64,000 nt of DNA, taken from a virus. Position numbers and translations under genes: made by a program. Positions 1 through 64,000 of the stretch are shown here, one piece after another (within the stretch, counting starts at the first letter, position 1; each line of letters starts with the position of its first letter). The DNA is taken from positions 64,001 to 128,000 of the IMG/VR virus record IMGVR_UViG_3300030012_004221, one strand, 5' to 3'. The notes under the pieces were generated by a model. That model made no database searches, was not told the DNA's origin, and saw only the letters and a program-made list of their open reading frames with translations.

Positions 1-501
1 ATAATCTAATACTTCTCTTGTAGGTGAATAACCATCTACATCTATTCTTAATAAAGCAATTTTATTAACATTAATGTTAGGTAATGTTTTATTAACGAAT
101 CCTTTTACAAAATTTATCCTTGGGTCATTTTCTAAACCAAATTGTTTAAATACACTTTGTACGTCTGGTAAAGGTATACTCATACCCATATCATTACCCT
201 TTTGGAACCTTTCACTAGTTTTACCGGCAGCATCTGAGTATGTTAATTTATCATATTTTGCATCTTCCAATGGTTGGAAACCTTTAAATGAATCGCACAC
301 CCATATTGTTCTATCTTTAAATAAATGACTTAAAAATACAGAATAACCACCTTTCCAAACACCACACTCAATAATATCACCTTGAATGGAATTAATATTA
401 TAATAATTTCTAACAACAGTTTGAAATAAAGGTTCACTAACCATAGTTACCTTATTTCCTCTAACTCCTGTTATTATGCTGTTTATAAAATCTATATCCA
501 C
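1..501 (-). CDS. TylF/MycF/NovP-family sugar O-methyltransferase (partial, runs off the window)
   Basis: Not in the ORF track. Manual translation from a GTG at 501, overlapping the upstream TAG, gives GDIIECGVWKGG, IWVCDSFKGF and IALLRIDVDGYSPT, which are TylF-type motifs. Confidence 0.8.
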   Translation of the reverse strand, partial: MDIDFINSIITGVRGNKVTMVSEPLFQTVVRNYYNINSIQGDIIECGVWKGGYSVFLSHLFKDRTIWVCDSFKGFQPLEDAKYDKLTYSDAAGKTSERFQKGNDMGMSIPLPDVQSVFKQFGLENDPRINFVKGFVNKTLPNINVNKIALLRIDVDGYSPTREVLDY

Positions 502-1133
502 TAATACGTTTTTTTATTTGTTACCCTTTCTAATACAGTTAATCCTTGACAATTAGTAAATCTTTCCTTAATTCTCCAATTTTGTTCATTAACCCTTAAA
601 AATTCTTCAATAGCAGGCCAAATACCTTTACCTTTAGGAAAACCCTCAGGTCTGGGGTTATCCCATCCTAAATGTTTTTCATAACCTACTTCATCAACAA
701 ACTCACAACTTGTAGTATCATGCATAATTATCCATTTACGTACTTTAGAAGCATGTAATTGTAATTCAGCTTTTAATTGTTTATAAACATGCCAAGTATC
801 TATAAATAATAAATCTGTTGGTGCTATATCAGCTTCTAAAACATTTTGACAGATAAACCTAAAATCAATATTATTTTCATTAGCTATATTAATTACATCA
901 TTTAGTTCACTTGCTGCCTGAAATTCTCTAGGGTGGAATATATCATATGATCTTAATACTTCTGGTTTACCTGCTAAAAATGCCCAAGTTGAAACTACTC
1001 CTCTAACCCCCATTTCAGTTATATGTCTACTTTTTTCAGCGTAGTTTTTTAAAGTATACAAATGCTCACGCATATCGTTAGATTTAGTCTGATTGTATAT
1101 ATCTTTTAATTTTTCGTCTAAATTTACTTTCAT
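501..1133 (-). CDS. Class I SAM-dependent methyltransferase (Methyltransf_24-like)
   Basis: EMGVRG, DLLFIDTWH and IIMHDT motifs. Start placed at the ATGA overlap at 1130-1133 rather than 1178. Confidence 0.75.
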   Translation of the reverse strand: MKVNLDEKLKDIYNQTKSNDMREHLYTLKNYAEKSRHITEMGVRGVVSTWAFLAGKPEVLRSYDIFHPREFQAASELNDVINIANENNIDFRFICQNVLEADIAPTDLLFIDTWHVYKQLKAELQLHASKVRKWIIMHDTTSCEFVDEVGYEKHLGWDNPRPEGFPKGKGIWPAIEEFLRVNEQNWRIKERFTNCQGLTVLERVTNKKTY

Positions 1134-1801
1134 ATAAGTTCCCAATTTATAGTAGGTGATAATAATCCCTCCATACAATGTGTAGCTAATCCTGGTATTG
1201 GGGTTAGTACATATCTTTGTCTTTCTTGATTAAGATACATAAAAGTATTATGATCTCCAACTGCATTTTCCCAAACATCATAATCTTGATCAAACATATC
1301 TCTTGTAATAATAAAAGTACCACAAGTACTAGGGGTTGTTCTCCAATGATGTGTTTTTGAAGTTATTACTTTTGATGCTAAATTATCATACATAGGCATG
1401 TACTTATCATTATGATCATATAAAGATACGTAATTTAAAGATTTATAAGTTGAAAATAAATCAATTATTTTATCAACCCAATTATCTAAATGTAGATAAT
1501 CATTTTCAACAAAATAAATAAGATCATCCTTATCCATTTTAGTATTTTGAATGTGTTTTAGTAAATCTCTATATGATAATAAACTTGAACGGTAATTAGT
1601 AGAAAATAATTCAAACTTATCTTTATAATTTTTTGTAAAATCATCTTCTATATTACCATCTAAAGCTAAAGTTAAATTAATATTATCTTTACCTTCAATA
1701 GTTTTAAGTAAATTTTTCCAACATTTTTCAAATGTAAACCAATGAGGTCTATTTCTTACTACACAATTTGAAGCATGTCTATAATATATGTGTATTTTCA
1801 T
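1130..1801 (-). CDS. GT-A fold glycosyltransferase (GT2-like)
   Basis: IYFVENDYLH DxD-like motif, STCGTF and PIPGLATH, within a glycan gene cluster. Confidence 0.65.
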   Translation of the reverse strand: MKIHIYYRHASNCVVRNRPHWFTFEKCWKNLLKTIEGKDNINLTLALDGNIEDDFTKNYKDKFELFSTNYRSSLLSYRDLLKHIQNTKMDKDDLIYFVENDYLHLDNWVDKIIDLFSTYKSLNYVSLYDHNDKYMPMYDNLASKVITSKTHHWRTTPSTCGTFIITRDMFDQDYDVWENAVGDHNTFMYLNQERQRYVLTPIPGLATHCMEGLLSPTINWELI

Positions 1802-2949
1802 TATTTTTTACAAACTAACATTATACTTGAACATAAATCTGGATATTGTTGACCTAAAGCATAACATCCATCTAAATAATCTTTATTTATTATATCTGTT
1901 TTTAATAATTTATCCCATTGAAAATTAGCTAATGCCTTAAAAAATATTCCTGATCTATTAGTAACATTCAACCCAGCTTCAATAGCATGACTATCTAAAA
2001 CATCTAAAGTATAAGTTATATGGTGTCCATGTTCTTTTTCTCTAGGTGTAATTGAGGTATTATGAGGTATTAATCCCATTTTAACAGCAATTTGTCTTGA
2101 CGGTGCATTTGCATTTGGAACAACTATAAATAACTTTCCTTTATCTGATAGCCATTCATTTTTAATTTTTTTAAGAAGTTCTACAGGCTTTTCTATATGT
2201 TCTAATACATGAGTAATAATAATATTATCATATTTAACAGGTAATTTTATATCTTCAAATCTACCTTCAACCCATCTTACATCAATTCCTATTTTTTCTT
2301 TAGCTTCATTAATAGCTTCAGATGAGGCCTCTACACAAGTAATAGAATCAAAATACGGAAGTAATCTTTTAGTAAAATCACCTTTAAAACTTCCTAATTC
2401 TAAACAATTCCCATTTACAAAATAAGGTTCAAATGATTTTATCATATAAGGATGCATCACATCAAAATCAAAATTATAAGCATATTTATGCGTTTCAGTA
2501 TCTTTAAACTCTTTATTGTAATCTCTTTCTAATTTAATACCCATTGTTATTATTTTTTCTTCGTCGTTTTTAACTATTTTAAAATTATGTTTTAAATAAA
2601 AATTTATAGCATTTTTATTCTGTCTAAATACTTCTAAATTAATTTCTTTGTATTTCTTATTTTTATAATACTTAATACATTCATTTAATAATGAAGCACC
2701 AATTCCTTTTTTACTATGTGTTTTATCTACACTTACGTTAGTAATAAATGCATTTTTATGATTTTCATTAGGGTATGCTGCAATTAACCCTATTAACTCA
2801 TTATCTTCAAATCGTTCAAATTTATCAGCACTTAAAAATATTTTTTGAGAATATTCTGTTAAATTTACATAACTATGTAGTTTGGGTGTAAAATTATTTT
2901 TACATACCTCTAAATGATTTCTTATATGTGCTAATGTTGATTTATTCAT
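1801..2949 (-). CDS. GNAT acetyltransferase fused to class I SAM methyltransferase
   Basis: N-terminal VSVDKTHSKKGIG and NKNAINFY (GNAT). C-terminal LELGSFKG, HVLEH and IVVPN (methyltransferase). Confidence 0.8.
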   Translation of the reverse strand: MNKSTLAHIRNHLEVCKNNFTPKLHSYVNLTEYSQKIFLSADKFERFEDNELIGLIAAYPNENHKNAFITNVSVDKTHSKKGIGASLLNECIKYYKNKKYKEINLEVFRQNKNAINFYLKHNFKIVKNDEEKIITMGIKLERDYNKEFKDTETHKYAYNFDFDVMHPYMIKSFEPYFVNGNCLELGSFKGDFTKRLLPYFDSITCVEASSEAINEAKEKIGIDVRWVEGRFEDIKLPVKYDNIIITHVLEHIEKPVELLKKIKNEWLSDKGKLFIVVPNANAPSRQIAVKMGLIPHNTSITPREKEHGHHITYTLDVLDSHAIEAGLNVTNRSGIFFKALANFQWDKLLKTDIINKDYLDGCYALGQQYPDLCSSIMLVCKK

Positions 2950-3907
2950 CTTCTAATACTGCTAATCCAAACCCATATTTACCAAATTCGTTTCCATTGT
3001 AAAGCATATACCACTTATCATCTAACTGAAACACATGGGGGTAATGATGCATTTCACTATCCCAACCTTTATCTGAATAGTGTATTCCTACATTTTTATC
3101 GTCTCTTACCCAATCTATTAAATTAGTAGAGTGAGCATAACCTATTTTATATCCTCTTCCTTTTTTATTTCTAAAATCTAAACCTTCTCTATAAACAAAA
3201 TACATATGATATTTTCCATCTTTATAAAATACATCAGGTCCCGCTTGACACTCATTAGGTCCTAAAATATCATCAATAATATTTTGATCATGTTTTAACC
3301 AATTAATACCATCTTTAGAAAATGCCATTTTAATTTTATAAATTATTTCTGGTCTATCATTATGGTTTATCCATTTTTCTCCAGCAAGATAAAATAAAAT
3401 ATATGAATTTCCAAATTGTCTTATTTTAGGTCCACTAATAACATAAGGTTCATTTGCTGATGGTCCTAATATTGGACCTTTTCCATATCTTTCAAATGTA
3501 TCACCTCCATTTTTACTAGTAGCTAATCCTATAGAGCAATTAAATGGAACTGATTTACATCTATACCAACCAGCATAATAAAGATTAATATCATTGCCCT
3601 CTTGAATAATAGATGAGGGATATATTGAATGTTCATCAAAAGCACCTATACTACCTAAGGGCATAACAGGTTTATCAGAAACACGTAATACTTTAGTTAA
3701 ATCATTTCTATCTAATTCTAACCATGTTGTGTTTGAGCTCATTTCACCATCAGCTTCCCTTTCCGGTCTACAGGCGAAATAAACTCTAACACAATCATCT
3801 TTTACTAAAGTACTAACTGATTGTGAGTGGGATTTCATCCAATCTCTTTTAATACCATCATCCCACTTTGTTGGGTCAAATACTTGACCTAATTTTTTCC
3901 ATTTCAT
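2942..3907 (-). CDS. Five-bladed beta-propeller glycosidase-like protein (GH32/43/130-like)
   Basis: Repeated blades IGLATSKNGG, KMAFSKDGINW, IGYAHSTNLIDW and YMLYNGN. This type is typical next to wbqC genes. Confidence 0.7.
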   Translation of the reverse strand: MKWKKLGQVFDPTKWDDGIKRDWMKSHSQSVSTLVKDDCVRVYFACRPEREADGEMSSNTTWLELDRNDLTKVLRVSDKPVMPLGSIGAFDEHSIYPSSIIQEGNDINLYYAGWYRCKSVPFNCSIGLATSKNGGDTFERYGKGPILGPSANEPYVISGPKIRQFGNSYILFYLAGEKWINHNDRPEIIYKIKMAFSKDGINWLKHDQNIIDDILGPNECQAGPDVFYKDGKYHMYFVYREGLDFRNKKGRGYKIGYAHSTNLIDWVRDDKNVGIHYSDKGWDSEMHHYPHVFQLDDKWYMLYNGNEFGKYGFGLAVLEDE

Positions 3908-4611
3908 ATTAAAGTATATTCATTTAAATAATCTGTTATATCTTGCCTTTTATTAAACATTAAAACATCTAAAATAGAAAGCCAAGGAATAAATTCATTA
4001 TTATATTGTTTATAATTTAAAGGTGGGGATTTTATAAACATTAAATCTAAACCTTCATTTTTAAAATCTTGAACATCATATAATTCTTGTCCACCAATAG
4101 CATTTATGTAAGTACTACCATTTAATTTTTTACATATAGCCACTACTTTATCTCTTCCTTTTAACGTATGATCAATATTTACATTTGATGATATTGTAAT
4201 TTTAGTATCAATTCTTAAATATGAATTTAATAAATGTAAACTTCCTAATATAAATTCAAATAAATTAGTATTAGGTAATTCAAAGATTGAACTAATAATT
4301 GGTAATACTTTATCATAATAAGGTGCTTTTCTATAAGCAGCTTTGATTTGATTTAGCATTTTTAATTTTTCTTTATCCCAACTATCAGCTAAAAATCTAT
4401 CTTTAACGTCTAAATAATCAGAGTCTTTTTTTAAAGGTAATGTTAAAATTTTATCATTACCATTAACCAATATTCTATTTCTATTAATCCAACCTTTTTT
4501 AGTATACTGGATATTATCATAGATTACAAACTCATCTACTGAGTTTATTAGGTGAAAATATCCTACATATGGGAGAAAGTAGGGTTGCATTATTGCTACT
4601 CTCTTACTCAT
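3904..4611 (-). CDS. wbqC: WbqC-family protein (putative aminoacyl/glycyl transferase to an amino sugar)
   Basis: AIMQPYFLPYVGYF, WINRNRI, YINAIGG and LSILDVL signatures. Confidence 0.9.
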   Translation of the reverse strand: MSKRVAIMQPYFLPYVGYFHLINSVDEFVIYDNIQYTKKGWINRNRILVNGNDKILTLPLKKDSDYLDVKDRFLADSWDKEKLKMLNQIKAAYRKAPYYDKVLPIISSIFELPNTNLFEFILGSLHLLNSYLRIDTKITISSNVNIDHTLKGRDKVVAICKKLNGSTYINAIGGQELYDVQDFKNEGLDLMFIKSPPLNYKQYNNEFIPWLSILDVLMFNKRQDITDYLNEYTLI

Positions 4612-4612
4612 G

Positions 4613-5236
4613 CTATTGATTGTAAATTGGAAATTTAGATAAATCAGGATAAGGCATTGTTTTATCCTTATTCTTTATTGGTTTTTCACCATTCCAAAAT
4701 TGACCCATTAATAATAAACCTCTAGCTGCCAATTCAGGCATCATATAAAAATTCCATCCTAACATATCAAAATTATCATCATGATATGAACATTCACGTC
4801 TACCACTGTATCTAGCGCGTTTAAACCATAGGTAAGCATCATGATCATCAGTTATAATAGCTCCACCTTTACTTAATTTAAAATGTTTAAACGGACCAGT
4901 AAACGATAAACACATATGTGTATTTGGTTTATACATTCCATAAGTAAAACTTAATGCAGCATCCCATACTTTAGTTCCCCCTAAATTATAAGCCCCAGTT
5001 ATTGTTTTACCTTTAACTTTTTTCCATTTAATTTTAGCACCCGCATGAATTATTTCACATGGAACTGATGGGTAGGTTCTATTAGGTATTTCAATTTCTT
5101 TACCTTTAACTCCCTCATACATTAATGATAAGAAAATAGCATTACTACAATTATCAAGGCAAACTGCATAAGGAGCCCCTGTATATTCAGCTAATTTAGT
5201 TTCTAATTCATTAGTACAATCATAAACATTATTCAT
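4613..5236 (-). CDS. Short DegT/DnrJ/EryC1/StrS PLP-dependent sugar aminotransferase
   Basis: LAEYTGAPYAV, DAA, SFTGPFKH (PLP lysine), GGAIITDD and GWNFYM. Only 207 aa. Confidence 0.8.
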   Translation of the reverse strand: MNNVYDCTNELETKLAEYTGAPYAVCLDNCSNAIFLSLMYEGVKGKEIEIPNRTYPSVPCEIIHAGAKIKWKKVKGKTITGAYNLGGTKVWDAALSFTYGMYKPNTHMCLSFTGPFKHFKLSKGGAIITDDHDAYLWFKRARYSGRRECSYHDDNFDMLGWNFYMMPELAARGLLLMGQFWNGEKPIKNKDKTMPYPDLSKFPIYNQ

Positions 5237-5242
5237 AACTTT

Positions 5243-6256
5243 TTATTTTTCTTCTGTTTTCCAAAACTCATAGATTCCTTTATCTAACTCATATTCACCC
5301 CAAAAGAATCTTTCTCTCATAGGTTGGGTTTGAGCCCATTCCCACATTTTAGTTAATCCCTCTTCTAAATCAATTTTATGATCAAAATCTAATAATTCAA
5401 CTGATTTTTCCCAAGTAGACCAAGCATGTTTAGCTTCATGTCTACCTTCTAAATACTTTGGTTTTAAATCTGTACCTGTAACTTTAATTAATGTTTGACA
5501 TGCTTCATTTATAGTATATTCTTTAATACCACCTAAATTAATTATTTCATCAATACATTCATCTCTTTGTGACGCATTCCAAAATGGAATAATAGAATCA
5601 TCTACATAACTAAATGCTCTCACTTGTTCACCATCACCAAATATTGTTGGTTGCATATCATTCATAATTTGGTACATCCAAATACCTAGCACATTCCTAT
5701 ATTTATCCCAAATATTTTGGTTTTGACCATAAAAATTATGTGGTCTTACAATTGTATATTTTAAACCATGTTGTTCGTAAGCAATTTTTAAATCCATTTC
5801 AACTCCATATTTAGCTACAGCATAAGGATCAATTGGTGACTGTTGTAAATCTTCATGGAATGGTGGTTCATATTTATTTCCATAAACTGACATTGAACTG
5901 GCAAATACAAATCTATTTACATCATGTTTAATACTACAAGTAATTAAATTAGTAGATGCAATTAAATTATTTTCGTAATTATATTTTCTAATAAACGGAC
6001 TTAAACCTTCAGCAGCATACGCAGCAAAATGATAAACAATATCTGGTTGGTATTTTTTAAATAATTTATCTACTCTATTTAGAGATTTAAGATCAAATTT
6101 ATAAAATTTAACACCTTTAGGAATATTCTCAATATACCCCCCACTTAAATCATCTACACCTACTACTTTATAATCTGTGTTGTTAATAATCCAATCTGCT
6201 AGTCTACTTCCTAGTAAACCTGCTACTCCTGTTACTAATACTATTTTTTTACTCAT
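5243..6256 (-). CDS. NAD-dependent nucleotide-sugar epimerase/dehydratase
   Basis: TGVAGLLG, SSMSVYG, YAVAK (YxxxK) and GDGEQVRAF. Confidence 0.9.
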   Translation of the reverse strand: MSKKIVLVTGVAGLLGSRLADWIINNTDYKVVGVDDLSGGYIENIPKGVKFYKFDLKSLNRVDKLFKKYQPDIVYHFAAYAAEGLSPFIRKYNYENNLIASTNLITCSIKHDVNRFVFASSMSVYGNKYEPPFHEDLQQSPIDPYAVAKYGVEMDLKIAYEQHGLKYTIVRPHNFYGQNQNIWDKYRNVLGIWMYQIMNDMQPTIFGDGEQVRAFSYVDDSIIPFWNASQRDECIDEIINLGGIKEYTINEACQTLIKVTGTDLKPKYLEGRHEAKHAWSTWEKSVELLDFDHKIDLEEGLTKMWEWAQTQPMRERFFWGEYELDKGIYEFWKTEEK

Positions 6257-6876
6257 AATGTATTATAATAATTGTTTTGTTTTACTTGTTTTTCTATATC
6301 TTTAGGATGATACAAAGCAAATCTTTCTTCTTCAAGCAGATTAGACCATGTTTTATATCCTTCTAGTACTTCATGTACTTTATTTACCCATCTAATTTTA
6401 GTATTATTTTTATAAATTCTCCACTGAAAATCAGGCCAATTAACCCAACCTTTATCATTTACATTCCATCTCCACTGTCTAACATACTCTTCAGTTAAAC
6501 CATGTACTGTATTAACTCTAGGTACTCTAATTACTTCATTATCTGGATTACTTAATATTATTTCTGGTAGATATTCTATTAATGTTTCATGTGGCATTTC
6601 ATCTGCATCTATTTGAAATATCCAGTCACCACTGCACATATCAGTTAATTTATTTTTCCAATTAGCAAAATGCCCATCAAATTCACCTGGTACCCAAGCA
6701 AATTCTCCATTAATAGATTTTGCTCTTAAAAACTGTTCTATACCCTCATGACCATTATTAATGTCATATAACACAACAACATCGTCTTCTGGTCTTTTAT
6801 TTTTTAGTAAAAAAGGAATTAATCTTTGTATTTCTACAAACTCGTTGCAAACTGTAATGGCATAACTGATTCTCAT
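6253..6876 (-). CDS. Glycosyltransferase family 2
   Basis: WIFQIDADE DxD motif, WPDFQWR and VHE. Confidence 0.85.
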   Translation of the reverse strand: MRISYAITVCNEFVEIQRLIPFLLKNKRPEDDVVVLYDINNGHEGIEQFLRAKSINGEFAWVPGEFDGHFANWKNKLTDMCSGDWIFQIDADEMPHETLIEYLPEIILSNPDNEVIRVPRVNTVHGLTEEYVRQWRWNVNDKGWVNWPDFQWRIYKNNTKIRWVNKVHEVLEGYKTWSNLLEEERFALYHPKDIEKQVKQNNYYNTL

Positions 6877-6880
6877 ATGG

Positions 6881-7726
6881 CTATAAATTGTTAATGTAAT
6901 ATAATAATTTATCTTGAGGTCTCCAACCTAAGAGTTCAATAGCATCTTCACTTTCACAAAGTGTTTCTCTATAATTTCCTGGTTGGTCTTCTAGATAGGC
7001 TATCTCACAATTAAATTTATTTTGAAACATTTTAGCTAATTCATTAATTGAATAATTAACTCCAGTTCCTAATTCCCAAGCATCATGATGTTCTATATTC
7101 TTAATTCCTACTTTATATAAACCATCAACTATATCTTCTACATGAGTAAAATCTCTTCTTTGTTCACCATCACCTACTATTTCAATATCAACTCCTCTTT
7201 CAACTCTTGATCTCCAAATTCCAATTACATTACCATTTACTTCATCTAATGCTTCACCTGGACCATATACATTATAAAATCTACAGATTTCAACTTCTAA
7301 ATTAAAAGACTCTTTATATAGTTTACAAATACCCTCACCTAAATATTTGTACATAGCATAAGGTGAAGTTGCTGGGTTATGGTGTTTAGATGATGAGCCA
7401 GCATATACTACTTTAGCTCCTATTTCAAGAGCAAATTTACATACTGCCTCAGTTCCTTTTACATTTACTCTAAATGTTTCAGATGGATTATCAAATGATG
7501 GTTGTACTCTAGATTGTGCTGCTAAATGATAAATTAAATCATAATCTTGATGAATTGACTCAATTTCTTCAATATCATCTCTAAAATATTTAATTGTGGG
7601 TAAATGATTACTAGTAGTACCTGTAGTGTAATTATCCAAGGAATGAACTTCATGGCCTTCTTTCATTAACCTTTCTATTAAATTAATTCCTATAAAGCCA
7701 GCTCCTCCTGTTACTAATATTTTCAT
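6881..7726 (-). CDS. NAD-dependent nucleotide-sugar epimerase/dehydratase
   Basis: TGGAGFIG, YAMYK, RFYNVYGP and GDGEQRRDF. Confidence 0.9.
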   Translation of the reverse strand: MKILVTGGAGFIGINLIERLMKEGHEVHSLDNYTTGTTSNHLPTIKYFRDDIEEIESIHQDYDLIYHLAAQSRVQPSFDNPSETFRVNVKGTEAVCKFALEIGAKVVYAGSSSKHHNPATSPYAMYKYLGEGICKLYKESFNLEVEICRFYNVYGPGEALDEVNGNVIGIWRSRVERGVDIEIVGDGEQRRDFTHVEDIVDGLYKVGIKNIEHHDAWELGTGVNYSINELAKMFQNKFNCEIAYLEDQPGNYRETLCESEDAIELLGWRPQDKLLYYINNL

Positions 7727-7729
7727 TTT

Positions 7730-7870
7730 TTAAATAGTTCTATATCTTCTTTTATTATTCCAAGTTATTCTATTTGCTTGACCTAAATAACTCATAGATG
7801 ATGTTCTATCATTAAACTCATTTCTGATTGAATTTAACTGAACATTTCCATTATCTTGTTTTCTTTCCAT
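7730..7870 (-). CDS. Small hypothetical protein (46 aa, MERKQDNGNVQLN...)
   Basis: Manually translated ATG-to-TAA ORF that fills the gap between its neighbours. Confidence 0.6.
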   Translation of the reverse strand: MERKQDNGNVQLNSIRNEFNDRTSSMSYLGQANRITWNNKRRYRTI

Positions 7871-7880
7871 TTTATATTAA

Positions 7881-8336
7881 TTATGCTGAGAAAATTCCTA
7901 TATAATCTAATGCTTCTATATAGTCTTTTTCATCAAATTCTTTCATAGTATCCATATCCATTCTCCACTCATAATATTCACCTTCTTTATGTGGTATTGG
8001 ATATTTTTCTTTTTCTTCTTCCTTTACAGGAACTGCTAATACAGCTGCCCATTTCCAATTATCTATAGAATTACCATTAGCAAATATCATACCTTTTTCA
8101 GGTTGATTAACAGTTGAGGGCATCCAAATTTTACCAGATTCATCCTCTCCCATTAACTCTTTATATAAATTAGGTAGTAATTCCATTTGTTCTTCAAAAA
8201 ACCTACTATCTTTTTTTAACAATGTGTTAGTAATAAAACCACAACCATAGCATTGATAATTTGTTATTTCCTCATTTACTTCTTGAACATAACAAGCATC
8301 TGATCCACATCTGTCACATATTTTTAAATCATCCAT
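7881..8336 (-). CDS. Hypothetical protein with N-terminal Zn-ribbon
   Basis: CDRC and CYGC cysteine pairs. Confidence 0.6.
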   Translation of the reverse strand: MDDLKICDRCGSDACYVQEVNEEITNYQCYGCGFITNTLLKKDSRFFEEQMELLPNLYKELMGEDESGKIWMPSTVNQPEKGMIFANGNSIDNWKWAAVLAVPVKEEEKEKYPIPHKEGEYYEWRMDMDTMKEFDEKDYIEALDYIGIFSA

Positions 8337-8337
8337 T

Positions 8338-9630
8338 TTATACTTTTTTTAATGTTGGTAATGAAGTTCCCTCTAATTTTGGAATATTTAATTTTACTTG
8401 TGTAGGTACATCTACATTTTTATCCAAAATTTCTATTAGTAGGTTCTTCATAGCTTCAAAACTAAAATTTCTCTTAAGTCTAGTACTTAATACTTTAGAC
8501 TTTGAACACCATTGTTTATAATTTTTCTTTACATCTACTAAAAAATGACCTAAATGACCATGATCAACATCAAACCATTTAGATCCTTCAATTAACATAT
8601 CTTTTGCTTGAGCTGATGGGTGAATGTCTGTTAATTTACCTCCCATTATTGGTGTTAATTTTGGATCTAAAAAATCAGTATGACCACTCCATCCAGTTGT
8701 TATAGTTGGTTTACCTGTTAAAGCAAACTCTAATAATGGTCTACCAAATCCTTCACCTTTAGTTGCTGATACATTTGCTTTGATTTTAGGATGGTTATAT
8801 AATTCATTAATTTCAGAATCAGATAAATCACCATGAAGTAAATACACATGAGGTAATTTTTTAGCTGGTACTGATTTTTTAATTACATCAATTCTTTTTT
8901 GAATTTCTCTTCTATCCATATTACATCCTCTACCTGCACTTGTTTTTAGGATTAAAGCTGGGGCATTTGATTTATTTTTAAATACTTCATAGAAGGCTTT
9001 AACTAATAATCCAACATTTTTTCTATCTTGACCTAACTCACCTTGTAACCAATGACCTACAAATAGATAAGCAAATTTTTCTGGGATATTATTTATATAG
9101 TTGTATAATTTTTTACTATTAAATTCTTTAACAGTTTTATAAACATCTAAATTAGCCCCCTCAAATAATACTTTAACAGGAGTAGTTAATTTTAACGTTC
9201 CTTTTTCACCCGTTTGTTTATTTTGAGCTTCATATGTAGTACTTTCAAATACTTTTTTAGAATGATTTGATGAAGTTAATACTAAATCCATTCTATTACA
9301 ACCTTCAATCCATTGAGGGGCACAAGCTGTTGTTTCAATCCCAGCTGTAAGTCCAATATTATATTTTCCTACTTTTTGAAATTCATTAGGAACAGTTACC
9401 TGACACCAAATATCAGGCTGGACATTTAGTCCAGGTACTACATATTTTTTTAGAAAATTCCATTCTTTAAAATCATCTAAAAATCCTTTTCTAGTTTGAC
9501 CCCATCTTTGAGATAATATTTTAACATCATATTTATTTGATTCAATTAATGCTTTAACAAAATCTCTACTTCTAGCTCCATAACCCGAGTAAGTATCTAT
9601 TGGGCAACTTATATAAAATGTATTTTTCAT
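8338..9630 (-). CDS. GT-B glycosyltransferase (GT4-like)
   Basis: SGYGARSRD, RKNVG and GEGFGRPLLEF. Confidence 0.85.
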   Translation of the reverse strand: MKNTFYISCPIDTYSGYGARSRDFVKALIESNKYDVKILSQRWGQTRKGFLDDFKEWNFLKKYVVPGLNVQPDIWCQVTVPNEFQKVGKYNIGLTAGIETTACAPQWIEGCNRMDLVLTSSNHSKKVFESTTYEAQNKQTGEKGTLKLTTPVKVLFEGANLDVYKTVKEFNSKKLYNYINNIPEKFAYLFVGHWLQGELGQDRKNVGLLVKAFYEVFKNKSNAPALILKTSAGRGCNMDRREIQKRIDVIKKSVPAKKLPHVYLLHGDLSDSEINELYNHPKIKANVSATKGEGFGRPLLEFALTGKPTITTGWSGHTDFLDPKLTPIMGGKLTDIHPSAQAKDMLIEGSKWFDVDHGHLGHFLVDVKKNYKQWCSKSKVLSTRLKRNFSFEAMKNLLIEILDKNVDVPTQVKLNIPKLEGTSLPTLKKV

Positions 9631-11064
9631 TTAGTATACTAATTTATGTTTTAATGTCCTTGGTTTATAATCATCATCCTGTAAGAATACATATTTTTCT
9701 CTTGGTTTCCAAGTAGTAAATAATTCTTCTACTCCTTCTGTAAATTTATCAGCCATTTTTGATGCTGTAAAACCAGCTTCATCTCCCATAGCCCATTTTC
9801 TTCCTTCATTACCTCTTCTTTTTCTTTCTTTGCTTCCCATTGCATATAATTCTTTTATGTTTTCATATGCATCTCTAAAATCACATCTACTATCCCATAT
9901 ATAAGGAGTAACAGGAGAACCAACCATTCCCATAGCTTTAGGGAAAACAGGTAATGCCCATTCTCCATGTTCAGTGTAAGTACCATATTGATTTGATGGG
10001 ATTTCTTTTGAGTTAGTAAACCATTTTCCATTATGATCTATAAATCTCATTTGGTCTTGCATTCCACCAGTTACATTTGCTATAAAAGGTGTACCTGTAA
10101 GTAATGATTCAGTTAATGCTAACCCCCAACCTTCAGCTGAAGATAATAAAATTGTAGCATCAGCCATATTATACAAATAATTCATTTCTTGATGTGGAAT
10201 TTTTGCTTGAGATATTATAACAGATGCATCTTCAACTCCAAATAAATACTCTATTACTGCGGGTAGATCTGTACCATGATCACTTACAGCTTCTGTATGA
10301 AGGATAAATAAACATTTTTTTCTTTCATCATCAGAAAGATCATCTAAAAATAGTTTCCATGCTGCTAATGCATCAGGAATAGATTTACGTCTAATATTTC
10401 TAGAATTAAAAAATAAAATAAAATCTTTTTCTTCACCTTTAGTAAATCTATTTTTAAATGCTTTAAATTCTTTAGTTTCTTCTTTTAGGGGGAAATATTT
10501 TTTCTCATCTAAACCATGAGGAACATATTTAATAACTTTATTTTTACATTTTTCTTCACCTAAAACAATTTTATTAATAATTACTGTTTGTTTTGATATA
10601 CCAAATAAAGCATCACATGAATCATAGAATTCTTCATTATATTGAGGTGCAGGCATATCATCCCAAATATTTAAATAAATAATTGGTATTTGTGCCCTGA
10701 TTTCTTCTTCCATTGCAAACACCCATTGAAAATATCTTGGATCAGTAATTAAAAATAAAGCATCTGGTTTTTCTGCCTCTATTACACGTGCTAAAAGATC
10801 AGGATCCCCATAACCATTACAAGGATATAATTTTACTTCAGCATCATCAACTCCAATTTCTTTTCCACTATCATTTGAAATATCAACTACTTTTCCTACT
10901 TCTGGGTGTTTTACAGACCCAGCTAATTGTACCCATTTATATTTATGGCAAGTATTAACTACTATTTCTCTACCTATTTGAGCAACTCCAGAATGAACTC
11001 TAATATCATCTGTTAGTAATAAAATTTTCTTTCTATCACTTGGTTTAACGTAACCTTCTTTCAT
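9631..11064 (-). CDS. GT-B glycosyltransferase (GT4-like)
   Basis: SGVAQI, NSRNIRRK, EGWGLALTES and TGGMQDQ. Confidence 0.85.
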   Translation of the reverse strand: MKEGYVKPSDRKKILLLTDDIRVHSGVAQIGREIVVNTCHKYKWVQLAGSVKHPEVGKVVDISNDSGKEIGVDDAEVKLYPCNGYGDPDLLARVIEAEKPDALFLITDPRYFQWVFAMEEEIRAQIPIIYLNIWDDMPAPQYNEEFYDSCDALFGISKQTVIINKIVLGEEKCKNKVIKYVPHGLDEKKYFPLKEETKEFKAFKNRFTKGEEKDFILFFNSRNIRRKSIPDALAAWKLFLDDLSDDERKKCLFILHTEAVSDHGTDLPAVIEYLFGVEDASVIISQAKIPHQEMNYLYNMADATILLSSAEGWGLALTESLLTGTPFIANVTGGMQDQMRFIDHNGKWFTNSKEIPSNQYGTYTEHGEWALPVFPKAMGMVGSPVTPYIWDSRCDFRDAYENIKELYAMGSKERKRRGNEGRKWAMGDEAGFTASKMADKFTEGVEELFTTWKPREKYVFLQDDDYKPRTLKHKLVY

Positions 11065-11069
11065 TTATT

Positions 11070-11264
11070 TTATTCTTTAATTTCTAAATTAGTTTGATTA
11101 TTTATTTGTTTTCTAAAATCTTCATCTGTAAGATACAAAAAGATAGCTCGATCGGCAAGCTTTTGGAAACTAAATTTTCGTTTTACACACTCAATTTTAA
11201 AATTTTCAAATAAATTACTTTTTACTTTAACACTGGTTAGTGTCATTTCTTTATTATTTGTCAT
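11070..11264 (-). CDS. Small putative ribbon-helix-helix DNA-binding protein
   Basis: LTSVKV strand followed by two predicted helices. First gene of the glycan cluster. Confidence 0.45.
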   Translation of the reverse strand: MTNNKEMTLTSVKVKSNLFENFKIECVKRKFSFQKLADRAIFLYLTDEDFRKQINNQTNLEIKE

Positions 11265-11306
11265 AATTTTTATATTTTAATATTTGAATATACATATATG
11301 TGGATT

Positions 11307-12251
11307 CTAAAATGTTGCAGAACATAAATGTGTTTTATAAAATGCACACCAATTACAATTATTATTTGGATTATCAGGAGTTGGTTGATGATCCACATCA
11401 GCATAACCATTCCTATCAAATACCTTTGTAATAAATTCATCTAAAGCTTTTGTTGCCTTATTTAATTTTACTTTTCCAGATGCAGGCACAAATCGTTGAA
11501 TTCTTGGTATAACATAATCTTCACTTTCCCACAACTTTCTTTTAACTATAAAAAATTCTATATTTATTTTTTCTAATGGAATATTAAATGTTTCACTAAA
11601 AAATTTCTTATATAAAATTAATTGAAATTGTTTATCCTCATCTTTTTTTGCCCATTTACTCCAACCTTTTGTTGATGTTTTAATATCAATTATAGTGAAA
11701 GTATCACTATATTCATGGTATAACACAACGTCTAAGTAACCTTGATATACTACGTTTGTATAACGTTTATTAGGTGTTATAATAATAGGTACCTCACAAC
11801 CTGCTAAATGAGTACTTTTTCTAGAAAAATACTTACCCCTATTCTTTTTTAAATAATTAATAATATTAACACCATCTTCAAAAAATTCCCTTAACTCAAC
11901 AGCACTACTAAAATGGCTATCCCCATTCTTTTTATACTGCACTCTATATTCTTCTGATAGTTTTTCTTCAAATATTCCTACAATATCTTCTCTATCTGCA
12001 GCTGCTCCACTTTTATCATACATTACTGTTAAATAATATTGAAGCGCCTCATGTAAAGCTGATCCAAATACAGTATGAATTGTTGGAGTATATTGCTTAT
12101 GACCTTCTTTATATTGAAGTGACCATTTTTTAGGACACTGTCTAAACATAGAAAGTTGTGAGTAAGAAACATTTTTCTGATACGCATGATTAATGGGTTC
12201 AGGGTCATAGTTTCTTATTAGCTTTACTATAGCAGGGACTTTTCTTGCCAA
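11307..12251 (-). CDS. PD-(D/E)XK nuclease, Cas4/AddB-like with probable Fe-S cluster
   Basis: SYSQL..F.QCP, GYLD, IIDIKT, QLILY and C-terminal CNWC..C. Confidence 0.85.
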   Translation of the reverse strand: MARKVPAIVKLIRNYDPEPINHAYQKNVSYSQLSMFRQCPKKWSLQYKEGHKQYTPTIHTVFGSALHEALQYYLTVMYDKSGAAADREDIVGIFEEKLSEEYRVQYKKNGDSHFSSAVELREFFEDGVNIINYLKKNRGKYFSRKSTHLAGCEVPIIITPNKRYTNVVYQGYLDVVLYHEYSDTFTIIDIKTSTKGWSKWAKKDEDKQFQLILYKKFFSETFNIPLEKINIEFFIVKRKLWESEDYVIPRIQRFVPASGKVKLNKATKALDEFITKVFDRNGYADVDHQPTPDNPNNNCNWCAFYKTHLCSATF

Positions 12252-12254
12252 AAC

Positions 12255-12686
12255 TTACTTTTTCCATTTATCACGCCCAACTAATAAACCAATTATTCCA
12301 TAATTAGCTATATCAATAAACGTATCTTCCATTCCTTCTCCCTTAACAAAATTTTTACCATTTACAAGAAGATTTTTTAATCTTGAAATTTTATCTGTAA
12401 GTCTAATTGCTAAACCAGTAAGTGAAAATTTTTTATCTGCTTCGTTCTTTAGATCACCACCTAATGAAATATTATTCAATCCATAATCCATATGCTTAGC
12501 TGCAAACATTTCATACATTTCGAATTGAATATTTTTAAATTCTTTAGATAATTCAGGGTATTCACTTTCAAAATGAGATACTACATCATTATTATGTTGT
12601 ACTTCTTTAATTATAGATTTTTTCCTATTAGAATGGAATTTTTTATCTTCTTGCATTTCGTAAAATTTTTCAACTGTGCTACTCAT
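12255..12686 (-). CDS. Nucleotide-modification-associated domain protein (DUF1599/Nmad1-like)
   Basis: KHMDYG, RLTDKISRL and EDTFIDIANYGII. Confidence 0.75.
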   Translation of the reverse strand: MSSTVEKFYEMQEDKKFHSNRKKSIIKEVQHNNDVVSHFESEYPELSKEFKNIQFEMYEMFAAKHMDYGLNNISLGGDLKNEADKKFSLTGLAIRLTDKISRLKNLLVNGKNFVKGEGMEDTFIDIANYGIIGLLVGRDKWKK

Positions 12687-12687
12687 C

Positions 12688-12909
12688 TTATATTACTTCT
12701 TTATTGTTAAAATATTTTTCTAAAATCTCTAATCTTTCATCAGCCGATGCAAGTAATTTAAGAGCTTCACTACAATTATCCCAGTAGTCTTTAGTTGAAT
12801 GATCACCAATTCCAGCTGGGTGGTTAGTTAGTAATTCAATACTTGCCAATGCTTTATTTTTGTCTGCTTCAGCTTCTGATTTTAAAAATTTGTATACTTG
12901 AATGTTCAT
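12688..12909 (-). CDS. Conserved phage hypothetical protein
   Basis: 73-aa helical ORF with a PAGIGDH motif, tightly packed with neighbours. Confidence 0.6.
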   Translation of the reverse strand: MNIQVYKFLKSEAEADKNKALASIELLTNHPAGIGDHSTKDYWDNCSEALKLLASADERLEILEKYFNNKEVI

Positions 12910-13319
12910 AATTTAATTAATTTGGTTATTTCTTTTTTTTCTTGTCCCATTGATTTTAAGATATTTTTTACTTCATCCATACCTAAGGTATCAATATACT
13001 CACTTGCTTCACTAAATCCACACTCAAAATAACTAGCAATTAATTTTAATAATTCTTTATTTTTCAGAGATGTTTTTGATTTAATATATTTGTTCCAAAC
13101 CTTTTTTTTAGGAATCATACTACAATAAAAATTATAAATTCCTATTTTATCTGTAGGATGCATTCTTTGAGCCATATTAGCTATTTCAATATTATTTTTA
13201 CCCATAGATATAAATCTATGAACCATATAAGAATTCCAACTTTCCCAATCTTCATCTGAAAATTGAGATGGTGGTGATTTTTTAACCGTTATTTCGTCTA
13301 ACCAATCCCAGAGTTTCAT
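12906..13319 (-). CDS. Clamp loader small subunit (T4 gp62-like)
   Basis: YMVHRFISM and KKKVWNKYIK. Lies near the clamp loader ATPase. Start set at the ATGA overlap. Confidence 0.65.
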   Translation of the reverse strand: MKLWDWLDEITVKKSPPSQFSDEDWESWNSYMVHRFISMGKNNIEIANMAQRMHPTDKIGIYNFYCSMIPKKKVWNKYIKSKTSLKNKELLKLIASYFECGFSEASEYIDTLGMDEVKNILKSMGQEKKEITKLIKL

Positions 13320-13870
13320 TTGTTGTATTGTGGGTGATTTGATTTCCATCCTCTATAATATAAATCTTGAGTAGCTTCATTTATACCCCAATAACCACCT
13401 TTTAATCTATCCCAATATGGAATTGATTTAAAGTCAATAGGTGCTCTATTTTGGTAAAAATTCCCCCATTCACCTAGTTTAGTTGTAAAGGGTGAAGCAT
13501 GAGGACTAGAATTTAAAGTGCCATGTTCTGCTCTTCCTAAACCAGCACAAGTCATTATAAACATACCATTAGGTTTTAAATGATTAATCATATTTGCAAT
13601 TGTTAAATCATAAAATGGATCATGTTCAAATACTTCAAAAGCTGATACTACGTCAAATTTTTCTTCACTTCTATAATCGTGTCCTCTACCTACCCAATCA
13701 ACATGCAATCCATCTTCTAAATCAACACCTATATATTCACAATTTTTTAAGTGATTTTTAGGGTGAGGATTTCCATTAGCAGATCCTATATCTAACCATC
13801 TTTTTTTATAAAAAAATTCAGGGTATAGACATTTAGTCTCATAAATGAAATGCATTGGTTCGTGGTGCAT
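13316..13870 (-). CDS. Class I SAM-dependent methyltransferase
   Basis: LDIGS, YIGVD, EVFEHDP and LKPNG. Confidence 0.8.
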   Translation of the reverse strand: MHHEPMHFIYETKCLYPEFFYKKRWLDIGSANGNPHPKNHLKNCEYIGVDLEDGLHVDWVGRGHDYRSEEKFDVVSAFEVFEHDPFYDLTIANMINHLKPNGMFIMTCAGLGRAEHGTLNSSPHASPFTTKLGEWGNFYQNRAPIDFKSIPYWDRLKGGYWGINEATQDLYYRGWKSNHPQYNK

Positions 13871-14124
13871 TATGCTATAGTATGATCTTTATATTGTTCT
13901 CTTAATTCAACTGGAATTGTTGACTCTAAAATCTTACCAGTTGTAGGATCAAAGAATACAGGAATAGGCATGATTGCATCTTCATCAGCACCTACTACAA
14001 ATTTAGATACTTTACGTAACAATACTCCTTGTTGAAAAATTACTCCACCATCTGGTGTTTCAATTATTGTAGTGTTTTTAACATCTACATTTACATTCAT
14101 TTGTTGTTGTGGTTGTTTAGCCAT
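13870..14124 (-). CDS. Hypothetical protein
   Basis: 84-aa ORF coupled to its neighbours. Confidence 0.6.
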   Translation of the reverse strand: MAKQPQQQMNVNVDVKNTTIIETPDGGVIFQQGVLLRKVSKFVVGADEDAIMPIPVFFDPTTGKILESTIPVELREQYKDHTIA

Positions 14125-14317
14125 TTTTGTTTTTATTTTGGTTTTTAAAATCTATTATAAATCCAATCGCTACTAAAATATTTAAACCTACACTAGCGAT
14201 TATTTCATGTAAGTCTTGATATACATTTAAGGATAAATGGACATGACCTATTATCCAAAATGGGATTGCCATTTGTTGACTATACCATATTAATGCAAAT
14301 TCTATAAATTTTTTCAT
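14117..14317 (-). CDS. Small two-TM membrane protein
   Basis: Two hydrophobic segments in 66 aa. Confidence 0.55.
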   Translation of the reverse strand: MKKFIEFALIWYSQQMAIPFWIIGHVHLSLNVYQDLHEIIASVGLNILVAIGFIIDFKNQNKNKNG

Positions 14318-15219
14318 TATACATCTATTAACTGATTTATTAATGCCATACAGTTAATTTCCTTATCTATTCTAAAGTTGGATTGATATGAATATTCATT
14401 AATATAATATGCTACCATTCCTTCTTTACCTAAAGCAAATATATGAGCGTGATCATACAAGTACCTATATAATTCTTCAAAATCTTGGACATTAGCATCT
14501 GCAATTATTTGTCTAATAGTATTAAACCTTGGTTTATCACTAGATAATTCTTTTAATACTTTTCTCATATAATTAGATGATACAAGTACTGATTTATCAA
14601 TTACTAATTTTTGATCTTGAGTTGATAGTTGAATTGTATTAAGACATTTACGTAAATCCGGATAATATTGGTTTACAATTATCTTAATATCTTCTAAATC
14701 ATATATTGTGCCTTCAATTGCCATAACATTAGCAAGATGAAATGCTACTTCTTTTTTACTAGGAGGTATTACTTTAAGTGTTTGACATCTTGATTGTAAT
14801 GGATCAATAATACGTTCTACATAATTACAAGTTAAAATGAATCTAGTAGTACGTGAAAATGTTTCTATTATGTTTCTGAGTGATGCTTGTGCTTGGATCG
14901 TGAGAAAATCCGCTTCATCCAAGATAATAACTTTAAGGGGTTTAAACGACGCAACCGATGCAAAACCAGAGACTTTATCCCTAATAGTTTCAATACCACG
15001 TTCGTCAGAAGCATTAATATATAAGTGATCACAATTTAGATTTTTAATTATTAACTTTGCTAGTGTTGTTTTACCAGTACCAGCAGGTCCGTAAAATATT
15101 AAATTTTGAATATCATTCTGTTCTAAATATTGTGATACTGTTTTTTTAATGTGTTCATTTCCTACATACTCATCTAACACTGTAGGGCGATATTTTTCTA
15201 CTAATAACGAATGTTCCAT
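14317..15219 (-). CDS. Clamp loader ATPase subunit (RFC/T4 gp44-like)
   Basis: EKYRP, GPAGTGKT, INASDERGI, ILDEAD and SRC. Confidence 0.95.
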   Translation of the reverse strand: MEHSLLVEKYRPTVLDEYVGNEHIKKTVSQYLEQNDIQNLIFYGPAGTGKTTLAKLIIKNLNCDHLYINASDERGIETIRDKVSGFASVASFKPLKVIILDEADFLTIQAQASLRNIIETFSRTTRFILTCNYVERIIDPLQSRCQTLKVIPPSKKEVAFHLANVMAIEGTIYDLEDIKIIVNQYYPDLRKCLNTIQLSTQDQKLVIDKSVLVSSNYMRKVLKELSSDKPRFNTIRQIIADANVQDFEELYRYLYDHAHIFALGKEGMVAYYINEYSYQSNFRIDKEINCMALINQLIDV

Positions 15220-15224
15220 AACCT

Positions 15225-15255
15225 TAATATAATAACTTTTATTTAAAAATCCAAA
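15225..15255 (-). promoter_or_regulatory. Early/middle-type promoter TTTGG-N19-TATATTA
   Basis: Same bipartite motif with fixed spacing recurs at about 8 intergenic sites. Confidence 0.7.
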
Positions 15256-15528
15256 TTAAATTCCTTGTCTAAATTCACCATACATACCATATACTTTTGG
15301 TTTTTCTTTCTTAACTTCTACACTAGATGTTTGAATAGCATATAACTTACTATCAATAGGATCTAATCTATAAGCCCCATTAAAACCTGTTTGGTGAAAA
15401 AATGCTTCTAAAGCATCTGTTAGATTTGGGAAAACTTCTTTTTTAGGATCACCAACTAAAGTCCACCTGTCTCCAGGTGGTACTCTTGTGGCAATTAACT
15501 CATTATGTTCAACTACTTTTTTCTCCAT
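15256..15528 (-). CDS. Hypothetical protein
   Basis: 90-aa ORF with an RVPPGDRW motif, directly after groEL. Confidence 0.6.
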   Translation of the reverse strand: MEKKVVEHNELIATRVPPGDRWTLVGDPKKEVFPNLTDALEAFFHQTGFNGAYRLDPIDSKLYAIQTSSVEVKKEKPKVYGMYGEFRQGI

Positions 15529-15530
15529 AA

Positions 15531-17180
15531 TTAAAAATCAAGATTATCTAATGGAACTTCGGTTTCAGGAGTTGGTTCTTTTTGAGTTGGGTGATCAACT
15601 ACAACACATTCTGTTAAAAGAATTGTTCCAGCTACAGAAGCAGCATTTTCAAGTGCTGTTATAGTTACTTTTGTTGGATCTAAAATCCCTGCTTCTTCCA
15701 TATTTACAACTTCTCCTATTTCTAAATTATAACCTGCCCAATAATCATCTCCAGAATTACAAAGATCATTAGCTATCATTTCAGCTTGAGTATTATCATA
15801 TCCTGCGTTAACAAGAATCTGAATGAATGGTTTTCTACATGCTTTCTTTACAAGAACAGAACCTAAATCATCATTTGATAACCCATTAGAAGCATATAAT
15901 AATGCAGCTCCACCACCAGGAAGAATTCCTTTATCTAAAGCAGCTTTAGTAGCATGTAATGCATCATCGACTCTATCTTTCTTTTCTCTCATTTCTATTT
16001 CAGTATGTCCACCTACATGAACTATTGAAACCCCACCAATCATTTTAGCTAAACGGTTTTGTAAATGTTCTATAATATAAGGAGTATCTTCTTTATCAAT
16101 TTGAACTTGAAGATCCTTTACTCTATTATTTATAGCTTCTTCATCACCTTTACCATCAACAATTGTTGTTTGTTCTTTAGTAATAGTTACAGCACGTGCT
16201 TGTCCAAACCATTCCCAACTAAATTTATCAAGTTTCATTCCTTTGTCTTTATCAAACACAGTACCACCTGTTAATGTAGCAATATCTTCAAGAATTAATT
16301 TTTTTCTTTCTCCAAAGTCTGGGGCTTTAACTGCTGCTACTTTAAGGATCCCTCTTGCTTTATTAACAATAAGAGTAGCTAACGCTTCTCCTTCAATATC
16401 ATCAGCAATTATAAGTAATGATTTATTAGCATTAGAAACACTTTCTAAAATTGGAAGTAAATCTTTTACTTGTGTAAATTTATGATCTGCAATTAAAATA
16501 TAAGTATCTTCTAATGTACAACTCATATCTGCATTATTTGTTACAAAGAAATGTGATTTATATCCTCTGTCAAATTGCATACCTTCTACAGTTTCAAGAT
16601 AAGTATCTCCTGATTTTGATTCTTCAATGTGTACAACCCCATCTCTACCTACTTTTTCAATAGCAGTAGAAATTAGGTTTCCAATTTCAATATCATTGTT
16701 TGCTGATATAGTTGCTATTTGTTTGAGTTGTTCTTCGGATGATATTTCTTTAGAAATATTTTCTCTAACAACATTGATTACTTCTTTTACAGCTTTATCA
16801 ATACTACGTTTTATCCCATTAGCATTTTCACCATTATTAAGATGTTTTAATCCTTCTCTAATTAATTCACGTGCTAAAAGAGTTGATGTTGTTGTTCCAT
16901 CACCTGCTTTTTCATTTGTTTGTTTAGCAGCTTGTTTTACTAATTGAGCTCCTAAATTTTTAACTAAACCATGAACTACAATATTTTTGGCTACAGTTAC
17001 ACCATCTTTAGTGTTTGTTGGTCTATAATTATCATCATAACCATTATGATCTATTAATACATTTCTCCCATTAGGGCCTAATGTACATACAACAGCATCA
17101 GCTAGAATATTAATTCCCTCCATAACTTCTGCTCTTGCTTTAGGTCCAAATTTTACTAATTTATTTTTTGGTATCGGCAT
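15531..17180 (-). CDS. groEL: Chaperonin GroEL
   Basis: TLGPNGRNV, TKDGVTVAK, AGDGTTT, EGMQFDRGY and DDALHAT. Confidence 0.97.
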   Translation of the reverse strand: MPIPKNKLVKFGPKARAEVMEGINILADAVVCTLGPNGRNVLIDHNGYDDNYRPTNTKDGVTVAKNIVVHGLVKNLGAQLVKQAAKQTNEKAGDGTTTSTLLARELIREGLKHLNNGENANGIKRSIDKAVKEVINVVRENISKEISSEEQLKQIATISANNDIEIGNLISTAIEKVGRDGVVHIEESKSGDTYLETVEGMQFDRGYKSHFFVTNNADMSCTLEDTYILIADHKFTQVKDLLPILESVSNANKSLLIIADDIEGEALATLIVNKARGILKVAAVKAPDFGERKKLILEDIATLTGGTVFDKDKGMKLDKFSWEWFGQARAVTITKEQTTIVDGKGDEEAINNRVKDLQVQIDKEDTPYIIEHLQNRLAKMIGGVSIVHVGGHTEIEMREKKDRVDDALHATKAALDKGILPGGGAALLYASNGLSNDDLGSVLVKKACRKPFIQILVNAGYDNTQAEMIANDLCNSGDDYWAGYNLEIGEVVNMEEAGILDPTKVTITALENAASVAGTILLTECVVVDHPTQKEPTPETEVPLDNLDF

Positions 17181-17191
17181 TTTCTTTATTT

Positions 17192-17485
17192 TTATTTGTT
17201 AATTTTAGCTAATATTTGATTTTCGGGTCCTACCCAATATTCTTCACCTTCATAAGGTAATTTTGTAAAACCCTGAGTTGGTAGTACTACTATATCTCCT
17301 ACACTACTAATAGTTTTAATAAACTCTCCTGTAATTGTAGGTTTTCCAGGTCCAACAGCAACTACCTCTCCTATTTGATTTTTTTCATTACCCATATCTG
17401 GTACTATAATGTTTCCATGTTGTGTTTCTTCTGCCTCAATTGGTTTTACAATTACGGCATTAAATAGTGCTTCTAAATTTTTCAT
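17192..17485 (-). CDS. groES: Co-chaperonin GroES
   Basis: GNIIVPD mobile loop and GEVVAVGPG, directly upstream of groEL. Confidence 0.93.
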   Translation of the reverse strand: MKNLEALFNAVIVKPIEAEETQHGNIIVPDMGNEKNQIGEVVAVGPGKPTITGEFIKTISSVGDIVVLPTQGFTKLPYEGEEYWVGPENQILAKINK

Positions 17486-17486
17486 A

Positions 17487-17795
17487 TTAATAATTTCCTT
17501 TTAATCCTCTATAGTTTTGTAATTCTTTTAATTCCGTCAACAATTTATCCCATCTTTCACAATATTCTTTAATACTATGATAATGATCTTTTTCATTATT
17601 TAGTTTTTCCATAGCTACTTTTTGTAAAGCAGATCCAAAATTTGAATAATGTCCTAATGGTTTCTCATAATCTTTACCTTCACTACCTTTTGCAAGGTAT
17701 TTTTGTTGAGGTGTAACTATTTCATACACCGTGTAACAGTGTGTATCTTTTCCTATAAAATAGGGATGCATTTTGGGGTCAGTGATTTTTGCCAT
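17487..17795 (-). CDS. Hypothetical protein
   Basis: 102-aa ORF leading the groES-groEL operon. Confidence 0.6.
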   Translation of the reverse strand: MAKITDPKMHPYFIGKDTHCYTVYEIVTPQQKYLAKGSEGKDYEKPLGHYSNFGSALQKVAMEKLNNEKDHYHSIKEYCERWDKLLTELKELQNYRGLKGNY

Positions 17796-17819
17796 ATAAC
17801 TTTTTTTTATTTATAACGT

Positions 17820-17849
17820 TAATATACGAAAAAATTAAATATAAACCAA
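17820..17849 (-). promoter_or_regulatory. Early/middle-type promoter TTGG-N19-TATATTA
   Basis: Recurrent motif upstream of the groES/EL operon. Confidence 0.7.
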
Positions 17850-17860
17850 CCTAAGGGCGC
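17849..17860. repeat. Inverted-repeat arm downstream of hsp20 (partner at 18343-18354)
   Basis: acctaagggcgc matches the reverse complement of gcgccctaaggt at 11 of 12 positions. GC-rich in an AT-rich background. Confidence 0.7.
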
Positions 17861-17867
17861 TTTTAGG

Positions 17868-18287
17868 TTACTTAATTTTAATTGCTTTCGGTTTAGCTTC
17901 TTTAGTTAATGGTATTGAAATTTTCAATAAGCCATTTTCCATTTCAGCATCTATTTTTGTCAAATCAAATTTAGGAGCAATTTTATATCCTAAATTGAAT
18001 GATTTCCTACTTAAACCATGGTAAATATAACCTGATAGATCAAGTTTTTCTTCTTCTTTAGGTTTAGTATAGGATATCCTTAATACATCAGATTCAATTT
18101 CAATTGAAATATCTTCTTTTGTAAGACCAGTACATGCAATCTCGAAGTAAAGACCTTCTTGATCGTAGTAAATGTCTAGTGGATGTGGTTGTTTTGAATT
18201 AAGTGCAGGAGCGAATGTTTCGTCTGCTTTGAAAAAATTTCGATATAAAATATCGAATGGGGTGTGTTCATAAAATAATGTACTCAT
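17868..18287 (-). CDS. Small heat-shock protein (Hsp20/alpha-crystallin)
   Basis: HPLDI, GLSRKSF and AEMENGLLKISIP. Confidence 0.92.
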   Translation of the reverse strand: MSTLFYEHTPFDILYRNFFKADETFAPALNSKQPHPLDIYYDQEGLYFEIACTGLTKEDISIEIESDVLRISYTKPKEEEKLDLSGYIYHGLSRKSFNLGYKIAPKFDLTKIDAEMENGLLKISIPLTKEAKPKAIKIK

Positions 18288-18342
18288 ATCATTTAGTTTT
18301 GTGATGTCTTTCGATCATCTGGTTAATAAAAATATAAAACGT

Positions 18343-18354
18343 GCGCCCTAAGGT
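18343..18354. repeat. Inverted-repeat arm upstream of hsp20 (partner at 17849-17860)
   Basis: See partner arm. Confidence 0.7.
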
Positions 18355-18380
18355 CAATTTAATATTCGTTTATACGTATG

Positions 18381-19115
18381 TTAAAATTCTGTTTCTGCTT
18401 TCCTTACTATAAAATATCTAGAAGAAATATCATCTAGTTTAAAATCCAATTGGATTAGTCCCATACTACTTAAATACATTTTACCACCTTCCATATCTTT
18501 ATTTGCTTGAAGGATGGTTTTAAATGTATCTGAGTTGAATGGTAATTTAATATCTTTTTCTTTAATATCTCCTTTAACTTGATATGTTATCTTATTATTA
18601 TGTCCAGATTCATCTCCAAACACAAATTCAACTACATCCTCACCATCTAAATTTGTAGTTGTAGTTACTAACATGTTATCAACTTGGGATAATGCACTTT
18701 TTGCTCTAATAATATTTTCAACATCTTCAGATGTTAAATCTAATTCAACAACCCATTCTGGGACTGTTACTTCACCTACCTTATTTATTAATAAAGGATC
18801 TGATAAAGCATAATTTAAGTTAAAATTTAAATCAGATATTTTTAATTTAGTATAAATTGCATTATTTTTTTCTAGCTCTAGTAATAAATCACCATTACAA
18901 ATATTAATTAAACTTAATAATTTTTTAGTATCATAAATGGCTAGTTTACTATTTTCTAATTGAAAATTATCACACGCAACAGAACCTATAACATCTTTTG
19001 TAGGTGTCATAAAATTAATTCCTAATTTATTATCCTCAATTACCCATTTTACAGCTTCATTTACTCCAAGGTAATATTTGTTAATAATTGATTGTATTGT
19101 TAATTTATTTATCAT
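18381..19115 (-). CDS. DNA polymerase sliding clamp (T4 gp45-like)
   Basis: 244 aa, alternating beta pattern, LAIYDTKKLL. Lies between the polymerase and the clamp loader. Confidence 0.7.
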   Translation of the reverse strand: MINKLTIQSIINKYYLGVNEAVKWVIEDNKLGINFMTPTKDVIGSVACDNFQLENSKLAIYDTKKLLSLINICNGDLLLELEKNNAIYTKLKISDLNFNLNYALSDPLLINKVGEVTVPEWVVELDLTSEDVENIIRAKSALSQVDNMLVTTTTNLDGEDVVEFVFGDESGHNNKITYQVKGDIKEKDIKLPFNSDTFKTILQANKDMEGGKMYLSSMGLIQLDFKLDDISSRYFIVRKAETEF

Positions 19116-20785
19116 TTTTTAGTATACATTTTATCATTTATTACTAGTTTATCTACTATTCCGTTGTCCAAATGTACGAAAGCTTCTTTGGGACGACAAA
19201 CTATAGGTTCACCATGTACGTTAAAGCTAGTATTTAGCAAAACAGGAATATCTGTTATTTCTCTAAAACAATCTAACAAATTATAAAATTTAATATTTGA
19301 GTCTTTAGTTACTATTTGTATTCTTGCTGTTTTATCTACAGGATGAACTACAGCTGGGATTTTATCATACCACTCTTTTCTTGTATCATATAACATAGTC
19401 ATGAATTCAGCTGTGTATCTAGATTTATTAACATGAAATACAGTATCAGCATAATTATCTAATACTACAGGAGCAAAAGGCATATTATCATTTCTTTGTA
19501 ATCTATCGTTAACTTTTTTATATGTACCTGGAACACTTGGGTCAGCAATTATACTTCTATTACATAATGCTCTAGGACCATGTTCAGATCTTCCCTGAAA
19601 CCATCCTATTACTTTACCTTCCTTTAAGTCATAAGCTAATGAAGATTTATCATATGGTCTAATATGATATTTTTCATGATCATCTTTTACTTCCCCAAAT
19701 GCAATTGATTTTTGAGAGACTGGGGTGTTGGGGTTTATTGGGAATTTATTATCATAAGATGTTCCTAAATAAACATCTTTTAATCTAAATGGTTTAAAAT
19801 CTGAGTTGTGTTTTTTATAAACAGCTAAAGCTGATCCCAAAGGTAAACCTTCATCTCCCATAGGTGGAGCAACAAATACCTCATTTACCCACTTTAATTC
19901 GTTAATTTTTTTATTTAGTTTTACATTAGCAAAAACACCTCCTGCTAAAGCAATATTTTTAGCTTTAGGGTATTTATTATGGTAATAATCTATTAATTGT
20001 AGTACTTTTTTTTCAAAAACTAATTGGCCATTATAAGCTAAATCTTCTGGTTTGAATGAATGAGGACCATCACATAATAATGGATTATTATTAACAAATA
20101 ATTTATAAAAATCTTCATATATTTTTCGTGTATTTCCTACATCCCCCATAGGGTGGTCTAAATCAGTTTGACCTGTTTTAGATATAGTAACACACTCGTT
20201 AAAAGATTCATATATCCAATCAACATATTCTCCATGAGATGATAATCCTACAATTTTACCTTCATCTTTTAACCTTTTAAACCCTAAAAGTTCAGTAAGC
20301 ATACAATAATAATGACCTAAAGATTTAGTATTTAAAGAATGTTGTTGAATAAGTTCTAAATTACCTTTTTTTCCTACATAACACCTCGCCCAATCATACT
20401 CTCCAGCTCCATCAATAGAAATTACAAGTGTATCTTTTTTAAACCCACTACAATAATAAGCTAAATTACAGTGAGCTTCATGATGGTTAATATGAATCCA
20501 TTTTTCTTTGGGAAAAGGACCTAAACCAATTCCTTCCCATATATTTTTACTTATTTTTAAAGGAAAATTAGTTGTTAAGTAATCTATTTTATTCCAATCA
20601 AAATTTTTATTATACCAAACATTTTGTCCTGATTGGTAAGGATATCTAAATATGTTATTAAAATAATCTTTATAAGTTCTAATCCTATTAAACCTTTCTT
20701 CTTCAAAAGCAAAAATAGGTTTACCATCTTCTAAATATGCTATACCGCAACTATGTTCTCCCCCACTTAAAGCTAATATTCTCAT
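19112..20785 (-). CDS. Carbamoyltransferase (NodU/CmcH family)
   Basis: EEERFNR, HHEAH, EGKIVGL, AGGVFANV, GDEG, GPRAL, PFAP and LLNTSFNVHGEP. Confidence 0.93.
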   Translation of the reverse strand: MRILALSGGEHSCGIAYLEDGKPIFAFEEERFNRIRTYKDYFNNIFRYPYQSGQNVWYNKNFDWNKIDYLTTNFPLKISKNIWEGIGLGPFPKEKWIHINHHEAHCNLAYYCSGFKKDTLVISIDGAGEYDWARCYVGKKGNLELIQQHSLNTKSLGHYYCMLTELLGFKRLKDEGKIVGLSSHGEYVDWIYESFNECVTISKTGQTDLDHPMGDVGNTRKIYEDFYKLFVNNNPLLCDGPHSFKPEDLAYNGQLVFEKKVLQLIDYYHNKYPKAKNIALAGGVFANVKLNKKINELKWVNEVFVAPPMGDEGLPLGSALAVYKKHNSDFKPFRLKDVYLGTSYDNKFPINPNTPVSQKSIAFGEVKDDHEKYHIRPYDKSSLAYDLKEGKVIGWFQGRSEHGPRALCNRSIIADPSVPGTYKKVNDRLQRNDNMPFAPVVLDNYADTVFHVNKSRYTAEFMTMLYDTRKEWYDKIPAVVHPVDKTARIQIVTKDSNIKFYNLLDCFREITDIPVLLNTSFNVHGEPIVCRPKEAFVHLDNGIVDKLVINDKMYTKK

Positions 20786-20787
20786 AT

Positions 20788-21168
20788 TTAATTTATTTTA
20801 TTCCATTTATCATCAGAGCCCATTTCAAAAGATCCTATAAAAATCATATTCCATTCATCTGGACCTATTAATGATAAAAATAATGTTTCGTCTTCTCTTT
20901 GATATAAATGGTAAGTATGACCTTTTATAGGTTCAAATCTAAAATCACTACTATAAACTAAATCATTCCACTTAAACTCTTCTAATAATTTTTTATATTC
21001 ATCTTTTATTTCATTAAAGCGAGCTTCAAAGTAATGATTAGTTTTTAAAATTTTTTCTTGTTTATAAGCTTCAATATTAGTAGGTCTGATAGCAGGTGCC
21101 CCTACATTATCACCATAAGGCATAATTGCCTTATTCTCTGCAAACATATCTGGTTTATCTTTAGCCAT
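20788..21168 (-). CDS. DUF2452-like protein
   Basis: PYGDNVGAPAI, FEPIKGHTYHLY and FLSLIGPDEW. Confidence 0.7.
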   Translation of the reverse strand: MAKDKPDMFAENKAIMPYGDNVGAPAIRPTNIEAYKQEKILKTNHYFEARFNEIKDEYKKLLEEFKWNDLVYSSDFRFEPIKGHTYHLYQREDETLFLSLIGPDEWNMIFIGSFEMGSDDKWNKIN

Positions 21169-21169
21169 A

Positions 21170-22102
21170 TTAAAATTTAAAAAACATTTCTTTATATGGA
21201 TTTAAATTTAATGTCCAACCTAAATCATTATAAAATCCTTCTAATTTATTTAACAAAATACTTTCAAATATTTTTTTCCTATCAGCATTTTGTTCTATAA
21301 ATGTACGTATTTTTTCAGGTAAATCCCAATCTAAAAATGCTATTGCATCAATTTGATATGGGTTAGGTTTTAAATAAATCCATTTAACTTTATCACCCTG
21401 TGTAATTTGACTATGTTTACTACTTAACCCCCAGAATCTAAGTAAATCATTATATCTAATAACAGCTCTTACAGCTGCTGGGGCTCCTTTAGCTACAACA
21501 GTAAACATTTCACCTGCTCTAGCTTTACGTTCAGTATACTTATTTAATGTTTTTACAGATGTTGGGTTACCTAACTCCGTTAATTGAATAGAGCCATCAA
21601 GAATTTGTTTTTTAAAATCTTTTACTCTATTATCTATTTCATTTTGTGCGGCCCCCTTTAAAACATCTACTAATGTTTTATGAAAAAATTTACCTAATAC
21701 AGGTGGGAAATTAGCTTTTTTAAATTCTAATCCTTTAACATCTAATGATTCTTTTACTATACCTTCTTGTTTAGTAATCCATTGTGCATAACGTCTTGTT
21801 GCTCTAAAATAAGCTGAACGTATAACACATTCAGTTTTCATTTCTAGTCTATGTTTACCTTTAGCATTAAAACAATCTTTAGCTAATTTATCATATGATT
21901 TAGTAACAATTCCTTCATAATCCATTGCTATACCTTCTAAAGCATCATCTTTTTCTTCAGCATTCATTTCATCAAAATCATCATGTCTAAATCTTAATAA
22001 AGGTTCAGCATGCATATAAATTGAATCTGTATCACTATAAGTACAGTAATTAGTATCTTCAGGATCACAAATCCACCAAGGAGTATCTTCTAAATGTTTC
22101 AT
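21170..22102 (-). CDS. Family B DNA polymerase, C-terminal subunit (motif C and thumb)
   Basis: YSDTDS motif C, RRYA, KGLE and GDKVKWIYLK. Confidence 0.9.
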   Translation of the reverse strand: MKHLEDTPWWICDPEDTNYCTYSDTDSIYMHAEPLLRFRHDDFDEMNAEEKDDALEGIAMDYEGIVTKSYDKLAKDCFNAKGKHRLEMKTECVIRSAYFRATRRYAQWITKQEGIVKESLDVKGLEFKKANFPPVLGKFFHKTLVDVLKGAAQNEIDNRVKDFKKQILDGSIQLTELGNPTSVKTLNKYTERKARAGEMFTVVAKGAPAAVRAVIRYNDLLRFWGLSSKHSQITQGDKVKWIYLKPNPYQIDAIAFLDWDLPEKIRTFIEQNADRKKIFESILLNKLEGFYNDLGWTLNLNPYKEMFFKF

Positions 22103-23769
22103 GCTTTTATTTCTTTATTCATTGCTCTATTAGCTTCTAATGCAGATTCTTGTATAATACGCTGTCCACTAAGTGTTATAGCTTCAGATAAAATTACATT
22201 ACCATAACGGAATGAACCAAGAGCAGTCGCACCATATAACGAATTAAGCAAAATTTTCATTGTATATTGTTTCATATGATAAGCAGCACCTAATTCTTTA
22301 TCTCCAGATTTATATGCTTTTTTCATTGCATTTTTATACTTAACTCTTTCATCAAACCATTTTTTTAATATAGTTGATAATACTGATTCCCGATTAGTAG
22401 CAAACATTACTCCATTTGCTGAGATAGATAATTCATTTTCTTCAATCATCTTAACTAACCTACCTACATTAACTTTAGTTTGTTTTCTTTTATTATTTTC
22501 AACAATTAATTCTTCAGCATAATCTCTAGTTTTTAAATCATTTAACCCTAAACGATTGTTTCTATCATCAGCATCCATAATTCTACCAACCATAGTTTCT
22601 TTACCAATATTAACAGTCATTATAATTGAAGGATATAGTGATGTTAAATCTAAGTCAAAAACATAGTTATAAATTCCTGCTTTAGGGCAAAATAAATAAC
22701 CACCAGCATAGTTCTTTTTAGATAATGGATTACGATCTTTAGCAGGTGGTATTATATTTTTACTTAATAAATAAGCTGATATAGCTCCATCTTGTGTTTT
22801 AGTATTAGCATAAACTTCACTATAATTATGTTTACCTTTATGAGCCAGATTTTTTACTAATGACAAATACTCTAATTTTTCATCTAGTACTTTTAAAATT
22901 TCAACATCTCGAAAGTTATATTGAATAAATTTAAGGGGATCCTCTTCAAATAATTTATCTAAATTACCATCATATTCTATTTTCTTTATATTAGCATATT
23001 TTTCTCCAATAGCATCTAATTTAAATGATGGTTCATCTGCCCAACTAAATTTCTTATGTAGTCTCATATAATCTAAAGACTCAACACCTGCTATTTGAAT
23101 ATATTGATCTTTAAACCAAGGTGTTTCTCTTACATAACCAATTGGGGATAAATGTCTAGCCCAATCTTCACCTAATACATTACACATTCTATAGTATAAA
23201 TAAGGTATATCAAAATAATCACTATTCCATCCTACTAAAATATCAGGATCAATTTCTCTAAACTTTTCTAAAAATTTTGCTAATAATTCTTCTTCTGTTT
23301 TACAAGGTATAATTTCTTTAGTTTTAGCTTTTGTTCTATCCATTTTAGATTTTGGATCTAAAATTAAAATAGCCCATTGATCTACTTGTTTATCATACCA
23401 TGCTATTGAAGTTACTTTTTTAGGTGCTGATTTAATATAATCTTCAGTAAGTGCATCACCCATTTCTGTTTCAATATCAAAAAATAATTCTTTTTGTGTA
23501 GTTGAGGGTTCATCATTTGTGCCATACTTTTCAACTAGAAATTTTTGATATGGAGTCATATCATGAAAGTGGAGTTTTATATTATCTGATTTCCAATTAG
23601 AAATCTTTTTTAATGACTCTCCATTTAGACCTGTATGTGTAGATTGAGAATCATCACATTCTATGTAAGCTTGATTAGTCCACTCAATTTTACTATAACC
23701 TTTATCTTCCCAAAGATGAACTAAAAATTCATTACCTTTTATTCTTTGAGCAAAACACTTTTTATACAT
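22099..23769 (-). CDS. Family B DNA polymerase, N-terminal subunit (3'-5' exonuclease, motifs A and B)
   Basis: FDIET, GWNSDYFDIPY, YNFRDV, DLTSLYPSI and KILLNSLYG. Confidence 0.93.
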   Translation of the reverse strand: MYKKCFAQRIKGNEFLVHLWEDKGYSKIEWTNQAYIECDDSQSTHTGLNGESLKKISNWKSDNIKLHFHDMTPYQKFLVEKYGTNDEPSTTQKELFFDIETEMGDALTEDYIKSAPKKVTSIAWYDKQVDQWAILILDPKSKMDRTKAKTKEIIPCKTEEELLAKFLEKFREIDPDILVGWNSDYFDIPYLYYRMCNVLGEDWARHLSPIGYVRETPWFKDQYIQIAGVESLDYMRLHKKFSWADEPSFKLDAIGEKYANIKKIEYDGNLDKLFEEDPLKFIQYNFRDVEILKVLDEKLEYLSLVKNLAHKGKHNYSEVYANTKTQDGAISAYLLSKNIIPPAKDRNPLSKKNYAGGYLFCPKAGIYNYVFDLDLTSLYPSIIMTVNIGKETMVGRIMDADDRNNRLGLNDLKTRDYAEELIVENNKRKQTKVNVGRLVKMIEENELSISANGVMFATNRESVLSTILKKWFDERVKYKNAMKKAYKSGDKELGAAYHMKQYTMKILLNSLYGATALGSFRYGNVILSEAITLSGQRIIQESALEANRAMNKEIKA

Positions 23770-24319
23770 CTACGTTTTCTAACTCTTCTTTTTTAAAAAA
23801 TTGTTGTAAATCTGGTCTATAATAATTGACATTTTTCATGACTTTTCTATCACGTGTTCTATAGACAATATAATATTTTCCAACCTTCTCATAGTGACAT
23901 GGTTCATTTTGCTCTTTGGAACGGAGTTCCACTGTAGCTTGTGCTTCCTCTTCGCTTGAGCAAGCTTTAGACATATTCGACCCTTGTACTTCAAGATACG
24001 CTGGCCATATTTTATCTTTAAGACCATGTAGCATAGTTCCGTTACCCAATGAAACGTAGGCAATGTCACATAAAGCATCAAGAACCTCAACAACATTACC
24101 TGTTTCGCATGCAACCTTGTATTCTTCAAGTTCTTCAAGAATAAAGTCATAAACAAACTGCCATTCTTTTTTTTCAGGAATTGTTGGTTCATAATTATTT
24201 GGTTTACCCATTGTAGAGTTAAATTCCTCTACTTCTGATACAAAAGGTACATATGCCTCTGATGTTTGCATTTTATACTTATCAGTATCAACTTTCATTA
24301 ATTTAATTTCATCATTCAT
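23762..24319 (-). CDS. MazG-like (PRA-PH/DR2231-type) dNTP pyrophosphohydrolase
   Basis: EELEEY, EVLDALCD and EVQGSNMSK. Confidence 0.8.
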   Translation of the reverse strand: MNDEIKLMKVDTDKYKMQTSEAYVPFVSEVEEFNSTMGKPNNYEPTIPEKKEWQFVYDFILEELEEYKVACETGNVVEVLDALCDIAYVSLGNGTMLHGLKDKIWPAYLEVQGSNMSKACSSEEEAQATVELRSKEQNEPCHYEKVGKYYIVYRTRDRKVMKNVNYYRPDLQQFFKKEELENVDV

Positions 24320-24324
24320 AACTT

Positions 24325-25023
24325 TTAAATTTGATGTCCACCATTATTTATTTTAATTGAGTCAAAAAACTCTTTTCTTGCTAAGTTAGTATTTTGTCTA
24401 AATACACCTGATGCTTTAGTTGTTACCATTGAAGCACCATCATGCTTAACTCCTCTACAACTTACACAATTATGGGTTGCCACAACTGTTACAATTACTC
24501 CTCTATTACCCTCAGTAACTTTATCTACAGCATTATGAATTGCTGATGTTAATTGTTCTTGTATAGCACCTCTTCTACCAAATAATTCAACTATTCTATT
24601 TAATTTAGATAATCCAATTACTTGACCACCTTCTCCAGCTATGTAACCAATATGAACAACACCTTTAATAGTTTGATGATGGTGTGAACACATTGATGTT
24701 AATGGAATGTTTCTTTCAATTACAATACCATCATAACCATCTGATGGAAAAGAAGTAATTGGAGACATTGGGCTATATCTACCTGCCCATAAATCATTCA
24801 CATATGCTTTAGCTACCCTTCTAGGTGTGTCAGCTGAGTTTGGGTCATTTTGCCAGTCACAATCTAATGCTTCTAAAAATCGAGCATAAGCAGCAGTAGC
24901 TTTCTCAATCATTTTTTCCTTTTGTTTTTCATTTAAAGGAAAATTAGTTGCAACCCCATTTGCAAAACCTTTTTGTACAACCTCTAATTTTTCATTGAGG
25001 TTTTTAATCTTTTTTTCTGCCAT
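24325..25023 (-). CDS. folE: GTP cyclohydrolase I
   Basis: TPRRVAK, SMCSHH, GLSKLNR, QEQLT and HNCVSCRGV. Confidence 0.95.
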   Translation of the reverse strand: MAEKKIKNLNEKLEVVQKGFANGVATNFPLNEKQKEKMIEKATAAYARFLEALDCDWQNDPNSADTPRRVAKAYVNDLWAGRYSPMSPITSFPSDGYDGIVIERNIPLTSMCSHHHQTIKGVVHIGYIAGEGGQVIGLSKLNRIVELFGRRGAIQEQLTSAIHNAVDKVTEGNRGVIVTVVATHNCVSCRGVKHDGASMVTTKASGVFRQNTNLARKEFFDSIKINNGGHQI

Positions 25024-25046
25024 TGTTTATAACTTTTTATTATTAT

Positions 25047-25081
25047 TAATATACAAATTAATTTGGACAATTCCAAATTAA
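25047..25081 (-). promoter_or_regulatory. Promoter TTTGG-N19-TATATTA overlapped by a 10-bp inverted repeat (25058-25081)
   Basis: Recurrent motif. ttaatttgga-caat-tccaaattaa covers the upstream element. Confidence 0.65.
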
Positions 25082-25082
25082 G

Positions 25083-26153
25083 TTAACTAAGTCCATATCT
25101 ACCTTTTAGGGCATCATACACATCACTTATTTCACTATTTGATAATGCTTTATTGTAACATAATACAGCTCCAATACCATTAGGTCCTTCTACAGCACCA
25201 GCATAACCATATCCTACTCTAACATTTAATGCTGGGTCTAAAGCTGTATTACTTCTTGAATTATAACTTGCAACCCAATTTGCTCCATTTTTAGAATAAA
25301 ATCCAGTTCTAGCAGTTGATGTTAATCCTGTGGTCATTTTTATAGCCATTATAGTCCAAGCACCCTCACCACTATTAGTATCACAAGCTGCTGTGTTTGC
25401 ATGATCATAATTAGGTGTTTTTCTTGAATAATAAGAAAATGCTTCACTCGTTTCCCATGTAACAGCTATTTCTTGTTTGTAAGATTGTGGTCCACTATCT
25501 CCTTTTTTTTCAAATATAGTATCTCTTTCTGTAATTTGAGTACACCAAACTGCCATTACGAGTGTGCAATCACCTCCCATATTAACAATAGGAGAATGAG
25601 ATAATACAGCTTCATAATATCCACTTCCATCAAACTGATAAGCACAATAACCTCCTAAAAACTCTTTACTTAAACCACCACTTTTAGGTTCAAATTCAAT
25701 TCCATTTCCACTTACATCAAACCAAGAAGTACTGTCACCAACATAAGCACTTGCACTTATTTGAGAATCTAAATACATAGATAACCCATCCATAGGTAAC
25801 TCAGGTGGGAAATTATCTATTGGTGTATTTTTATTATTATGACTAACCATTGCATCAGCATTAGTTAAATATTCTAAAGCCTCTGCTAATGTTGTAATAG
25901 ATGGTTGGTTAAAATCTTGTTGAACTAATTGAATTAATTCTGCATCACTTGTAGGAGTATAAGAAATTGGTACTATGCCTGAAGATGGTGCTTTTGTTAC
26001 TACATAACCAGTTGATACTGTTTGAGCATAATAATCTGTTTCAGCTGAAGGTCCGTAATTACCATCAACAACTGCCTTATTAATATCACTTTTTACAATT
26101 GAATTTGAATCTACTTCTTCAGAAACTTTTACAGGGGGACGATCCATTGACAT
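25083..26153 (-). CDS. LamG/concanavalin-like domain protein, probable virion component
   Basis: GLSMYLDS, WFDVSGNG, FDGSG and YNKALSNSEI. Downstream of a late-type motif. Confidence 0.7.
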   Translation of the reverse strand: MSMDRPPVKVSEEVDSNSIVKSDINKAVVDGNYGPSAETDYYAQTVSTGYVVTKAPSSGIVPISYTPTSDAELIQLVQQDFNQPSITTLAEALEYLTNADAMVSHNNKNTPIDNFPPELPMDGLSMYLDSQISASAYVGDSTSWFDVSGNGIEFEPKSGGLSKEFLGGYCAYQFDGSGYYEAVLSHSPIVNMGGDCTLVMAVWCTQITERDTIFEKKGDSGPQSYKQEIAVTWETSEAFSYYSRKTPNYDHANTAACDTNSGEGAWTIMAIKMTTGLTSTARTGFYSKNGANWVASYNSRSNTALDPALNVRVGYGYAGAVEGPNGIGAVLCYNKALSNSEISDVYDALKGRYGLS

Positions 26154-26154
26154 A

Positions 26155-26313
26155 TTACGGAGTATTATTTATTATAGAATTATAAAAAACATATGCATCT
26201 TCTTTTGTATCATAAAATGTTCTAGTAGTTTCATAAGAAGGCCAATTGTAAAAAGCATCAATCCACCATTTACCAGAATCAGAGTCATAATCCATATTGC
26301 AAAAATATACCAT
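26155..26313 (-). CDS. Small hypothetical protein (52 aa, MVYFCNMDYDS...)
   Basis: Manual translation. Sits between a late-type motif and the LamG gene. Confidence 0.55.
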   Translation of the reverse strand: MVYFCNMDYDSDSGKWWIDAFYNWPSYETTRTFYDTKEDAYVFYNSIINNTP

Positions 26314-26324
26314 AATGTTTTAAT

Positions 26325-26333
26325 TATAAATAT
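26325..26333 (-). promoter_or_regulatory. Late-type promoter motif ATATTTATA
   Basis: Same motif precedes the structural and lysis genes elsewhere in the window. Confidence 0.6.
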
Positions 26334-26752
26334 TATGGTAATTTATAATCTTGAATCGCTTTAGAATCTTTTCTCTCCCAGGGATATATAATCCATTCAT
26401 TACCTTCAAATCTTTGGGCATAAGCTGTAGGTGTAAATTTTGAAGTGTGTGGTTTGTGATGTAAAACAGCTGTTATAGCTGCTTCACTATTATATAATGT
26501 TTCTCCACTATCACAAATATCATCAATAAGTAAAGTATTTCTTATTGTTTTATCATCTGACCATAATATTTTATCAGTATATGGAAGGTTTAACTTATGT
26601 GAAACTAATACTGCTGGTATTAATCCACCTCTAGCTAAACCTGATATATGAGTTACATTTGGTATTTTTGTTGCTATTTTTTCACATAAAACTTCTACTA
26701 AATCTTCAACATCGCTCCAATTTAAATATATTTTATTATCTATTTTTATCAT
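26333..26752 (-). CDS. Type I purine phosphoribosyltransferase (Gpt/Hpt-like)
   Basis: GLARGGLIPA, LLIDDICDSGET (PRPP loop) and WIIYPWE. Confidence 0.88.
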   Translation of the reverse strand: MIKIDNKIYLNWSDVEDLVEVLCEKIATKIPNVTHISGLARGGLIPAVLVSHKLNLPYTDKILWSDDKTIRNTLLIDDICDSGETLYNSEAAITAVLHHKPHTSKFTPTAYAQRFEGNEWIIYPWERKDSKAIQDYKLP

Positions 26753-26758
26753 TAATTT

Positions 26759-27097
26759 TTATCTTTTACCCCCATGATATTCAACTGCATGGCCTTCAGT
26801 TATTAAAGTTTGATTAACATTTCTTCCATCAACATATATGATACCTAAACATCTTCCAAATTTACCTACTCCCATTGATTGTAAAGTAAATCTACCACTT
26901 TCTAAAAGTTCTTCTAATCTAATTTTTGAAGCTATACCTTTAGCTTTTTCATCTAAATCTCTAGTTCTTGATTCAGGGGCATTCATACCATGCATCCTAA
27001 TTCTTACTCTTTTCCAAGTATCAAATCCTAAATCTACAAGAGCATCAACAGTATCTCCATCAACAACTCTATCTAATTTTGCGTTATATTCATACAT
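26759..27097 (-). CDS. Thermonuclease (SNase-like) family nuclease
   Basis: RVVDGDT, RMHGMNAPE and GKFGRCLG. Confidence 0.85.
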   Translation of the reverse strand: MYEYNAKLDRVVDGDTVDALVDLGFDTWKRVRIRMHGMNAPESRTRDLDEKAKGIASKIRLEELLESGRFTLQSMGVGKFGRCLGIIYVDGRNVNQTLITEGHAVEYHGGKR

Positions 27098-27608
27098 TTA
27101 TTTCTGTTTTTAATTGTTTATACCAATTTTCTAATCTTTCTACAGTTAATTCATCTTGATTATCTTCATCTAAACATAACCCCCAAAATGTATTTTCATC
27201 TTTAAGAGCTTTAGAAGATTCAAACTCAAATGAATCGTCTTTTTTAGTGAGGCCTATTACTTTACCTCCATTTTCCTCAACTACTTTAGCTAATATTCCT
27301 ACACCATCACAAAACCACTCGTCATACCCAATTTGGTCACCTAAACCAAATATAGCTACTGTTTTACCTGTAAAATCTATAGTTTTAAATTCTTCAAAAT
27401 AATCTTCCCAATCACTTTGTAATTCACCATCATACCAAGTTGGTATACTTAAAATATAAAAATCATGTGATTTCCAATCTTCAGGTCTAACAGCATGTAC
27501 ACCTATAGTTTCAATATCAAAATAAGGTTCAAAAATACCTAATAGATTATTATCTATAACATTTTCAGTATTACCTGTATCTGAACCATAAATTAATTTA
27601 ATTTTCAT
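27090..27608 (-). CDS. fldA: Long-chain flavodoxin
   Basis: YGSDTGNT, PTWYDGELQ, FGLGDQ and GLCLDEDNQ. Confidence 0.92.
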   Translation of the reverse strand: MKIKLIYGSDTGNTENVIDNNLLGIFEPYFDIETIGVHAVRPEDWKSHDFYILSIPTWYDGELQSDWEDYFEEFKTIDFTGKTVAIFGLGDQIGYDEWFCDGVGILAKVVEENGGKVIGLTKKDDSFEFESSKALKDENTFWGLCLDEDNQDELTVERLENWYKQLKTEINV

Positions 27609-27753
27609 AACTATTTTTTATATCAACTAATAATTCCATAATTTCCTCTACCTTAAACTTGCATTCCTGTCCTTCACATAAATCTTGACAGCAACGATCA
27701 GTATTAAGATAAATAAATTCTAATTTTTCATCTATTTCATCCCACTTAGACAC
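27598..27753 (-). CDS. Small Cys-rich protein (51 aa, CC-x3-C-x4-C)
   Basis: Manual translation from a GTG at 27753. Overlaps the queE stop and the flavodoxin start. Confidence 0.5.
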   Translation of the reverse strand: MSKWDEIDEKLEFIYLNTDRCCQDLCEGQECKFKVEEIMELLVDIKNSYEN

Positions 27754-28519
27754 AACGTTCAGTATTAAAAGCCATAATATGAGATCTACCTGTAAATCTC
27801 CATCCTCTATCTCTTACAAAATTCATTACTTCAGGATATGACTCCATTAAAGATTCTCTATCATCCCCAGCAGGCATAGCCCAAACTTTATGGTCTGGAA
27901 TATTACATTCTTTAAGCATTTCTTCAACTTCTCCAACCATAGATAAATTTTTATCTAATACAGGTTTAATATGATAATCTGAATGGTAAGCTATTGATTT
28001 TTTAATTGCATCAATATTCATTCTTTTTGAATTATGCTTTTTAATCATCCTTTCATCTGTCACAGTACCCTGAGGTGTTTTAACACCAAGTACGGGGATG
28101 CTATTACTAAACTTGGGACTAATAGAAAGCAAGTTAATAGGGTAATCAGTAGGAAGAAAATGGCTACCTTCAGTTTCAATAGTAATAAAAATATCTCTTT
28201 CATGAGCAAAGTGGGTTAATTCATTTACTAATTTAGGATGCATCGTAGGAGATCCTCCTGTTAACATCATTTCCTTGATATGAGGATGCTGATCATATGC
28301 ATCTATAATATCTTGAAAACAATACATTCCTTTTTCAGGATGAATACTTGTATACCAAGAATCACACCATCCTCCTTCTCCAAAATAACATCTATGAGTA
28401 CACCCAGTAGTTCTAATTACTATGGTAGGGTAACCTTGACGACTACCCTCACTTTGTACTGCCGTGTATACTTCTACTACAGGCAGATTTTTACTATAAT
28501 CTTCGATTCTTTTTAACAT
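27746..28519 (-). CDS. queE: 7-carboxy-7-deazaguanine synthase (radical SAM)
   Basis: QSEG, RTTGCTHRC...WCDS, LTGG.P, TIETEG and SISPK. ATG start at 28519. Confidence 0.9.
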   Translation of the reverse strand: MLKRIEDYSKNLPVVEVYTAVQSEGSRQGYPTIVIRTTGCTHRCYFGEGGWCDSWYTSIHPEKGMYCFQDIIDAYDQHPHIKEMMLTGGSPTMHPKLVNELTHFAHERDIFITIETEGSHFLPTDYPINLLSISPKFSNSIPVLGVKTPQGTVTDERMIKKHNSKRMNIDAIKKSIAYHSDYHIKPVLDKNLSMVGEVEEMLKECNIPDHKVWAMPAGDDRESLMESYPEVMNFVRDRGWRFTGRSHIMAFNTERCV

Positions 28520-28520
28520 A

Positions 28521-28552
28521 TGCAAATTTTTTAAAGTGGTTTTACAGTCACT
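28521..28552 (-). promoter_or_regulatory. Candidate H-type pseudoknot leader before queE (preQ1-I-like architecture)
   Basis: P1 is AGUG/CACU with loop ACUGUAAAAC, followed by an A-rich linker. UUUGCA can pair with loop UGUAAA and ends 1 nt before the AUG. Confidence 0.35.
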
Positions 28553-28561
28553 ATATACAAC

Positions 28562-29029
28562 CTATTCTCCAATATAACATGCAGCATTTTTACCATGCTC
28601 CATAAATTTAACTTTGGTAACTTTTACTCTACCTTCAGTTTCAGTATCTACAAATTTTTGTAGCTTATTATAAATATATTCAGCAAATTTTTCTGCACCA
28701 GTTGCTTCAACTTTTCTTAACTGAATTACTCCTAATTTATCCATTGTTTCAAAACCTTTAAGACCTGGATCATCTTCTGCTACTACTACGGTGTGATCAA
28801 ACATATAATCCATCCATTCTTTAGGTGACTTACCATCAATTTGAGTTTTAGCTCTTTTCATACCACCAAAATCCCAAACCCAATTTCTATGATCTAATTC
28901 ACCTTCAAAATATACTTTAAATGAAATACCATAACCATGCAAAAATCTACAATGTGTTGTTTCTGCTTTCCATTGACGAAATACAGTACTAAATCCGTCA
29001 AATACTTTACTTGATTGAAACTTACCCAT
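28562..29029 (-). CDS. queD: 6-carboxytetrahydropterin synthase (QueD-like, variant motif)
   Basis: HCRFLHGY, WVWDFG, FDHT and GAEKFA. Lies between queC and queE. Confidence 0.85.
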   Translation of the reverse strand: MGKFQSSKVFDGFSTVFRQWKAETTHCRFLHGYGISFKVYFEGELDHRNWVWDFGGMKRAKTQIDGKSPKEWMDYMFDHTVVVAEDDPGLKGFETMDKLGVIQLRKVEATGAEKFAEYIYNKLQKFVDTETEGRVKVTKVKFMEHGKNAACYIGE

Positions 29030-29279
29030 TATACCAATTTTTTATAGCTGTTATCCCATCAAAAGCACCTACATGTCTTTTAATTTCGTTTCCATTCATA
29101 TCTGTTACAATACTAGTAGGAATGTTTTTTACGTTATATTTCTGTGGAAGATCTGCATCATAATCAATGTTTATCTTTCTAACAGGGATACCTGATTTGG
29201 CTATTTCTTCCATTTGTGGTGATAGTGCTTTACAAGGTCCACACCAAGGAGCACTAAAATATAAAATACCTTTATCCAT
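29022..29279 (-). CDS. Thioredoxin
   Basis: WCGPC and IPT. Confidence 0.92.
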   Translation of the reverse strand: MDKGILYFSAPWCGPCKALSPQMEEIAKSGIPVRKINIDYDADLPQKYNVKNIPTSIVTDMNGNEIKRHVGAFDGITAIKNWYNG

Positions 29280-29296
29280 TTTTATTTAATTTTTAA

Positions 29297-29530
29297 TTAT
29301 ACTAATTCTTCTATTATACCAATTGCTTCACTCAATATAAGTAAAACAGTTGCAGTTACCAAACTAAAAGGAATAAAAACATAACCTACAATCCTTACAC
29401 CAGATTTAATAAAACTAATTATTTGGTGTAATTTAGGATCAGGATGATCTATTGTACCATTTTTTTTGGCTAAGCGGTTTACTAATTTATCTACCTCTTT
29501 ATCTAAATGTTTGTCTTGAATATCATTCAT
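29297..29530 (-). CDS. Small membrane protein
   Basis: C-terminal hydrophobic stretch; HQIISFIKSGVRI. Confidence 0.55.
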   Translation of the reverse strand: MNDIQDKHLDKEVDKLVNRLAKKNGTIDHPDPKLHQIISFIKSGVRIVGYVFIPFSLVTATVLLILSEAIGIIEELV

Positions 29531-29533
29531 AAT

Positions 29534-30379
29534 TTAATTTTTAATTTGTTCTAATTCATATTCAGCAAGAACTTGCTCTACATAAATCCTAGCTGTTTCA
29601 TAATCAACTGCACCTGTTTCATCCGCATATTGTACTGGATCAGGTCTTCCTAGTTTAATAAACGCTTCAATACGTTCTACAGACGATGCTGATTTATAAT
29701 CAGACCATCCTTCTGGGGTTGGTTTATATGAAGTATTTGTTCTAGCATAAACTTCATCAAAATCAATCTTTAATTTTTTACATAAAACTTCTCCATCTTT
29801 TAAAATATCAAATTTATCACCATTTAAATAAGGTGTATAATATGATACTCTTGATGCTTCCCAATTACCTTCAGCAAACGCTTTATAATCAGCATCTCTA
29901 AATTCTTGTCTACAATCAGGATAAATTGCATGATCACCAGCGTGAATACCCATTGCTATTCTAACAGGTGATTCTGTTTTATTTGCTATTGATAATGCTA
30001 CAGCTTGTACTAGTGAAGAAAATATTTTATTTCTATTAGGTACTACTGTAGCTTTCATATTATCTTCAGCATAATGTCCTTCTGGTACTTCATCTCCACC
30101 TTCTACTAAAGCTGAGTCTAATAATTCTACTAAACCATCTAATTTAATAACTTGATAATTAACATTATGACCATTTCTTTTTAAATAATCTACTAATGCT
30201 CTTGCTCTTTTAAGTTCAACTTTATGTTTTTGACCATAGTCAAATGACATAGCTGTTACTGTTTCAAATTCATCAAGACATCTAAGCAATAATGTACTTG
30301 AATCCATACCACCTGAAAGTGATACTACTGCATGTTTTGGACGTGCTGCGTCTTTAAAATTAATTTCTAATTGTGTCAT
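29534..30379 (-). CDS. queC: 7-cyano-7-deazaguanine (preQ0) synthase
   Basis: SLSGGMDS, FDYGQKH, VPNRN and HAGDHAIYPDCR. Confidence 0.93.
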   Translation of the reverse strand: MTQLEINFKDAARPKHAVVSLSGGMDSSTLLLRCLDEFETVTAMSFDYGQKHKVELKRARALVDYLKRNGHNVNYQVIKLDGLVELLDSALVEGGDEVPEGHYAEDNMKATVVPNRNKIFSSLVQAVALSIANKTESPVRIAMGIHAGDHAIYPDCRQEFRDADYKAFAEGNWEASRVSYYTPYLNGDKFDILKDGEVLCKKLKIDFDEVYARTNTSYKPTPEGWSDYKSASSVERIEAFIKLGRPDPVQYADETGAVDYETARIYVEQVLAEYELEQIKN

Positions 30380-30395
30380 TTTTATTATATTAAAA

Positions 30396-30430
30396 TTTGC
30401 CAGGTATTATAAAGCGTATAGGCAAACGCT
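30396..30430 (-). promoter_or_regulatory. Candidate H-type pseudoknot leader before queC
   Basis: P1 is AGCGU/ACGCU. Loop UUGCC is complementary to GGCAA 11 nt downstream of P1. The element ends 16 nt before the AUG. Confidence 0.5.
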
Positions 30431-30650
30431 ACATTTCATTTAATTTAAGCATTTTTTCTCTAATAACCACCCTAAAGTGATTATTTTGTATTTTAGCACT
30501 ACCTCCTTGTTTAAGAAGCTTTCTAAATAAAAATTCTTCATTTTCATTCCAAAATTCACTTAAAGCTATAATTTCATCTTTATTAGCTACTTCTTTACTT
30601 TTATTTAAGTAAACTTTATGAGTTGATCTTATTGATTGTTTTTTTAACAT
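30429..30650 (-). CDS. Hypothetical protein
   Basis: 73-aa basic ORF within the operon. Confidence 0.55.
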   Translation of the reverse strand: MLKKQSIRSTHKVYLNKSKEVANKDEIIALSEFWNENEEFLFRKLLKQGGSAKIQNNHFRVVIREKMLKLNEM

Positions 30651-30653
30651 ATT

Positions 30654-30782
30654 TTATACTTTAGATGCAACAAAAAATACAAATAATACAATAACAGCAA
30701 TTAAGGAAGTAACAGCCAAGCTAATTCCAAATGCTAGTTTTATACCAGTCATTACATAATTATGGAATTTTTTTCTTTTCAT
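30654..30782 (-). CDS. Small single-TM protein (42 aa)
   Basis: Manual translation gives MKRKKFHNYVMTG followed by a hydrophobic helix. Confidence 0.5.
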   Translation of the reverse strand: MKRKKFHNYVMTGIKLAFGISLAVTSLIAVIVLFVFFVASKV

Positions 30783-30961
30783 TACATATATTTAGGAACC
30801 CTAAATTTTAATATTGGATTACCATTAACAGTAGGTTGACCCATCTCATCAATTCCAATTTCTTTGACTTTAACTGGTTTATTCCTAAATCTACCAGTTA
30901 GTATTGTATCTCCTTTTTTAATAGGAATTATAAAATAATCTTCTATATATGTTGCTTTCAT
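30782..30961 (-). CDS. Small hypothetical protein (59 aa, GDTILTGRFRNK...GQPTVNG)
   Basis: Manual translation. ATGA overlap with the upstream DpdA-like gene. Confidence 0.6.
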   Translation of the reverse strand: MKATYIEDYFIIPIKKGDTILTGRFRNKPVKVKEIGIDEMGQPTVNGNPILKFRVPKYM

Positions 30962-31764
30962 ATATTATTAATTTTTCTAAATTTGTTAACATTAAATTCT
31001 AATAAATCATAATCAACTTGATCATCTAACATATAAAAGTAATCATTCATATTTGCTGTTGGTTTCTTAAATAAACCAGCACTAGTATATGCTATATCTT
31101 CTAAAGCAGCCATTACTGGGTTAGATGTATCAATTGATTCAATACAATTTATATTTTTATACCATCCAAATTCTTGGGGTACAGCACATCCTAGTAAATG
31201 AACTCTATCATCTTGTTTTAACTCCCCAGTTTTAAGTAAAGTAGATATTACAAATAATCTACCTAATGCTTTACCTAAATCTTTATTAGGATGGGTACAA
31301 ATATCATTATAATAAGAAGCACCATATGAAAATGCTATTTTTCCATAACCTAATTCTTTATATCTTCTAGCACAAGTAGCTGCTTGTTCAAGAGTAGTAG
31401 CTTGTACAACTGCTACTTTTTCAACTCCTATTGGAAAATCATATATTTGCCAAATTGCGGCATTATGTATAGATTGTCCTGAGTCTTCCCAAACATCTGG
31501 TACTATAAATTCATTAGGTTTTAATTCATTTACCCAGTGAATTAGACGTTCATGAGTATAAGCTTCACCTAGCTCATGTAATGAGTTATCCATTATAATA
31601 TAACGTCCTTGTTCTTTTGCTTTCTGAAAATATTCTAAATATTTAGGTTCTTCATCTAGTAAATGGGGAAGACAATAATCATAGTCATTAAATCTTTGAC
31701 TATCTTCTAGTAAACACATTGGAGTTTCATGACTGATTTTGATGTTACTAACTTCGACTTTCAT
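30958..31764 (-). CDS. dpdA: DpdA-like TGT-fold 7-deazaguanine transglycosylase
   Basis: IMDNS, IVPDV, VAVVQ, HLLG and SIDTS follow the order of TGT/DpdA barrel motifs. Heads the que cluster. Confidence 0.65.
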   Translation of the reverse strand: MKVEVSNIKISHETPMCLLEDSQRFNDYDYCLPHLLDEEPKYLEYFQKAKEQGRYIIMDNSLHELGEAYTHERLIHWVNELKPNEFIVPDVWEDSGQSIHNAAIWQIYDFPIGVEKVAVVQATTLEQAATCARRYKELGYGKIAFSYGASYYNDICTHPNKDLGKALGRLFVISTLLKTGELKQDDRVHLLGCAVPQEFGWYKNINCIESIDTSNPVMAALEDIAYTSAGLFKKPTANMNDYFYMLDDQVDYDLLEFNVNKFRKINNI

Positions 31765-31784
31765 TTATAACTTTTTATTTTTAA

Positions 31785-31814
31785 TAATATACAAAACCTT
31801 TTTTATACAACCAA
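31785..31814 (-). promoter_or_regulatory. Early/middle-type promoter TTGG-N19-TATATTA driving the dpdA-que operon
   Basis: Recurrent motif with 19-nt spacer. Confidence 0.7.
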
Positions 31815-31820
31815 GCTAAA

Positions 31821-33029
31821 TTAATTATATTTTATAATTAAATCATCATTATCTCCTGCTTTTAATTCGTCAATCCTTTTTTGTATATTTTTCCAACCTT
31901 TAGGACCATATTTATGAGTTTTAGGAGTTTTTGATTTTAATTCTTCTAATTCCTGAATAGTTAAATTATCTATTGATTCTGTTTGTTGTGGTTCTTCTTC
32001 GTTTTCATCATGAAACCAGTCATTATTTTCATAATGTAACCCTTCATTACCATTCTGGCCTATAATGTTCATTCTTTCTTCATCTTCATCTTTAATATTA
32101 TCAGCATAATATCCCTCTTCAACCCATTTTTCTTCACCTACACTATCTAAGGTTTTGTCTAGATTACTATTAAAATCTTCTTCTACTACAACTTCTTCTC
32201 TATAAAGGTTTTTTTTTGTTTTTGGTCTAATTTGTTCAAAAGCAAAATTAGCAGCTACTACAAGAGCAATTGCTAACGGATCAAATACAAATATAATAGT
32301 TAATAATAACCAATTAATAATTCTATCCATAGGCCAACCAGTTAACCCTGATAGGTATTTAAGAGGTCCTAATTCACTAGATACAGCATCGCTTAATCTT
32401 ATTTCAACTATTTCTTCTTCAAATTTAAACAATGCTTCATTTAATTGATCTATTTTATAATTTATTTCTGTTTGTCTATCAATAGCTTGATCTAATTGTT
32501 GAGTCAAAATTCTACGAGTTGTTGAACTTTGTGTAGTAATTATATTACCTAATGTGTCTTTATACTGTATTCTATTCGTAGATAAACCATTTCTTAAACT
32601 AACCACAGCCTCATTTATAGATGATTTTTCTTCATTATATACAATAAGTTGTTCTTTAACATTATCTCTTTTTACTTCTACTAATTCTATCTTGGCATCA
32701 ATTGTTCCTGCTTTTGCAGCAGTTTCCTGATATGCTGCTGATAAAAATCCATAAATACCCATTGAAGTAATTACAATTAAAACAAAGCAAGCTATGGATA
32801 AATACCATTTTAAAAGCTTAGGGAGGTTTTTTCTGTATTGATATAAAAGAGATGCTATTACTAACTTAGCTATTTCTAGTGAAGCTGCCATTACTATAAC
32901 AGCAAAAGCTGCTCCTGCAAATAATTTACTTAAACCACTAACTGAGTAAAATGCTGCTGATGCACTTACAGATAGTGCCGAGAAAGCAATTAATAAAGGA
33001 AATAGTGATTTTTTAATTTTACTAAGCAT
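31821..33029 (-). CDS. Membrane protein with long coiled coil (DUF4407-like)
   Basis: Three N-terminal TM segments, a coiled coil, a further TM (IIFVFDPLAI) and an acidic tail. Confidence 0.6.
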   Translation of the reverse strand: MLSKIKKSLFPLLIAFSALSVSASAAFYSVSGLSKLFAGAAFAVIVMAASLEIAKLVIASLLYQYRKNLPKLLKWYLSIACFVLIVITSMGIYGFLSAAYQETAAKAGTIDAKIELVEVKRDNVKEQLIVYNEEKSSINEAVVSLRNGLSTNRIQYKDTLGNIITTQSSTTRRILTQQLDQAIDRQTEINYKIDQLNEALFKFEEEIVEIRLSDAVSSELGPLKYLSGLTGWPMDRIINWLLLTIIFVFDPLAIALVVAANFAFEQIRPKTKKNLYREEVVVEEDFNSNLDKTLDSVGEEKWVEEGYYADNIKDEDEERMNIIGQNGNEGLHYENNDWFHDENEEEPQQTESIDNLTIQELEELKSKTPKTHKYGPKGWKNIQKRIDELKAGDNDDLIIKYN

Positions 33030-33083
33030 AATATAAATTTAATCCTATATAATATGAATAGATTGGGGGTTATCCAAACTATA

Positions 33084-33968
33084 TTATAGATTTACTAACA
33101 TATCAACTAATTCTTGTTGAGGGAACATATCAAATTTATCTTTCCTAGTATTAGTGTGAGTCCATAACCCTTTTATTCTACCATAATAAGCATCTTCATT
33201 AAAATCAAACCCTTTACTAACACCATATTTTTTAATTACAGCTGGTAGTCCTTGTCTAACATCAATATTATCTCTATCTGCTATATGTAGTATTAATTTT
33301 TTTAAATTTTCTATTTGTTTATTTGAATATCTATGCCATGCATTAAACCCTCTAAAAGATTCATTTAATGTAACAACTTGTGAATCATCAGCTAACTGCC
33401 CCGCATATGTTCTTCCATTTTTAAGATATCCAAAATTATTAACCTCAATACCTACAGAATGTATATGCATGTGTTGTGAACCATTTTTTCCTAAATGCCA
33501 TCCATATCCACCTTCTGGAAATGCCTGAACTACTTCACCATCATATTGGTTATCATTTCCTTTTATTGATTGTCCCCCTAAAACAAATTCAGTAGCAACA
33601 GCTCCTCTATTATCTCTAGCCCAGTGATCTATAGTTCTAAATGGATTATGCCAACCTGCTGTGTGGTGAAGAAATAAATATTCTTTATTCCAAGCTCCTT
33701 CTTTATATTCTCCTAATGGTAAATAATGTTTATTAATAAGTAAACCATTTTCGGTTACATATGATTTTTCAGTATTATCTGTACTAGCAATGCCCATAAT
33801 ATCTAGTGTTTGAGGGCCTACTATTCCATCAACTATTAAATTATTTTTGATTTGGTATTCTTTGACTGCTTTTTCTGTTCCAGGACCGAATATCCCGTCA
33901 GCATCTATTCCTAAAAATTCTTGGAGGTCTTTTACCTCAGTTCCTTTAGATCCTACTCTTAATATCAT
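33084..33968 (-). CDS. Endolysin: peptidoglycan-binding domain plus N-acetylmuramoyl-L-alanine amidase
   Basis: DGIFGPGT and DGIVGPQT (PG-binding). LHHTAG, SVGIEV and THTNTRKDKFD (Amidase_2). Confidence 0.9.
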   Translation of the reverse strand: MILRVGSKGTEVKDLQEFLGIDADGIFGPGTEKAVKEYQIKNNLIVDGIVGPQTLDIMGIASTDNTEKSYVTENGLLINKHYLPLGEYKEGAWNKEYLFLHHTAGWHNPFRTIDHWARDNRGAVATEFVLGGQSIKGNDNQYDGEVVQAFPEGGYGWHLGKNGSQHMHIHSVGIEVNNFGYLKNGRTYAGQLADDSQVVTLNESFRGFNAWHRYSNKQIENLKKLILHIADRDNIDVRQGLPAVIKKYGVSKGFDFNEDAYYGRIKGLWTHTNTRKDKFDMFPQQELVDMLVNL

Positions 33969-33999
33969 ATCTTATTAGTTTTATTTATTATAAATATCA

Positions 34000-34329
34000 C
34001 TAAAAGGCACTCATTATAAGTTCGTCAATATAGTCTTGAAGTTCTTCTCTAGTAGCTGCAACTTTAAAACTTAAATCTGCTTGGTACCTTTTTACTTCTT
34101 CTCCATCTTGATAGATTATTATTGTAGGTACTACTACAACTTTATGTTTTTGTTGAAGTGATGGGTCAGAGGCAATATCAACTTTAGTTACATCACAATC
34201 TGATAATTTTTCGACCCATTTAACATCGTTAGCTGAGTTCCACCCTGCGTTAAAATGTGTTACTGTTACTTGACCATAAATAGTCGTTGATAATAACCAA
34301 AATATTGGTAATAAAATGTATTTTTTCAT
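34000..34329 (-). CDS. Secreted thioredoxin-fold protein lacking CxxC
   Basis: Signal peptide, HFNAGWN in place of WCxxC, VVPTII and GEEVKR. Confidence 0.6.
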   Translation of the reverse strand: MKKYILLPIFWLLSTTIYGQVTVTHFNAGWNSANDVKWVEKLSDCDVTKVDIASDPSLQQKHKVVVVPTIIIYQDGEEVKRYQADLSFKVAATREELQDYIDELIMSAF

Positions 34330-34335
34330 AATAGA

Positions 34336-34620
34336 TTATCTTAATCTATCAATTTTTTCTTCAATACGTTTCATGTCTTCCTTAAGCTCCTTTACATCAT
34401 CCTGCGTAGTCATGATTGTTTGACGAATCAATTGATCTTTCATATCATACTCCATCCTAGTTACATCTGGTGGAGGTGGTACTGGTAGTTCTTTTGCTTC
34501 AGCAATGTCTGCTTGTAAAACAAACCACATAGAAATAATAGTAGTCATTACTGCTCCAATACCTACTAATGTTTTGATGCTTACAGTGAAACCAGTATTT
34601 TCATTTAACTCTTTTGCCAT
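34336..34620 (-). CDS. Small single-TM protein with Pro-rich linker and coiled coil
   Basis: One TM segment, PVPPPP and a C-terminal heptad pattern. Confidence 0.6.
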   Translation of the reverse strand: MAKELNENTGFTVSIKTLVGIGAVMTTIISMWFVLQADIAEAKELPVPPPPDVTRMEYDMKDQLIRQTIMTTQDDVKELKEDMKRIEEKIDRLR

Positions 34621-34622
34621 TT

Positions 34623-35699
34623 TTAAAATATTATATAATTTACACCCATTGAAAACTCATGCCACCTTCTATTCCAATATTTATTGTATTTACCTTCTGC
34701 AAATAACCCTAAAGATCTACTTAGTTTATAACCAAATATTAATCCACCAGAATAATCAATCCATTGTCCTCCGTTATAAGTATGGTAAGAAAATTCATCG
34801 GCTGTCTTTAGGTGGTAAGGCATTATATTTCCCCACGCATGTGCCCAGAAGTTTTTTTCATAGTGGTAAAAATCAGCACCTAATACAAAAGAATATTCTA
34901 ATTTAAAGGGAGCTTCATCTCTTTTCTTTTCAACATAATCTACTAATATTTGAGGAATTATTACTTCTTCCCAAACAGCTGTACTTGTAGCAACTACATC
35001 ACCTGATGGGTTTAGATATACTACATCACCAGGTCCATTAAAATTAACAACATATCCTTCTTGAATAGCTAACCAAGTATAATGAAGATTATTATTACTT
35101 AACATCCACTCAGCTAAAGGATCATAACCATAAGGTTCTGATAGTCTTTGTGCTGCTCCTACATTTAATGAAAACTTTTTATTTACGTTATATCTATATC
35201 TTTGGGATGATTCAAAATACTCAACATCAACAAATCCATCTTTTAAATATTCTACTTTTGCTACCCAATCATTTGCAACATACCTTAAAAAATGGTGTTG
35301 GTTAAAGTAATTTATACCTTGTATTCTTCTATAATCACCTTCAAATAAAAACTCAAATCCTTTTATTTTACCAACTGTTGCATTATCACCTAAATGACCT
35401 TCTGTACCATCATAAAATACATTTTCTCTATTTTCATAATCAAACCTAGCTATCTTTCTTACACCTGCTACTATAGAATAATCAAAGGGTGTTTCTACTA
35501 CGTCAGTAATTAATTGACCAGTATTTACTGTAAATGTGTTTCTATCTGATAGTGAGGTTCCACCATTTACAGCTGCATAAAACGTAGAAAATTTAAATGT
35601 CTTTTTTAATTCTTTTTTAAATTCAGAGACTTTATCTACTTTCTCTTGACCAAAAACTATAGATGGGATAAGTAATATTAATATAATTATCTTTTTCAT
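34623..35699 (-). CDS. Putative outer-membrane beta-barrel protein
   Basis: Signal peptide, amphipathic aromatic-rich strands and C-terminal GVNYIIF, a BAM-type terminal Phe signature. Confidence 0.65.
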   Translation of the reverse strand: MKKIIILILLIPSIVFGQEKVDKVSEFKKELKKTFKFSTFYAAVNGGTSLSDRNTFTVNTGQLITDVVETPFDYSIVAGVRKIARFDYENRENVFYDGTEGHLGDNATVGKIKGFEFLFEGDYRRIQGINYFNQHHFLRYVANDWVAKVEYLKDGFVDVEYFESSQRYRYNVNKKFSLNVGAAQRLSEPYGYDPLAEWMLSNNNLHYTWLAIQEGYVVNFNGPGDVVYLNPSGDVVATSTAVWEEVIIPQILVDYVEKKRDEAPFKLEYSFVLGADFYHYEKNFWAHAWGNIMPYHLKTADEFSYHTYNGGQWIDYSGGLIFGYKLSRSLGLFAEGKYNKYWNRRWHEFSMGVNYIIF

Positions 35700-35700
35700 A

Positions 35701-38685
35701 TTATTCTTTTATAATTCTTTTAAAGTACGTATTACCTTCATGTTTTATATTTAAGAAATATACTCCAGATGGTAAATCTGTAAAATCAATTTGTTTTTCT
35801 GTTATTCTAGATTTTAATGTTCTACCATTAACATCATATAACTCAGCTTCTATATCTAAATCTGTTTCGATTATTAAGATGTTTTCTGTTGGGTTAGGGT
35901 AAACTACTATACCATTAAATCTAGAAAATCTACTATTTATATCTAATCCATCAGGCCAACCATTTTCACAATAGTTATACATTTCTTGACAAACTGGATC
36001 CCAATCATTATCACAACAGTAATTATCTACATCAATTACCCAAGCATAACAATTATTATTTAACCAATATGGGTTGCCAGGTCCTGTAATACAACCTGCA
36101 TCATATAAACAAGCTGATGAATCTGAAACATTTGCATTTGGATCATAATTGAATGCATTTGGATCTGTACAACCTACTATTGCTGTTATACAACTACCAT
36201 TATCTACATTAGCATTAGGGTCATAATTAACTGCTGTTGAATCAGTACACCCATAAACTATTGGAATACATGGATTAGTGAAATCTGTAGCTGATACTTG
36301 ATTTACATTTGCATTAGGATTATAATTAAATGATCCTGGATCCATACAACCATAAACAAAAGGAACACAAGAACCATTATCTGTATTAGCTAAAGGATCA
36401 TAATTAAACGATGTTGAATCAGTACAACCATAAATTATAGGTTCACATGATCCATTATCTGTATTTGCATTAGGGTCATAATTAAATGCTGTTGCATCTG
36501 TACATCCATATACAATTGGTATACAAGGATTTGACGTATCATTTGCACTTACTTGGTTAATATTTGCATTTGGATCATAGTTAAATGAACCTGGGTCTGT
36601 ACAACCATATACAGCTGGTATACAACTACCATCATCTGTATTTGCATTTGCATCATAGTTAAATGCTGTTATATCTGTACAACCATAAATTATTGGAACA
36701 CATGAACTATCATCTGTATTTGCATTTGGATCATAATTAAATGATGTTGGGTCAGTACAACCTAAAACTACTGGTATACAAGTACCAGGTGTATTTGCAG
36801 TTGGGTCATAGTTAAATGCTGTCGAATCCATACAACCTGTAACAACTGGTATACAAGAACCATCATCAACAGTTGCTGTTGAATCATAATTAAATGCTAA
36901 AGGATTTGTACAACCTTCTATATATGGAATACAAGGATCATTTGGATCTAATGTATTTGCATCTGGGTTGTAATTTAATGAAGTTGAATCAGTACAACCA
37001 TAAACTATAGGAATACAAGAATCCCCACAAAATGGTGTAGCTACATATTTTTCATAAAATGGAGCTTCAAATGGTTGTAATGCTCCTTGTCCATTATTAG
37101 CAAATGGGTTTATTCCTTCTTGTAATAAAACAACACTATCTGCATTTTCTAATGTAAATGAATTATGCCAAGTTTGAAATTGAACTTGTTGAGGTGAGGA
37201 TTGTGGGCTACCTACTTCAAAATAAAATACTTCTACTGTTTTATCTGTTTCCAATTGGAATTGGAATGTTTGTTCATATGAACCAGGTCCCATAGTAAAT
37301 GTACCTACTGGCACACCATTTTGAGCAACACCTAAATATGAATTACCCCAACCATCACCTGCAGCATCTTCTATAGTTAAGAAATAATCACATACAGGTA
37401 CAATTGCTTGTTGAGTTGCTGATGGATCATAATTTATAGAATTAGAATCTGTACAACCTACTATATGTAAATTAGCACATGAACCATCATCTACATTTGC
37501 TGAATCACTATATTCTTGGTAAGCTGGATCTGTACAACCATAAACATCAGGAATAACAGGACAAGCAGTTGCTTGTTGTGGTCCTGAATATAATACATTT
37601 CCAAAATTTGGAGTTGTCATTTCCCAAATAGTATCACCAGCACAATCTTTTATAACAACACTACCTGGTCCTGATTGTTGGGTACCAACCATACCATCTC
37701 CATAGGTATCATTTAAAATAAGTTCAAATCCTGCTGTTTGTGATACACAAAAATTATAAATGTAAGTTTGACCAATATCATTATAACCATATTCTCCTGG
37801 TTGTACTGAACCTATGATTCCACCACTATTCATTGTCCAAGATGTTTCACCTGGCCAATTATCTAATGTTATTTCCATTGTGATTGGATATTCTGTAAGA
37901 CTATCACAACCTGCATTTCCAGCACAGCTTCCATCATCTGCTGTAGCCCAAGGATTATAAGATGTTTGACTTGAATCTGTACATCCTTCTATACATGGTG
38001 ATGGTGTATATGTAATAGTATCTGATAAAGTTCCATCACTAAATTCTACTTGAAGGTAATGTTCAACACTCCAATTAGGAGGCATTTGTCCATTTCCTGC
38101 TAACATTCCATAATTAGTAGCAAATGGTGGAACACCTTGATAAAATGGCCCCCATCCTTCTTCATTCCAATATTTTACGTTTACTGGATCACACCATCCA
38201 TTTTCCCATTCCCAAACTACTAATGCTTGTTCACCACCTAAACATTGTTGGTAAGCATTTGTATTTGTAATAGCACATACAGGTGGGGGACAAGGTAATA
38301 GATTTATTGTTGTATCATATTGAGTAAAACTCCCTAACGAATCTACATCTAAATCTAAAATTACACCTTGACATTCATTTGATATTTTAATCCATGCTGG
38401 TGTGTTGGCATTATTATTTTGTGGTCCTCCTTGCCACCCATCACCCCAAGAATCTAGTAATGATATATCTAACTCACCTGAGTCAGCTTGGATTGTTGTG
38501 GAATAAAATTCAAAAGGATTGTTTGGTTGGTAGTTTACTAATGTATCACCTTGTTGTGTGATTAGTGCGAATGATTCATCGTCAGCGTAATAATCGAATT
38601 GTACTTCTAACTTGAACCAACTGTCATTTTGCGAAAAACCTAAAAAAGGGAGTACGCATAACAGTAGTACTAAGATTTTTTTCAT
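35701..38685 (-). CDS. Secreted Cys-repeat protein with T9SS type-A C-terminal sorting domain
   Basis: Sec signal peptide, about 14 GCTD..A.NY...A..DDGSC repeats and C-terminal VYPNPT..LYDVNG..LPSGVYFLNI..KRIIKE. Confidence 0.85.
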   Translation of the reverse strand: MKKILVLLLCVLPFLGFSQNDSWFKLEVQFDYYADDESFALITQQGDTLVNYQPNNPFEFYSTTIQADSGELDISLLDSWGDGWQGGPQNNNANTPAWIKISNECQGVILDLDVDSLGSFTQYDTTINLLPCPPPVCAITNTNAYQQCLGGEQALVVWEWENGWCDPVNVKYWNEEGWGPFYQGVPPFATNYGMLAGNGQMPPNWSVEHYLQVEFSDGTLSDTITYTPSPCIEGCTDSSQTSYNPWATADDGSCAGNAGCDSLTEYPITMEITLDNWPGETSWTMNSGGIIGSVQPGEYGYNDIGQTYIYNFCVSQTAGFELILNDTYGDGMVGTQQSGPGSVVIKDCAGDTIWEMTTPNFGNVLYSGPQQATACPVIPDVYGCTDPAYQEYSDSANVDDGSCANLHIVGCTDSNSINYDPSATQQAIVPVCDYFLTIEDAAGDGWGNSYLGVAQNGVPVGTFTMGPGSYEQTFQFQLETDKTVEVFYFEVGSPQSSPQQVQFQTWHNSFTLENADSVVLLQEGINPFANNGQGALQPFEAPFYEKYVATPFCGDSCIPIVYGCTDSTSLNYNPDANTLDPNDPCIPYIEGCTNPLAFNYDSTATVDDGSCIPVVTGCMDSTAFNYDPTANTPGTCIPVVLGCTDPTSFNYDPNANTDDSSCVPIIYGCTDITAFNYDANANTDDGSCIPAVYGCTDPGSFNYDPNANINQVSANDTSNPCIPIVYGCTDATAFNYDPNANTDNGSCEPIIYGCTDSTSFNYDPLANTDNGSCVPFVYGCMDPGSFNYNPNANVNQVSATDFTNPCIPIVYGCTDSTAVNYDPNANVDNGSCITAIVGCTDPNAFNYDPNANVSDSSACLYDAGCITGPGNPYWLNNNCYAWVIDVDNYCCDNDWDPVCQEMYNYCENGWPDGLDINSRFSRFNGIVVYPNPTENILIIETDLDIEAELYDVNGRTLKSRITEKQIDFTDLPSGVYFLNIKHEGNTYFKRIIKE
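36108..37000 (-). repeat. Tandem array of 11 GCTD/DDGSC coding repeats of roughly 25-33 codons
   Basis: Visible in both the protein and the DNA (recurrent tacaacc and ggatcata-like words). Confidence 0.85.
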
Positions 38686-38691
38686 ACTATT

Positions 38692-38934
38692 TTAATTTTG
38701 TTCTTCTGATTTTTTACCACCAAATATTTTCTCTAAGCCAGCTATACCAAAACAGCCAAGAGTTATTAAGGTAAAAGAATCATAAATAAATTCATTGATA
38801 ACTAAATCCCTACCTAAGTAACCTGTTACAAGGTCTACCACTGCAAAGATAACCATAATTGCAAAAGACATAAATCCAATTACGCTTTTTTCATTAATAT
38901 CATTATTATCTTTGAATATATTTTTAAATGCCAT
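38692..38934 (-). CDS. Two-TM holin-like membrane protein
   Basis: Two TM segments and a charged C-terminus, in a late operon upstream of the endolysin. Start set at MAFKN. Confidence 0.5.
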   Translation of the reverse strand: MAFKNIFKDNNDINEKSVIGFMSFAIMVIFAVVDLVTGYLGRDLVINEFIYDSFTLITLGCFGIAGLEKIFGGKKSEEQN

Positions 38935-38998
38935 AAATTTTCTTTTTATTAAATTCATACACAAAACTTTGTAATATACTTAATGGTAACGATTTGGC

Positions 38999-39007
38999 TA
39001 TAAATAT
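38999..39007 (-). promoter_or_regulatory. Late-type promoter motif ATATTTATA
   Basis: Recurrent motif heading the holin-like/T9SS cassette. Confidence 0.6.
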
Positions 39008-39009
39008 AG

Positions 39010-39034
39010 GAGGAGTATACAAAGTACACTCCTC
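39010..39034 (-). terminator. Stable hairpin (terminator or processing site)
   Basis: GAGGAGUGUAC-UUU-GUAUACUCCUC forms an 11-bp stem with one G-U pair. The U-tract is weak. Confidence 0.55.
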
Positions 39035-39065
39035 TTACTAAATTTCTAGGGAAATATGTTATTTA

Positions 39066-39368
39066 TTATTTTTTTCTAGGTTTTCTTCCCTTTCTTTTTT
39101 TTCCCTTAGCTGCGTCAACAACATCTTTTGATTGACTAGCTAATTCCTTAGCAGCTACAGCAACGTCTTTTAATTCTTCTTTAACTCGCTTTGCTCTGCG
39201 TTTTACTTCTTTAACACCTTTTTTAACATCTTCAACAGCATCTTCTACTTCGTCAGGGATGTAATCTCCATCTCTATCGTTAATTTTACCTTTTTTATAA
39301 AATTCAAAGTAGTAAATAGCAGCTCCAGTTACTAATAAAAGTGCAACAATAACTAATGTTGTAATCAT
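39066..39368 (-). CDS. Membrane-anchored protein with basic coiled-coil tail
   Basis: N-terminal TM, DRDGDYIPD and a Lys/Arg-rich end. Confidence 0.6.
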   Translation of the reverse strand: MITTLVIVALLLVTGAAIYYFEFYKKGKINDRDGDYIPDEVEDAVEDVKKGVKEVKRRAKRVKEELKDVAVAAKELASQSKDVVDAAKGKKRKGRKPRKK

Positions 39369-39412
39369 AATTTGTAATTTAATATATTAATATATGATAA
39401 ATATGTTAAGTT

Positions 39413-40042
39413 TTATTTCCATGCATATAACATTGCTAAATTGTAAAAATCATGAGGTCGTTCATATGCTAAAGAAAATCCATTAGTTGAAAACTTATTC
39501 ATTATATATAATAATTTACTTGTTTTATGACCATCAAAATCACTGCCGTGAGAATATTTTTTACCATCATTTTTCCAGTCTAAATGTATTTCAATAGCCC
39601 ATTTTTTTACTCTATTAAGTGTAGATGTTTTCATATTTATTAAAACTGGATATTCTGCATGTTCAATATCCATTTTAACAAAATCAATATGACTTAATTT
39701 ATTATCATCTATAACTCCTTGAATATTATATAAATTATTTGATGGATCATATTTATCATCTATAAAGCCAAGAGTTGGAATTATTTGGGGATTATTTTTA
39801 GTATTTTCTACTAAAGAATTATAGTGAGGAGGTGCACTTTCAAAACTATAAACTTTACTAGCTCCTTTTTGTATAGCAAAATGGGAAAACATTCCGACAA
39901 ATGCCCCACAATCTAAAACAACATCTCCTGCTTGAACTTTAGAACCATGTTTGTGGTATTCTTCTTCTATAAAAATTTCATTATAAAAATCAGCAATAAC
40001 ACCTTCTTGTTCTATTGGGTATTTAAAATCTTCAATACGCAT
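39413..40042 (-). CDS. FkbM-family methyltransferase
   Basis: VLDCGAFVGMFS and DFVKMDIEHAE. Confidence 0.85.
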   Translation of the reverse strand: MRIEDFKYPIEQEGVIADFYNEIFIEEEYHKHGSKVQAGDVVLDCGAFVGMFSHFAIQKGASKVYSFESAPPHYNSLVENTKNNPQIIPTLGFIDDKYDPSNNLYNIQGVIDDNKLSHIDFVKMDIEHAEYPVLINMKTSTLNRVKKWAIEIHLDWKNDGKKYSHGSDFDGHKTSKLLYIMNKFSTNGFSLAYERPHDFYNLAMLYAWK

Positions 40043-40052
40043 TTATATAAAA

Positions 40053-41768
40053 TTAACCATCACAAGATACACATTCAGCCATTCTTGATCCTAAATCACC
40101 TTTAATCACTGAGTCTGTTCTTAAATAATAAAACGTTTTAATTCCTAATTTCCAACCTTCCATATGAACTTGATTTATCCATTTTGGAGAATCATTAGGA
40201 TCAAATGATAAATTTAAAGATTGTGTTTGGTCAATATATCTTTGTCTTATAGCAGCTTGTCTAACTAATTCTAACTGATTAGTTTCTGGGAATGTTAAAA
40301 ATAATTCTTTTTCATCTGGGGTTAAAATTTCATCTGGTAGGTTTTGAACTGAACCTCCATCCTGAAGCATTTGATCCCACCATTTTTGTTTATTTTCACC
40401 TTTTCCTTTTAATATATTTTCTAATACTTTATTTTTTCTAATAAAAGTACCTTTAGCACCATTAAAAGTGTAAATGTTAGCAGGTAAAGGTTCAATACCT
40501 GCTGATATACCACCACAAATAACTGAGTTAGAAACTGTAGGTGCAACTGCTAATAAATGAGTATTTCTCATACCCGTACCTCTACACCACATTGGTTCAC
40601 CATATTCTTGAGCTAAATCCATAGATGCTTTTTCTGCTTTACTACTGATGTCTCGGAATATAGTATGTGTCCAAGCTGTAGACGCTATAGAATTGAATGG
40701 TAATCCTTTTTGTTGTAAAAACGTGTGCCATCCCATTACACCTAAACCTAATGCTCTACCTTTTTTAGCATGATTATGAGTTCTTCTTAATGAATCCTTA
40801 CCATTAGATTTATCAATAAATTCTTGCATTACACCATCTAAAAACCAAGTTGCTAATTCAACAGTATCTGTATCTTTCCAATCTTCATATTTAGCTAAGT
40901 TTAAAGAAGATAAACAACAAATAAATGAATGTTCTTCATCTGTAAATAATGTAATCTCAGAACATATATTAGTCATAGACACATCTAAATTATTTAATCT
41001 ATAAGCAATAGGATTATCTTTATTAACATTATCCTTATACATTATATAAGGTTCACCTGTTTCCATTCTTGCTTTTAAAACAGTAGCCCACCTACTCATA
41101 GCTTCAGAGTCTCTTGCTTCTAGTTTTCTCATAAAATTATCTCCTACAACTACACATTGGTGTAAGTTTAAACACTGTCTATTAGGATCCCCTTTAGGTC
41201 TTCTAATTTGCAAAAATTCATCTATATCTGGATGTTCAATATCTAAATTAACAGATGCTGCTCCTCTTCTTACATTACCTTGATTAGTAGCTATAATAGA
41301 TGAATCATAAATTTTACACCAAGGTACTACACCTTCACTTTTACCATTACCTGCTATTTCAGTACCTCTAGGCCTAATTCTTGAAACACCAATTCCTACA
41401 CCACCACCTTTAGAAGTTAATCTCATTAATTCAGCGTTAGTTAAACCAATACCTCTTATTGAATCAGGAGTATCAATTCCATAACATGAAATTGGTAAAC
41501 CTCTATCTGTACCCATATTAGAGATAACAGGTGAAGCTAAACCTAACCAACCATTCCAAATAATTTTATAAAATTTATTTTCTAATTCAGGTTTTTTTAA
41601 TCTAAATGCTGCTGCCTTAGCTACTCTTCTATAAGCTTTTTTTACATCTTCTCCTGGGAGTAAATATCCTTTAGATATTGTTGCTAAAGAAATTTCATCC
41701 ATCCATTCTGGGTAGTTTTTTCCTGCTTCCCAACTTGTATAATCTACTTGTAATGCGTTATTTTCCAT
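40053..41768 (-). CDS. nrdA: Ribonucleotide reductase class Ia alpha subunit (no ATP cone)
   Basis: PISC, GGGVG, TNICSEI, APTVSNS, KTFYYLR and C-terminal CVSC. Start set at MENNAL. Confidence 0.95.
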   Translation of the reverse strand: MENNALQVDYTSWEAGKNYPEWMDEISLATISKGYLLPGEDVKKAYRRVAKAAAFRLKKPELENKFYKIIWNGWLGLASPVISNMGTDRGLPISCYGIDTPDSIRGIGLTNAELMRLTSKGGGVGIGVSRIRPRGTEIAGNGKSEGVVPWCKIYDSSIIATNQGNVRRGAASVNLDIEHPDIDEFLQIRRPKGDPNRQCLNLHQCVVVGDNFMRKLEARDSEAMSRWATVLKARMETGEPYIMYKDNVNKDNPIAYRLNNLDVSMTNICSEITLFTDEEHSFICCLSSLNLAKYEDWKDTDTVELATWFLDGVMQEFIDKSNGKDSLRRTHNHAKKGRALGLGVMGWHTFLQQKGLPFNSIASTAWTHTIFRDISSKAEKASMDLAQEYGEPMWCRGTGMRNTHLLAVAPTVSNSVICGGISAGIEPLPANIYTFNGAKGTFIRKNKVLENILKGKGENKQKWWDQMLQDGGSVQNLPDEILTPDEKELFLTFPETNQLELVRQAAIRQRYIDQTQSLNLSFDPNDSPKWINQVHMEGWKLGIKTFYYLRTDSVIKGDLGSRMAECVSCDG

Positions 41769-41769
41769 A

Positions 41770-42756
41770 TTAAAATATTGATGCAGCGTCCCAATTTTGA
41801 ACACCTTTTGAATAATTAGTAACTCTATTTGCAAAGAAATCTGTATGTTGTTTACCTGCTGATAAACTGTCAAACCAGCTCATTCTTTGTACTGCTTCTG
41901 TATCAATACCATTTACGATAGGATCATAACCTAAATCACCCATTTTAGTATTTAATCTATGTTTAATAAATGATACTAAATCATATTTAGTACATCCTTC
42001 TAAATCACCCATTTCATAAACTTTATCAATAAAATCTAATTCTAGTTTTAAAGATAAACGAGCTGCTTCTTCAATTTCTTCTTTTAATTTAGGAGTATCC
42101 AATTCTGGATGTTCTTTTAATAATGTTCTAAATAACCAACAACCAGCATCTGAGTGTAAGGATTCATCTCTAATACTCCATTCAACTATTTGTCCTACAC
42201 CTTTAAGTTTATTTTGTAATTTAAATGAAAGTAAAACTGCAAATGAGGAAAATAAATTTACACCTTCTGTAAATGCTGAAAATATAGCTAATGATTTTGC
42301 TCTTTCATGCCAATCAGGAGTACCATCATGAGAATCTTTAACAGCCATTAATGTTTCAATTTTTGCTGCTGTTGTTTCATCTTCTAAAAATTCTGCAAAA
42401 TTATCTAATCCTAATTCTTCATTTAATAAAGAATAAGCTTCGGCATGAATAGTTTCAAAACAACCAAAAGTAACAGCCATAGCAATAACTTCAGGTTTTC
42501 TAAACCATTTAGTAACTAAAGTTGACCAATAATCATTTACTACAGTCTCTGTTTGGGCAAATCCCTTAAGTATTGAACCTACAATATTTTTTTCAGTTTC
42601 AGATAAATTTTGTTTCCAATCGTTTACATCTGCCATCATTGGTACTTCTGTCCATAACCAATGGGCTTGCTGTTGTTTCATGTAGAAATCAAATGCTTCT
42701 GGGTATTCAAAGGGTTTATATACGATACGTTCTTGTAATAATGATTTTTTTGCCAT
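41770..42756 (-). CDS. nrdB: Ribonucleotide reductase class Ia beta subunit
   Basis: ETIHAEAY, EGVNLFSSF, RDESLH and DFFANRVTNY. Confidence 0.95.
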   Translation of the reverse strand: MAKKSLLQERIVYKPFEYPEAFDFYMKQQQAHWLWTEVPMMADVNDWKQNLSETEKNIVGSILKGFAQTETVVNDYWSTLVTKWFRKPEVIAMAVTFGCFETIHAEAYSLLNEELGLDNFAEFLEDETTAAKIETLMAVKDSHDGTPDWHERAKSLAIFSAFTEGVNLFSSFAVLLSFKLQNKLKGVGQIVEWSIRDESLHSDAGCWLFRTLLKEHPELDTPKLKEEIEEAARLSLKLELDFIDKVYEMGDLEGCTKYDLVSFIKHRLNTKMGDLGYDPIVNGIDTEAVQRMSWFDSLSAGKQHTDFFANRVTNYSKGVQNWDAASIF

Positions 42757-42772
42757 TTTAATTAGTTTTAAG

Positions 42773-44137
42773 TTAAGAATTTAATTCGAAGAATTTGTTT
42801 GAAAGCATTTTTTTATCAAAAGTATCAAAGTCTCCTTGCATTTTATTTGAAGTAGGCAACTCATCAGTTTCATAATCATCAGCATTGTAGTCATGCACTT
42901 CAAAATGGCCAGTAGATGTATCAGCTTTTACACCAAATGTTAAACCATCCATACCATATCTATTTTTCATAATGTGAAATCTTCCTGTTCCGTTTACTTT
43001 ATCTTTTGCTTTCCTCGAAAGAGATAGACAAAAGTCAGTAATCATTATTTTATCATATGATCCAGCTGCTTTGTCTCCCTCAATAACATCATCTTTTGCT
43101 CCAGCACGATTTACTTGTGAAACCGACCAAATAGGTACATCTAACTCACGAGCAAGTCCTTTAGTGCTTGTATAAATATCATCAATTTCTCCCTTACGGT
43201 CAACAGTTCGTTTCTTTGTTGAAAGAAGGTCTACATAATCAATTATTATCAAATCAGCTTTAACTCCTAATTCTTCTACTTTACGAATATGTGATTCAAT
43301 TGTTGAGATTGTTGCTCTACCTGTTGGGAATTCTTTAATAATTAATTGTCCTGGAATTTCAGGAATTATTTCTTCTATTTTTTCTCTATTTCTTAATACT
43401 TTATCAACTGGTATTTTTGAAAAGAAAGCATCGTATCTTCTTCCTACATATTGTTCACCTAATTCTAAAGTATAATGTAAAACGTTATAACCCATTCTTA
43501 CAGCATACCCTCCTAAGGCAACTAAAGACCACGATTTACCACCTCCTGGATTACCAAAAATAAGACCAAAATCTCCATTTCCCAATCCACCTTGGAGTAT
43601 GTCGTTAATCCTTTCCCATGGAGTTGATATAACTGTTCTTGCATCTTCTCTAAAACGAGATTCAATGTCTTTATTATATTCATGTCCTACATTTTTATCA
43701 TTACCAGCTTTTAATGCTGTTTCTACTAAATGTTTAATACCATCAAAATCACCAGCTTTTAATAAATCAACAGATGACATTAGTGCTTTTTTAAGTTGTT
43801 GATTTTTACAAAACGTTTGAAACTCTTCTTGAACGTATTCTAAATCTTCATCTGATGCTTCATATGCTGCTTTTAGCTGTTCTCTTACTGATAATTTTAA
43901 TACTTCATTTTCAATTTTAGAAATTTCTACTTTTAAAATATCCATTGAAGGCGTCGTATGATACTTATCGTAATACCTAAGAATTTCTTTAATTACCCAT
44001 TGATGGGCTTGATTATCAAAATATTCATCACTTAAAATGTCATGAATATTTACTAAAAATTCTTTATGTGTTAATAAAGAAGATAGTACTTTTATTTGAA
44101 AATGAGTACCATACTGATTTAAACTTGTTAATGTCAT
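42773..44137 (-). CDS. Replicative DnaB-like helicase (T4 gp41-like)
   Basis: GNPGGGKS, YTLEL, IIDYVDL, SQVNR and KNRYG. Confidence 0.92.
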   Translation of the reverse strand: MTLTSLNQYGTHFQIKVLSSLLTHKEFLVNIHDILSDEYFDNQAHQWVIKEILRYYDKYHTTPSMDILKVEISKIENEVLKLSVREQLKAAYEASDEDLEYVQEEFQTFCKNQQLKKALMSSVDLLKAGDFDGIKHLVETALKAGNDKNVGHEYNKDIESRFREDARTVISTPWERINDILQGGLGNGDFGLIFGNPGGGKSWSLVALGGYAVRMGYNVLHYTLELGEQYVGRRYDAFFSKIPVDKVLRNREKIEEIIPEIPGQLIIKEFPTGRATISTIESHIRKVEELGVKADLIIIDYVDLLSTKKRTVDRKGEIDDIYTSTKGLARELDVPIWSVSQVNRAGAKDDVIEGDKAAGSYDKIMITDFCLSLSRKAKDKVNGTGRFHIMKNRYGMDGLTFGVKADTSTGHFEVHDYNADDYETDELPTSNKMQGDFDTFDKKMLSNKFFELNS

Positions 44138-44149
44138 ATAACTTTTATT

Positions 44150-45175
44150 TTACAACTTCAATTTTTCGAATATATCTTTAACCCAAAATTCTACATTACG
44201 TATCATTCCACCTAACTTATCTTCATTATAGAATGCTACGAATTGTTCAGGAATGTATTGATATTCATTTGTTTCCACAACCTTAGTTAAGTATTTTTTA
44301 TCATTATCATCTAACATAGGGTTAGATAAATCCATTATTTTATAATTTTTTTCTAATTCATCTATATGTTGAATAACTCTAGCATACACTACATGATCTT
44401 TATATTTTTGTTCACAAATATTATAAATGTCATTTAATGTCATTTCACGTTCTGCTAATTCAGGGAATTTTTTTAATAATCCTTTTTCACCTAATCCTTT
44501 AACTCCCTTAACTTTATCTGAATTATCACCTAAAAGTGTTTTATATAAAATAAAATTATGAGGAGGCATATTATACTTTTCTTTAATCGTTTGATCTGTA
44601 TAATACTCTTTTTCCATAGGACGATATACAATTACATTTTCATTTACTAATTGTAAAAAATCCTTATCAGAAGATACTATAAATACTTTATCTTCTGGTT
44701 TAGAAGGTATGATACTACTCATATAAGCTATAATATCATCAGCTTCTACTTTAGGTAAACTAACAGTTTTAACTGGTAGTGTTTTTAAGTATTGAATTAT
44801 TCTAACCATTTGGTCTACTTTAGCATCATGCTCTTCTTCTAAATTATCAAAAGCATCCCAATTAGTAATTCGTTGTAAATCTCTACCTGATTTATACTCA
44901 GGGAGCAGATTCTTTCTAGCATTAGCTGAACCTGCTCCATCAAATACAACATAAACATGGGTTGGATCTATTTGTCTTATTAATGCACCTAATGATCTAA
45001 AAAATCCACCTAACCCTCCAATATGAACCCCGTCAGGATTGACCATATTCATCATTGCAAAATTTCTAAAGAATAGATTTAATCCATCAATCATTAAAAT
45101 TCTTTTACTGTCTACAGTCCCCTGTCCTTGCTCATCGAGATTATCGAGGAGTTGAAGTAATTCTTTATGTTTCAT
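44150..45175 (-). CDS. 5'-3' exonuclease / RNase H (FEN-like)
   Basis: IDGLN, VVFDG, YKSGR, EADDII, SSDKDF and GDNSD..KGVKGLG. Confidence 0.92.
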   Translation of the reverse strand: MKHKELLQLLDNLDEQGQGTVDSKRILMIDGLNLFFRNFAMMNMVNPDGVHIGGLGGFFRSLGALIRQIDPTHVYVVFDGAGSANARKNLLPEYKSGRDLQRITNWDAFDNLEEEHDAKVDQMVRIIQYLKTLPVKTVSLPKVEADDIIAYMSSIIPSKPEDKVFIVSSDKDFLQLVNENVIVYRPMEKEYYTDQTIKEKYNMPPHNFILYKTLLGDNSDKVKGVKGLGEKGLLKKFPELAEREMTLNDIYNICEQKYKDHVVYARVIQHIDELEKNYKIMDLSNPMLDDNDKKYLTKVVETNEYQYIPEQFVAFYNEDKLGGMIRNVEFWVKDIFEKLKL

Positions 45176-45225
45176 AATTAGTTTTTATGCCCTGAATATA
45201 CGAAAAATATTTCAGGTATCAAAAT

Positions 45226-46302
45226 TTATTCCGGTTCTTCTACATGGGAAGTTATGTCAGTATAAGCTTGATCTTCTTCGGCAATTATAAAATCACTACC
45301 ACCTAAAATCTTTTTCCACTCTTCTTTCATTTCTTCTTTATATGCTTTCAATGATTTATCATTGTCCAATATAAAACCATGAGGGGTCATTACAATTTTA
45401 CCTCTAGTAGTAACACCATTAATGTGATTTTTATCAACTTGTAAATTTACTCTTTTAGCAAATTCAACCTGCTTACCGTCTTTAATAGCTTTTATTTTAG
45501 AAGTACCAGCTGACATAACATTACCAAATGTTACAACAAATGTAGAATCAAACCACATTGCATAACCTCCTTTATTCATTAATTTTGGTTGACCCATTGG
45601 AGATTCTGCCTTTAATGTCCAAACTTTATTAATTGCAACAAGAGTATTAGTATATGGGCTACTTTCCTTTCTAGACAATACAATACGTTGATTTACGTTA
45701 TTACCAAATTGAGTAGACATAGCACCAGCATTCCACTCATTATTGTTTTTATTTGATTTAATTGACATTTCACAAGGTACTGATCCTATTGAATCCCATA
45801 AGAATAATAAATCATAAGGTAAATTACCTTTTTTCTGTTCATCAATCAAATCTAAAATAAATCCAGCTACATCTTCAATTGAATTAATACTTTCTCTATC
45901 AGTATAAATAAAATTACCTGTGTAATCTAATATTTCACCTGTTTCTTCATCTACAACTTCATTAACTTTTAATCCCATTTGAATTGCATGCTCCCAATTC
46001 CATTTCATCTCAGTAATTATAAACACAGGAAGAACTTTACGTTTTTGAGCTTCAACAGCTGCTTCAAGTAAAGCAGTAGTTTTACCTGTATCTGAATGAC
46101 CTCTAAGTAAAACAATATGTCCCATTGGTATCCCCGGAACTGATGTTATCTCTTGATAAGCATCAGAAAGTGGGATCCATTCTTGTTCTTTAAATTTAGC
46201 TTTAGAAGTTAAACCTTTTTTATTCTTAAAACTTTCTAAATTAAAATTTGCTTTAATTTCTGAGGAGACTGCCTCCGATAGTGATTTTTTCTTTCTTGCC
46301 AT
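45226..46302 (-). CDS. RecA/UvsX-like recombinase
   Basis: GHSDTGKT, WDSIGS and KNHING. Confidence 0.85.
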   Translation of the reverse strand: MARKKKSLSEAVSSEIKANFNLESFKNKKGLTSKAKFKEQEWIPLSDAYQEITSVPGIPMGHIVLLRGHSDTGKTTALLEAAVEAQKRKVLPVFIITEMKWNWEHAIQMGLKVNEVVDEETGEILDYTGNFIYTDRESINSIEDVAGFILDLIDEQKKGNLPYDLLFLWDSIGSVPCEMSIKSNKNNNEWNAGAMSTQFGNNVNQRIVLSRKESSPYTNTLVAINKVWTLKAESPMGQPKLMNKGGYAMWFDSTFVVTFGNVMSAGTSKIKAIKDGKQVEFAKRVNLQVDKNHINGVTTRGKIVMTPHGFILDNDKSLKAYKEEMKEEWKKILGGSDFIIAEEDQAYTDITSHVEEPE

Positions 46303-46312
46303 ACAATATTAA

Positions 46313-47140
46313 TTAAAACGGTAAATCGTCTTTTTCGTCGTTAAATAGATCATCAAATTGCTGTCCTTTTGACTTAGTTTCTTTAGTATTTAAAGAATAA
46401 TTTGATTTCTTTTCATCATTGTCAAATGCAACAGCAGGTTCTGATATAATATCACCTTCTTTTTCTTCACCTTCAGGAGCTAACCATTCTTGAAGTGATG
46501 CTTTCATTTCATCATAAGAAAGTGCTTTAAATACCTTCATAGGATCTGCTTGTTCATCCAAAAACCTTTGTACTTGTTTTTCATCATCTGATAATGGAGA
46601 TGTTTTTAATGAAGGTCCTACATTTGTTCTATTATAAGGAGTACCTGTTGATTCTGGTCCTACAGTATTCAATTTAATATCTCTACCTCCAACAATATCA
46701 GTGTAATCACCAATTTCATCATCAGCAGCCATATTTAGAAAGTCTTGGTATACTTCTTTACCAAATTGCCATAATTTAACACCCTCGTCTTCTTGTCCTC
46801 TAACTACTACAGGAGCAAAAATTCTTGTTTTTGGGTCTAATTTTTTAGCTAACCTCCAATTTTCTCTATCATTAGTTTGACGTAATTGTTTAGCAAACTC
46901 CATAATAGGATCTTTTTCACCCCAATTAGATGGTGAAGCCATTACTCTTTTACTACCAATTCCATAGTAAAATTTCATTTCTGTAAACGGAAACTCTTTA
47001 TTAAATTTATTAGGTACAACTCTTACGACTTGTTTACCTATTGATGGTTTCCAAAATAATTGTTTTTGCTGACCGCCTGAAGAATTTTGAGCTTGTTTTT
47101 GAAATTCATTAAGGCGCTTTTTGATTGCGTTTAAATCCAT
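46313..47140 (-). CDS. Single-stranded DNA-binding protein (T4 gp32-like)
   Basis: FWKP, VKLWQFGK, GRDI and an acidic DDLPF tail. Confidence 0.85.
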   Translation of the reverse strand: MDLNAIKKRLNEFQKQAQNSSGGQQKQLFWKPSIGKQVVRVVPNKFNKEFPFTEMKFYYGIGSKRVMASPSNWGEKDPIMEFAKQLRQTNDRENWRLAKKLDPKTRIFAPVVVRGQEDEGVKLWQFGKEVYQDFLNMAADDEIGDYTDIVGGRDIKLNTVGPESTGTPYNRTNVGPSLKTSPLSDDEKQVQRFLDEQADPMKVFKALSYDEMKASLQEWLAPEGEEKEGDIISEPAVAFDNDEKKSNYSLNTKETKSKGQQFDDLFNDEKDDLPF

Positions 47141-47170
47141 GTTTATAACTTTTAATTTTAATAACTGTTT

Positions 47171-47201
47171 TAATATACAAACCTATATTTAATATACCAA
47201 A
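47171..47201 (-). promoter_or_regulatory. Early/middle-type promoter TTTGG-N19-TATATTA
   Basis: Recurrent motif upstream of the SSB gene. Confidence 0.7.
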
Positions 47202-47675
47202 CTAAAGTTCAATAATCTTAAATATTTTTGTTTTCAATTGCTTTAACTCATCATGTTGAGTTAGGAGAATTGTATTCCTATAATGTTGCCAATCAATTGG
47301 GAATTTAGTATCAACTACACCCCCATTTAATCTTTTAATTAATTCATTTAAAGCATTAATTGTATATAGAGTATTGGTGTCTTTTTTTCTATGAACCATT
47401 ATAGTATTAGAAGGTAGACCCTCAGTGTTACCTTGTTCTATATTGTAAGTACAAACATACTCATCATTGCTTTTTATATGTAATACGAACACTTTTTTAT
47501 AAAGGATAGAGTAATTACTAGTAATTTTTTCTAATAGTTCTTCCAGTCCCTCAAGTGTTGTGAACGTACAAAATAGTTTATTATTCAAATCTACAAAGTT
47601 TAAGTTATTCAACTCCTGAAAGTCGTCTACAGTATACATATTGTAGGATTTATTTGAAATTGTAAGTGTCTCCAT
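47202..47675 (-). CDS. Conserved phage hypothetical protein
   Basis: KLFCTF and HRKKDTNTLYTINALN. Overlaps the PolA-like gene. Confidence 0.6.
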   Translation of the reverse strand: METLTISNKSYNMYTVDDFQELNNLNFVDLNNKLFCTFTTLEGLEELLEKITSNYSILYKKVFVLHIKSNDEYVCTYNIEQGNTEGLPSNTIMVHRKKDTNTLYTINALNELIKRLNGGVVDTKFPIDWQHYRNTILLTQHDELKQLKTKIFKIIEL

Positions 47676-48909
47676 AATTAATTTTTACTTGTAAGTTGTT
47701 ATTTTTAAAGATATTTTCTATTTCAGTTAATATCTCTTTATCTTCTTTACTAAAATCAAAAAGAAAACTATCATAGGTGTAAAGTACTAACTTTGTTCGC
47801 CTATTTTTTAACAACTTTAGTATGTCCCATAATATACAAACGTTGTATGATGTCTCCAAGTTTTGTAGTAAATAATTTAATAATTTTTGGGGTTTCATAT
47901 CCTCTAAATTATCTTCTATAAATTGATAACCCGAAATAGGACATTCAATCCAACCATTTTCTTGATAAGCTTCCCACAACTCATCAGTATATACTTGAAC
48001 TTTTTTAAAAAATTCCAGATCTTTATATTGATCAAAAACTCCTCCGTATAGTTGTTTGAATGTTAATTCTTTTGCTTTTTGATAATCAACTCCATACATT
48101 TCCGCAAAGGCCATATGAACATCTTGATCACCAAAGTCATAGCCAACCAACTTAGATAAAAGAGTAGGATGGTAAGCACCAATATCGAACTCAATAAAAG
48201 TATTATTACGAGGGATAAAACACTCTCTTGATCCGTTGTCTTTGTTAAGTGCGGCATAATTTACTCCTCTAAATTTATTACTTGGTCTTCCTGTAAGTGT
48301 TTTAAAGTTGTATTGCGTGTAGGTGAATTCTCCATTGATAGGGTGAAAGTACGATTCGAATTTTTCTCTATCAACTCGTATTCCACTTCGCTCCAAGGCG
48401 TTGAATACCACTGTAGTTTTTGTGTTGTTGAATTCATTGATTGGCTCATATATTTTATCTTTTAAATCATTATACAATTTTTCACAATACTCATAGTGTT
48501 TAACTATTGGTATTATTTTATTTATATCTTCTTTATCACCCATTTTATTATAAAAGTAAGAATGGGTTTGGGTATATTCGCGTATATACGTATGAAAATT
48601 TAATGTTATGTCATAGAGAGTTTTTAATGGAAAATAATGTAAGAATTCCTTTTTATCGCGCACATATAGTTTATCATATTTGTCTAATACGTGTTTTACG
48701 TTGTTTAAATCAATAGACAATGTTTCCCCATGTGATACGGGGATAATAAATCCTTTAGTAGCTAATAACGGTCTAAGGTAAATTGCACAAACTTCATTTT
48801 TTGTAGGATGAATACGATTGTTATATGGAATTACTTCCACAAACGCTTCTTTATAACCCATTTTATAAAACCCTTTTAATTGAGAGTCAGATTCAACTAA
48901 CCAAAACAT
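47650..48909 (-). CDS. Compact family A DNA polymerase-like protein
   Basis: TGRPSN, EFDIGAYHP (motif A), KAKELTFKQLYGG (motif B), NYLLQ and YTYDSFLFD (motif C). Confidence 0.8.
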   Translation of the reverse strand: MFWLVESDSQLKGFYKMGYKEAFVEVIPYNNRIHPTKNEVCAIYLRPLLATKGFIIPVSHGETLSIDLNNVKHVLDKYDKLYVRDKKEFLHYFPLKTLYDITLNFHTYIREYTQTHSYFYNKMGDKEDINKIIPIVKHYEYCEKLYNDLKDKIYEPINEFNNTKTTVVFNALERSGIRVDREKFESYFHPINGEFTYTQYNFKTLTGRPSNKFRGVNYAALNKDNGSRECFIPRNNTFIEFDIGAYHPTLLSKLVGYDFGDQDVHMAFAEMYGVDYQKAKELTFKQLYGGVFDQYKDLEFFKKVQVYTDELWEAYQENGWIECPISGYQFIEDNLEDMKPQKLLNYLLQNLETSYNVCILWDILKLLKNRRTKLVLYTYDSFLFDFSKEDKEILTEIENIFKNNNLQVKINYGDTYNFK

Positions 48910-48924
48910 AACTTTATTTTTGGA

Positions 48925-48955
48925 TAATGTATGAAAATAGATTAGTTAAACCAAA
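48925..48955 (-). promoter_or_regulatory. Early/middle-type promoter TTTGG-N19-TACATTA at the structural/replication boundary
   Basis: Recurrent motif with 19-nt spacer. Confidence 0.65.
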
Positions 48956-49618
48956 CTATTCAGTAGGTAAATAAAATTTTGTAAAATTAAATTTTAAAAA
49001 ACTACCAAACCCTTGTCTCCCCATTCTTCTTTCTTGTATTAGAACTATATTATTGTTAGTATTTTTTACTTCTTCTTCAATACCTGTTATAGTCCATTGA
49101 ATTTTAAAACATTGATAAAGTTCCCATAAATACTCTTTATCTTGTTTTTTAAGTTTATCATATACTTCTTTATTTAATTCTATGTAAATATCTTGATTTA
49201 CCTTTATTGCAAAATATCTTGTAAATTGTCCTAATTCATAATCGTCTAAACTAGGTGTTGGATATGATTGTACTGGGAGTAATTTTCTTGTTGATTGTAA
49301 TAAATTAATACCTTGTAATTTAGCATAATCTACAACCATACTTTCATCATATCCTGGAGTGTCAATTTCATCAAATATTGTTGGAAAATCTCCATATGCT
49401 ATTTGATTTTGAACCTGTTCAGGTTTATATGTTACACCAACATTTTCTACTTCTACTAATTCTACATTAGGTAAGTCATTAGGAGTTTTACCAGTAAAAT
49501 ATTTGCCTTCAAAAGTCTTATAGTAATATCCCCTATAAAACTCTTGAGTTTCTTTTACCATTAGTTTATTATCACTAGTGTATTGGTTGGTTAATATTCT
49601 ATTCTTTGGTATATACAT
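48956..49618 (-). CDS. Hypothetical protein, probably baseplate-associated
   Basis: Last gene of the tail/baseplate operon. Confidence 0.5.
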   Translation of the reverse strand: MYIPKNRILTNQYTSDNKLMVKETQEFYRGYYYKTFEGKYFTGKTPNDLPNVELVEVENVGVTYKPEQVQNQIAYGDFPTIFDEIDTPGYDESMVVDYAKLQGINLLQSTRKLLPVQSYPTPSLDDYELGQFTRYFAIKVNQDIYIELNKEVYDKLKKQDKEYLWELYQCFKIQWTITGIEEEVKNTNNNIVLIQERRMGRQGFGSFLKFNFTKFYLPTE

Positions 49619-49619
49619 T

Positions 49620-52541
49620 TTATGCTGTTTCTGGGGCTCTAAATATTAAAATATCCCAATTATTACTTTTTCTTCCTTTATAAACCATATCAGTGTTATA
49701 ATTAGTCTGTGTTGAAGTTGACCATCCTGATGAGTTAATATTTCCTACATAAATTTGGGCATGTCCATATACATAATGTGAGTTACTTCCTGCTGTTGGT
49801 TTATCATTAGCATAATAAACTACTACATCACCATAACCCCAAGTTGTAGTAGCTACTGTATCTATACATTCTTTACGTGTTATACCAGTAGATATTGATT
49901 TTACATAACCTAACTTTGTTAAATTATTATAAAATTCATTATTTTGATTAGCATTACCCCCAGCTGCTAATTTACTTCCTATATCAGCTTGTTCATTAGA
50001 TAAAAATTTAGTATATGCTCTTGCTAAATTATAAGTCCATTGAGCACACATACCACTAACAGCTCCATCCCTTTGAAATACTGCATTGTAAGCATTTTGC
50101 ATAGCATTAAATCTTTCAATTGCTTCTGGGTTTAAAGACTCTGGTGGTTCTGATACTGATCTTGGTGGTAATGGTTTTGATGAACCAGCTGAGTAATTTT
50201 GTTGTGTTACTACTGATTTTTGTTGTGCTGGTCTTTTTGGAGAACCTAATGATTTATTTGCTGGAACTGATAAGGTTTCTAATTTAGTCATCCATTCAGT
50301 AGCATTAATACTTTGATTTACTGAAGTTACTTGTAAATCAACACTATCTCCTTGGTATGAAGGTGGTAAAATATCTTCAGTTATTAAAAACTTTTGAAAT
50401 AATTTAATACCAGATATACCATCCATATCTAAACTTAAATTAAATGGTAAAAAGAATGGTGATGCTAATTGAGCTGCTTCTTCTGCTGTAGCATCTGTTA
50501 ATATACCTAATAATAAGTCAGCATGTGTAGCATTATGTGATACTAATGATGCACAATTTTCATTTACAAAATTTAAATTTGAATATATTCCTTCAAATAA
50601 AGTAATTCCATCTCCTATAATATGATTTTCAAAATTTTCTTTAGCCTGATCCTGTGGAGATTTTTCTTCTCCTCCTGTTTCTTTATTTGATGGGGATGAA
50701 ACCTTTTCAGGTATAATTCTATCTTTTAATCCAGCATTATAATTTGAAAAAGCTGTTGCATTTCCTGATACTTGATTTGAATTAGCTTGAGCTCCTATTG
50801 AGATCATAGTAGCAAAATCATTAGATAAATCAGCTGTTAAATTAATATTTTTAATAAAACTACCATCAACTCCTGGTTTAACTCCAAACACATTAAATCT
50901 TGTAAATTCTCCATTAGGTGGAGGGTTTGTAAATCTTTGAGGTATATCTTCTATAAATCTTATTTTTAAACCATCATCTGATAGCCTACAGGTTAATTTA
51001 TTAACCCCACCTAAAGCTTCAATTATACCTTTATTTAAACTTTGTAAATAATCAATTAATTTAATATTACCATCATCATCTGTAGTCATAGAATTTAAAG
51101 TTCCTCCTATATAATTAATATTTACCATTAAATTAGATAATCTTGCTAAATAAATATTATTTTTATATGAATAACTAGTTTGTTTTAATACGTCATTTAA
51201 AGGATAACTAGGTATTTCTATAGATGGTGATGCTGCATTTGAATAAGGTATTAAACATATTCTAGGATCACCTGAAAATTGTCCTGGAAAAGTTAATATT
51301 ACATTATCATCATCATTTAAATTTTCTAAATCCATATCAAATGAGACAACTGGGGTTTTTGTTGTAGGTGTGTATAATAATAATTTAGATTGAATAAAGG
51401 CCATTAATGCCCCATATTTCATATAAACTTGAGGAGTAACATTATCTTCATCATCTGTTGCTTCTACAGGAACTGATAAAAGTGCTCCTTCATAATTAGG
51501 GGATAATTTTTTTCCTGTTGCATCTACTAAAGCATTTATACCATAATCTAAAAGTGATGGTTCTTCAGCTTTTGATTGTTGTGCTAATTCATATATGTTA
51601 AATAATTCTTTATCTAATATTGTCTTATCTTTATTAGCAATTAATGGAGGTTGTTCATTTTCTTCTTCTTCTTCTTCACCTTCACTTGTTTTATCTTTAT
51701 TAGGATCCGTTATATTAACTTTTAAAGACTCTATAACATCACCTACTGATGTTAATTCAAGTTGACAATCATAACTACCATCTGGGTTGAATTGCCAGTT
51801 AAATTTAGTTATTTTACCATATATAGCATCATAATTTCCGTCATGTGATTCTCTTTCAGCATTAATTTTTTCGTATAATTCGTATTGACTAACTCCCCCA
51901 TTAAGTAAAGCACTCATAGGTCCAGTATAAAATTGATTCATTGATACTAGATTACCATCATTACTAAGATATTGACTCCAACCAAATTCTAATAATAATG
52001 TGTAACCAGGTCTTAAATATAATACATCAAGTAATTGGAATTGGGCTTTTGAAAAACATCTAACATTAATTACAGTTTTACTTAAAGCACCATTATTATA
52101 ATAAGTTACATTAGCATCAGTTAAACCCGGCATAGGTACATATCCTCTCTCTGCTACACCTCCCCATCCATAAGCTCCACTAAATAAATTTGATGGATCA
52201 TTTAAACCTGCTTGTAAACCAGAAAATTCTGAGTTATTTGTAGCCGACACAACACCACCCTGTAGTATAAAATTTTTAGCTAGTTTATCACCAGATATTA
52301 GTTCTGATGGAACCCCAGCATTTATTAATTTTTTTAATACTGAGTTTTCTAAGTCAGCACCACCTGTTCCTTTATTTGTTAAATTAACTGAACTTGCTAG
52401 TCTTAAAAATGGGGTTTTTGCATTGTAAAACCTAAGGAATTTTTCATCAATGTTACTATTTTGTCCTAATGCTGCTTGTCTTGTATTTATTTGATTTTTT
52501 ACAAAAGTATCAAATGGTAATCCTAAAAAATTATTAGCCAT
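49620..52541 (-). CDS. Baseplate hub-like protein with C-terminal CHAP/NlpC-like peptidoglycan hydrolase
   Basis: PMPG, LRPGYTLLLEFGW and FNWQFNPDGSYDC in the hub region. GMCAQW, GDVVVY and GHAQIY provide a Cys/His dyad. Confidence 0.65.
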   Translation of the reverse strand: MANNFLGLPFDTFVKNQINTRQAALGQNSNIDEKFLRFYNAKTPFLRLASSVNLTNKGTGGADLENSVLKKLINAGVPSELISGDKLAKNFILQGGVVSATNNSEFSGLQAGLNDPSNLFSGAYGWGGVAERGYVPMPGLTDANVTYYNNGALSKTVINVRCFSKAQFQLLDVLYLRPGYTLLLEFGWSQYLSNDGNLVSMNQFYTGPMSALLNGGVSQYELYEKINAERESHDGNYDAIYGKITKFNWQFNPDGSYDCQLELTSVGDVIESLKVNITDPNKDKTSEGEEEEEENEQPPLIANKDKTILDKELFNIYELAQQSKAEEPSLLDYGINALVDATGKKLSPNYEGALLSVPVEATDDEDNVTPQVYMKYGALMAFIQSKLLLYTPTTKTPVVSFDMDLENLNDDDNVILTFPGQFSGDPRICLIPYSNAASPSIEIPSYPLNDVLKQTSYSYKNNIYLARLSNLMVNINYIGGTLNSMTTDDDGNIKLIDYLQSLNKGIIEALGGVNKLTCRLSDDGLKIRFIEDIPQRFTNPPPNGEFTRFNVFGVKPGVDGSFIKNINLTADLSNDFATMISIGAQANSNQVSGNATAFSNYNAGLKDRIIPEKVSSPSNKETGGEEKSPQDQAKENFENHIIGDGITLFEGIYSNLNFVNENCASLVSHNATHADLLLGILTDATAEEAAQLASPFFLPFNLSLDMDGISGIKLFQKFLITEDILPPSYQGDSVDLQVTSVNQSINATEWMTKLETLSVPANKSLGSPKRPAQQKSVVTQQNYSAGSSKPLPPRSVSEPPESLNPEAIERFNAMQNAYNAVFQRDGAVSGMCAQWTYNLARAYTKFLSNEQADIGSKLAAGGNANQNNEFYNNLTKLGYVKSISTGITRKECIDTVATTTWGYGDVVVYYANDKPTAGSNSHYVYGHAQIYVGNINSSGWSTSTQTNYNTDMVYKGRKSNNWDILIFRAPETA

Positions 52542-52545
52542 AACA

Positions 52546-52866
52546 TTACTGATTTAATAAATTATAACTGTCTACAATTGCTTGTACATTAACTGGGATT
52601 CTAATTTGTGAACCTTCTGTTATAAATAAAGAACCCATATTTACAATATTTGGATTAGCTATTGCAATTATCCAATATAATGTAACATCTTTGTAAAATT
52701 GATTTGCTAATAAATCTAATCTATCTCCAAACTCAGTTTCAACCCAAATATCATTTTCATTTGCTGGAACTTCTGGGTATGTTACCCCCGTATAATACTC
52801 TGTATTTAAAGTACCTACAAATTCATTTTTATTTCTTAATATTTTTATATTAGCGTATCTATTCAT
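52546..52866 (-). CDS. Baseplate wedge protein (gp53/LysM-like)
   Basis: GDRLDLLANQFY, YWIIAIAN and QIRIP. Confidence 0.75.
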   Translation of the reverse strand: MNRYANIKILRNKNEFVGTLNTEYYTGVTYPEVPANENDIWVETEFGDRLDLLANQFYKDVTLYWIIAIANPNIVNMGSLFITEGSQIRIPVNVQAIVDSYNLLNQ

Positions 52867-55013
52867 TATTCTCCTAATATATCATTTTGATTGTTATTAT
52901 CTCCATCACCTGTTGCATTATACTCTCTATAAACATCTGCATAATTACCTCTAGAATTAGGTGCATTTGCCATAGCTATATATCTACTATTTGGGTTGTT
53001 TGCGTTATTTGGTTTTTGTGGTAGGAATGTATGAATAGGAGTGAACGAAAACCCGCTTACTTTAACCATATGTGGGAGTTCTTTAACTGATGAATCAACT
53101 CCACCTTCAGCATTTATAGCTATTTCCCAAGGAGCTTCTTCTGGAACATCATAGGTTAACTGGGTTATAAATCCTGGTTGTTCATATAAATAACCTCCTA
53201 CTGTTAGTCTAACTAGATTTCCTCTCATAAATCCAGCTTGTGTATAATCTGGTGATAGGGTTGAAGCTAAATAATTTAATTTTTTATGCATTGGAATTAA
53301 CTCTGCTTTTGATTGAGCAAAACAAGTAAATCCTAAACTAATTGATCTACCAAACCCTCCATAATTATATAAAGTGTCACCTCTACCTACATATTGAACT
53401 TCATTCCAACTTGCATTATATGAATCACTAAATGAATCTAAATGGGCTCTAAAATGCATATAAACTGCTTGTCTATTAGCTGCATCATTGTCAATAGCAG
53501 CTATTCTAAACTTAACTAAATCGTTTATAGCTAATTCAGTATTAGGACCCGCACTAGTGTACATAGGTTGAGCTGTAATTTTATCTAACGCCTCTAATTC
53601 ATTAGCAGCAATACCATAATCCCAAACATTTTTAATAAATCCTTGTTCTGTACCTGTATTAGACTTTCCTGGTTGGCCCATATTCAGTCTTCTATCTATA
53701 TTTTTAGTTCTGTAATCTGGTGATAAAGATAAAATTGTTGATCTTTGATTACCTCCTGTTCCATCTGCGTTTTTAGCTGCTGCACTTCCTTCATTTGGAC
53801 CTGTGTATAATTCTTTTCTAAAGTCTTGAGGATAAAGGATTGGTTCTCCTTTACTTACGTTTTCTTTATCTTGTAATTGATTTAAATTATATGTAAGAGA
53901 TCTAAAACCACCAAAACCTACTAAATCACCATCATATAAAACTTTAGGATCAGTTAATAATTCATCACCGGTATCAAACTCATAACCAAATACAGCATTA
54001 TTATTAGTTTGAATTAATCTTATTCCACCTGAACCTGCATATGATGGTTGCCCAACAGTTGAAATATAATCCCCACCTACTGAATTTTGAAGCATTATTT
54101 TTCCTAATGCTGATGTTTGATTTAAACCCAAAGATGTTAAAAATTTATCTGTTGCATTTAAAGAATTAACACTTAAAGGAGTTAAACCTAAATTAGTTAA
54201 ATCATCAGTAACATTTGCCGTATAACTTTGATAACCTACTTGATATGCTTTATTTAAAATTCCTGATCCTTTTCTATTTGCTGCTCCTGTTCTTTGGTCT
54301 GCAAATTTAATATTTGTTTTTCCTATTCCTAGTATAGACCCTGGACCGCCACTATAAGCATATATATTTTGATCATTTTTAGTACCTACTTCAATTGCTC
54401 TATCATTAAAAATAACTAATCTATTATTTTTTCCACCATCATTTTCATCATTAAACTTAGCTGTAGCTGCTGTGTATGTTTTTATTCCTAAATCTCCATC
54501 AAATAATGATCCTTCTACAACCCCACTTATAGGTGAAAATGGATCCACACCAAAAAGATTAGGATGAACACCTAATCCATTACCTAAAGCAGCTGCCAAA
54601 GTACTTATAGGAGTATAAATACCTTGATTTACATTACCCCCACCTTTAATTACTTTACCTGATTCATTTGTACTAAAGACAAAAGGAGAAGCACCGCCAT
54701 AACCTATACCAAAAGATGCTGGTGTTTTAACTGATGTTCTAGATAATAAGTTTTGTTTTGCTATAAATTTTATCCCTGAAGCCCCATCTATCATGTACTT
54801 CCCTAATCTAGCTACATCATCTACTGCATTAGATACAGATTTTAGCCCTCCTCTAATTATAAAGTCAGGGCCTGACCTTACTGGAAGATCATCATTACTT
54901 AACCCTTCAGGAATATCTTTAGTAATGTAAGGTTGTTTACTATCACCTCCACCACGTTGATCTCTCCCAAAAGACAAAGATTTTAAATCTGTCTGGAAAT
55001 TAATTAGAGGCAT
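52866..55013 (-). CDS. Baseplate / tail-tube initiator-like structural protein
   Basis: C-terminal FRAHLDSFSDSY, YVGRG, LTVGGY and ELPH. Follows the tape measure gene. Confidence 0.6.
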   Translation of the reverse strand: MPLINFQTDLKSLSFGRDQRGGGDSKQPYITKDIPEGLSNDDLPVRSGPDFIIRGGLKSVSNAVDDVARLGKYMIDGASGIKFIAKQNLLSRTSVKTPASFGIGYGGASPFVFSTNESGKVIKGGGNVNQGIYTPISTLAAALGNGLGVHPNLFGVDPFSPISGVVEGSLFDGDLGIKTYTAATAKFNDENDGGKNNRLVIFNDRAIEVGTKNDQNIYAYSGGPGSILGIGKTNIKFADQRTGAANRKGSGILNKAYQVGYQSYTANVTDDLTNLGLTPLSVNSLNATDKFLTSLGLNQTSALGKIMLQNSVGGDYISTVGQPSYAGSGGIRLIQTNNNAVFGYEFDTGDELLTDPKVLYDGDLVGFGGFRSLTYNLNQLQDKENVSKGEPILYPQDFRKELYTGPNEGSAAAKNADGTGGNQRSTILSLSPDYRTKNIDRRLNMGQPGKSNTGTEQGFIKNVWDYGIAANELEALDKITAQPMYTSAGPNTELAINDLVKFRIAAIDNDAANRQAVYMHFRAHLDSFSDSYNASWNEVQYVGRGDTLYNYGGFGRSISLGFTCFAQSKAELIPMHKKLNYLASTLSPDYTQAGFMRGNLVRLTVGGYLYEQPGFITQLTYDVPEEAPWEIAINAEGGVDSSVKELPHMVKVSGFSFTPIHTFLPQKPNNANNPNSRYIAMANAPNSRGNYADVYREYNATGDGDNNNQNDILGE

Positions 55014-55023
55014 ACCTTATTAT

Positions 55024-55320
55024 TTAAAATGCTGCTCCTTCAGGTGTATTATTTCTAAACCTATTTACTGGTTCTTGATAAGCTCTTGATGCTTCACCTA
55101 ATTGTGAAACACTAGGAACAGTGTAAGCAATAGCTGCTGCCCCAAAATTATCATAAGCTTGATTAGGTGTACTAGGATCTCCTTGATTTGAATATTTGTA
55201 ATGAAGATCTGAATTCATTATCTCACTAACACTAGCTTCTGGTTGTGGGTCAGCTGGTGATACAGGATAACCTAAAGGTGAACCATTAGTATCAAATTTT
55301 TTTCTTATTGAATCTGCCAT
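55024..55320 (-). CDS. Hypothetical virion-associated protein
   Basis: Has its own late-type motif at 55347-55355. Confidence 0.5.
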   Translation of the reverse strand: MADSIRKKFDTNGSPLGYPVSPADPQPEASVSEIMNSDLHYKYSNQGDPSTPNQAYDNFGAAAIAYTVPSVSQLGEASRAYQEPVNRFRNNTPEGAAF

Positions 55321-55354
55321 AATTTTAAATTATTTAATTGTTTTATTATAAATA

Positions 55355-58066
55355 TTAACCTATTTTAGAAGTTGCCAAAGCCATTGACTTACCTGCTTTA
55401 GCACCATCAATATACACATCACCACCTTTTTCAATGGCTAATCTTATTGCTTTAAGTTCTGATATTATTTCAGCATTACCTATTTCTTCTTCACCACCTC
55501 CAAATAATCCTCCAATAGCACTACCAATTCCACCTACTACTGAACCTATTCCACTTGCAACACCTAAAGGATCTGCAACTGAAGCTATACTTGGTAACAT
55601 ATCAGCTAATTTACTTAATGGCATAACTACTTCATCTTCACCACCTTCACCAATTATAGCTGGTGTACCTCCTGCTTTGGCAGAAATAATTCCTCCTTCT
55701 GCTAAACCAACTGCTCCAGTAACTAAACCTGCTAAATCAGGAGATTCAACATTTGGAATATCTACTAATGGGATTGTATTTAGTCCATCAATAATTAAAT
55801 TAATAGCTCCCATTACTAAATCAGTTAATACTTGGAAAGGTGCTAATAGTAATCCAATAGCTCCACTAGCAATCATTTTAAATCCTTCTTGAAAATCACC
55901 TTGGAATATTTTGATAAAACCTCCAAATATACTCATCATACTTTGTACATTTTCTATTATTAGTCTAATTGCGGCTTGCATTGGAAGTAAACCAATAGAT
56001 ATAATACTACCTAAAATACTTCCTATACTACTAAATATACTACCCATTTCCGTTCCTTCAGGTAATATTTCACTAATCATTTCACCTATTTGTTTGAAAA
56101 GATCCATTATCAACATAGTAGGTTGAAGTAAAGTTTTCATAATTGGAGCTAGTAATCCACCAAGTAAATCACCAAGTCCTTTAACTATAGGCATCATTGG
56201 TTTTAATGTGTCTTCAAGTACTGTCATTAACAAATCAACAATAGGCATTAAAGGCTCTAATATCATTACAAATAAACCTTGAAGTTTTTCAGTAACTGCA
56301 GCTAACCTTTCTGTAGCACTTTGAGACTCCATTTGAGCTAAAACTCCAGCTTCTGCTAATTCTTTTTTCTTTTCTTCTGTTAATAAACCTGCTGCTTGTA
56401 ATCTATTAAATTCTGCTTGAGCTTCACTTGCTGTTTTAATATCACCCCCAAATGCTTTTTGCATAGCTGCAACTTTTTCTTGCTCTACTAACATTCCAGC
56501 CATGTCTTCTCTTGACATACCAAATGCTTTAGCTAATGCTTCTTGTTGAATAACATTCATTTCACCAAATTCAGCTGCTGTCCCTACTTCTTTTCTTATT
56601 TCTTGGGCTAGTCGAGCTTGATCACCTGCTAATGCTGCTGCTCTAGCATTTTCTAAATTAAGTTGTTTACCTGTTAATAACTCAGCTTCCATTTCAGCTG
56701 CTATTGAAGATTCAAATTCTAATAAACTACCCTGAACACCTTCTAATTGTGCAGCACTAATTCCAAGCATTTTTTGTTGAAATACTTGATTAGCCATTTC
56801 TTTAGTGTTCATTCTATTTGATAAAAGTTGGGCTTTAGACATTTCCCCAATTCCTTCTTGAATATCTTTAGCATTAAAAGAAACTTTATTTTGGGCATTT
56901 AATTCTTGGGTTACTGCTGTTGCACTGATAAGTTGGTCTTTAATGGTTTTACCACCTATCATAGCTCCTTCAGCAAATTTTTTCATTGCTCCTTCTGATA
57001 ATCCAGTTCTTTCAGATACTGAAGCAAATTCAGCTGCTATATCACCAGCAAATTTAGCAGATGTACCAAATATTTTATTTAGTTGCATCTGGGATTTTAC
57101 TATATCTTGACCTGAGACAGCTATGTCATCAAAGTCCATAGCTACTTCATTAGACTCAAAAACTAATGCTTGTCCTTCTTTTGCAGATATACCTAAATTT
57201 TTAGCAACTTCACCTGATTGTTGATCAACCATTTTAAATGCCTTAACAATCTGATCAATAGCTAATGCTATTAAAGCATAAGGTCCTAAAGATTTCATTA
57301 GGTTTTTACCTAAACCCTGAGCTAAATGGTTCATTGCCTGCATTTTAGAGACATTTCCACCACTAGCTTTAACCATTGCTCTAGTATCTTTTAGAGCATC
57401 TCCAATTCCTAGTCTATCACCTATACCTGAGGGTAAAACTTTATTCAAACCATCAGCAGAAGCCCCAATGAGACCCATTTGTTTTTCTACTTTTATTTCT
57501 TCCTCAACTACATCTTCTAAATTCTTAGTAATTTGGCCATATAAACCATCAGTTCTATTTAAAGCACCTTGTATATTATCTAAAGCAGCTTGTTCTTTTT
57601 TATTTAATCCTTCTAAGGCTGCCTTATTTTGTAATAAAGTTTTTGATAATTCTAAATTTTTCTTTTCTGCTAATACTTTATTTTGAAGAGCTACTAAGTC
57701 TCGTGAATTAGCTTCTTTTAAACCCGATTGAATATCAACTAAATCTCCAGTTAATGAAGTTAAATTATTAGCTGCTTTAACAGCCATTTTATACCCTAAG
57801 TTATAGTTTTGGATTTCGTCATTTACAGCTCCAATTGCTCCAAATAACTCTTTAGTTTCAGCTTCTAAATCTCTAGTAGCTTGTGTAGATTCTTCAATTG
57901 ATTGGTTGATATCATCATAGATATCCTGAATTTGTTTTAAGTCAGCTATAGAAGTTTCAAAAGTGGGCTCTGGAAACCTAATAGCTTTCCCCATTTTTGC
58001 GTATTCCGCATTAATCTCCTGGACGAGTTTTTTAGCCCTTTCTAAATCTTTGTTGTTTAGTGCCAT
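55355..58066 (-). CDS. Tail tape measure protein
   Basis: 903 aa, helical and Ala/Gly/Met-rich, downstream of the tail chaperone pair. Confidence 0.8.
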   Translation of the reverse strand: MALNNKDLERAKKLVQEINAEYAKMGKAIRFPEPTFETSIADLKQIQDIYDDINQSIEESTQATRDLEAETKELFGAIGAVNDEIQNYNLGYKMAVKAANNLTSLTGDLVDIQSGLKEANSRDLVALQNKVLAEKKNLELSKTLLQNKAALEGLNKKEQAALDNIQGALNRTDGLYGQITKNLEDVVEEEIKVEKQMGLIGASADGLNKVLPSGIGDRLGIGDALKDTRAMVKASGGNVSKMQAMNHLAQGLGKNLMKSLGPYALIALAIDQIVKAFKMVDQQSGEVAKNLGISAKEGQALVFESNEVAMDFDDIAVSGQDIVKSQMQLNKIFGTSAKFAGDIAAEFASVSERTGLSEGAMKKFAEGAMIGGKTIKDQLISATAVTQELNAQNKVSFNAKDIQEGIGEMSKAQLLSNRMNTKEMANQVFQQKMLGISAAQLEGVQGSLLEFESSIAAEMEAELLTGKQLNLENARAAALAGDQARLAQEIRKEVGTAAEFGEMNVIQQEALAKAFGMSREDMAGMLVEQEKVAAMQKAFGGDIKTASEAQAEFNRLQAAGLLTEEKKKELAEAGVLAQMESQSATERLAAVTEKLQGLFVMILEPLMPIVDLLMTVLEDTLKPMMPIVKGLGDLLGGLLAPIMKTLLQPTMLIMDLFKQIGEMISEILPEGTEMGSIFSSIGSILGSIISIGLLPMQAAIRLIIENVQSMMSIFGGFIKIFQGDFQEGFKMIASGAIGLLLAPFQVLTDLVMGAINLIIDGLNTIPLVDIPNVESPDLAGLVTGAVGLAEGGIISAKAGGTPAIIGEGGEDEVVMPLSKLADMLPSIASVADPLGVASGIGSVVGGIGSAIGGLFGGGEEEIGNAEIISELKAIRLAIEKGGDVYIDGAKAGKSMALATSKIG

Positions 58067-58098
58067 CTTTACCTGACTATATTTTGGTATAAATATCG

Positions 58099-58124
58099 AA
58101 AGGCATCATTTTTTTGATGCCTTT
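58099..58124 (-). terminator. 10-bp hairpin over the stop codon of the chaperone extension
   Basis: AAAGGCAUCA-A6-UGAUGCCUUU, immediately followed by an ATATTTATA motif. Confidence 0.5.
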
Positions 58125-58423
58125 GATACATAGTTAGGTGTTGATTTTAAAGATTTATTGGTTGGAGGGTTAAATGCTTGTTTTGGTATTTTTGATTTAT
58201 CAGGATTTGCTAAATCAATATTAGTCCCCTTTCCTTTCATTTTACCCTTCATGGCTTCAGCCTCTTGCTTTTTAATATCACTAATTTGTTGGAAAGTAAA
58301 TTTACGTAACCAAAGAGGCATATTATAGACGGTATGAAAGTCATACCCACCACCACCAAAATAGACTATTTCGTTAATTTGTTTAAATAACGATACTCTA
58401 AACTGTGGCGTCAGGCCAAAAAA
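58106..58423 (-). CDS. Tail assembly chaperone C-terminal extension (GT-like), probably reached by frameshift
   Basis: The frame is open without Met from the T7 run (FFGLTPQFRVSLFKQINEIVYFGGGGYDFHTVYN) into the tracked ORF starting at 58321. Confidence 0.7.
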   Translation of the reverse strand, partial: FFGLTPQFRVSLFKQINEIVYFGGGGYDFHTVYNMPLWLRKFTFQQISDIKKQEAEAMKGKMKGKGTNIDLANPDKSKIPKQAFNPPTNKSLKSTPNYVSKASKK

Positions 58424-59144
58424 AGTTGACGGTCATCGGGAGGGTTGCTTCCTCCTGTATGCCGTCGCTACTCTCAAAATTAAACTTTAAATCTACATCC
58501 GGTTGGAATGCTTTTATGTGTTCTCTTAATGCTCTTGAATCTCTTGCTAAAAAGTAATTATCTACAAATTCACGTATTGATTTTTTATCTTCTTGGCCAT
58601 CAACTGATAAAATTGTGTGTTTTAGACGTGTTGATAATTCTGGATTACTATTTTTATTTAATTTTTGTAAACCTTTTATTTCTTGTCTAATTGCTTTATC
58701 TTCTTTACCAGTAGCTAATTTAAATTCTATTCTAGTCCCATTTGTAGGTAATGTAAATTCAAATCTATTTACGTGTTTTTCCAATAATTCACTTTCATTT
58801 ATTTCTCTAGACTCTAATGTAGTTAAATCTATTGTTACTTCTTCACCTTTATATTGAAAAGTGTAATCAGCCCCATATCCTAAAACTCTAGCTGCTATCA
58901 TAATTGCATTTTTATCACCTACTACTAGATCTTCATAGTTAATTTTAGACACAATTAATGATTTTAGTAATTTATCAATTACAATCCCTTGTTTAATATA
59001 GTTTTGATTGGTTAATATATCTTCTTCTTTAGCTGTCATGTATTTCATTTCAACCTTACCTGAAGATAATGGATTGTCTTTTGGGTAAACTAATCCTTTT
59101 GATGGTAAATCTACTTGTTCAGTAGGAAATTTAAAATCTGCCAT
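58398..59144 (-). CDS. Tail/baseplate assembly chaperone (T4 gp26-like)
   Basis: LPSKG, MTAKEEDIL, GDKNAIMIAAR and terminal FFWP. Lies between the tube and tape measure genes. Confidence 0.75.
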   Translation of the reverse strand: MADFKFPTEQVDLPSKGLVYPKDNPLSSGKVEMKYMTAKEEDILTNQNYIKQGIVIDKLLKSLIVSKINYEDLVVGDKNAIMIAARVLGYGADYTFQYKGEEVTIDLTTLESREINESELLEKHVNRFEFTLPTNGTRIEFKLATGKEDKAIRQEIKGLQKLNKNSNPELSTRLKHTILSVDGQEDKKSIREFVDNYFLARDSRALREHIKAFQPDVDLKFNFESSDGIQEEATLPMTVNFFWPDATV

Positions 59145-59193
59145 ATAAATTTTATTTAGTTATAACTTAATTTCATGTATACATATATAATAT

Positions 59194-59220
59194 AAAAAAA
59201 AGCTTGACCGAAGCCAAGCT
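59194..59220 (-). terminator. Rho-independent terminator after the tail tube gene
   Basis: AGCUUGGC-UUCG-GUCAAGCU followed by a U-tract. Confidence 0.9.
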
Positions 59221-59245
59221 ATTTTTAAAAATATATAATTTCTTT

Positions 59246-59734
59246 TTAGAAATTTAATACGCAGTAATCCATTCCGATTGTTAAATCAATGTTTTGAGCT
59301 TCACCATCAGTATCCCAATTCATATCAGCAAATGAAGCATCTTTAATAAATGCACCTTTTATAATCCATTCTGATACTACATCACCTACTGGTCCTAATA
59401 CATCAATTGTTAAATCTTTCTTATAGAAATCAGAATATCCAGCTCTACCTGTTACTGATTCATAATGTAATCTAACCCATTCCATTACTGCCTGAGCACC
59501 TGAAGGAGTAATTGGATCAAATAATTGCATTGTGATGTCATTCCATCTCAATTTACCTTTTACTTTTCTATAAGTGTTAATATGGTTTAGTACAATTTCG
59601 TCTTGTGCAAATCCAATTCCACTTACACCTTTAATTATATAAGTTGGAAATCCGTCAACATACATTACAAACCTATTTGCTACTTTGGGCTCAAAAGCTG
59701 TGAAAAATATTTCGTTTGGGTCTAATACTGCCAT
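59246..59734 (-). CDS. Tail tube protein (T4 gp19-like)
   Basis: FEPK..NRF, WNDIT, YKKDL and EWIIKGAF. Follows the sheath gene. Confidence 0.88.
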   Translation of the reverse strand: MAVLDPNEIFFTAFEPKVANRFVMYVDGFPTYIIKGVSGIGFAQDEIVLNHINTYRKVKGKLRWNDITMQLFDPITPSGAQAVMEWVRLHYESVTGRAGYSDFYKKDLTIDVLGPVGDVVSEWIIKGAFIKDASFADMNWDTDGEAQNIDLTIGMDYCVLNF

Positions 59735-59788
59735 TTTATGTTTTGTTTAAATTTTTTATTCAATTATAAATATTACGTTTTTAAATTC

Positions 59789-62092
59789 TTATGCAGGAAA
59801 TTCAGCTCCTGTTGGTAGAATATTGAAATCTAGGTATATAAATTCTGCCGTTTTAGTTGGTTGAATAAATATTGCACCTCTTAATTCATTTCTATCAATT
59901 ACTTCAGGTCCATTATTTGAATCATCCATTTGTACTTTAAAGGCAAATAAACCTTGTCTTTGTTGTACTGATTCTAAATATGGATTTACTTGTCCTAAGA
60001 ATACATTTCTAGTTGCAGCTGTATTTTGTTCAAATACTAAATTATCTGAAATTTGTGAAATGAAGTTCTTAAGTGCAATTAATAATCTTCTAACATTTAC
60101 TCTGTCTAAAGCACTTGCTTGTGTTTGTAGTGTTTTCTGTCCAAATACTACCACTCCTCTTCCTGGGAATGTAGCTATTGGATTTACTTTACCTACATAT
60201 AAAGCATCTCTATTAGATTGAGTTAATTTTCTTTCTGCTTGAACTACTACTCCTAATCCACCTCTGTTTATACCTGCTGGTGCAAACCAAGCTTCTGCTG
60301 TTCTATCATTAGCTGCATAAACACCTGGGATTAATGTTGAAGCTGGAACCCAAACTCTTTGTCCTGAATCTGGATCAGTTACCATACACCAAGGCCAATA
60401 TGCTGCTGCATATGAAGTATCTAAACTTGCTGCTGTTGTAGTAATCGCTGTTATCGATGAGTCATAAGCTTCAAGATCTAATGTAATAATATTATCACCT
60501 CTATTTTCAGTATTTGAAATTAAAGTATTTAATGTTGAAGTATAACCTGATTGGAATAATCCTGGAACAGAAATTATATTATATTGATAATCATCTTTAT
60601 TTGCTAATAAATTAATTGCATCTGTATAATTTCCACCTACTAATCCTTGTGTATCATTCTGATCAATTTTTTCATAGTATTTTCCTTGTCCAGTTAATAT
60701 TGATCCTTGAGCATCTCCAAATGAACCTGAACCTGCTATTGGAATTGAAGCTGTAAATTGAGATTTTGCAGTTCCACTATTATCTAAGTAATCTGGTGTT
60801 TTAAAGTTTACAGATTTTACTCTTACGTATCTTGAAGCATTTGCATAAGAACCAGTTGTTTGTAGATATGGTTCTGCTGTTCCAGATCCTAATAGTGTTT
60901 CTGTTTGATCACCAACTATTCTTGATATATAATTTGGTGATTTAGGATCTAATGATACATTATTAAAGCTTTCAAGTACTGATTTAGCTCTAGTTGTATC
61001 ATTACCTTGTCTAATAATTAAACTAAATGTACCAGATGAAGTATTTGGTGAGGTAATTTCCCATCTTAAATTATCTGTAGTACCAGTTGAAATAGCACCT
61101 TGAGAATTTAATGTTCCTGCATTATTCATAATTTCACCTTGACCAATTGTTTCTAATGTGAAAGCATTTGCATCTGTAATATCAGCATCTACTAATGTAA
61201 ATGTTAAAGCTGTATCTGCATTACCAATACTTGCTGCAGGTACTGTAATTACATCACCTACTGCATATCCTGATGCTGATCCACTTGCTACAATAGCTGT
61301 TGGAAATGTTTGTAAATCTGCATTTGCGATTGTAATAATAGGATCTGTACCACCAGCTCCTGAAGCACCTAATGATCCTGATGCTATAATTAATGTATCT
61401 CCCGCATTATATCCTGAACCTGTTGCTACTACTGTAACTGAAGTAATTGATGTAGCACCTGCTACTACGACTGTAGCTGTAGCACCTGTACCAGCACCTG
61501 AACCACTTGTTAAAGCTACTGTATAAGTGTCTGCTACTAATCCTGCTGGTGGAGTTGATACTGTTAAATCTGCACTTTGGCTAAATTGACCACTACCTGA
61601 TGATAGTGTTACATTAACTTTTAACCCTGTTGATGAACCACCTGTAGTAGCTACATCATCAAACTGTCCCGCTGTTGCTCCTAAAGCACCACCAATTCCA
61701 GTTCCTGCATTATATGAACCAAATAAATTAGTTGTATCTGGTATATCACCACTTTCTTGATCATTAAATATTGTTGATGAAGTTGCTGCTGTAAATGAAC
61801 CAGAAGCTACTCTAGTAACAATTAAAGAAGTACCTCCATTTTGGAAATAATTGTAAGCTGATATAGATGTTAAAAATGTGAATTCTTCCTTTTGGTTTGT
61901 TGAACCACTTTCAAAAGTAGTACCAAAATTAGCTTGATACTCACTATAAGAAGTAATAAGCTTAGGAATATTTACTCGACCTTTTACTGTAGGTCCAATT
62001 ATCGCTGCACCAGCTTGTACAGGTTGAGAAGTTATCTGAGATTGATCATTTTCTCTTGCTAGTACTCCTGGGGAAATTAATGTTTCTGCCAT
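59789..62092 (-). CDS. Contractile tail sheath protein (T4 gp18-like)
   Basis: SPGVLARE, WFAPAGINRG, GQKTLQ, RVNVRRL, FEQN and PTKTAEFI. Confidence 0.95.
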   Translation of the reverse strand: MAETLISPGVLARENDQSQITSQPVQAGAAIIGPTVKGRVNIPKLITSYSEYQANFGTTFESGSTNQKEEFTFLTSISAYNYFQNGGTSLIVTRVASGSFTAATSSTIFNDQESGDIPDTTNLFGSYNAGTGIGGALGATAGQFDDVATTGGSSTGLKVNVTLSSGSGQFSQSADLTVSTPPAGLVADTYTVALTSGSGAGTGATATVVVAGATSITSVTVVATGSGYNAGDTLIIASGSLGASGAGGTDPIITIANADLQTFPTAIVASGSASGYAVGDVITVPAASIGNADTALTFTLVDADITDANAFTLETIGQGEIMNNAGTLNSQGAISTGTTDNLRWEITSPNTSSGTFSLIIRQGNDTTRAKSVLESFNNVSLDPKSPNYISRIVGDQTETLLGSGTAEPYLQTTGSYANASRYVRVKSVNFKTPDYLDNSGTAKSQFTASIPIAGSGSFGDAQGSILTGQGKYYEKIDQNDTQGLVGGNYTDAINLLANKDDYQYNIISVPGLFQSGYTSTLNTLISNTENRGDNIITLDLEAYDSSITAITTTAASLDTSYAAAYWPWCMVTDPDSGQRVWVPASTLIPGVYAANDRTAEAWFAPAGINRGGLGVVVQAERKLTQSNRDALYVGKVNPIATFPGRGVVVFGQKTLQTQASALDRVNVRRLLIALKNFISQISDNLVFEQNTAATRNVFLGQVNPYLESVQQRQGLFAFKVQMDDSNNGPEVIDRNELRGAIFIQPTKTAEFIYLDFNILPTGAEFPA

Positions 62093-62144
62093 GTTATTTA
62101 ATTGTTATATTTTGATAATAAATATATGAGTTTTTGTCAAAAAT

Positions 62145-62390
62145 TTATTTATTAGGAGAAAACTCACCAGTATCTAAAGAAATTGTTCCCTTACCATACT
62201 TTTTTTCTAGCTCATTAGCTATTGTGACTTCTTCTTCTTGAATTTTTAACAAACTCATTTGTAATTCTTCTTTTTGTCGTTGGAGATTAAAAATTTGGAT
62301 TTCTATTTGTCCAACTGTGTTAATTAATTGGTTAACTTTTAATTTTAAATCATTAACCTTTTTAATTTCTTCTTCCGTTATTTTTGTCAT
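62145..62390 (-). CDS. Small coiled-coil protein
   Basis: Heptad pattern and KYGKGTISLDTGEF. Confidence 0.6.
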   Translation of the reverse strand: MTKITEEEIKKVNDLKLKVNQLINTVGQIEIQIFNLQRQKEELQMSLLKIQEEEVTIANELEKKYGKGTISLDTGEFSPNK

Positions 62391-62429
62391 ATTATACGTA
62401 TTAAAACTATTTGTTAAAAACTATTATTA

Positions 62430-63929
62430 TTATGCTATTTGTTGTGCTACTGTTATTCTAACTGTTCCTCCAATTTGTGGAAATGCACCTAATGGAGTAC
62501 CAGATTGGTTTATTCTTACTGAAATATATCCTTGATCACCTACACCCGATGCTATAAAAAACTCACCACCACCACTAGTTAAAACTTGAGATGTTTTATT
62601 AGCAATAGTAACTCCACCACCAGTAACTTCTTCAATTATATATCCAGCTCCTCTAAGACCAAATACTGATGAATATTCTAAATATCCAACTTTTGCTTCT
62701 GGGTTAACTAATGTAGATCCTCTTTCCATCAAAATTAAATTTACATGCATTGTAACTACAAAGTTATTACTATTATCTAATGGTGGTAAAGGGTAAGTAC
62801 CTTTATCAGTAGAGTCCCAAGGATAATATCTAAAAATTATATCTGGGGTATTATCAACTGCTTGTTGTGGAATAATAAATTCTGATGATTGATATCCTAC
62901 AGCATTTTGTGTTGCATTAGCATTAAGATTACCTTTTGAAATACCAAAACTACCTGTAAATGTAGATTGACCACTTCCAACATTAATACTACCACTATAA
63001 ACGTGAAGATCATTTGATGATGAAACTGCTACTTTTGCCTCAGCCGCCGATGAACCACCTAAAGAAAATGCAACTCTAGCTGCTGGGTTTGTTGATTCAT
63101 TAGCTACATAAGTATTTCCATCAAAATTAAATTTAGTTGCTGTTGCTGATCTAGTTGAATCATTAGTTCCATCTGTAACTATTATTCCTGTGTTTGCTGA
63201 GGAAGCTGTTACTTCTATTCCTGTACTTACAGTTCTAACTCTTCTAACATTATTAAAGAATAACTGGCAATCACTATCTTGGTTAAAAATAGCAACTGTT
63301 TCTGCTTCATCACTACCTTTTATAGTTAATTGAGAAGTTCCAATAACTGAAGTAGCATCTTGATTTGCTATTAATTTAAATTCATCATTCTCAACTGACA
63401 TAGAAACATTAGCTGTTCCTGATGCCGGATCTTCCATTGCTAAACTACCTGTAATTGAAATTCTATCAGTCACAGCATTACCTAAAAATGTACTACCACT
63501 TACTGTTAAATTAGAATTTGTATTAATGTTACCTGCAAAAGAAGAATCACCTGTAATAGCCATACCTCCTCCTAAAACAACAATCTGATCATTTGCTACT
63601 AACCCACCTGAAGCTGTTACTGCTCCTGTTAATGTAATCCCATTAGAATCAGTTGCTAATTTAGTATTTTCATTAAATTTTAATAGTACATTTCCACCAC
63701 TTCCAGCTGACGCTGTAAAATTAGATTGTGAAATTGCTGATACATTATCTGCTAATACTAAATCACCTCCTACTGATAGTTTAGAATTAGCTGCAGTTGT
63801 TAATGAGCCTGATATTGTTATAGCGTAATCACCAGTTCCTGTAAAAGCATCAAAAGATTGAGATACTTGGGAAGCTAAAACAGGTTGTCCTGTTGTTACT
63901 CCAGTATTTGTAAAAGCTAATTTAGACAT
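62430..63929 (-). CDS. Tail fibre-like / structural protein
   Basis: Ser/Gly/Thr-rich beta repeats (ISGS, VSGS, ITGS) with a late-type motif at 63948-63956. Confidence 0.55.
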   Translation of the reverse strand: MSKLAFTNTGVTTGQPVLASQVSQSFDAFTGTGDYAITISGSLTTAANSKLSVGGDLVLADNVSAISQSNFTASAGSGGNVLLKFNENTKLATDSNGITLTGAVTASGGLVANDQIVVLGGGMAITGDSSFAGNINTNSNLTVSGSTFLGNAVTDRISITGSLAMEDPASGTANVSMSVENDEFKLIANQDATSVIGTSQLTIKGSDEAETVAIFNQDSDCQLFFNNVRRVRTVSTGIEVTASSANTGIIVTDGTNDSTRSATATKFNFDGNTYVANESTNPAARVAFSLGGSSAAEAKVAVSSSNDLHVYSGSINVGSGQSTFTGSFGISKGNLNANATQNAVGYQSSEFIIPQQAVDNTPDIIFRYYPWDSTDKGTYPLPPLDNSNNFVVTMHVNLILMERGSTLVNPEAKVGYLEYSSVFGLRGAGYIIEEVTGGGVTIANKTSQVLTSGGGEFFIASGVGDQGYISVRINQSGTPLGAFPQIGGTVRITVAQQIA

Positions 63930-63955
63930 ATTATTCTTTTATTTTATTATAAATA

Positions 63956-64000
63956 TCAAGAAGATTTTTCTAATTGACGACTTATTGCATCAATTACTAT
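63956..64000 (-). CDS. C-terminus of an upstream gene (partial)
   Basis: Open frame IVIDAISRQLEKSS ending in TGA at the window edge. Confidence 0.4.
   Translation of the reverse strand: MVIDAISRQLEKSS

Follow-up and report, generated by a model that had tools for sequence, protein, structure and literature searches.

We suggest that the gene run at 18381-31764 of our window, a stretch of 64,000 nucleotides that belongs to an uncultured 158-kb marine phage, encodes a DpdA3 module that swaps guanine for a 7-deazaguanine, predicted to be preQ0 (7-cyano-7-deazaguanine), with a phosphoribosyltransferase (PRTase) that recaptures guanine and a MazG-like enzyme as a fixed member. We hold this joint reading at about even confidence. 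The cluster itself is the known DpdA3-type gene set replacing the guanine of phage DNA by a 7-deazaguanine. No role for the PRTase or the MazG-like enzyme in this module is explained in the literature searched, and through these two nucleotide-pool enzymes the published “after replication” mechanism can be put to a direct test.

The initial annotation had described one co-oriented run, and all 15 of its 15 gene calls are confirmed (Pfam, NCBIfam and PHROGs; the DpdA-like gene by tblastn and structure). All cluster genes lie on the minus strand and their coordinates are unchanged:

18381-19115, minus: sliding clamp (phrog_223, DNA polymerase processivity factor, 2e-10)
19112-20785, minus: NodU/CmcH-type carbamoyltransferase (Carbam_trans_N/C, PF16861 3e-56 and PF02543 7e-32; phrog_1601 8e-93)
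20788-21168, minus: DUF2452 protein, optional insert (PF10504 1e-11)
21170-22102, minus: family B DNA polymerase, C-terminal piece with YSDTDS motif C (PF20286 and PF00136, weak)
22099-23769, minus: family B DNA polymerase, N-terminal piece with exonuclease and motifs A and B (PF00136, PF03104)
23762-24319, minus: MazG/DR2231-type all-alpha NTP pyrophosphatase (MazG/PRA-PH), 185 aa (PF01503 2e-9, phrog_671)
24325-25023, minus: FolE, GTP cyclohydrolase I (PF01227 3e-43)
25024-25082, minus: FolE leader with a promoter-like motif (sequence comparison with the DpdA3 leader, 31765-31820)
25083-26153, minus: 356-aa protein, C-terminal domain lectin-like, as in virion proteins (phrog_24074, phrog_8510)
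26333-26752, minus: small 6-oxopurine PRTase, XGPRT/Gpt-like, 139 aa (PF00156 PRPP motif; NF006613 xanthine PRTase 7e-11; phrog_8995)
26759-27097, minus: SNase-type nuclease (PF00565 3e-9)
27090-27608, minus: flavodoxin (PF00258 6e-17)
27746-28525, minus: QueE, radical-SAM 7-carboxy-7-deazaguanine synthase (TIGR03365 4e-14, Radical_SAM)
28562-29029, minus: QueD, 6-carboxytetrahydropterin synthase (PF01242 1e-14, TIGR03367)
29022-29279, minus: thioredoxin (PF00085 4e-15)
29297-29530, minus: conserved 77-aa ORF with hydrophobic C-terminus (no family match in Pfam or PHROG)
29534-30379, minus: QueC, 281 aa (PF06508 7e-38, TIGR00364)
30429-30650, minus: conserved small ORF, 73 aa (no Pfam or PHROG family)
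30958-31764, minus: DpdA3-family transglycosylase, 268 aa (tblastn, phrog_19058, AlphaFold/Foldseek)

In most related loci tblastn finds a counterpart of the 73-aa ORF in this place between DpdA3 and QueC, and most of them also have the 77-aa ORF between QueC and thioredoxin.

The product of 30958-31764 has no significant Pfam match. By tblastn it shares 40% identity with the DpdA annotated in immuto, 35% with CP220 gp056 and 23% with phiST CGPG_00065. The top Foldseek matches of its AlphaFold (AF2) model (pLDDT 92.6) are all tRNA-guanine transglycosylases (TGT; E 2e-8, TM 0.63-0.66), and D59-N60, P89-D90, Q121, H189-L190-L191-G192 and D212-T213-S214 are invariant among 12 homologs. Judged by homology, the protein is DpdA3, a predicted minimal TIM barrel of the TGT fold and putative base-exchange enzyme. 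Three tested DpdA3 lineages, namely CP220, phiST with phi19:2 and phi13:1, and immuto, have no detectable dG (PMC10516641).

The initial annotation saw no queF, gat-queC or arcS, and this holds: neither QueF nor TGT-family proteins such as ArcS were found genome-wide, and QueC is without the amidotransferase domain. DpdN and DpdL were not found in the phage genome either. Since QueF, DpdN, DpdL and TGT-family ArcS are all missing from the genome, preQ0 is predicted as the end product. The window QueC lacks the C-terminal zinc-binding cysteines; it is 75-77% identical to its counterparts in immuto-like contigs that have QueF, and these too end in a Cys-less C-terminus. The QueD gene shows 77% DNA identity to that of immuto.

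The PRTase is integral to the DpdA3 module. Co-occurrence with the que genes, named decisive beforehand, is strongly positive for both enzymes: of the 59 distinct related DpdA3 clusters, 58 have a purine PRTase between QueE and MazG (the 59th genome carries one elsewhere, 90 kb away), and no related cluster is without the MazG-like enzyme. For the polymerase and the carbamoyltransferase the outcome is negative. Part of this co-occurrence is inheritance, since the clade is closely related. On the DpdA3 tree the occupant of the PRTase slot changed at least four times from XGPRT-like to Hpt-like or back; both types are 6-oxopurine (guanine-type) enzymes and interchangeable. The structures nearest to the window PRTase (1VDM, 4TRB, 4Z1O) are all purine PRTases. 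The enzyme recurs in three other DpdA3 lineages, inside the cluster in immuto (56% identity), 17 kb from DpdA3 and near RNR in phiST (30%), and adjoining FolE in the Brevundimonas phage StAshley; one contig (L105) has a PRTase-FolE fusion. Five phages whose DpdA is of another type were tested and have no PRTase, and CP220 has none either. The caveat that PRTases are common housekeeping genes of large phages does not apply to que-bearing phages: only 11 of 329 QueC-bearing GenBank phage records have a homolog, all from lineages carrying DpdA3 or a DpdA3-like gene. The lineages sharing the PRTase differ in their final base (fdPreQ1, dDG and predicted preQ0), and guanine is their common factor. 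The intermediate 7-carboxy-7-deazaguanine (CDG) is likewise common to all of them.

The MazG-like enzyme is also a fixed member and accompanies the module into phages that use PolA. Between the PolB clade of the window and the PolA clade of immuto it keeps 73% identity (immuto gp208), whereas DpdA3 keeps only 39%. Residues E62, E63, E66, D81 and D85 are invariant and a C-terminal beta domain is conserved. The best fold matches of its AF2 model (pLDDT 78) are to the dUTPase DR2231, which weakens the earlier proposal that it drains dGTP. No trimeric dUTPase was found in five genomes checked (window, G001, G003, immuto and phiST).

Hence, the proposed pathway would proceed as follows. GTP is converted to preQ0 by FolE, QueD, QueE and QueC, as assigned by homology. 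Flavodoxin and thioredoxin probably assist in the redox steps, flavodoxin being the likely reductant for QueE. DpdA3 would then cleave the N-glycosidic bond of guanine and insert preQ0, either after replication on completed DNA, as published, or earlier, on deoxyguanosine nucleotides that have yet to enter DNA. The released guanine may be joined to PRPP by the 6-oxopurine PRTase encoded beside FolE, and the resulting GMP, raised to GTP, would feed FolE and close a guanine cycle. Such recapture would take away the product that lets the exchange reverse and would thus help its completion. The MazG-like pyrophosphatase presumably acts on a nucleoside triphosphate, the candidates being dGTP (exclusion and dGMP supply) or dUTP; the guanine-recycling role leaves this enzyme unaccounted for. 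CP220 manages without a PRTase, therefore guanine recapture is not essential everywhere.

The initial annotation proposed a pre-replicative route, which we consider less likely, though a live rival. There, the PRTase would join preQ0 or CDG to PRPP, kinases and RNR would lead to the dNTP, the MazG-like enzyme would remove dGTP and the polymerase would incorporate the analogue, with DpdA3 mopping up residual G or serving another role. A class I RNR without an ATP-cone match indeed lies at 40053-42756, as had been claimed, and in StAshley RNR, dNMP kinase, FolE and PRTase stand side by side. To our knowledge, the other complete base replacements of phages (hmC, hmU, dZ, dU) are all pre-replicative, which favours such a route. 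TubE proves that a purine PRTase can ribosylate CDG with PRPP (PMC6112128). The TubE/ToyH clusters (tubercidin, toyocamycin; PMC6112128) combine FolE, QueD, QueE and in part QueC with a purine PRTase, as the window does; unlike it, they are Streptomyces secondary-metabolite clusters with no transglycosylase. The route is also consistent with the findings of Cui et al. that the ADG nucleoside form is present in CP220-infected cells and that DpdA3 could not be reconstituted in E. coli. In phage Hpt-like proteins Arg replaces the purine-O6 Lys of HGPRTs (25/27) and Trp the stacking Phe (27/27), two base-contact changes that could mean altered specificity. The window PRTase, however, keeps the Lys (HHKPH), aligned with that of its nearest solved homologue 1VDM (AMKPW), and the interchange of two guanine-type enzymes speaks against an analogue substrate, as does full replacement in CP220 without any PRTase. 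Moreover, DpdA3 is conserved wherever the module occurs but is left without a role in a preQ0-PRTase scheme, the window's cluster has no phage nucleotide kinase, and a route through the ribonucleotide would also swamp GTP with the analogue.

A base exchange on free nucleotides seems to us less probable still. An NTP hydrolase would turn dGTP into dGMP (or dG), DpdA3 would swap the base there, a kinase would re-phosphorylate the product and the PRTase would recycle guanine. The dCTPase, dCMP hydroxymethylase and gp1 kinase of T4 follow the same logic. Three lineages encode small P-loop kinases at a distance of 0-2 genes from DpdA3: phiST CGPG_00066 (AAA_18); CP220 gp055 (a fusion of HD phosphohydrolase and AAA_33 kinase) and gp057 (AAA_28); and immuto gp203, homologous to CP220 gp057 (32% identity, E 9e-20). 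In the window clade as well as in immuto, phiST and CP220, NTP hydrolases adjoin FolE or DpdA3. DpdA3 is a bare barrel of 260-270 aa, ~100 aa shorter than the matched TGT chains (268 versus 355-372 aa), and from its length the missing part probably includes the TGT zinc subdomain; DpdA3 proteins are mostly acidic (pI 5-6.5). On the other hand, we know of no TGT-fold enzyme acting on a mononucleotide, the MazG-like fold is nearest a dUTPase, gene adjacency is indirect evidence, and in the window genome the cluster is free of kinases and homologs of the phiST, CP220 or immuto kinases are missing. The ADG nucleoside of Cui et al. fits this scheme as well. Very improbable, finally, is a coincidence in which the PRTase would serve purine salvage in general and the MazG-like enzyme would act as the phage's dUTPase, both merely placed beside the que genes in an early nucleotide-metabolism region. 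The DR2231-like fold and the lack of a trimeric dUTPase in the five genomes checked would agree with it, as would the spread of the MazG-like family in phages without que genes (185 records) and PRTase homologs of 28-35% identity in contigs without nearby que genes (L109, L112-L125). Against it stand the restriction of GenBank phage PRTase homologs to lineages with DpdA3 or a DpdA3-like gene, the absence of genuine phage matches for the Hpt-like type, the substitution of one PRTase type for the other in the same slot, the fusion with FolE, and the joint movement of PRTase, MazG and que genes across PolB and PolA phages.

Likenesses to immuto include its being a ~160-kb phage of a Flavobacteriia host, QueD, QueE, PRTase, FolE, MazG-like enzyme and DpdA3 in nearly the same order (39-73% protein identity), and the Cys-less QueC type of immuto-like contigs. 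Immuto also encodes QueF, the formyltransferase DpdN and a kinase of AAA_28, none of which the window has; because QueF and DpdN are absent, the window base is predicted to stop at preQ0. PhiST (dDG) and CP220 (dADG) share the DpdA3 homolog, FolE, QueD and QueE with the window. PhiST also has an NTP pyrophosphatase directly after FolE, with no similarity to the window's MazG-like protein detectable by BLASTP; unlike the window, it has DpdL and no QueC. CP220 differs by having no MazG, and its HD-kinase fusion and AAA_28 kinase flank DpdA3.

Likeness to the PurZ/MazZ/DatZ/DpoZ system of dZ (2-aminoadenine) is in logic only, that of complete replacement, with a MazG-family pyrophosphatase gene beside base-building genes and polymerase. 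The window has no PurZ-like enzyme acting on a nucleotide, and its DpdA3 has no counterpart in dZ phages. Nor is a polymerase co-inherited: split PolB here is replaced by PolA in immuto, StAshley and the L108 lineage, which weakens the proposed inclusion of the polymerase. Polymerase, clamp, DUF2452 protein (9/61 related clusters) and carbamoyltransferase are neighbours outside the module. The suggestion that the carbamoyltransferase builds the final base is weakened, as it is optional (10/61), and its only characterised phage relative, which shares Carbam_trans_N and Carbam_trans_C, acts on 5hmC (MetaGPA, PMC8670742). That enzyme co-occurs with pyrophosphatases of PF01503, the family of the window's MazG-like protein, and needs 5hmC from a thymidylate-synthase-like hydroxymethylase (PMC8670742); no PF00303 or ThyX gene was found in the window genome. 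Among the other genes, thioredoxin is present in 53 of 61 related clusters, flavodoxin in only 5, and the SNase-type nuclease in 30, always just upstream of the PRTase slot; the 356-aa protein with the lectin-like domain (15/61) is a passenger outside the pathway.

A promoter shared by folE, the MazG-like gene and PolB, as proposed initially, agrees with the tight spacing from FolE through the clamp (intergenic gaps of at most 5 nt, or overlaps) and with the motif TTTGTATATTA...AAAAAGTTATAA common to the FolE and DpdA3 leaders, but window-wide this motif and sigma-70-like sites are no commoner than expected by chance. The carbamoyltransferase sits between polymerase and clamp, and the two PolB pieces are joined by an ATGA overlap, the split being kept in relatives. 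Also weakening the case for the polymerase, que genes adjoin polymerase and clamp in phage 9g, which carries DpdA1 (Cui et al.), a subfamily with 0.1-30% substitution.

The system in the window is a member of the known DpdA3 kind, and comparison of loci shows that its module has two constant helper enzymes, a guanine-type phosphoribosyltransferase (PRTase) and a nucleoside-triphosphate pyrophosphatase. The parent record, from an uncultured virus, comprises 158,183 bp, is estimated to be 97% complete and provides its bases 64001-128000 as the window, whose G+C content is about 29%. Almost all ORFs listed across the que region are on the minus strand. Every gene of the run named in the initial annotation was recovered with Pfam, NCBIfam and PHROGs. 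In coding order the run reads:

30958-31764, minus strand: DpdA-like protein, first in coding order
29534-30379, minus strand: QueC
29022-29279, minus strand: thioredoxin
28562-29029, minus strand: QueD
27746-28525, minus strand: QueE
27090-27608, minus strand: flavodoxin
26759-27097, minus strand: SNase
26333-26752, minus strand: PRTase
25083-26153, minus strand: lectin-like passenger, 356 aa
24325-25023, minus strand: FolE
23762-24319, minus strand: MazG/PRA-PH
22099-23769 and 21170-22102, minus strand: PolB in two pieces, ATGA overlap at the junction
20788-21168, minus strand: DUF2452
19112-20785, minus strand: carbamoyltransferase
18381-19115, minus strand: clamp, last in coding order

Between FolE and the clamp no intergenic gap exceeds 5 nt. 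This tight spacing, together with a motif common to the FolE and DpdA3 leaders, fits the shared promoter proposed earlier for FolE, the MazG-like gene and PolB, but the promoter tests are not above chance: scans of the AT-rich window for promoters and terminators gave nothing above chance, and the leader motif shows no enrichment across the window. The RNR, of class I and with no ATP-cone match, is indeed encoded 8 kb from the cluster; an FkbM-family methyltransferase gene (39413-40042) adjoins the gene of its large subunit. The 356-aa protein inside the que cluster (25083-26153) has a C-terminal domain that is lectin-like as in virion structural proteins, and such a protein is also found within the que cluster in 15 of 61 relatives.

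Sequence and modelled fold identify the window transglycosylase as a DpdA3. Over 83-97% of the length it shares 40% identity with the annotated immuto DpdA, 35% with CP220 gp056 and 23% with phiST CGPG_00065, and the first matches of its AlphaFold model (pLDDT 92.6) are tRNA-guanine transglycosylases (E 2e-8, TM 0.63-0.66). D59, D90 and D212 do not vary among 12 homologs and are candidate counterparts of the TGT aspartates D102, D156 and D280. The three aspartates of the window protein recur in STASHLEY_00090 of the Brevundimonas phage StAshley (L226:665-1465), which is annotated as hypothetical, directly follows QueE, resembles DpdA3 (hhalign 89%) and keeps the DNS, PD, HLLG and IDS motifs. 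This protein would carry DpdA3 into phages of Alphaproteobacteria. To our knowledge, complete replacement of guanine by a 7-deazaguanine occurs in DpdA3 phages only. DpdA3 was defined as the subfamily of complete guanine replacement by Cui, Hutinet et al. (PMC10516641), with the final bases dADG in CP220 (a result of Crippen et al. 2019, taken here as reported by Cui et al.), dDG in phiST and fdPreQ1 in immuto. These authors inferred a post-replicative mechanism from the presence of the enzyme alone, and reconstitution of DpdA3 in E. coli was unsuccessful (PMC10516641).

The window phage encodes the base synthesis set FolE, QueD, QueE and QueC, all four with Pfam and NCBIfam matches. The lack of queF and arcS noted in the window holds for the whole 97%-complete genome, where neither QueF nor TGT-family proteins were found; DpdN and DpdL were not found there either. 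The window QueC has no C-terminal zinc-binding cysteine motif, as is the case in the immuto-like clade; the motif is retained in QueC of the fetched contigs L108 and L111 and of Brevundimonas phages. The window QueC is 75-77% identical to that of immuto-like contigs with QueF and DpdN, which must produce preQ0. As QueF is absent, the window pathway should end at preQ0, and we predict that the phage genome is fully substituted with dPreQ0.

Loci were fetched with DpdA3 (43), the PRTase (80) and MazG (80) as anchors, and the window proteins were mapped onto them. The PRTase-anchored loci are biased to the PRTase, while the DpdA3- and MazG-anchored sets are unbiased and give the same result. Of the loci that reach from QueE to FolE/MazG, 59 have distinct DpdA3 sequences; in 38 of these the slot holds the small PRTase of the window and in 20 an Hpt-like PRTase. 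The remaining locus belongs to a complete, terminally repeated genome in which an Hpt-like gene lies 90 kb away. The co-occurrence of PRTase and que genes expected from the initial annotation is thus borne out in 58 of the 59 loci. The PRTase type has switched at least four times, as forced by well-supported branches of the DpdA3 tree. Hence, the PRTase is integral to the module.

The pairing is likewise seen outside the window's clade. In immuto QueD, QueE, the PRTase, FolE, MazG and DpdA3 form a single run, the phiST PRTase is two genes from the RNR, and StAshley carries QueC, QueD, QueE, the unannotated DpdA3-like gene, PolA, RNR, a dNMP kinase, FolE and the PRTase. In one fetched locus (L105:1216-2088) an N-terminal purine PRTase and a C-terminal GTP cyclohydrolase I (FolE) are naturally fused into one 290-aa protein. 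Among 50,697 GenBank phage records, 329 of them with QueC, homologs of the small PRTase are confined to immuto, phiST-like and Brevundimonas phages, and the Hpt-like type has no genuine match. No PF00156 protein was found in 9g, Laurie, phi-ST2, HCTV-1 and VogelGryff, which have que genes and other DpdA types. CP220 is the sole DpdA3 lineage without a PRTase. A further lineage (contigs L104-L111, 10-55% complete) has QueC, PRTase, dCMP deaminase, QueD, QueE and FolE next to a split PolA. Neither a TGT nor a DpdA3 turned up in these contigs, and nearly no further members were found. The 34-kb L108 fragment of this lineage, in which none was seen, combines split PolA, zinc-cysteine QueC, PRTase, dCMP deaminase, QueD, QueE, FolE and beta clamp (L108:5239-14955). 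If complete genomes of this lineage also lack both TGT and DpdA3, a PRTase route would stand alone.

Both PRTase types are, as far as their sequences tell, 6-oxopurine phosphoribosyltransferases of the guanine type. The window enzyme has the type I PRTase fold, the PRPP-binding acidic motif LLIDDICDSGET and a match to NF006613, with PDB 1VDM, 4TRB and 4Z1O as its best solved-structure matches. The Hpt-like enzyme of relatives scores 149 bits against the cut-off of 150 for the HGPRTase equivalog TIGR01203 and matches 47 HGPRT structures. In the phage Hpt-like PRTases (L130:1453-1956 and 26 other genes) Trp replaces the stacking Phe of HGPRT in 27 of 27, and Arg occupies the position of the purine-O6 lysine in 25 of 27. 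A scan of genome contigs for cellular relatives of this type gave only matches of 32-33%, which point to no particular donor.

The MazG-like gene is present in every related cluster, in line with the proposed link to the que genes, with FolE or the PRTase on one side and the polymerase on the other. Between the window (PolB clade) and immuto (PolA) the MazG-like enzyme is 73% identical, whereas DpdA3 of the same pair is only 39% identical; it is thus the que genes, and not the replication genes, that the MazG-like gene accompanies. At the corresponding place after FolE, phiST carries a MazG-type gene that is unrelated. The acidic metal motif of the enzyme is intact. Sequence comparison with solved structures gave nothing relevant, and the fold search alone gave matches, the best being DR2231, a dUTP-specific MazG. 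Since the modelled fold is DR2231-like and no trimeric dUTPase was found in five genomes checked, the MazG-like enzyme may act as a dUTPase.

Three mechanisms are compatible with these data. We favour a reading, to which we give an about even chance, in which DpdA3 exchanges the base and the PRTase recaptures guanine: DpdA3 would swap guanine for preQ0, on DNA or on free nucleotides, and the PRTase would take up the guanine it releases. Recapture is preferred because both PRTase types are guanine-type and interchangeable, because guanine is common to lineages with differing final bases, and because the PRTase gene is linked to that of FolE, which as first enzyme consumes GTP, and in one case is fused with it. 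The route of the initial annotation, in which preQ0 or CDG is the PRTase substrate, has a precedent in TubE (PMC6112128) and draws some support from Arg (25/27) and Trp (27/27) at two base-contact positions of the phage Hpt-like enzymes. However, it leaves DpdA3 without a role and fails for CP220, and we consider it unlikely.

P-loop kinase-like genes lie 0-2 genes from DpdA3 in phiST, immuto and CP220. phiST CGPG_00066 (L134:19484-19963), directly upstream of DpdA3, encodes an AAA_18 P-loop protein. The CP220 DpdA3 is flanked by a fusion of an HD phosphohydrolase with an AAA_33 kinase and by an AAA_28 kinase (L135:12813-13355), the latter homologous (E 9e-20) to an immuto kinase (L002:15570-16094) two genes from DpdA3. 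These neighbours hint at a nucleotide-level step, since it is not obvious why a DNA transglycosylase would need them. It would proceed by hydrolysis of dGTP, replacement of guanine by the 7-deazaguanine on the free sugar-phosphate and re-phosphorylation of the product, with the PRTase recycling the released guanine. Base exchange on free nucleotides would explain NTP hydrolases and kinases together, and we consider it unlikely. In the window's genome the cluster and its surroundings show no such kinase: no homologs of the immuto, CP220 and StAshley kinases (tblastn) and no Pfam DNMK match were found in that genome, and an AAA_33 search of it gave a single P-loop match, weak and about 80 kb distant from the cluster. 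We also know of no TGT-fold enzyme that acts on free nucleotides. It seems improbable that DpdA3 is a deoxynucleotide or deoxynucleoside base-exchange enzyme and not a DNA transglycosylase.

The PRTase and the pyrophosphatase make the published post-replicative claim, and with it the choice between exchange on DNA and exchange in the nucleotide pool, directly testable. The genes of both helper enzymes are already annotated in published phages; we found no explanation or discussion of them in the searchable literature, and the text of Cui et al. (PMC10516641) does not mention a phosphoribosyltransferase. They are concrete missing factors for DpdA3 reconstitution, and a defined set of enzymes that yields fully 7-deazaguanine-substituted DNA would help in producing restriction-resistant DNA.

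In pre-replicative systems of the dZ or T4-hmC kind the base is built on the nucleotide, for which the PRTase and DpdA3 are the window's candidates, and the excluded dNTP is hydrolysed, for which the MazG-type enzyme is a candidate, its nearest fold being the dUTP-specific DR2231. Unlike in those systems, the module has no co-inherited dedicated polymerase: the window's clade has PolB, whereas PolA is the polymerase of immuto, of StAshley and of the L108 lineage. The que genes likewise adjoin a polymerase and a clamp in 9g, a DpdA1 phage according to Cui et al. (PMC10516641), so the suggested dedicated polymerase does not hold. The split PolB was rejected as a system-specific trait, as the split is kept within the clade but other DpdA3 lineages have PolA.

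The polymerase, the carbamoyltransferase and DUF2452 are not part of the module. The carbamoyltransferase had been suggested to build the final base and to co-occur with the que genes; this was rejected, as it is present in only 10 of 61 related clusters, at varying positions. DUF2452 is present in 9 of the 61. Divergent carbamoyltransferase homologs (29-34% identity) are found in or beside the que cluster of four fetched loci, in the SNase/PRTase gap in L030 and L040, in the MazG/PolB gap in L050 and after the PRTase in L096. Among phage relatives of the carbamoyltransferase, a single one has been characterised, and it acts on 5hmC (PMC8670742). The 5hmC system has a co-occurring dCMP hydroxymethylase of the thymidylate synthase family, for which the window's genome has no candidate: PF00303 and PF02511 gave no match in the 97%-complete genome, which thus shows neither ThyA nor ThyX. 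In a complete close relative (G001:73486-74109, L241) ThyX is encoded directly upstream of DpdA3.

What the first reader, a model, noticed from the sequence alone, without database searches (positions are those of the whole stretch)
33084..39007. Phage-encoded T9SS cargo, beta-barrel and periplasmic partners: a late envelope-remodelling cassette
Seen: behind one late-type motif lie a 2-TM protein, a 994-aa protein with signal peptide, about 14 disulfide-type repeats and a T9SS type-A sorting domain, a signal-peptide beta-barrel ending in Phe, a 1-TM coiled-coil protein and a secreted CxxC-less Trx-fold protein. The last four are spaced only 1-6 nt apart, and the endolysin follows. Known: type-A CTDs route Bacteroidota proteins through the T9SS to the cell surface, and virion proteins assembled in the cytoplasm do not need signal peptides. 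Inference: the phage hijacks the host T9SS and BAM to display its own surface complex. Possible roles are superinfection exclusion, adhesion or aggregation with new hosts, grazer defence, or spanin-independent outer-membrane disruption. I know of no described phage system of this kind.
Basis: partly seen in the sequence, partly recalled or inferred. Interest (0 to 1): 0.85.

Follow-up and report, generated by a model that had tools for sequence, protein, structure and literature searches.

The report
Phage envelope trio plus T9SS cargo
An uncultured 158-kb marine phage of flavobacteria-like hosts encodes, beside its lysis genes, a large cysteine-rich protein tagged for the host's type IX secretion system and a conserved trio of outer-membrane barrel, inner-membrane helix protein and inactive periplasmic thioredoxin; the set recurs in hundreds of uncultured phages and nobody has tested what it does.

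Summary
On the minus strand lie a small membrane protein, a 994-aa secreted repeat protein with a true T9SS type-A sorting domain (TIGR04183, 50.9 bits against a cut-off of 23), a 358-aa outer-membrane beta-barrel, a 94-aa one-TM helical protein, a 109-aa exported thioredoxin without CxxC, and an amidase endolysin. The middle genes are 1-6 nt apart.

It is not a one-off. The barrel has at least 532 relatives in IMG/VR. In 41 of 41 well-flanked loci the cargo, barrel, TM protein and Trx-like gene stay together, in rotated orders.

The reading as one surface complex is only partly supported. The barrel, TM and Trx trio also occurs without any T9SS cargo in a second phage lineage (about 45-kb podovirus-like genomes), just upstream of a holin. 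The endolysin has its own promoter-like motif, and its adjacency is not conserved. In the large-phage lineage the barrel co-varies with the cargo's sorting domain, and the TM protein co-varies with the Trx-like protein.

Best reading (confidence 0.4): a lysis-linked envelope trio onto which a T9SS-displayed fibre was added.

Phage T9SS cargo has been noted in papers. I found no description of the trio. This scan has met the same module before on other DNA.

The parts
39010..39034 (-). terminator-like hairpin (11-bp stem) that closes the upstream unit (rz100)
   Evidence: sequence read
38998..39007 (-). late-type promoter-like motif ATATTTATAG ahead of tm90
   Evidence: the same motif stands ahead of the tail sheath gene (62125-62116) and other structural genes
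38692..38964 (-). tm90: small membrane protein with 1 strong and 1 weak hydrophobic segment, a holin candidate; homologue of immuto gp192, which directly abuts that phage's endolysin
   Evidence: a tm90 homologue lies within 3 kb of 18 of the 34 related modules that have at least 3 kb on both sides
35701..38685 (-). cargo (994 aa): signal peptide, chain of beta-sandwich domains, Cys-rich repeat stalk, T9SS type-A CTD
36106..37005 (-). 12 tandem 26-aa disulfide-type repeats of the cargo (residues 561-860)
   Evidence: 78-nt period, 74-78% matches
35704..35904 (-). T9SS type-A C-terminal sorting domain (residues 928-994) with YPNP, GVYF and K-x-x-x-K-type end motifs
   Evidence: kept in 10 of 10 homologues
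34623..35699 (-). barrel358: Sec-exported outer-membrane beta-barrel of 12-14 strands, with a conserved insert at residues 188-265 and a C-terminal Phe
34336..34620 (-). cc94: N-in inner-membrane anchor, Pro-rich linker and periplasmic helix; no Cys; very conserved
34000..34329 (-). trx109: exported thioredoxin-fold protein; CxxC replaced by a conserved WNSxN; cis-Pro kept; invariant C-terminal Phe
33988..33997 (-). second copy of the late-type motif, 20 nt ahead of the endolysin start
33084..33968 (-). endolysin (PG_binding_1 + Amidase_2), with no signal peptide; a neighbour of the cassette, not a conserved part of it

Best explanation
This is a late-transcribed envelope cassette made of two separable units. 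It sits inside the lysis region of a 158-kb myovirus of a Bacteroidota (Flavobacteriales-like) host.

Unit 1 is a trio. It comprises an outer-membrane beta-barrel (Sec export, then BAM insertion), an inner-membrane-anchored helical protein, and a periplasmic thioredoxin-fold protein that has lost its redox cysteines. Together the three occupy all three layers of the envelope.

Unit 2 is a fibre-like cargo. It has beta-sandwich head domains and a disulfide-repeat stalk. It crosses the inner membrane by Sec, folds in the periplasm and is passed outward by the host's T9SS through its type-A CTD.

Shown: the domains, the export signals, the strict co-occurrence, the independence of the trio from the cargo in a second phage lineage, and the recurrent placement beside holins and endolysins.

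Inferred:
- The trio works at the end of infection, at or with the outer-membrane step of lysis. The barrel would play the outer-membrane part that a lipoprotein o-spanin plays elsewhere, and cc94 with the Trx-like protein would form the inner-membrane and periplasmic side.
- In the large-phage lineage the cargo was added and uses the phage barrel as its docking or anchoring partner on the cell surface.
For: - Identity of the parts.
- Phage context: the window is part of a 97%-complete virus record that encodes a tail sheath. The closest cultured relative is Flavobacterium phage immuto.
- Bacteroidota host: all three signal peptides expose Gln, as the Q-rule predicts (PMC5837995; alignments). 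A 95%-identical copy lies in a Flavobacteriales MAG that has PorP/SprF genes.
- Conservation: the barrel has at least 532 viral relatives. All four genes are present in 41 of 41 well-flanked loci, on one strand, in orders that are rotations of C-B-I-T. The cargo family holds 1,968 clusters, nearly all with PF18962.
- Trio as the core: in podovirus-like genomes the order I-T-B is found in 69 of 80 loci, with no CTD in any of the 80 and none in 5 near-complete genomes. There the three proteins co-vary (rho 0.74-0.80), whereas the adjacent holin does not co-vary with them (rho 0.02-0.17).
- Link to lysis: a GTA_holin_3TM holin lies a median 455 nt after the barrel in 62 of 80 podovirus loci. Among the 80 myovirus loci, 15 have the amidase endolysin nearby and 7 have an immuto-type holin. 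Compared with immuto, the four genes sit exactly between the tm90 homologue and the endolysin.
- No canonical spanin pair was found in the whole phage genome. Kongari et al. 2018 counted 91 of 677 phages without spanins and proposed that an OMP could act as an o-spanin (PMC6139136).
- Barrel-cargo link: the two genes are 1 nt apart. Barrel versus CTD co-variation is 0.81-0.82 within gene-order classes, against 0.12-0.20 for barrel versus the equally adjacent cc94.
Against: - No experiment exists. Function rests on context and topology.
- The periplasmic part of cc94 is only about 55 residues, which looks short for a spanin-type bridge.
- Spanins usually diverge fast, whereas the barrel (58-81% identity) and cc94 (60-86%) are strongly conserved.
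- In the myovirus lineage barrel and cc94 hardly co-vary (rho 0.13-0.20). That is not what direct spanin-like partners would be expected to show.
- Only 18 of 34 modules with at least 3 kb on both sides have a recognisable lysis marker within 3 kb, and for 12 of those 18 the marker is tm90, whose role as a holin is itself a guess.
- Phage moron genes for outer-membrane proteins also tend to sit beside lysis genes (lambda bor; from my own knowledge), so adjacency is weak evidence.
- Co-variation may reflect where recombination breaks fall rather than binding.
Confidence: 0.4

Rival explanations
1. A pure surface-remodelling complex with no part in lysis. The barrel, cc94 and Trx-like protein build an envelope platform, and the T9SS fibre is displayed on it. 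The complex would mask receptors, block superinfection, keep progeny from sticking to cell debris, or make infected cells adhere.
For: - All parts are exported, and the cargo head is a chain of beta-sandwich domains like adhesins and glycan-binding proteins, with no enzyme fold.
- The cargo head and CTD diverge faster (median identity 48% and 44%) than the barrel (62%) and cc94 (73%), as ligand-facing surfaces do.
- Stalk length varies from 689 to 1389 aa.
- The barrel co-varies with the CTD.
- Phage-encoded outer-membrane barrels are common in BFVD.
Against: - The trio exists without any phage T9SS cargo in a second lineage.
- Expression appears to be late, from a motif shared with structural genes. 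That is a poor time for exclusion.
- The trio recurs beside holins of two unrelated families.
Confidence: 0.3
2. The barrel is a solute channel of the KdgM/NanC/Tsx kind. With its two partners it changes outer-membrane permeability or uptake during infection, as an auxiliary metabolic function.
For: - The best structural matches are 12-stranded specific channels: KdgM Z 12.9, NanC Z 12.2, Tsx Z 11.5.
- Many Arg/Lys/Glu residues at alternating strand positions are conserved across the whole superfamily.
Against: - Autotransporter beta-domains, LpxR and OMPLA score almost as well, so the match is to a general fold.
- The promoter motif is of the late type.
- The model assigns no role to cc94 or the Trx-like protein.
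Confidence: 0.1
3. The three small proteins are only private helpers of the cargo. The Trx-like protein would be a chaperone for its 47 cysteines, cc94 its membrane tether, and the barrel a PorP/SprF-like or PorV-like acceptor.
For: - Co-occurrence with the cargo is strict in the myovirus lineage, 41 of 41 loci.
- The cargo and barrel genes are 1 nt apart.
- The barrel co-varies with the CTD.
- In hosts, PorP-like barrels anchor type-B cargo (PMC9143113, listed).
Against: - The trio occurs without cargo in complete podovirus genomes.
- The barrel shows no profile similarity to PorP/SprF (hhalign probability 0.5%; no Pfam hit).
- The CTD is type A, which needs no private barrel in known systems.
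- The Trx-like protein lacks any redox cysteine in 16 of 16 homologues.
Confidence: 0.08
4. The proteins are ordinary virion components, and the 'signal peptides' and 'CTD' are look-alikes.
For: - A repeat-bearing protein of Synechococcus phage S-CAM3 that matches the stalk repeats is annotated as a virion structural protein.
- In the podovirus lineage the trio lies between head and tail genes.
Against: - Three proteins have consistent cleavable signal peptides with Gln at the cleavage site across homologues.
- The barrel has an outer-membrane fold with a terminal aromatic residue.
- The CTD scores about twice its cut-off in both libraries and always sits at the extreme C-terminus.
- There is no PHROG structural hit.
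Confidence: 0.03
5. The cassette is a one-off insertion taken from the host and has no meaning for the phage.
For: - The closest cultured relative, immuto, lacks the four genes.
- A distant barrel relative (27% identity) lies alone on a bacterial-looking contig.
Against: - There are hundreds of viral relatives with the same gene set.
- The only hits in 185,579 species genomes are six MAG contigs that look like binned phage.
Confidence: 0.01

Closest known systems
Phage-encoded T9SS type-A cargo ('Cryophage', Bellas et al. 2020, PMC7468147; T9SS sorting domains in crAss-like BACON ORFs, de Jonge et al. 2019, PMC6949934)
   Same: A phage gene for a secreted protein ends in a type-A sorting domain. 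It is presumed to use the host's T9SS.
   Different: In those phages the cargo genes are variable island genes: glycoside hydrolases, a PA14 protein and BACON repeats. Here the cargo is a conserved, non-enzymatic fibre. It is always linked to a barrel, TM protein and Trx-like trio and sits in the lysis region.
Two-component spanins (lambda Rz/Rz1 type; Kongari et al. 2018, PMC6139136)
   Same: There is an N-in inner-membrane protein with a periplasmic helix and an outer-membrane partner. The genes are packed tightly beside holin and endolysin. The phage has no canonical spanin.
   Different: The outer-membrane part is a 358-aa beta-barrel, not a small lipoprotein. There is a third, thioredoxin-fold member. 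The helix protein is short and has no Cys. Conservation is far higher than is usual for spanins.
PorP/SprF-like barrels that anchor type-B T9SS cargo (Gorasia et al. 2022, PMC9143113)
   Same: A barrel gene lies directly after a T9SS cargo gene, and here the barrel co-varies with the cargo's CTD.
   Different: There is no sequence-profile relation to PorP/SprF. The cargo has a type-A CTD, not type B. The barrel also occurs in phages without cargo.
Phage moron outer-membrane proteins and lytic-conversion proteins (lambda Lom and Bor, T5 Llp; from my own knowledge)
   Same: These are phage-encoded proteins placed in the host's outer membrane, often encoded near lysis or tail genes.
   Different: Those are single small proteins of temperate or T5-type phages. 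Here a co-evolving three-layer set is conserved across hundreds of lytic-type marine phages.
F-plasmid TraF/TrbC-type thioredoxin-fold proteins without CxxC (weak Pfam TrbC_Ftype hit; TraF from my own knowledge)
   Same: A periplasmic thioredoxin fold has lost its active-site cysteines and serves an envelope machine.
   Different: The match is far below the family cut-off (17.4 bits against 24.2). The trx109 family is closer to true thioredoxins.

Membership tests
T9SS type-A cargo | C-terminal domain matching TIGR04183 / PF18962 above the curated cut-off, at the extreme C-terminus | tested here: met
   50.9 bits (cut-off 23) and 47.5 bits (cut-off 27) at residues 928-994 of 994; 10 of 10 homologues score 30-48 bits
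T9SS type-A cargo | N-terminal Sec signal peptide for entry into the periplasm | tested here: met
   Hydrophobic segment at residues 1-19 followed by S-Q. The segment is conserved in homologues. SignalP was not available.
T9SS type-A cargo | Host possesses a T9SS | tested here: inconclusive
   A Flavobacteriales MAG that holds a 95%-identical copy has 5-6 PorP/SprF genes. However, the phage-host link rests on binning only.
T9SS type-A cargo | Secretion depends on the T9SS, and PorU removes the CTD | not testable with these tools
   Needs expression in wild-type versus gldN/sprA/porU mutant cells
PorP/SprF outer-membrane barrel | Match to PF11751 / profile similarity to PorP/SprF proteins | tested here: not met
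   No Pfam hit at E <= 0.1. hhalign of A2 against five PorP/SprF proteins of MAG G001 gave probability 0.5%.
PorP/SprF outer-membrane barrel | Paired with a type-B CTD cargo | tested here: not met
   The neighbouring cargo carries a type-A CTD
PorV / FadL-type 14-stranded shuttle | FadL-like fold | tested here: inconclusive
   FadL chains match only weakly (TMq 0.24-0.30) and are not among the 50 best VIA rows. The top rows are 12-stranded barrels.
Two-component spanin | i-spanin: N-in single-TM inner-membrane protein with a periplasmic coiled coil | tested here: inconclusive
   cc94 has that topology. However, its periplasmic part is only about 55 aa, and it matches no spanin PHROG.
Two-component spanin | o-spanin: small outer-membrane lipoprotein with a lipobox Cys | tested here: not met
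   The barrel has an SPI-type signal (FGQ), has no Cys at all, and is 358 aa. No lipoprotein is embedded in or beside cc94 or rz100.
Two-component spanin | Encoded in the lysis cassette | tested here: met
   In this window the genes lie between tm90 and the endolysin. In relatives this holds only in part.
Thioredoxin family | Thioredoxin fold / profile match | tested here: met
   PF00085 scores 27.3 bits (cut-off 23.5). The family profile matches PDB thioredoxins at E 1.9e-9.
Thioredoxin family | CxxC redox site | tested here: not met
   W-N-S-x-N or similar in 16 of 16 homologues; no conserved Cys
Amidase_2 endolysin | PG_binding_1 plus N-acetylmuramoyl-L-alanine amidase domain; no signal peptide | tested here: met
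   51.2 and 35.5 bits, both above cut-off; endolysin PHROGs

The most novel reading that the evidence does not exclude
The barrel, the inner-membrane helix protein and the dead thioredoxin form a new, barrel-based device for breaching (or timing the breach of) the outer membrane. It would be used by many marine Bacteroidota phages in place of spanins. One lineage has in addition docked a T9SS-exported fibre onto the barrel.
Probability: 0.25. Interest if true: 0.8.

Novelty: new variant of a known kind. Interest (0 to 1): 0.6.

Why it matters
Flavobacteriia are major degraders of algal matter in the sea, and their phages are abundant but poorly understood. How these phages open the outer membrane is not known.

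This gene set is present in hundreds to thousands of uncultured phage genomes. It spans all envelope layers and lies beside the lysis genes, which makes it a concrete candidate to test.

It would also be a clear, conserved case of a lytic phage using a phylum-specific secretion system (T9SS) for its own protein. The cargo's CTD and signal peptides also give a sequence-only marker for assigning uncultured marine phages to Bacteroidota hosts.

Tried and rejected
- Complex prediction on barrel + cc94 + Trx-like (partner: Trx-like) gave no verdict, score 0.01. It is not used as evidence either way.
- PorP/SprF kinship of the barrel was rejected at the profile level.
- No Pfam, NCBIfam, PHROG or PADLOC family matched the barrel or cc94. 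Ten distant barrel relatives also matched nothing in Pfam.
- Cultured phages (INPHARED): no barrel and no cc94 homologue. trx109 matched only generic thioredoxins.
- The scan of species genomes returned only six MAG contigs that look like binned phage.
- Alignment A2 was too diverse for a locus scan.
- L094 and L095 could not be reached as whole records.
- The type-B CTD search of the podovirus genomes was empty, but its control was silent too, so it is uninformative.
- I considered that the barrel is an enzyme (OMPLA/LpxR-like). Ser270, His287 and Asp315 are conserved in at least 27 of 30 sequences. Strand register suggests Ser270 and His287 are far apart, and I had no coordinates to test this, so it stays a lead only.
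- The sigma-70 promoter scan was at chance level and is not suited to Bacteroidota.
- Neighbouring small ORFs in relatives gave no Pfam clue.
- ESM Atlas look-alikes of cc94 (DUF7365, DUF2730) score 0.80-0.90 and are leads only.
Full report
**What is there**

The window is bases 64001-128000 of a 158,183-bp IMG/VR virus record rated 97% complete. Nearly all genes are on the minus strand. The record encodes a tail sheath, a split family-B DNA polymerase, GroEL and a ribonucleotide reductase. Its closest cultured relative is Flavobacterium phage vB_FspM_immuto (160 kb; tail sheath 53% identical).

The finding's coordinates hold six minus-strand genes.

- **tm90 (38964-38692).** A small membrane protein.
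- **Cargo (38685-35701, 994 aa).**
  - It has a signal peptide and 47 cysteines.
  - It carries twelve tandem 26-residue repeats and three dispersed copies. The DNA period is 78 nt.
  - Its C-terminal domain scores 50.9 bits on TIGR04183 (cut-off 23) and 47.5 bits on PF18962 (cut-off 27).
- **Barrel (35699-34623, 358 aa).**
  - It has a signal peptide and a terminal Phe.
  - Its AlphaFold2 model (pLDDT 78, pTM 0.72) is a 12-14-stranded barrel with an inserted domain at residues 188-265.
- **cc94 (34620-34336, 94 aa).** One TM segment, then a proline-rich stretch and a helix.
- **trx109 (34329-34000, 109 aa).** An exported thioredoxin-fold protein in which W-N-S-A-N replaces W-C-x-x-C.
- **Endolysin (33968-33084).** PG_binding_1 plus Amidase_2.

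The gaps are 6, 1, 2, 6 and 31 nt. A terminator-like hairpin (39034-39010) and the motif ATATTTATAG (39007-38998) precede tm90. The same motif stands before the tail sheath gene and other structural genes. A further copy stands 20 nt before the endolysin start.

**Is it a phage feature or an accident?**

- In the 80 loci fetched, the cargo, cc94 and trx109 homologues lie on the same strand as the barrel.
- All three are present in 41 of the 41 loci that have at least 4.5 kb on both sides.
- The gene order varies, but only by rotation: C-B-I-T, I-T-C-B and B-I-T-C.
- Ten diverse cargo homologues all keep the type-A domain at their very end.
- The cargo's N-terminal part defines 1,968 protein clusters. 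Nearly all carry PF18962, and the longest contig is 147 kb.
- ESM Atlas look-alikes of cargo and barrel are viral only.
- Among 185,579 species genomes, only six MAG contigs match. One is a 95%-identical copy of the whole region in a Flavobacteriales MAG, and that MAG has five or six PorP/SprF genes.
- All three signal peptides, here and in relatives, expose a glutamine, which is the Bacteroidota 'Q-rule' (PMC5837995). Phage proteins that obey the rule have been noted in Porphyromonas phages (PMC10367356).

The 'one-off insertion' refutation fails. The host is very probably a member of the Bacteroidota.

**The key new point: two units, not one**

A distant barrel relative (P0046, 29% identity) lies in podovirus-like genomes of 35-57 kb with a P22-type portal and an SU10-type capsid protein. 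That second family has at least 130 members in IMG/VR.

- cc94, Trx-like and barrel homologues stand in the order I-T-B in 69 of 80 loci.
- No locus has a sorting domain.
- Five genomes that are 90-100% complete have no type-A domain by either model.

So the trio is the conserved core, and the T9SS cargo is an addition in the large-phage lineage. In immuto, the tm90 homologue gp192 directly abuts the endolysin gp191 and a holin gp190, and the gene after them (gp185) is the homologue of the window's 402-aa membrane protein. Relative to immuto, the four genes are thus an insertion exactly inside the lysis region.

**Context of the trio**

- In the podovirus family, a GTA_holin_3TM holin lies a median 455 nt after the barrel in 62 of 80 loci.
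- In the myovirus family, the amidase endolysin is nearby in 15 of 80 loci, an immuto-type holin in 7, and tm90 homologues in about 29.
- Of 34 modules with at least 3 kb on both sides, 18 have such a marker within 3 kb. The link to lysis genes is therefore recurrent and spans two holin families, but it is not universal with the markers I could recognise.
- A crude scan of the whole phage genome found no canonical spanin pair.
- Kongari et al. found no spanin in 91 of 677 phages of Gram-negative hosts. They wrote that an outer-membrane protein could act as an o-spanin.

**What the parts look like**

- **Barrel.**
  - Its best matches are 12-stranded outer-membrane barrels: KdgM Z 12.9, EstA and NalP beta-domains Z 12.7 and 11.6, NanC Z 12.2, Tsx Z 11.5, LpxR Z 10.6 and OMPLA Z 10.5. 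This is a generic fold match.
  - It has no profile relation to PorP/SprF.
  - A set of Arg, Lys and Glu residues, together with Ser270, His287 and Asp315, is conserved across the superfamily.
- **Cargo.**
  - The first 560 residues fold as a chain of beta-sandwich domains (pLDDT 75.6). They resemble adhesins, glycan-binding proteins and FN3 arrays, with no enzyme fold.
  - Each module carries a D-x-aromatic-G-D-G motif.
- **trx109.** The family is a true thioredoxin relative (E 1.9e-9 against PDB thioredoxins). It lacks the redox cysteines in all 16 sequences, keeps the cis-proline and ends in an invariant Phe.
- **cc94.** It has no known relatives.

**Co-variation**

I compared pairwise distance matrices over 52 loci in each family.

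| Family | Pair | Spearman rho |
|---|---|---|
| Myovirus | barrel vs cargo CTD, overall | 0.44 |
| Myovirus | barrel vs cargo CTD, within C-B-I-T and I-T-C-B classes | 0.81-0.82 |
| Myovirus | barrel vs cargo CTD, within B-I-T-C class | 0.56 |
| Myovirus | the two halves of the barrel, against each other | 0.73 |
| Myovirus | cc94 vs Trx-like | 0.52-0.72 |
| Myovirus | barrel vs cc94 (equally adjacent) | 0.13-0.20 |
| Podovirus | the three trio proteins among themselves | 0.74-0.80 |
| Podovirus | adjacent holin vs trio | 0.02-0.17 |

The holin result shows that adjacency alone does not give correlation. This points to a specific tie between the barrel and the cargo's sorting domain, and between cc94 and the Trx-like protein. 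It is not proof of binding, because shared ancestry and the placement of recombination breaks can give the same picture.

**Reading**

- *Shown:* the localisation signals, the folds, T9SS targeting by sequence, conservation, separability, and the recurrent lysis-gene context.
- *Inferred (confidence 0.4):* the trio acts at the end of infection, at or with the outer-membrane step of lysis. In the large phages, a T9SS-exported fibre has been added that uses the barrel as its partner on the surface.
- *Main rival (0.3):* a surface-remodelling complex with no lysis role, acting in receptor masking, exclusion, protection of progeny from debris, or adhesion.
- *Lesser rivals:* a solute channel (0.1), private helpers of the cargo only (0.08), and virion parts (0.03). 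The one-off insertion is refuted.

**Novelty**

Phage-encoded T9SS type-A cargo is in the literature (PMC7468147; PMC6949934), and phage-encoded outer-membrane barrels are annotated in many genomes. I found no paper that describes the barrel, TM protein and dead-thioredoxin trio or its link to a T9SS cargo.

This scan has met the same module before on other genomes, with follow-up readings close to mine. I reached the trio/cargo split before reading them. One of them gave me the Kongari reference, which I checked. I rate the finding a new variant of known kinds, of solid but not top interest, because the function remains untested.

Noticed in passing
window 33988-33997 (-): The endolysin has its own copy of the late-type motif ATATTTATAA in the 31-nt gap after trx109, so it need not belong to the cassette's transcript.
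   Followed up: partly
window 39066-39368 (-): rz100 is a 100-aa protein with one TM segment and a highly charged helix. It has a weak Rz-like spanin PHROG hit (E 3.4e-5). No embedded or adjacent lipoprotein gene was found. Immuto has a look-alike (gp195, annotated FliL-like) at the same place.
   Followed up: partly
window 31821-33029 (-): A 402-aa protein with several TM segments, a coiled coil and an acidic tail follows the endolysin. It is 42% identical to immuto gp185 and stays with the lysis region in 12 related loci. It may be a lysis or membrane-remodelling factor.
   Followed up: partly
G000:C1:41776-58285 (outside the window, upstream of it): The phage encodes further exported candidates. 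Two are probable lipoproteins (213 aa at 41776-42417 and 238 aa at 57569-58285, both with L-F-S-C). One is a 137-aa protein with a signal peptide and Gln at the cleavage site (54393-54806).
   Followed up: no
L083:690-2303 (-): On a bacterial-looking contig that also holds a lone distant barrel relative, a 537-aa Esterase_PHB protein matches the profile of the cargo's N-terminal modules (E 1e-19). The cargo's modules therefore also occur in secreted bacterial enzymes.
   Followed up: no
L133:5350-5565 and five other podovirus loci: Close tm90 homologues (E about 1e-35) also occur in some podovirus-like genomes, directly after the capsid genes and several kb from the trio. tm90 is therefore a mobile small membrane-protein gene, and its role as a holin is unproven.
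   Followed up: partly
window 22099-23769 and 21170-22102 (-): This phage has a split family-B DNA polymerase where immuto has a family-A enzyme. This fits the polymerase swapping described for the immuto group (PMC11348598).
   Followed up: no
L086 (NZWA01000061.1, 43-kb contig of a Flavobacteriales MAG): A 95%-identical copy of the whole region, in the same gene order, is binned into a bacterial MAG. Other copies sit in MAGs labelled Nitrosopelagicus, Parvibaculum and Rickettsiales, which are evidently mis-binned phage contigs.
   Followed up: partly
barrel residues 83-113 (window 35361-35453, -): This stretch is among the most conserved of the barrel in the 22 close relatives, yet AlphaFold2 models it with pLDDT below 50. 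By strand count it would be a long periplasmic turn, so it is a candidate docking site for a partner.
   Followed up: no
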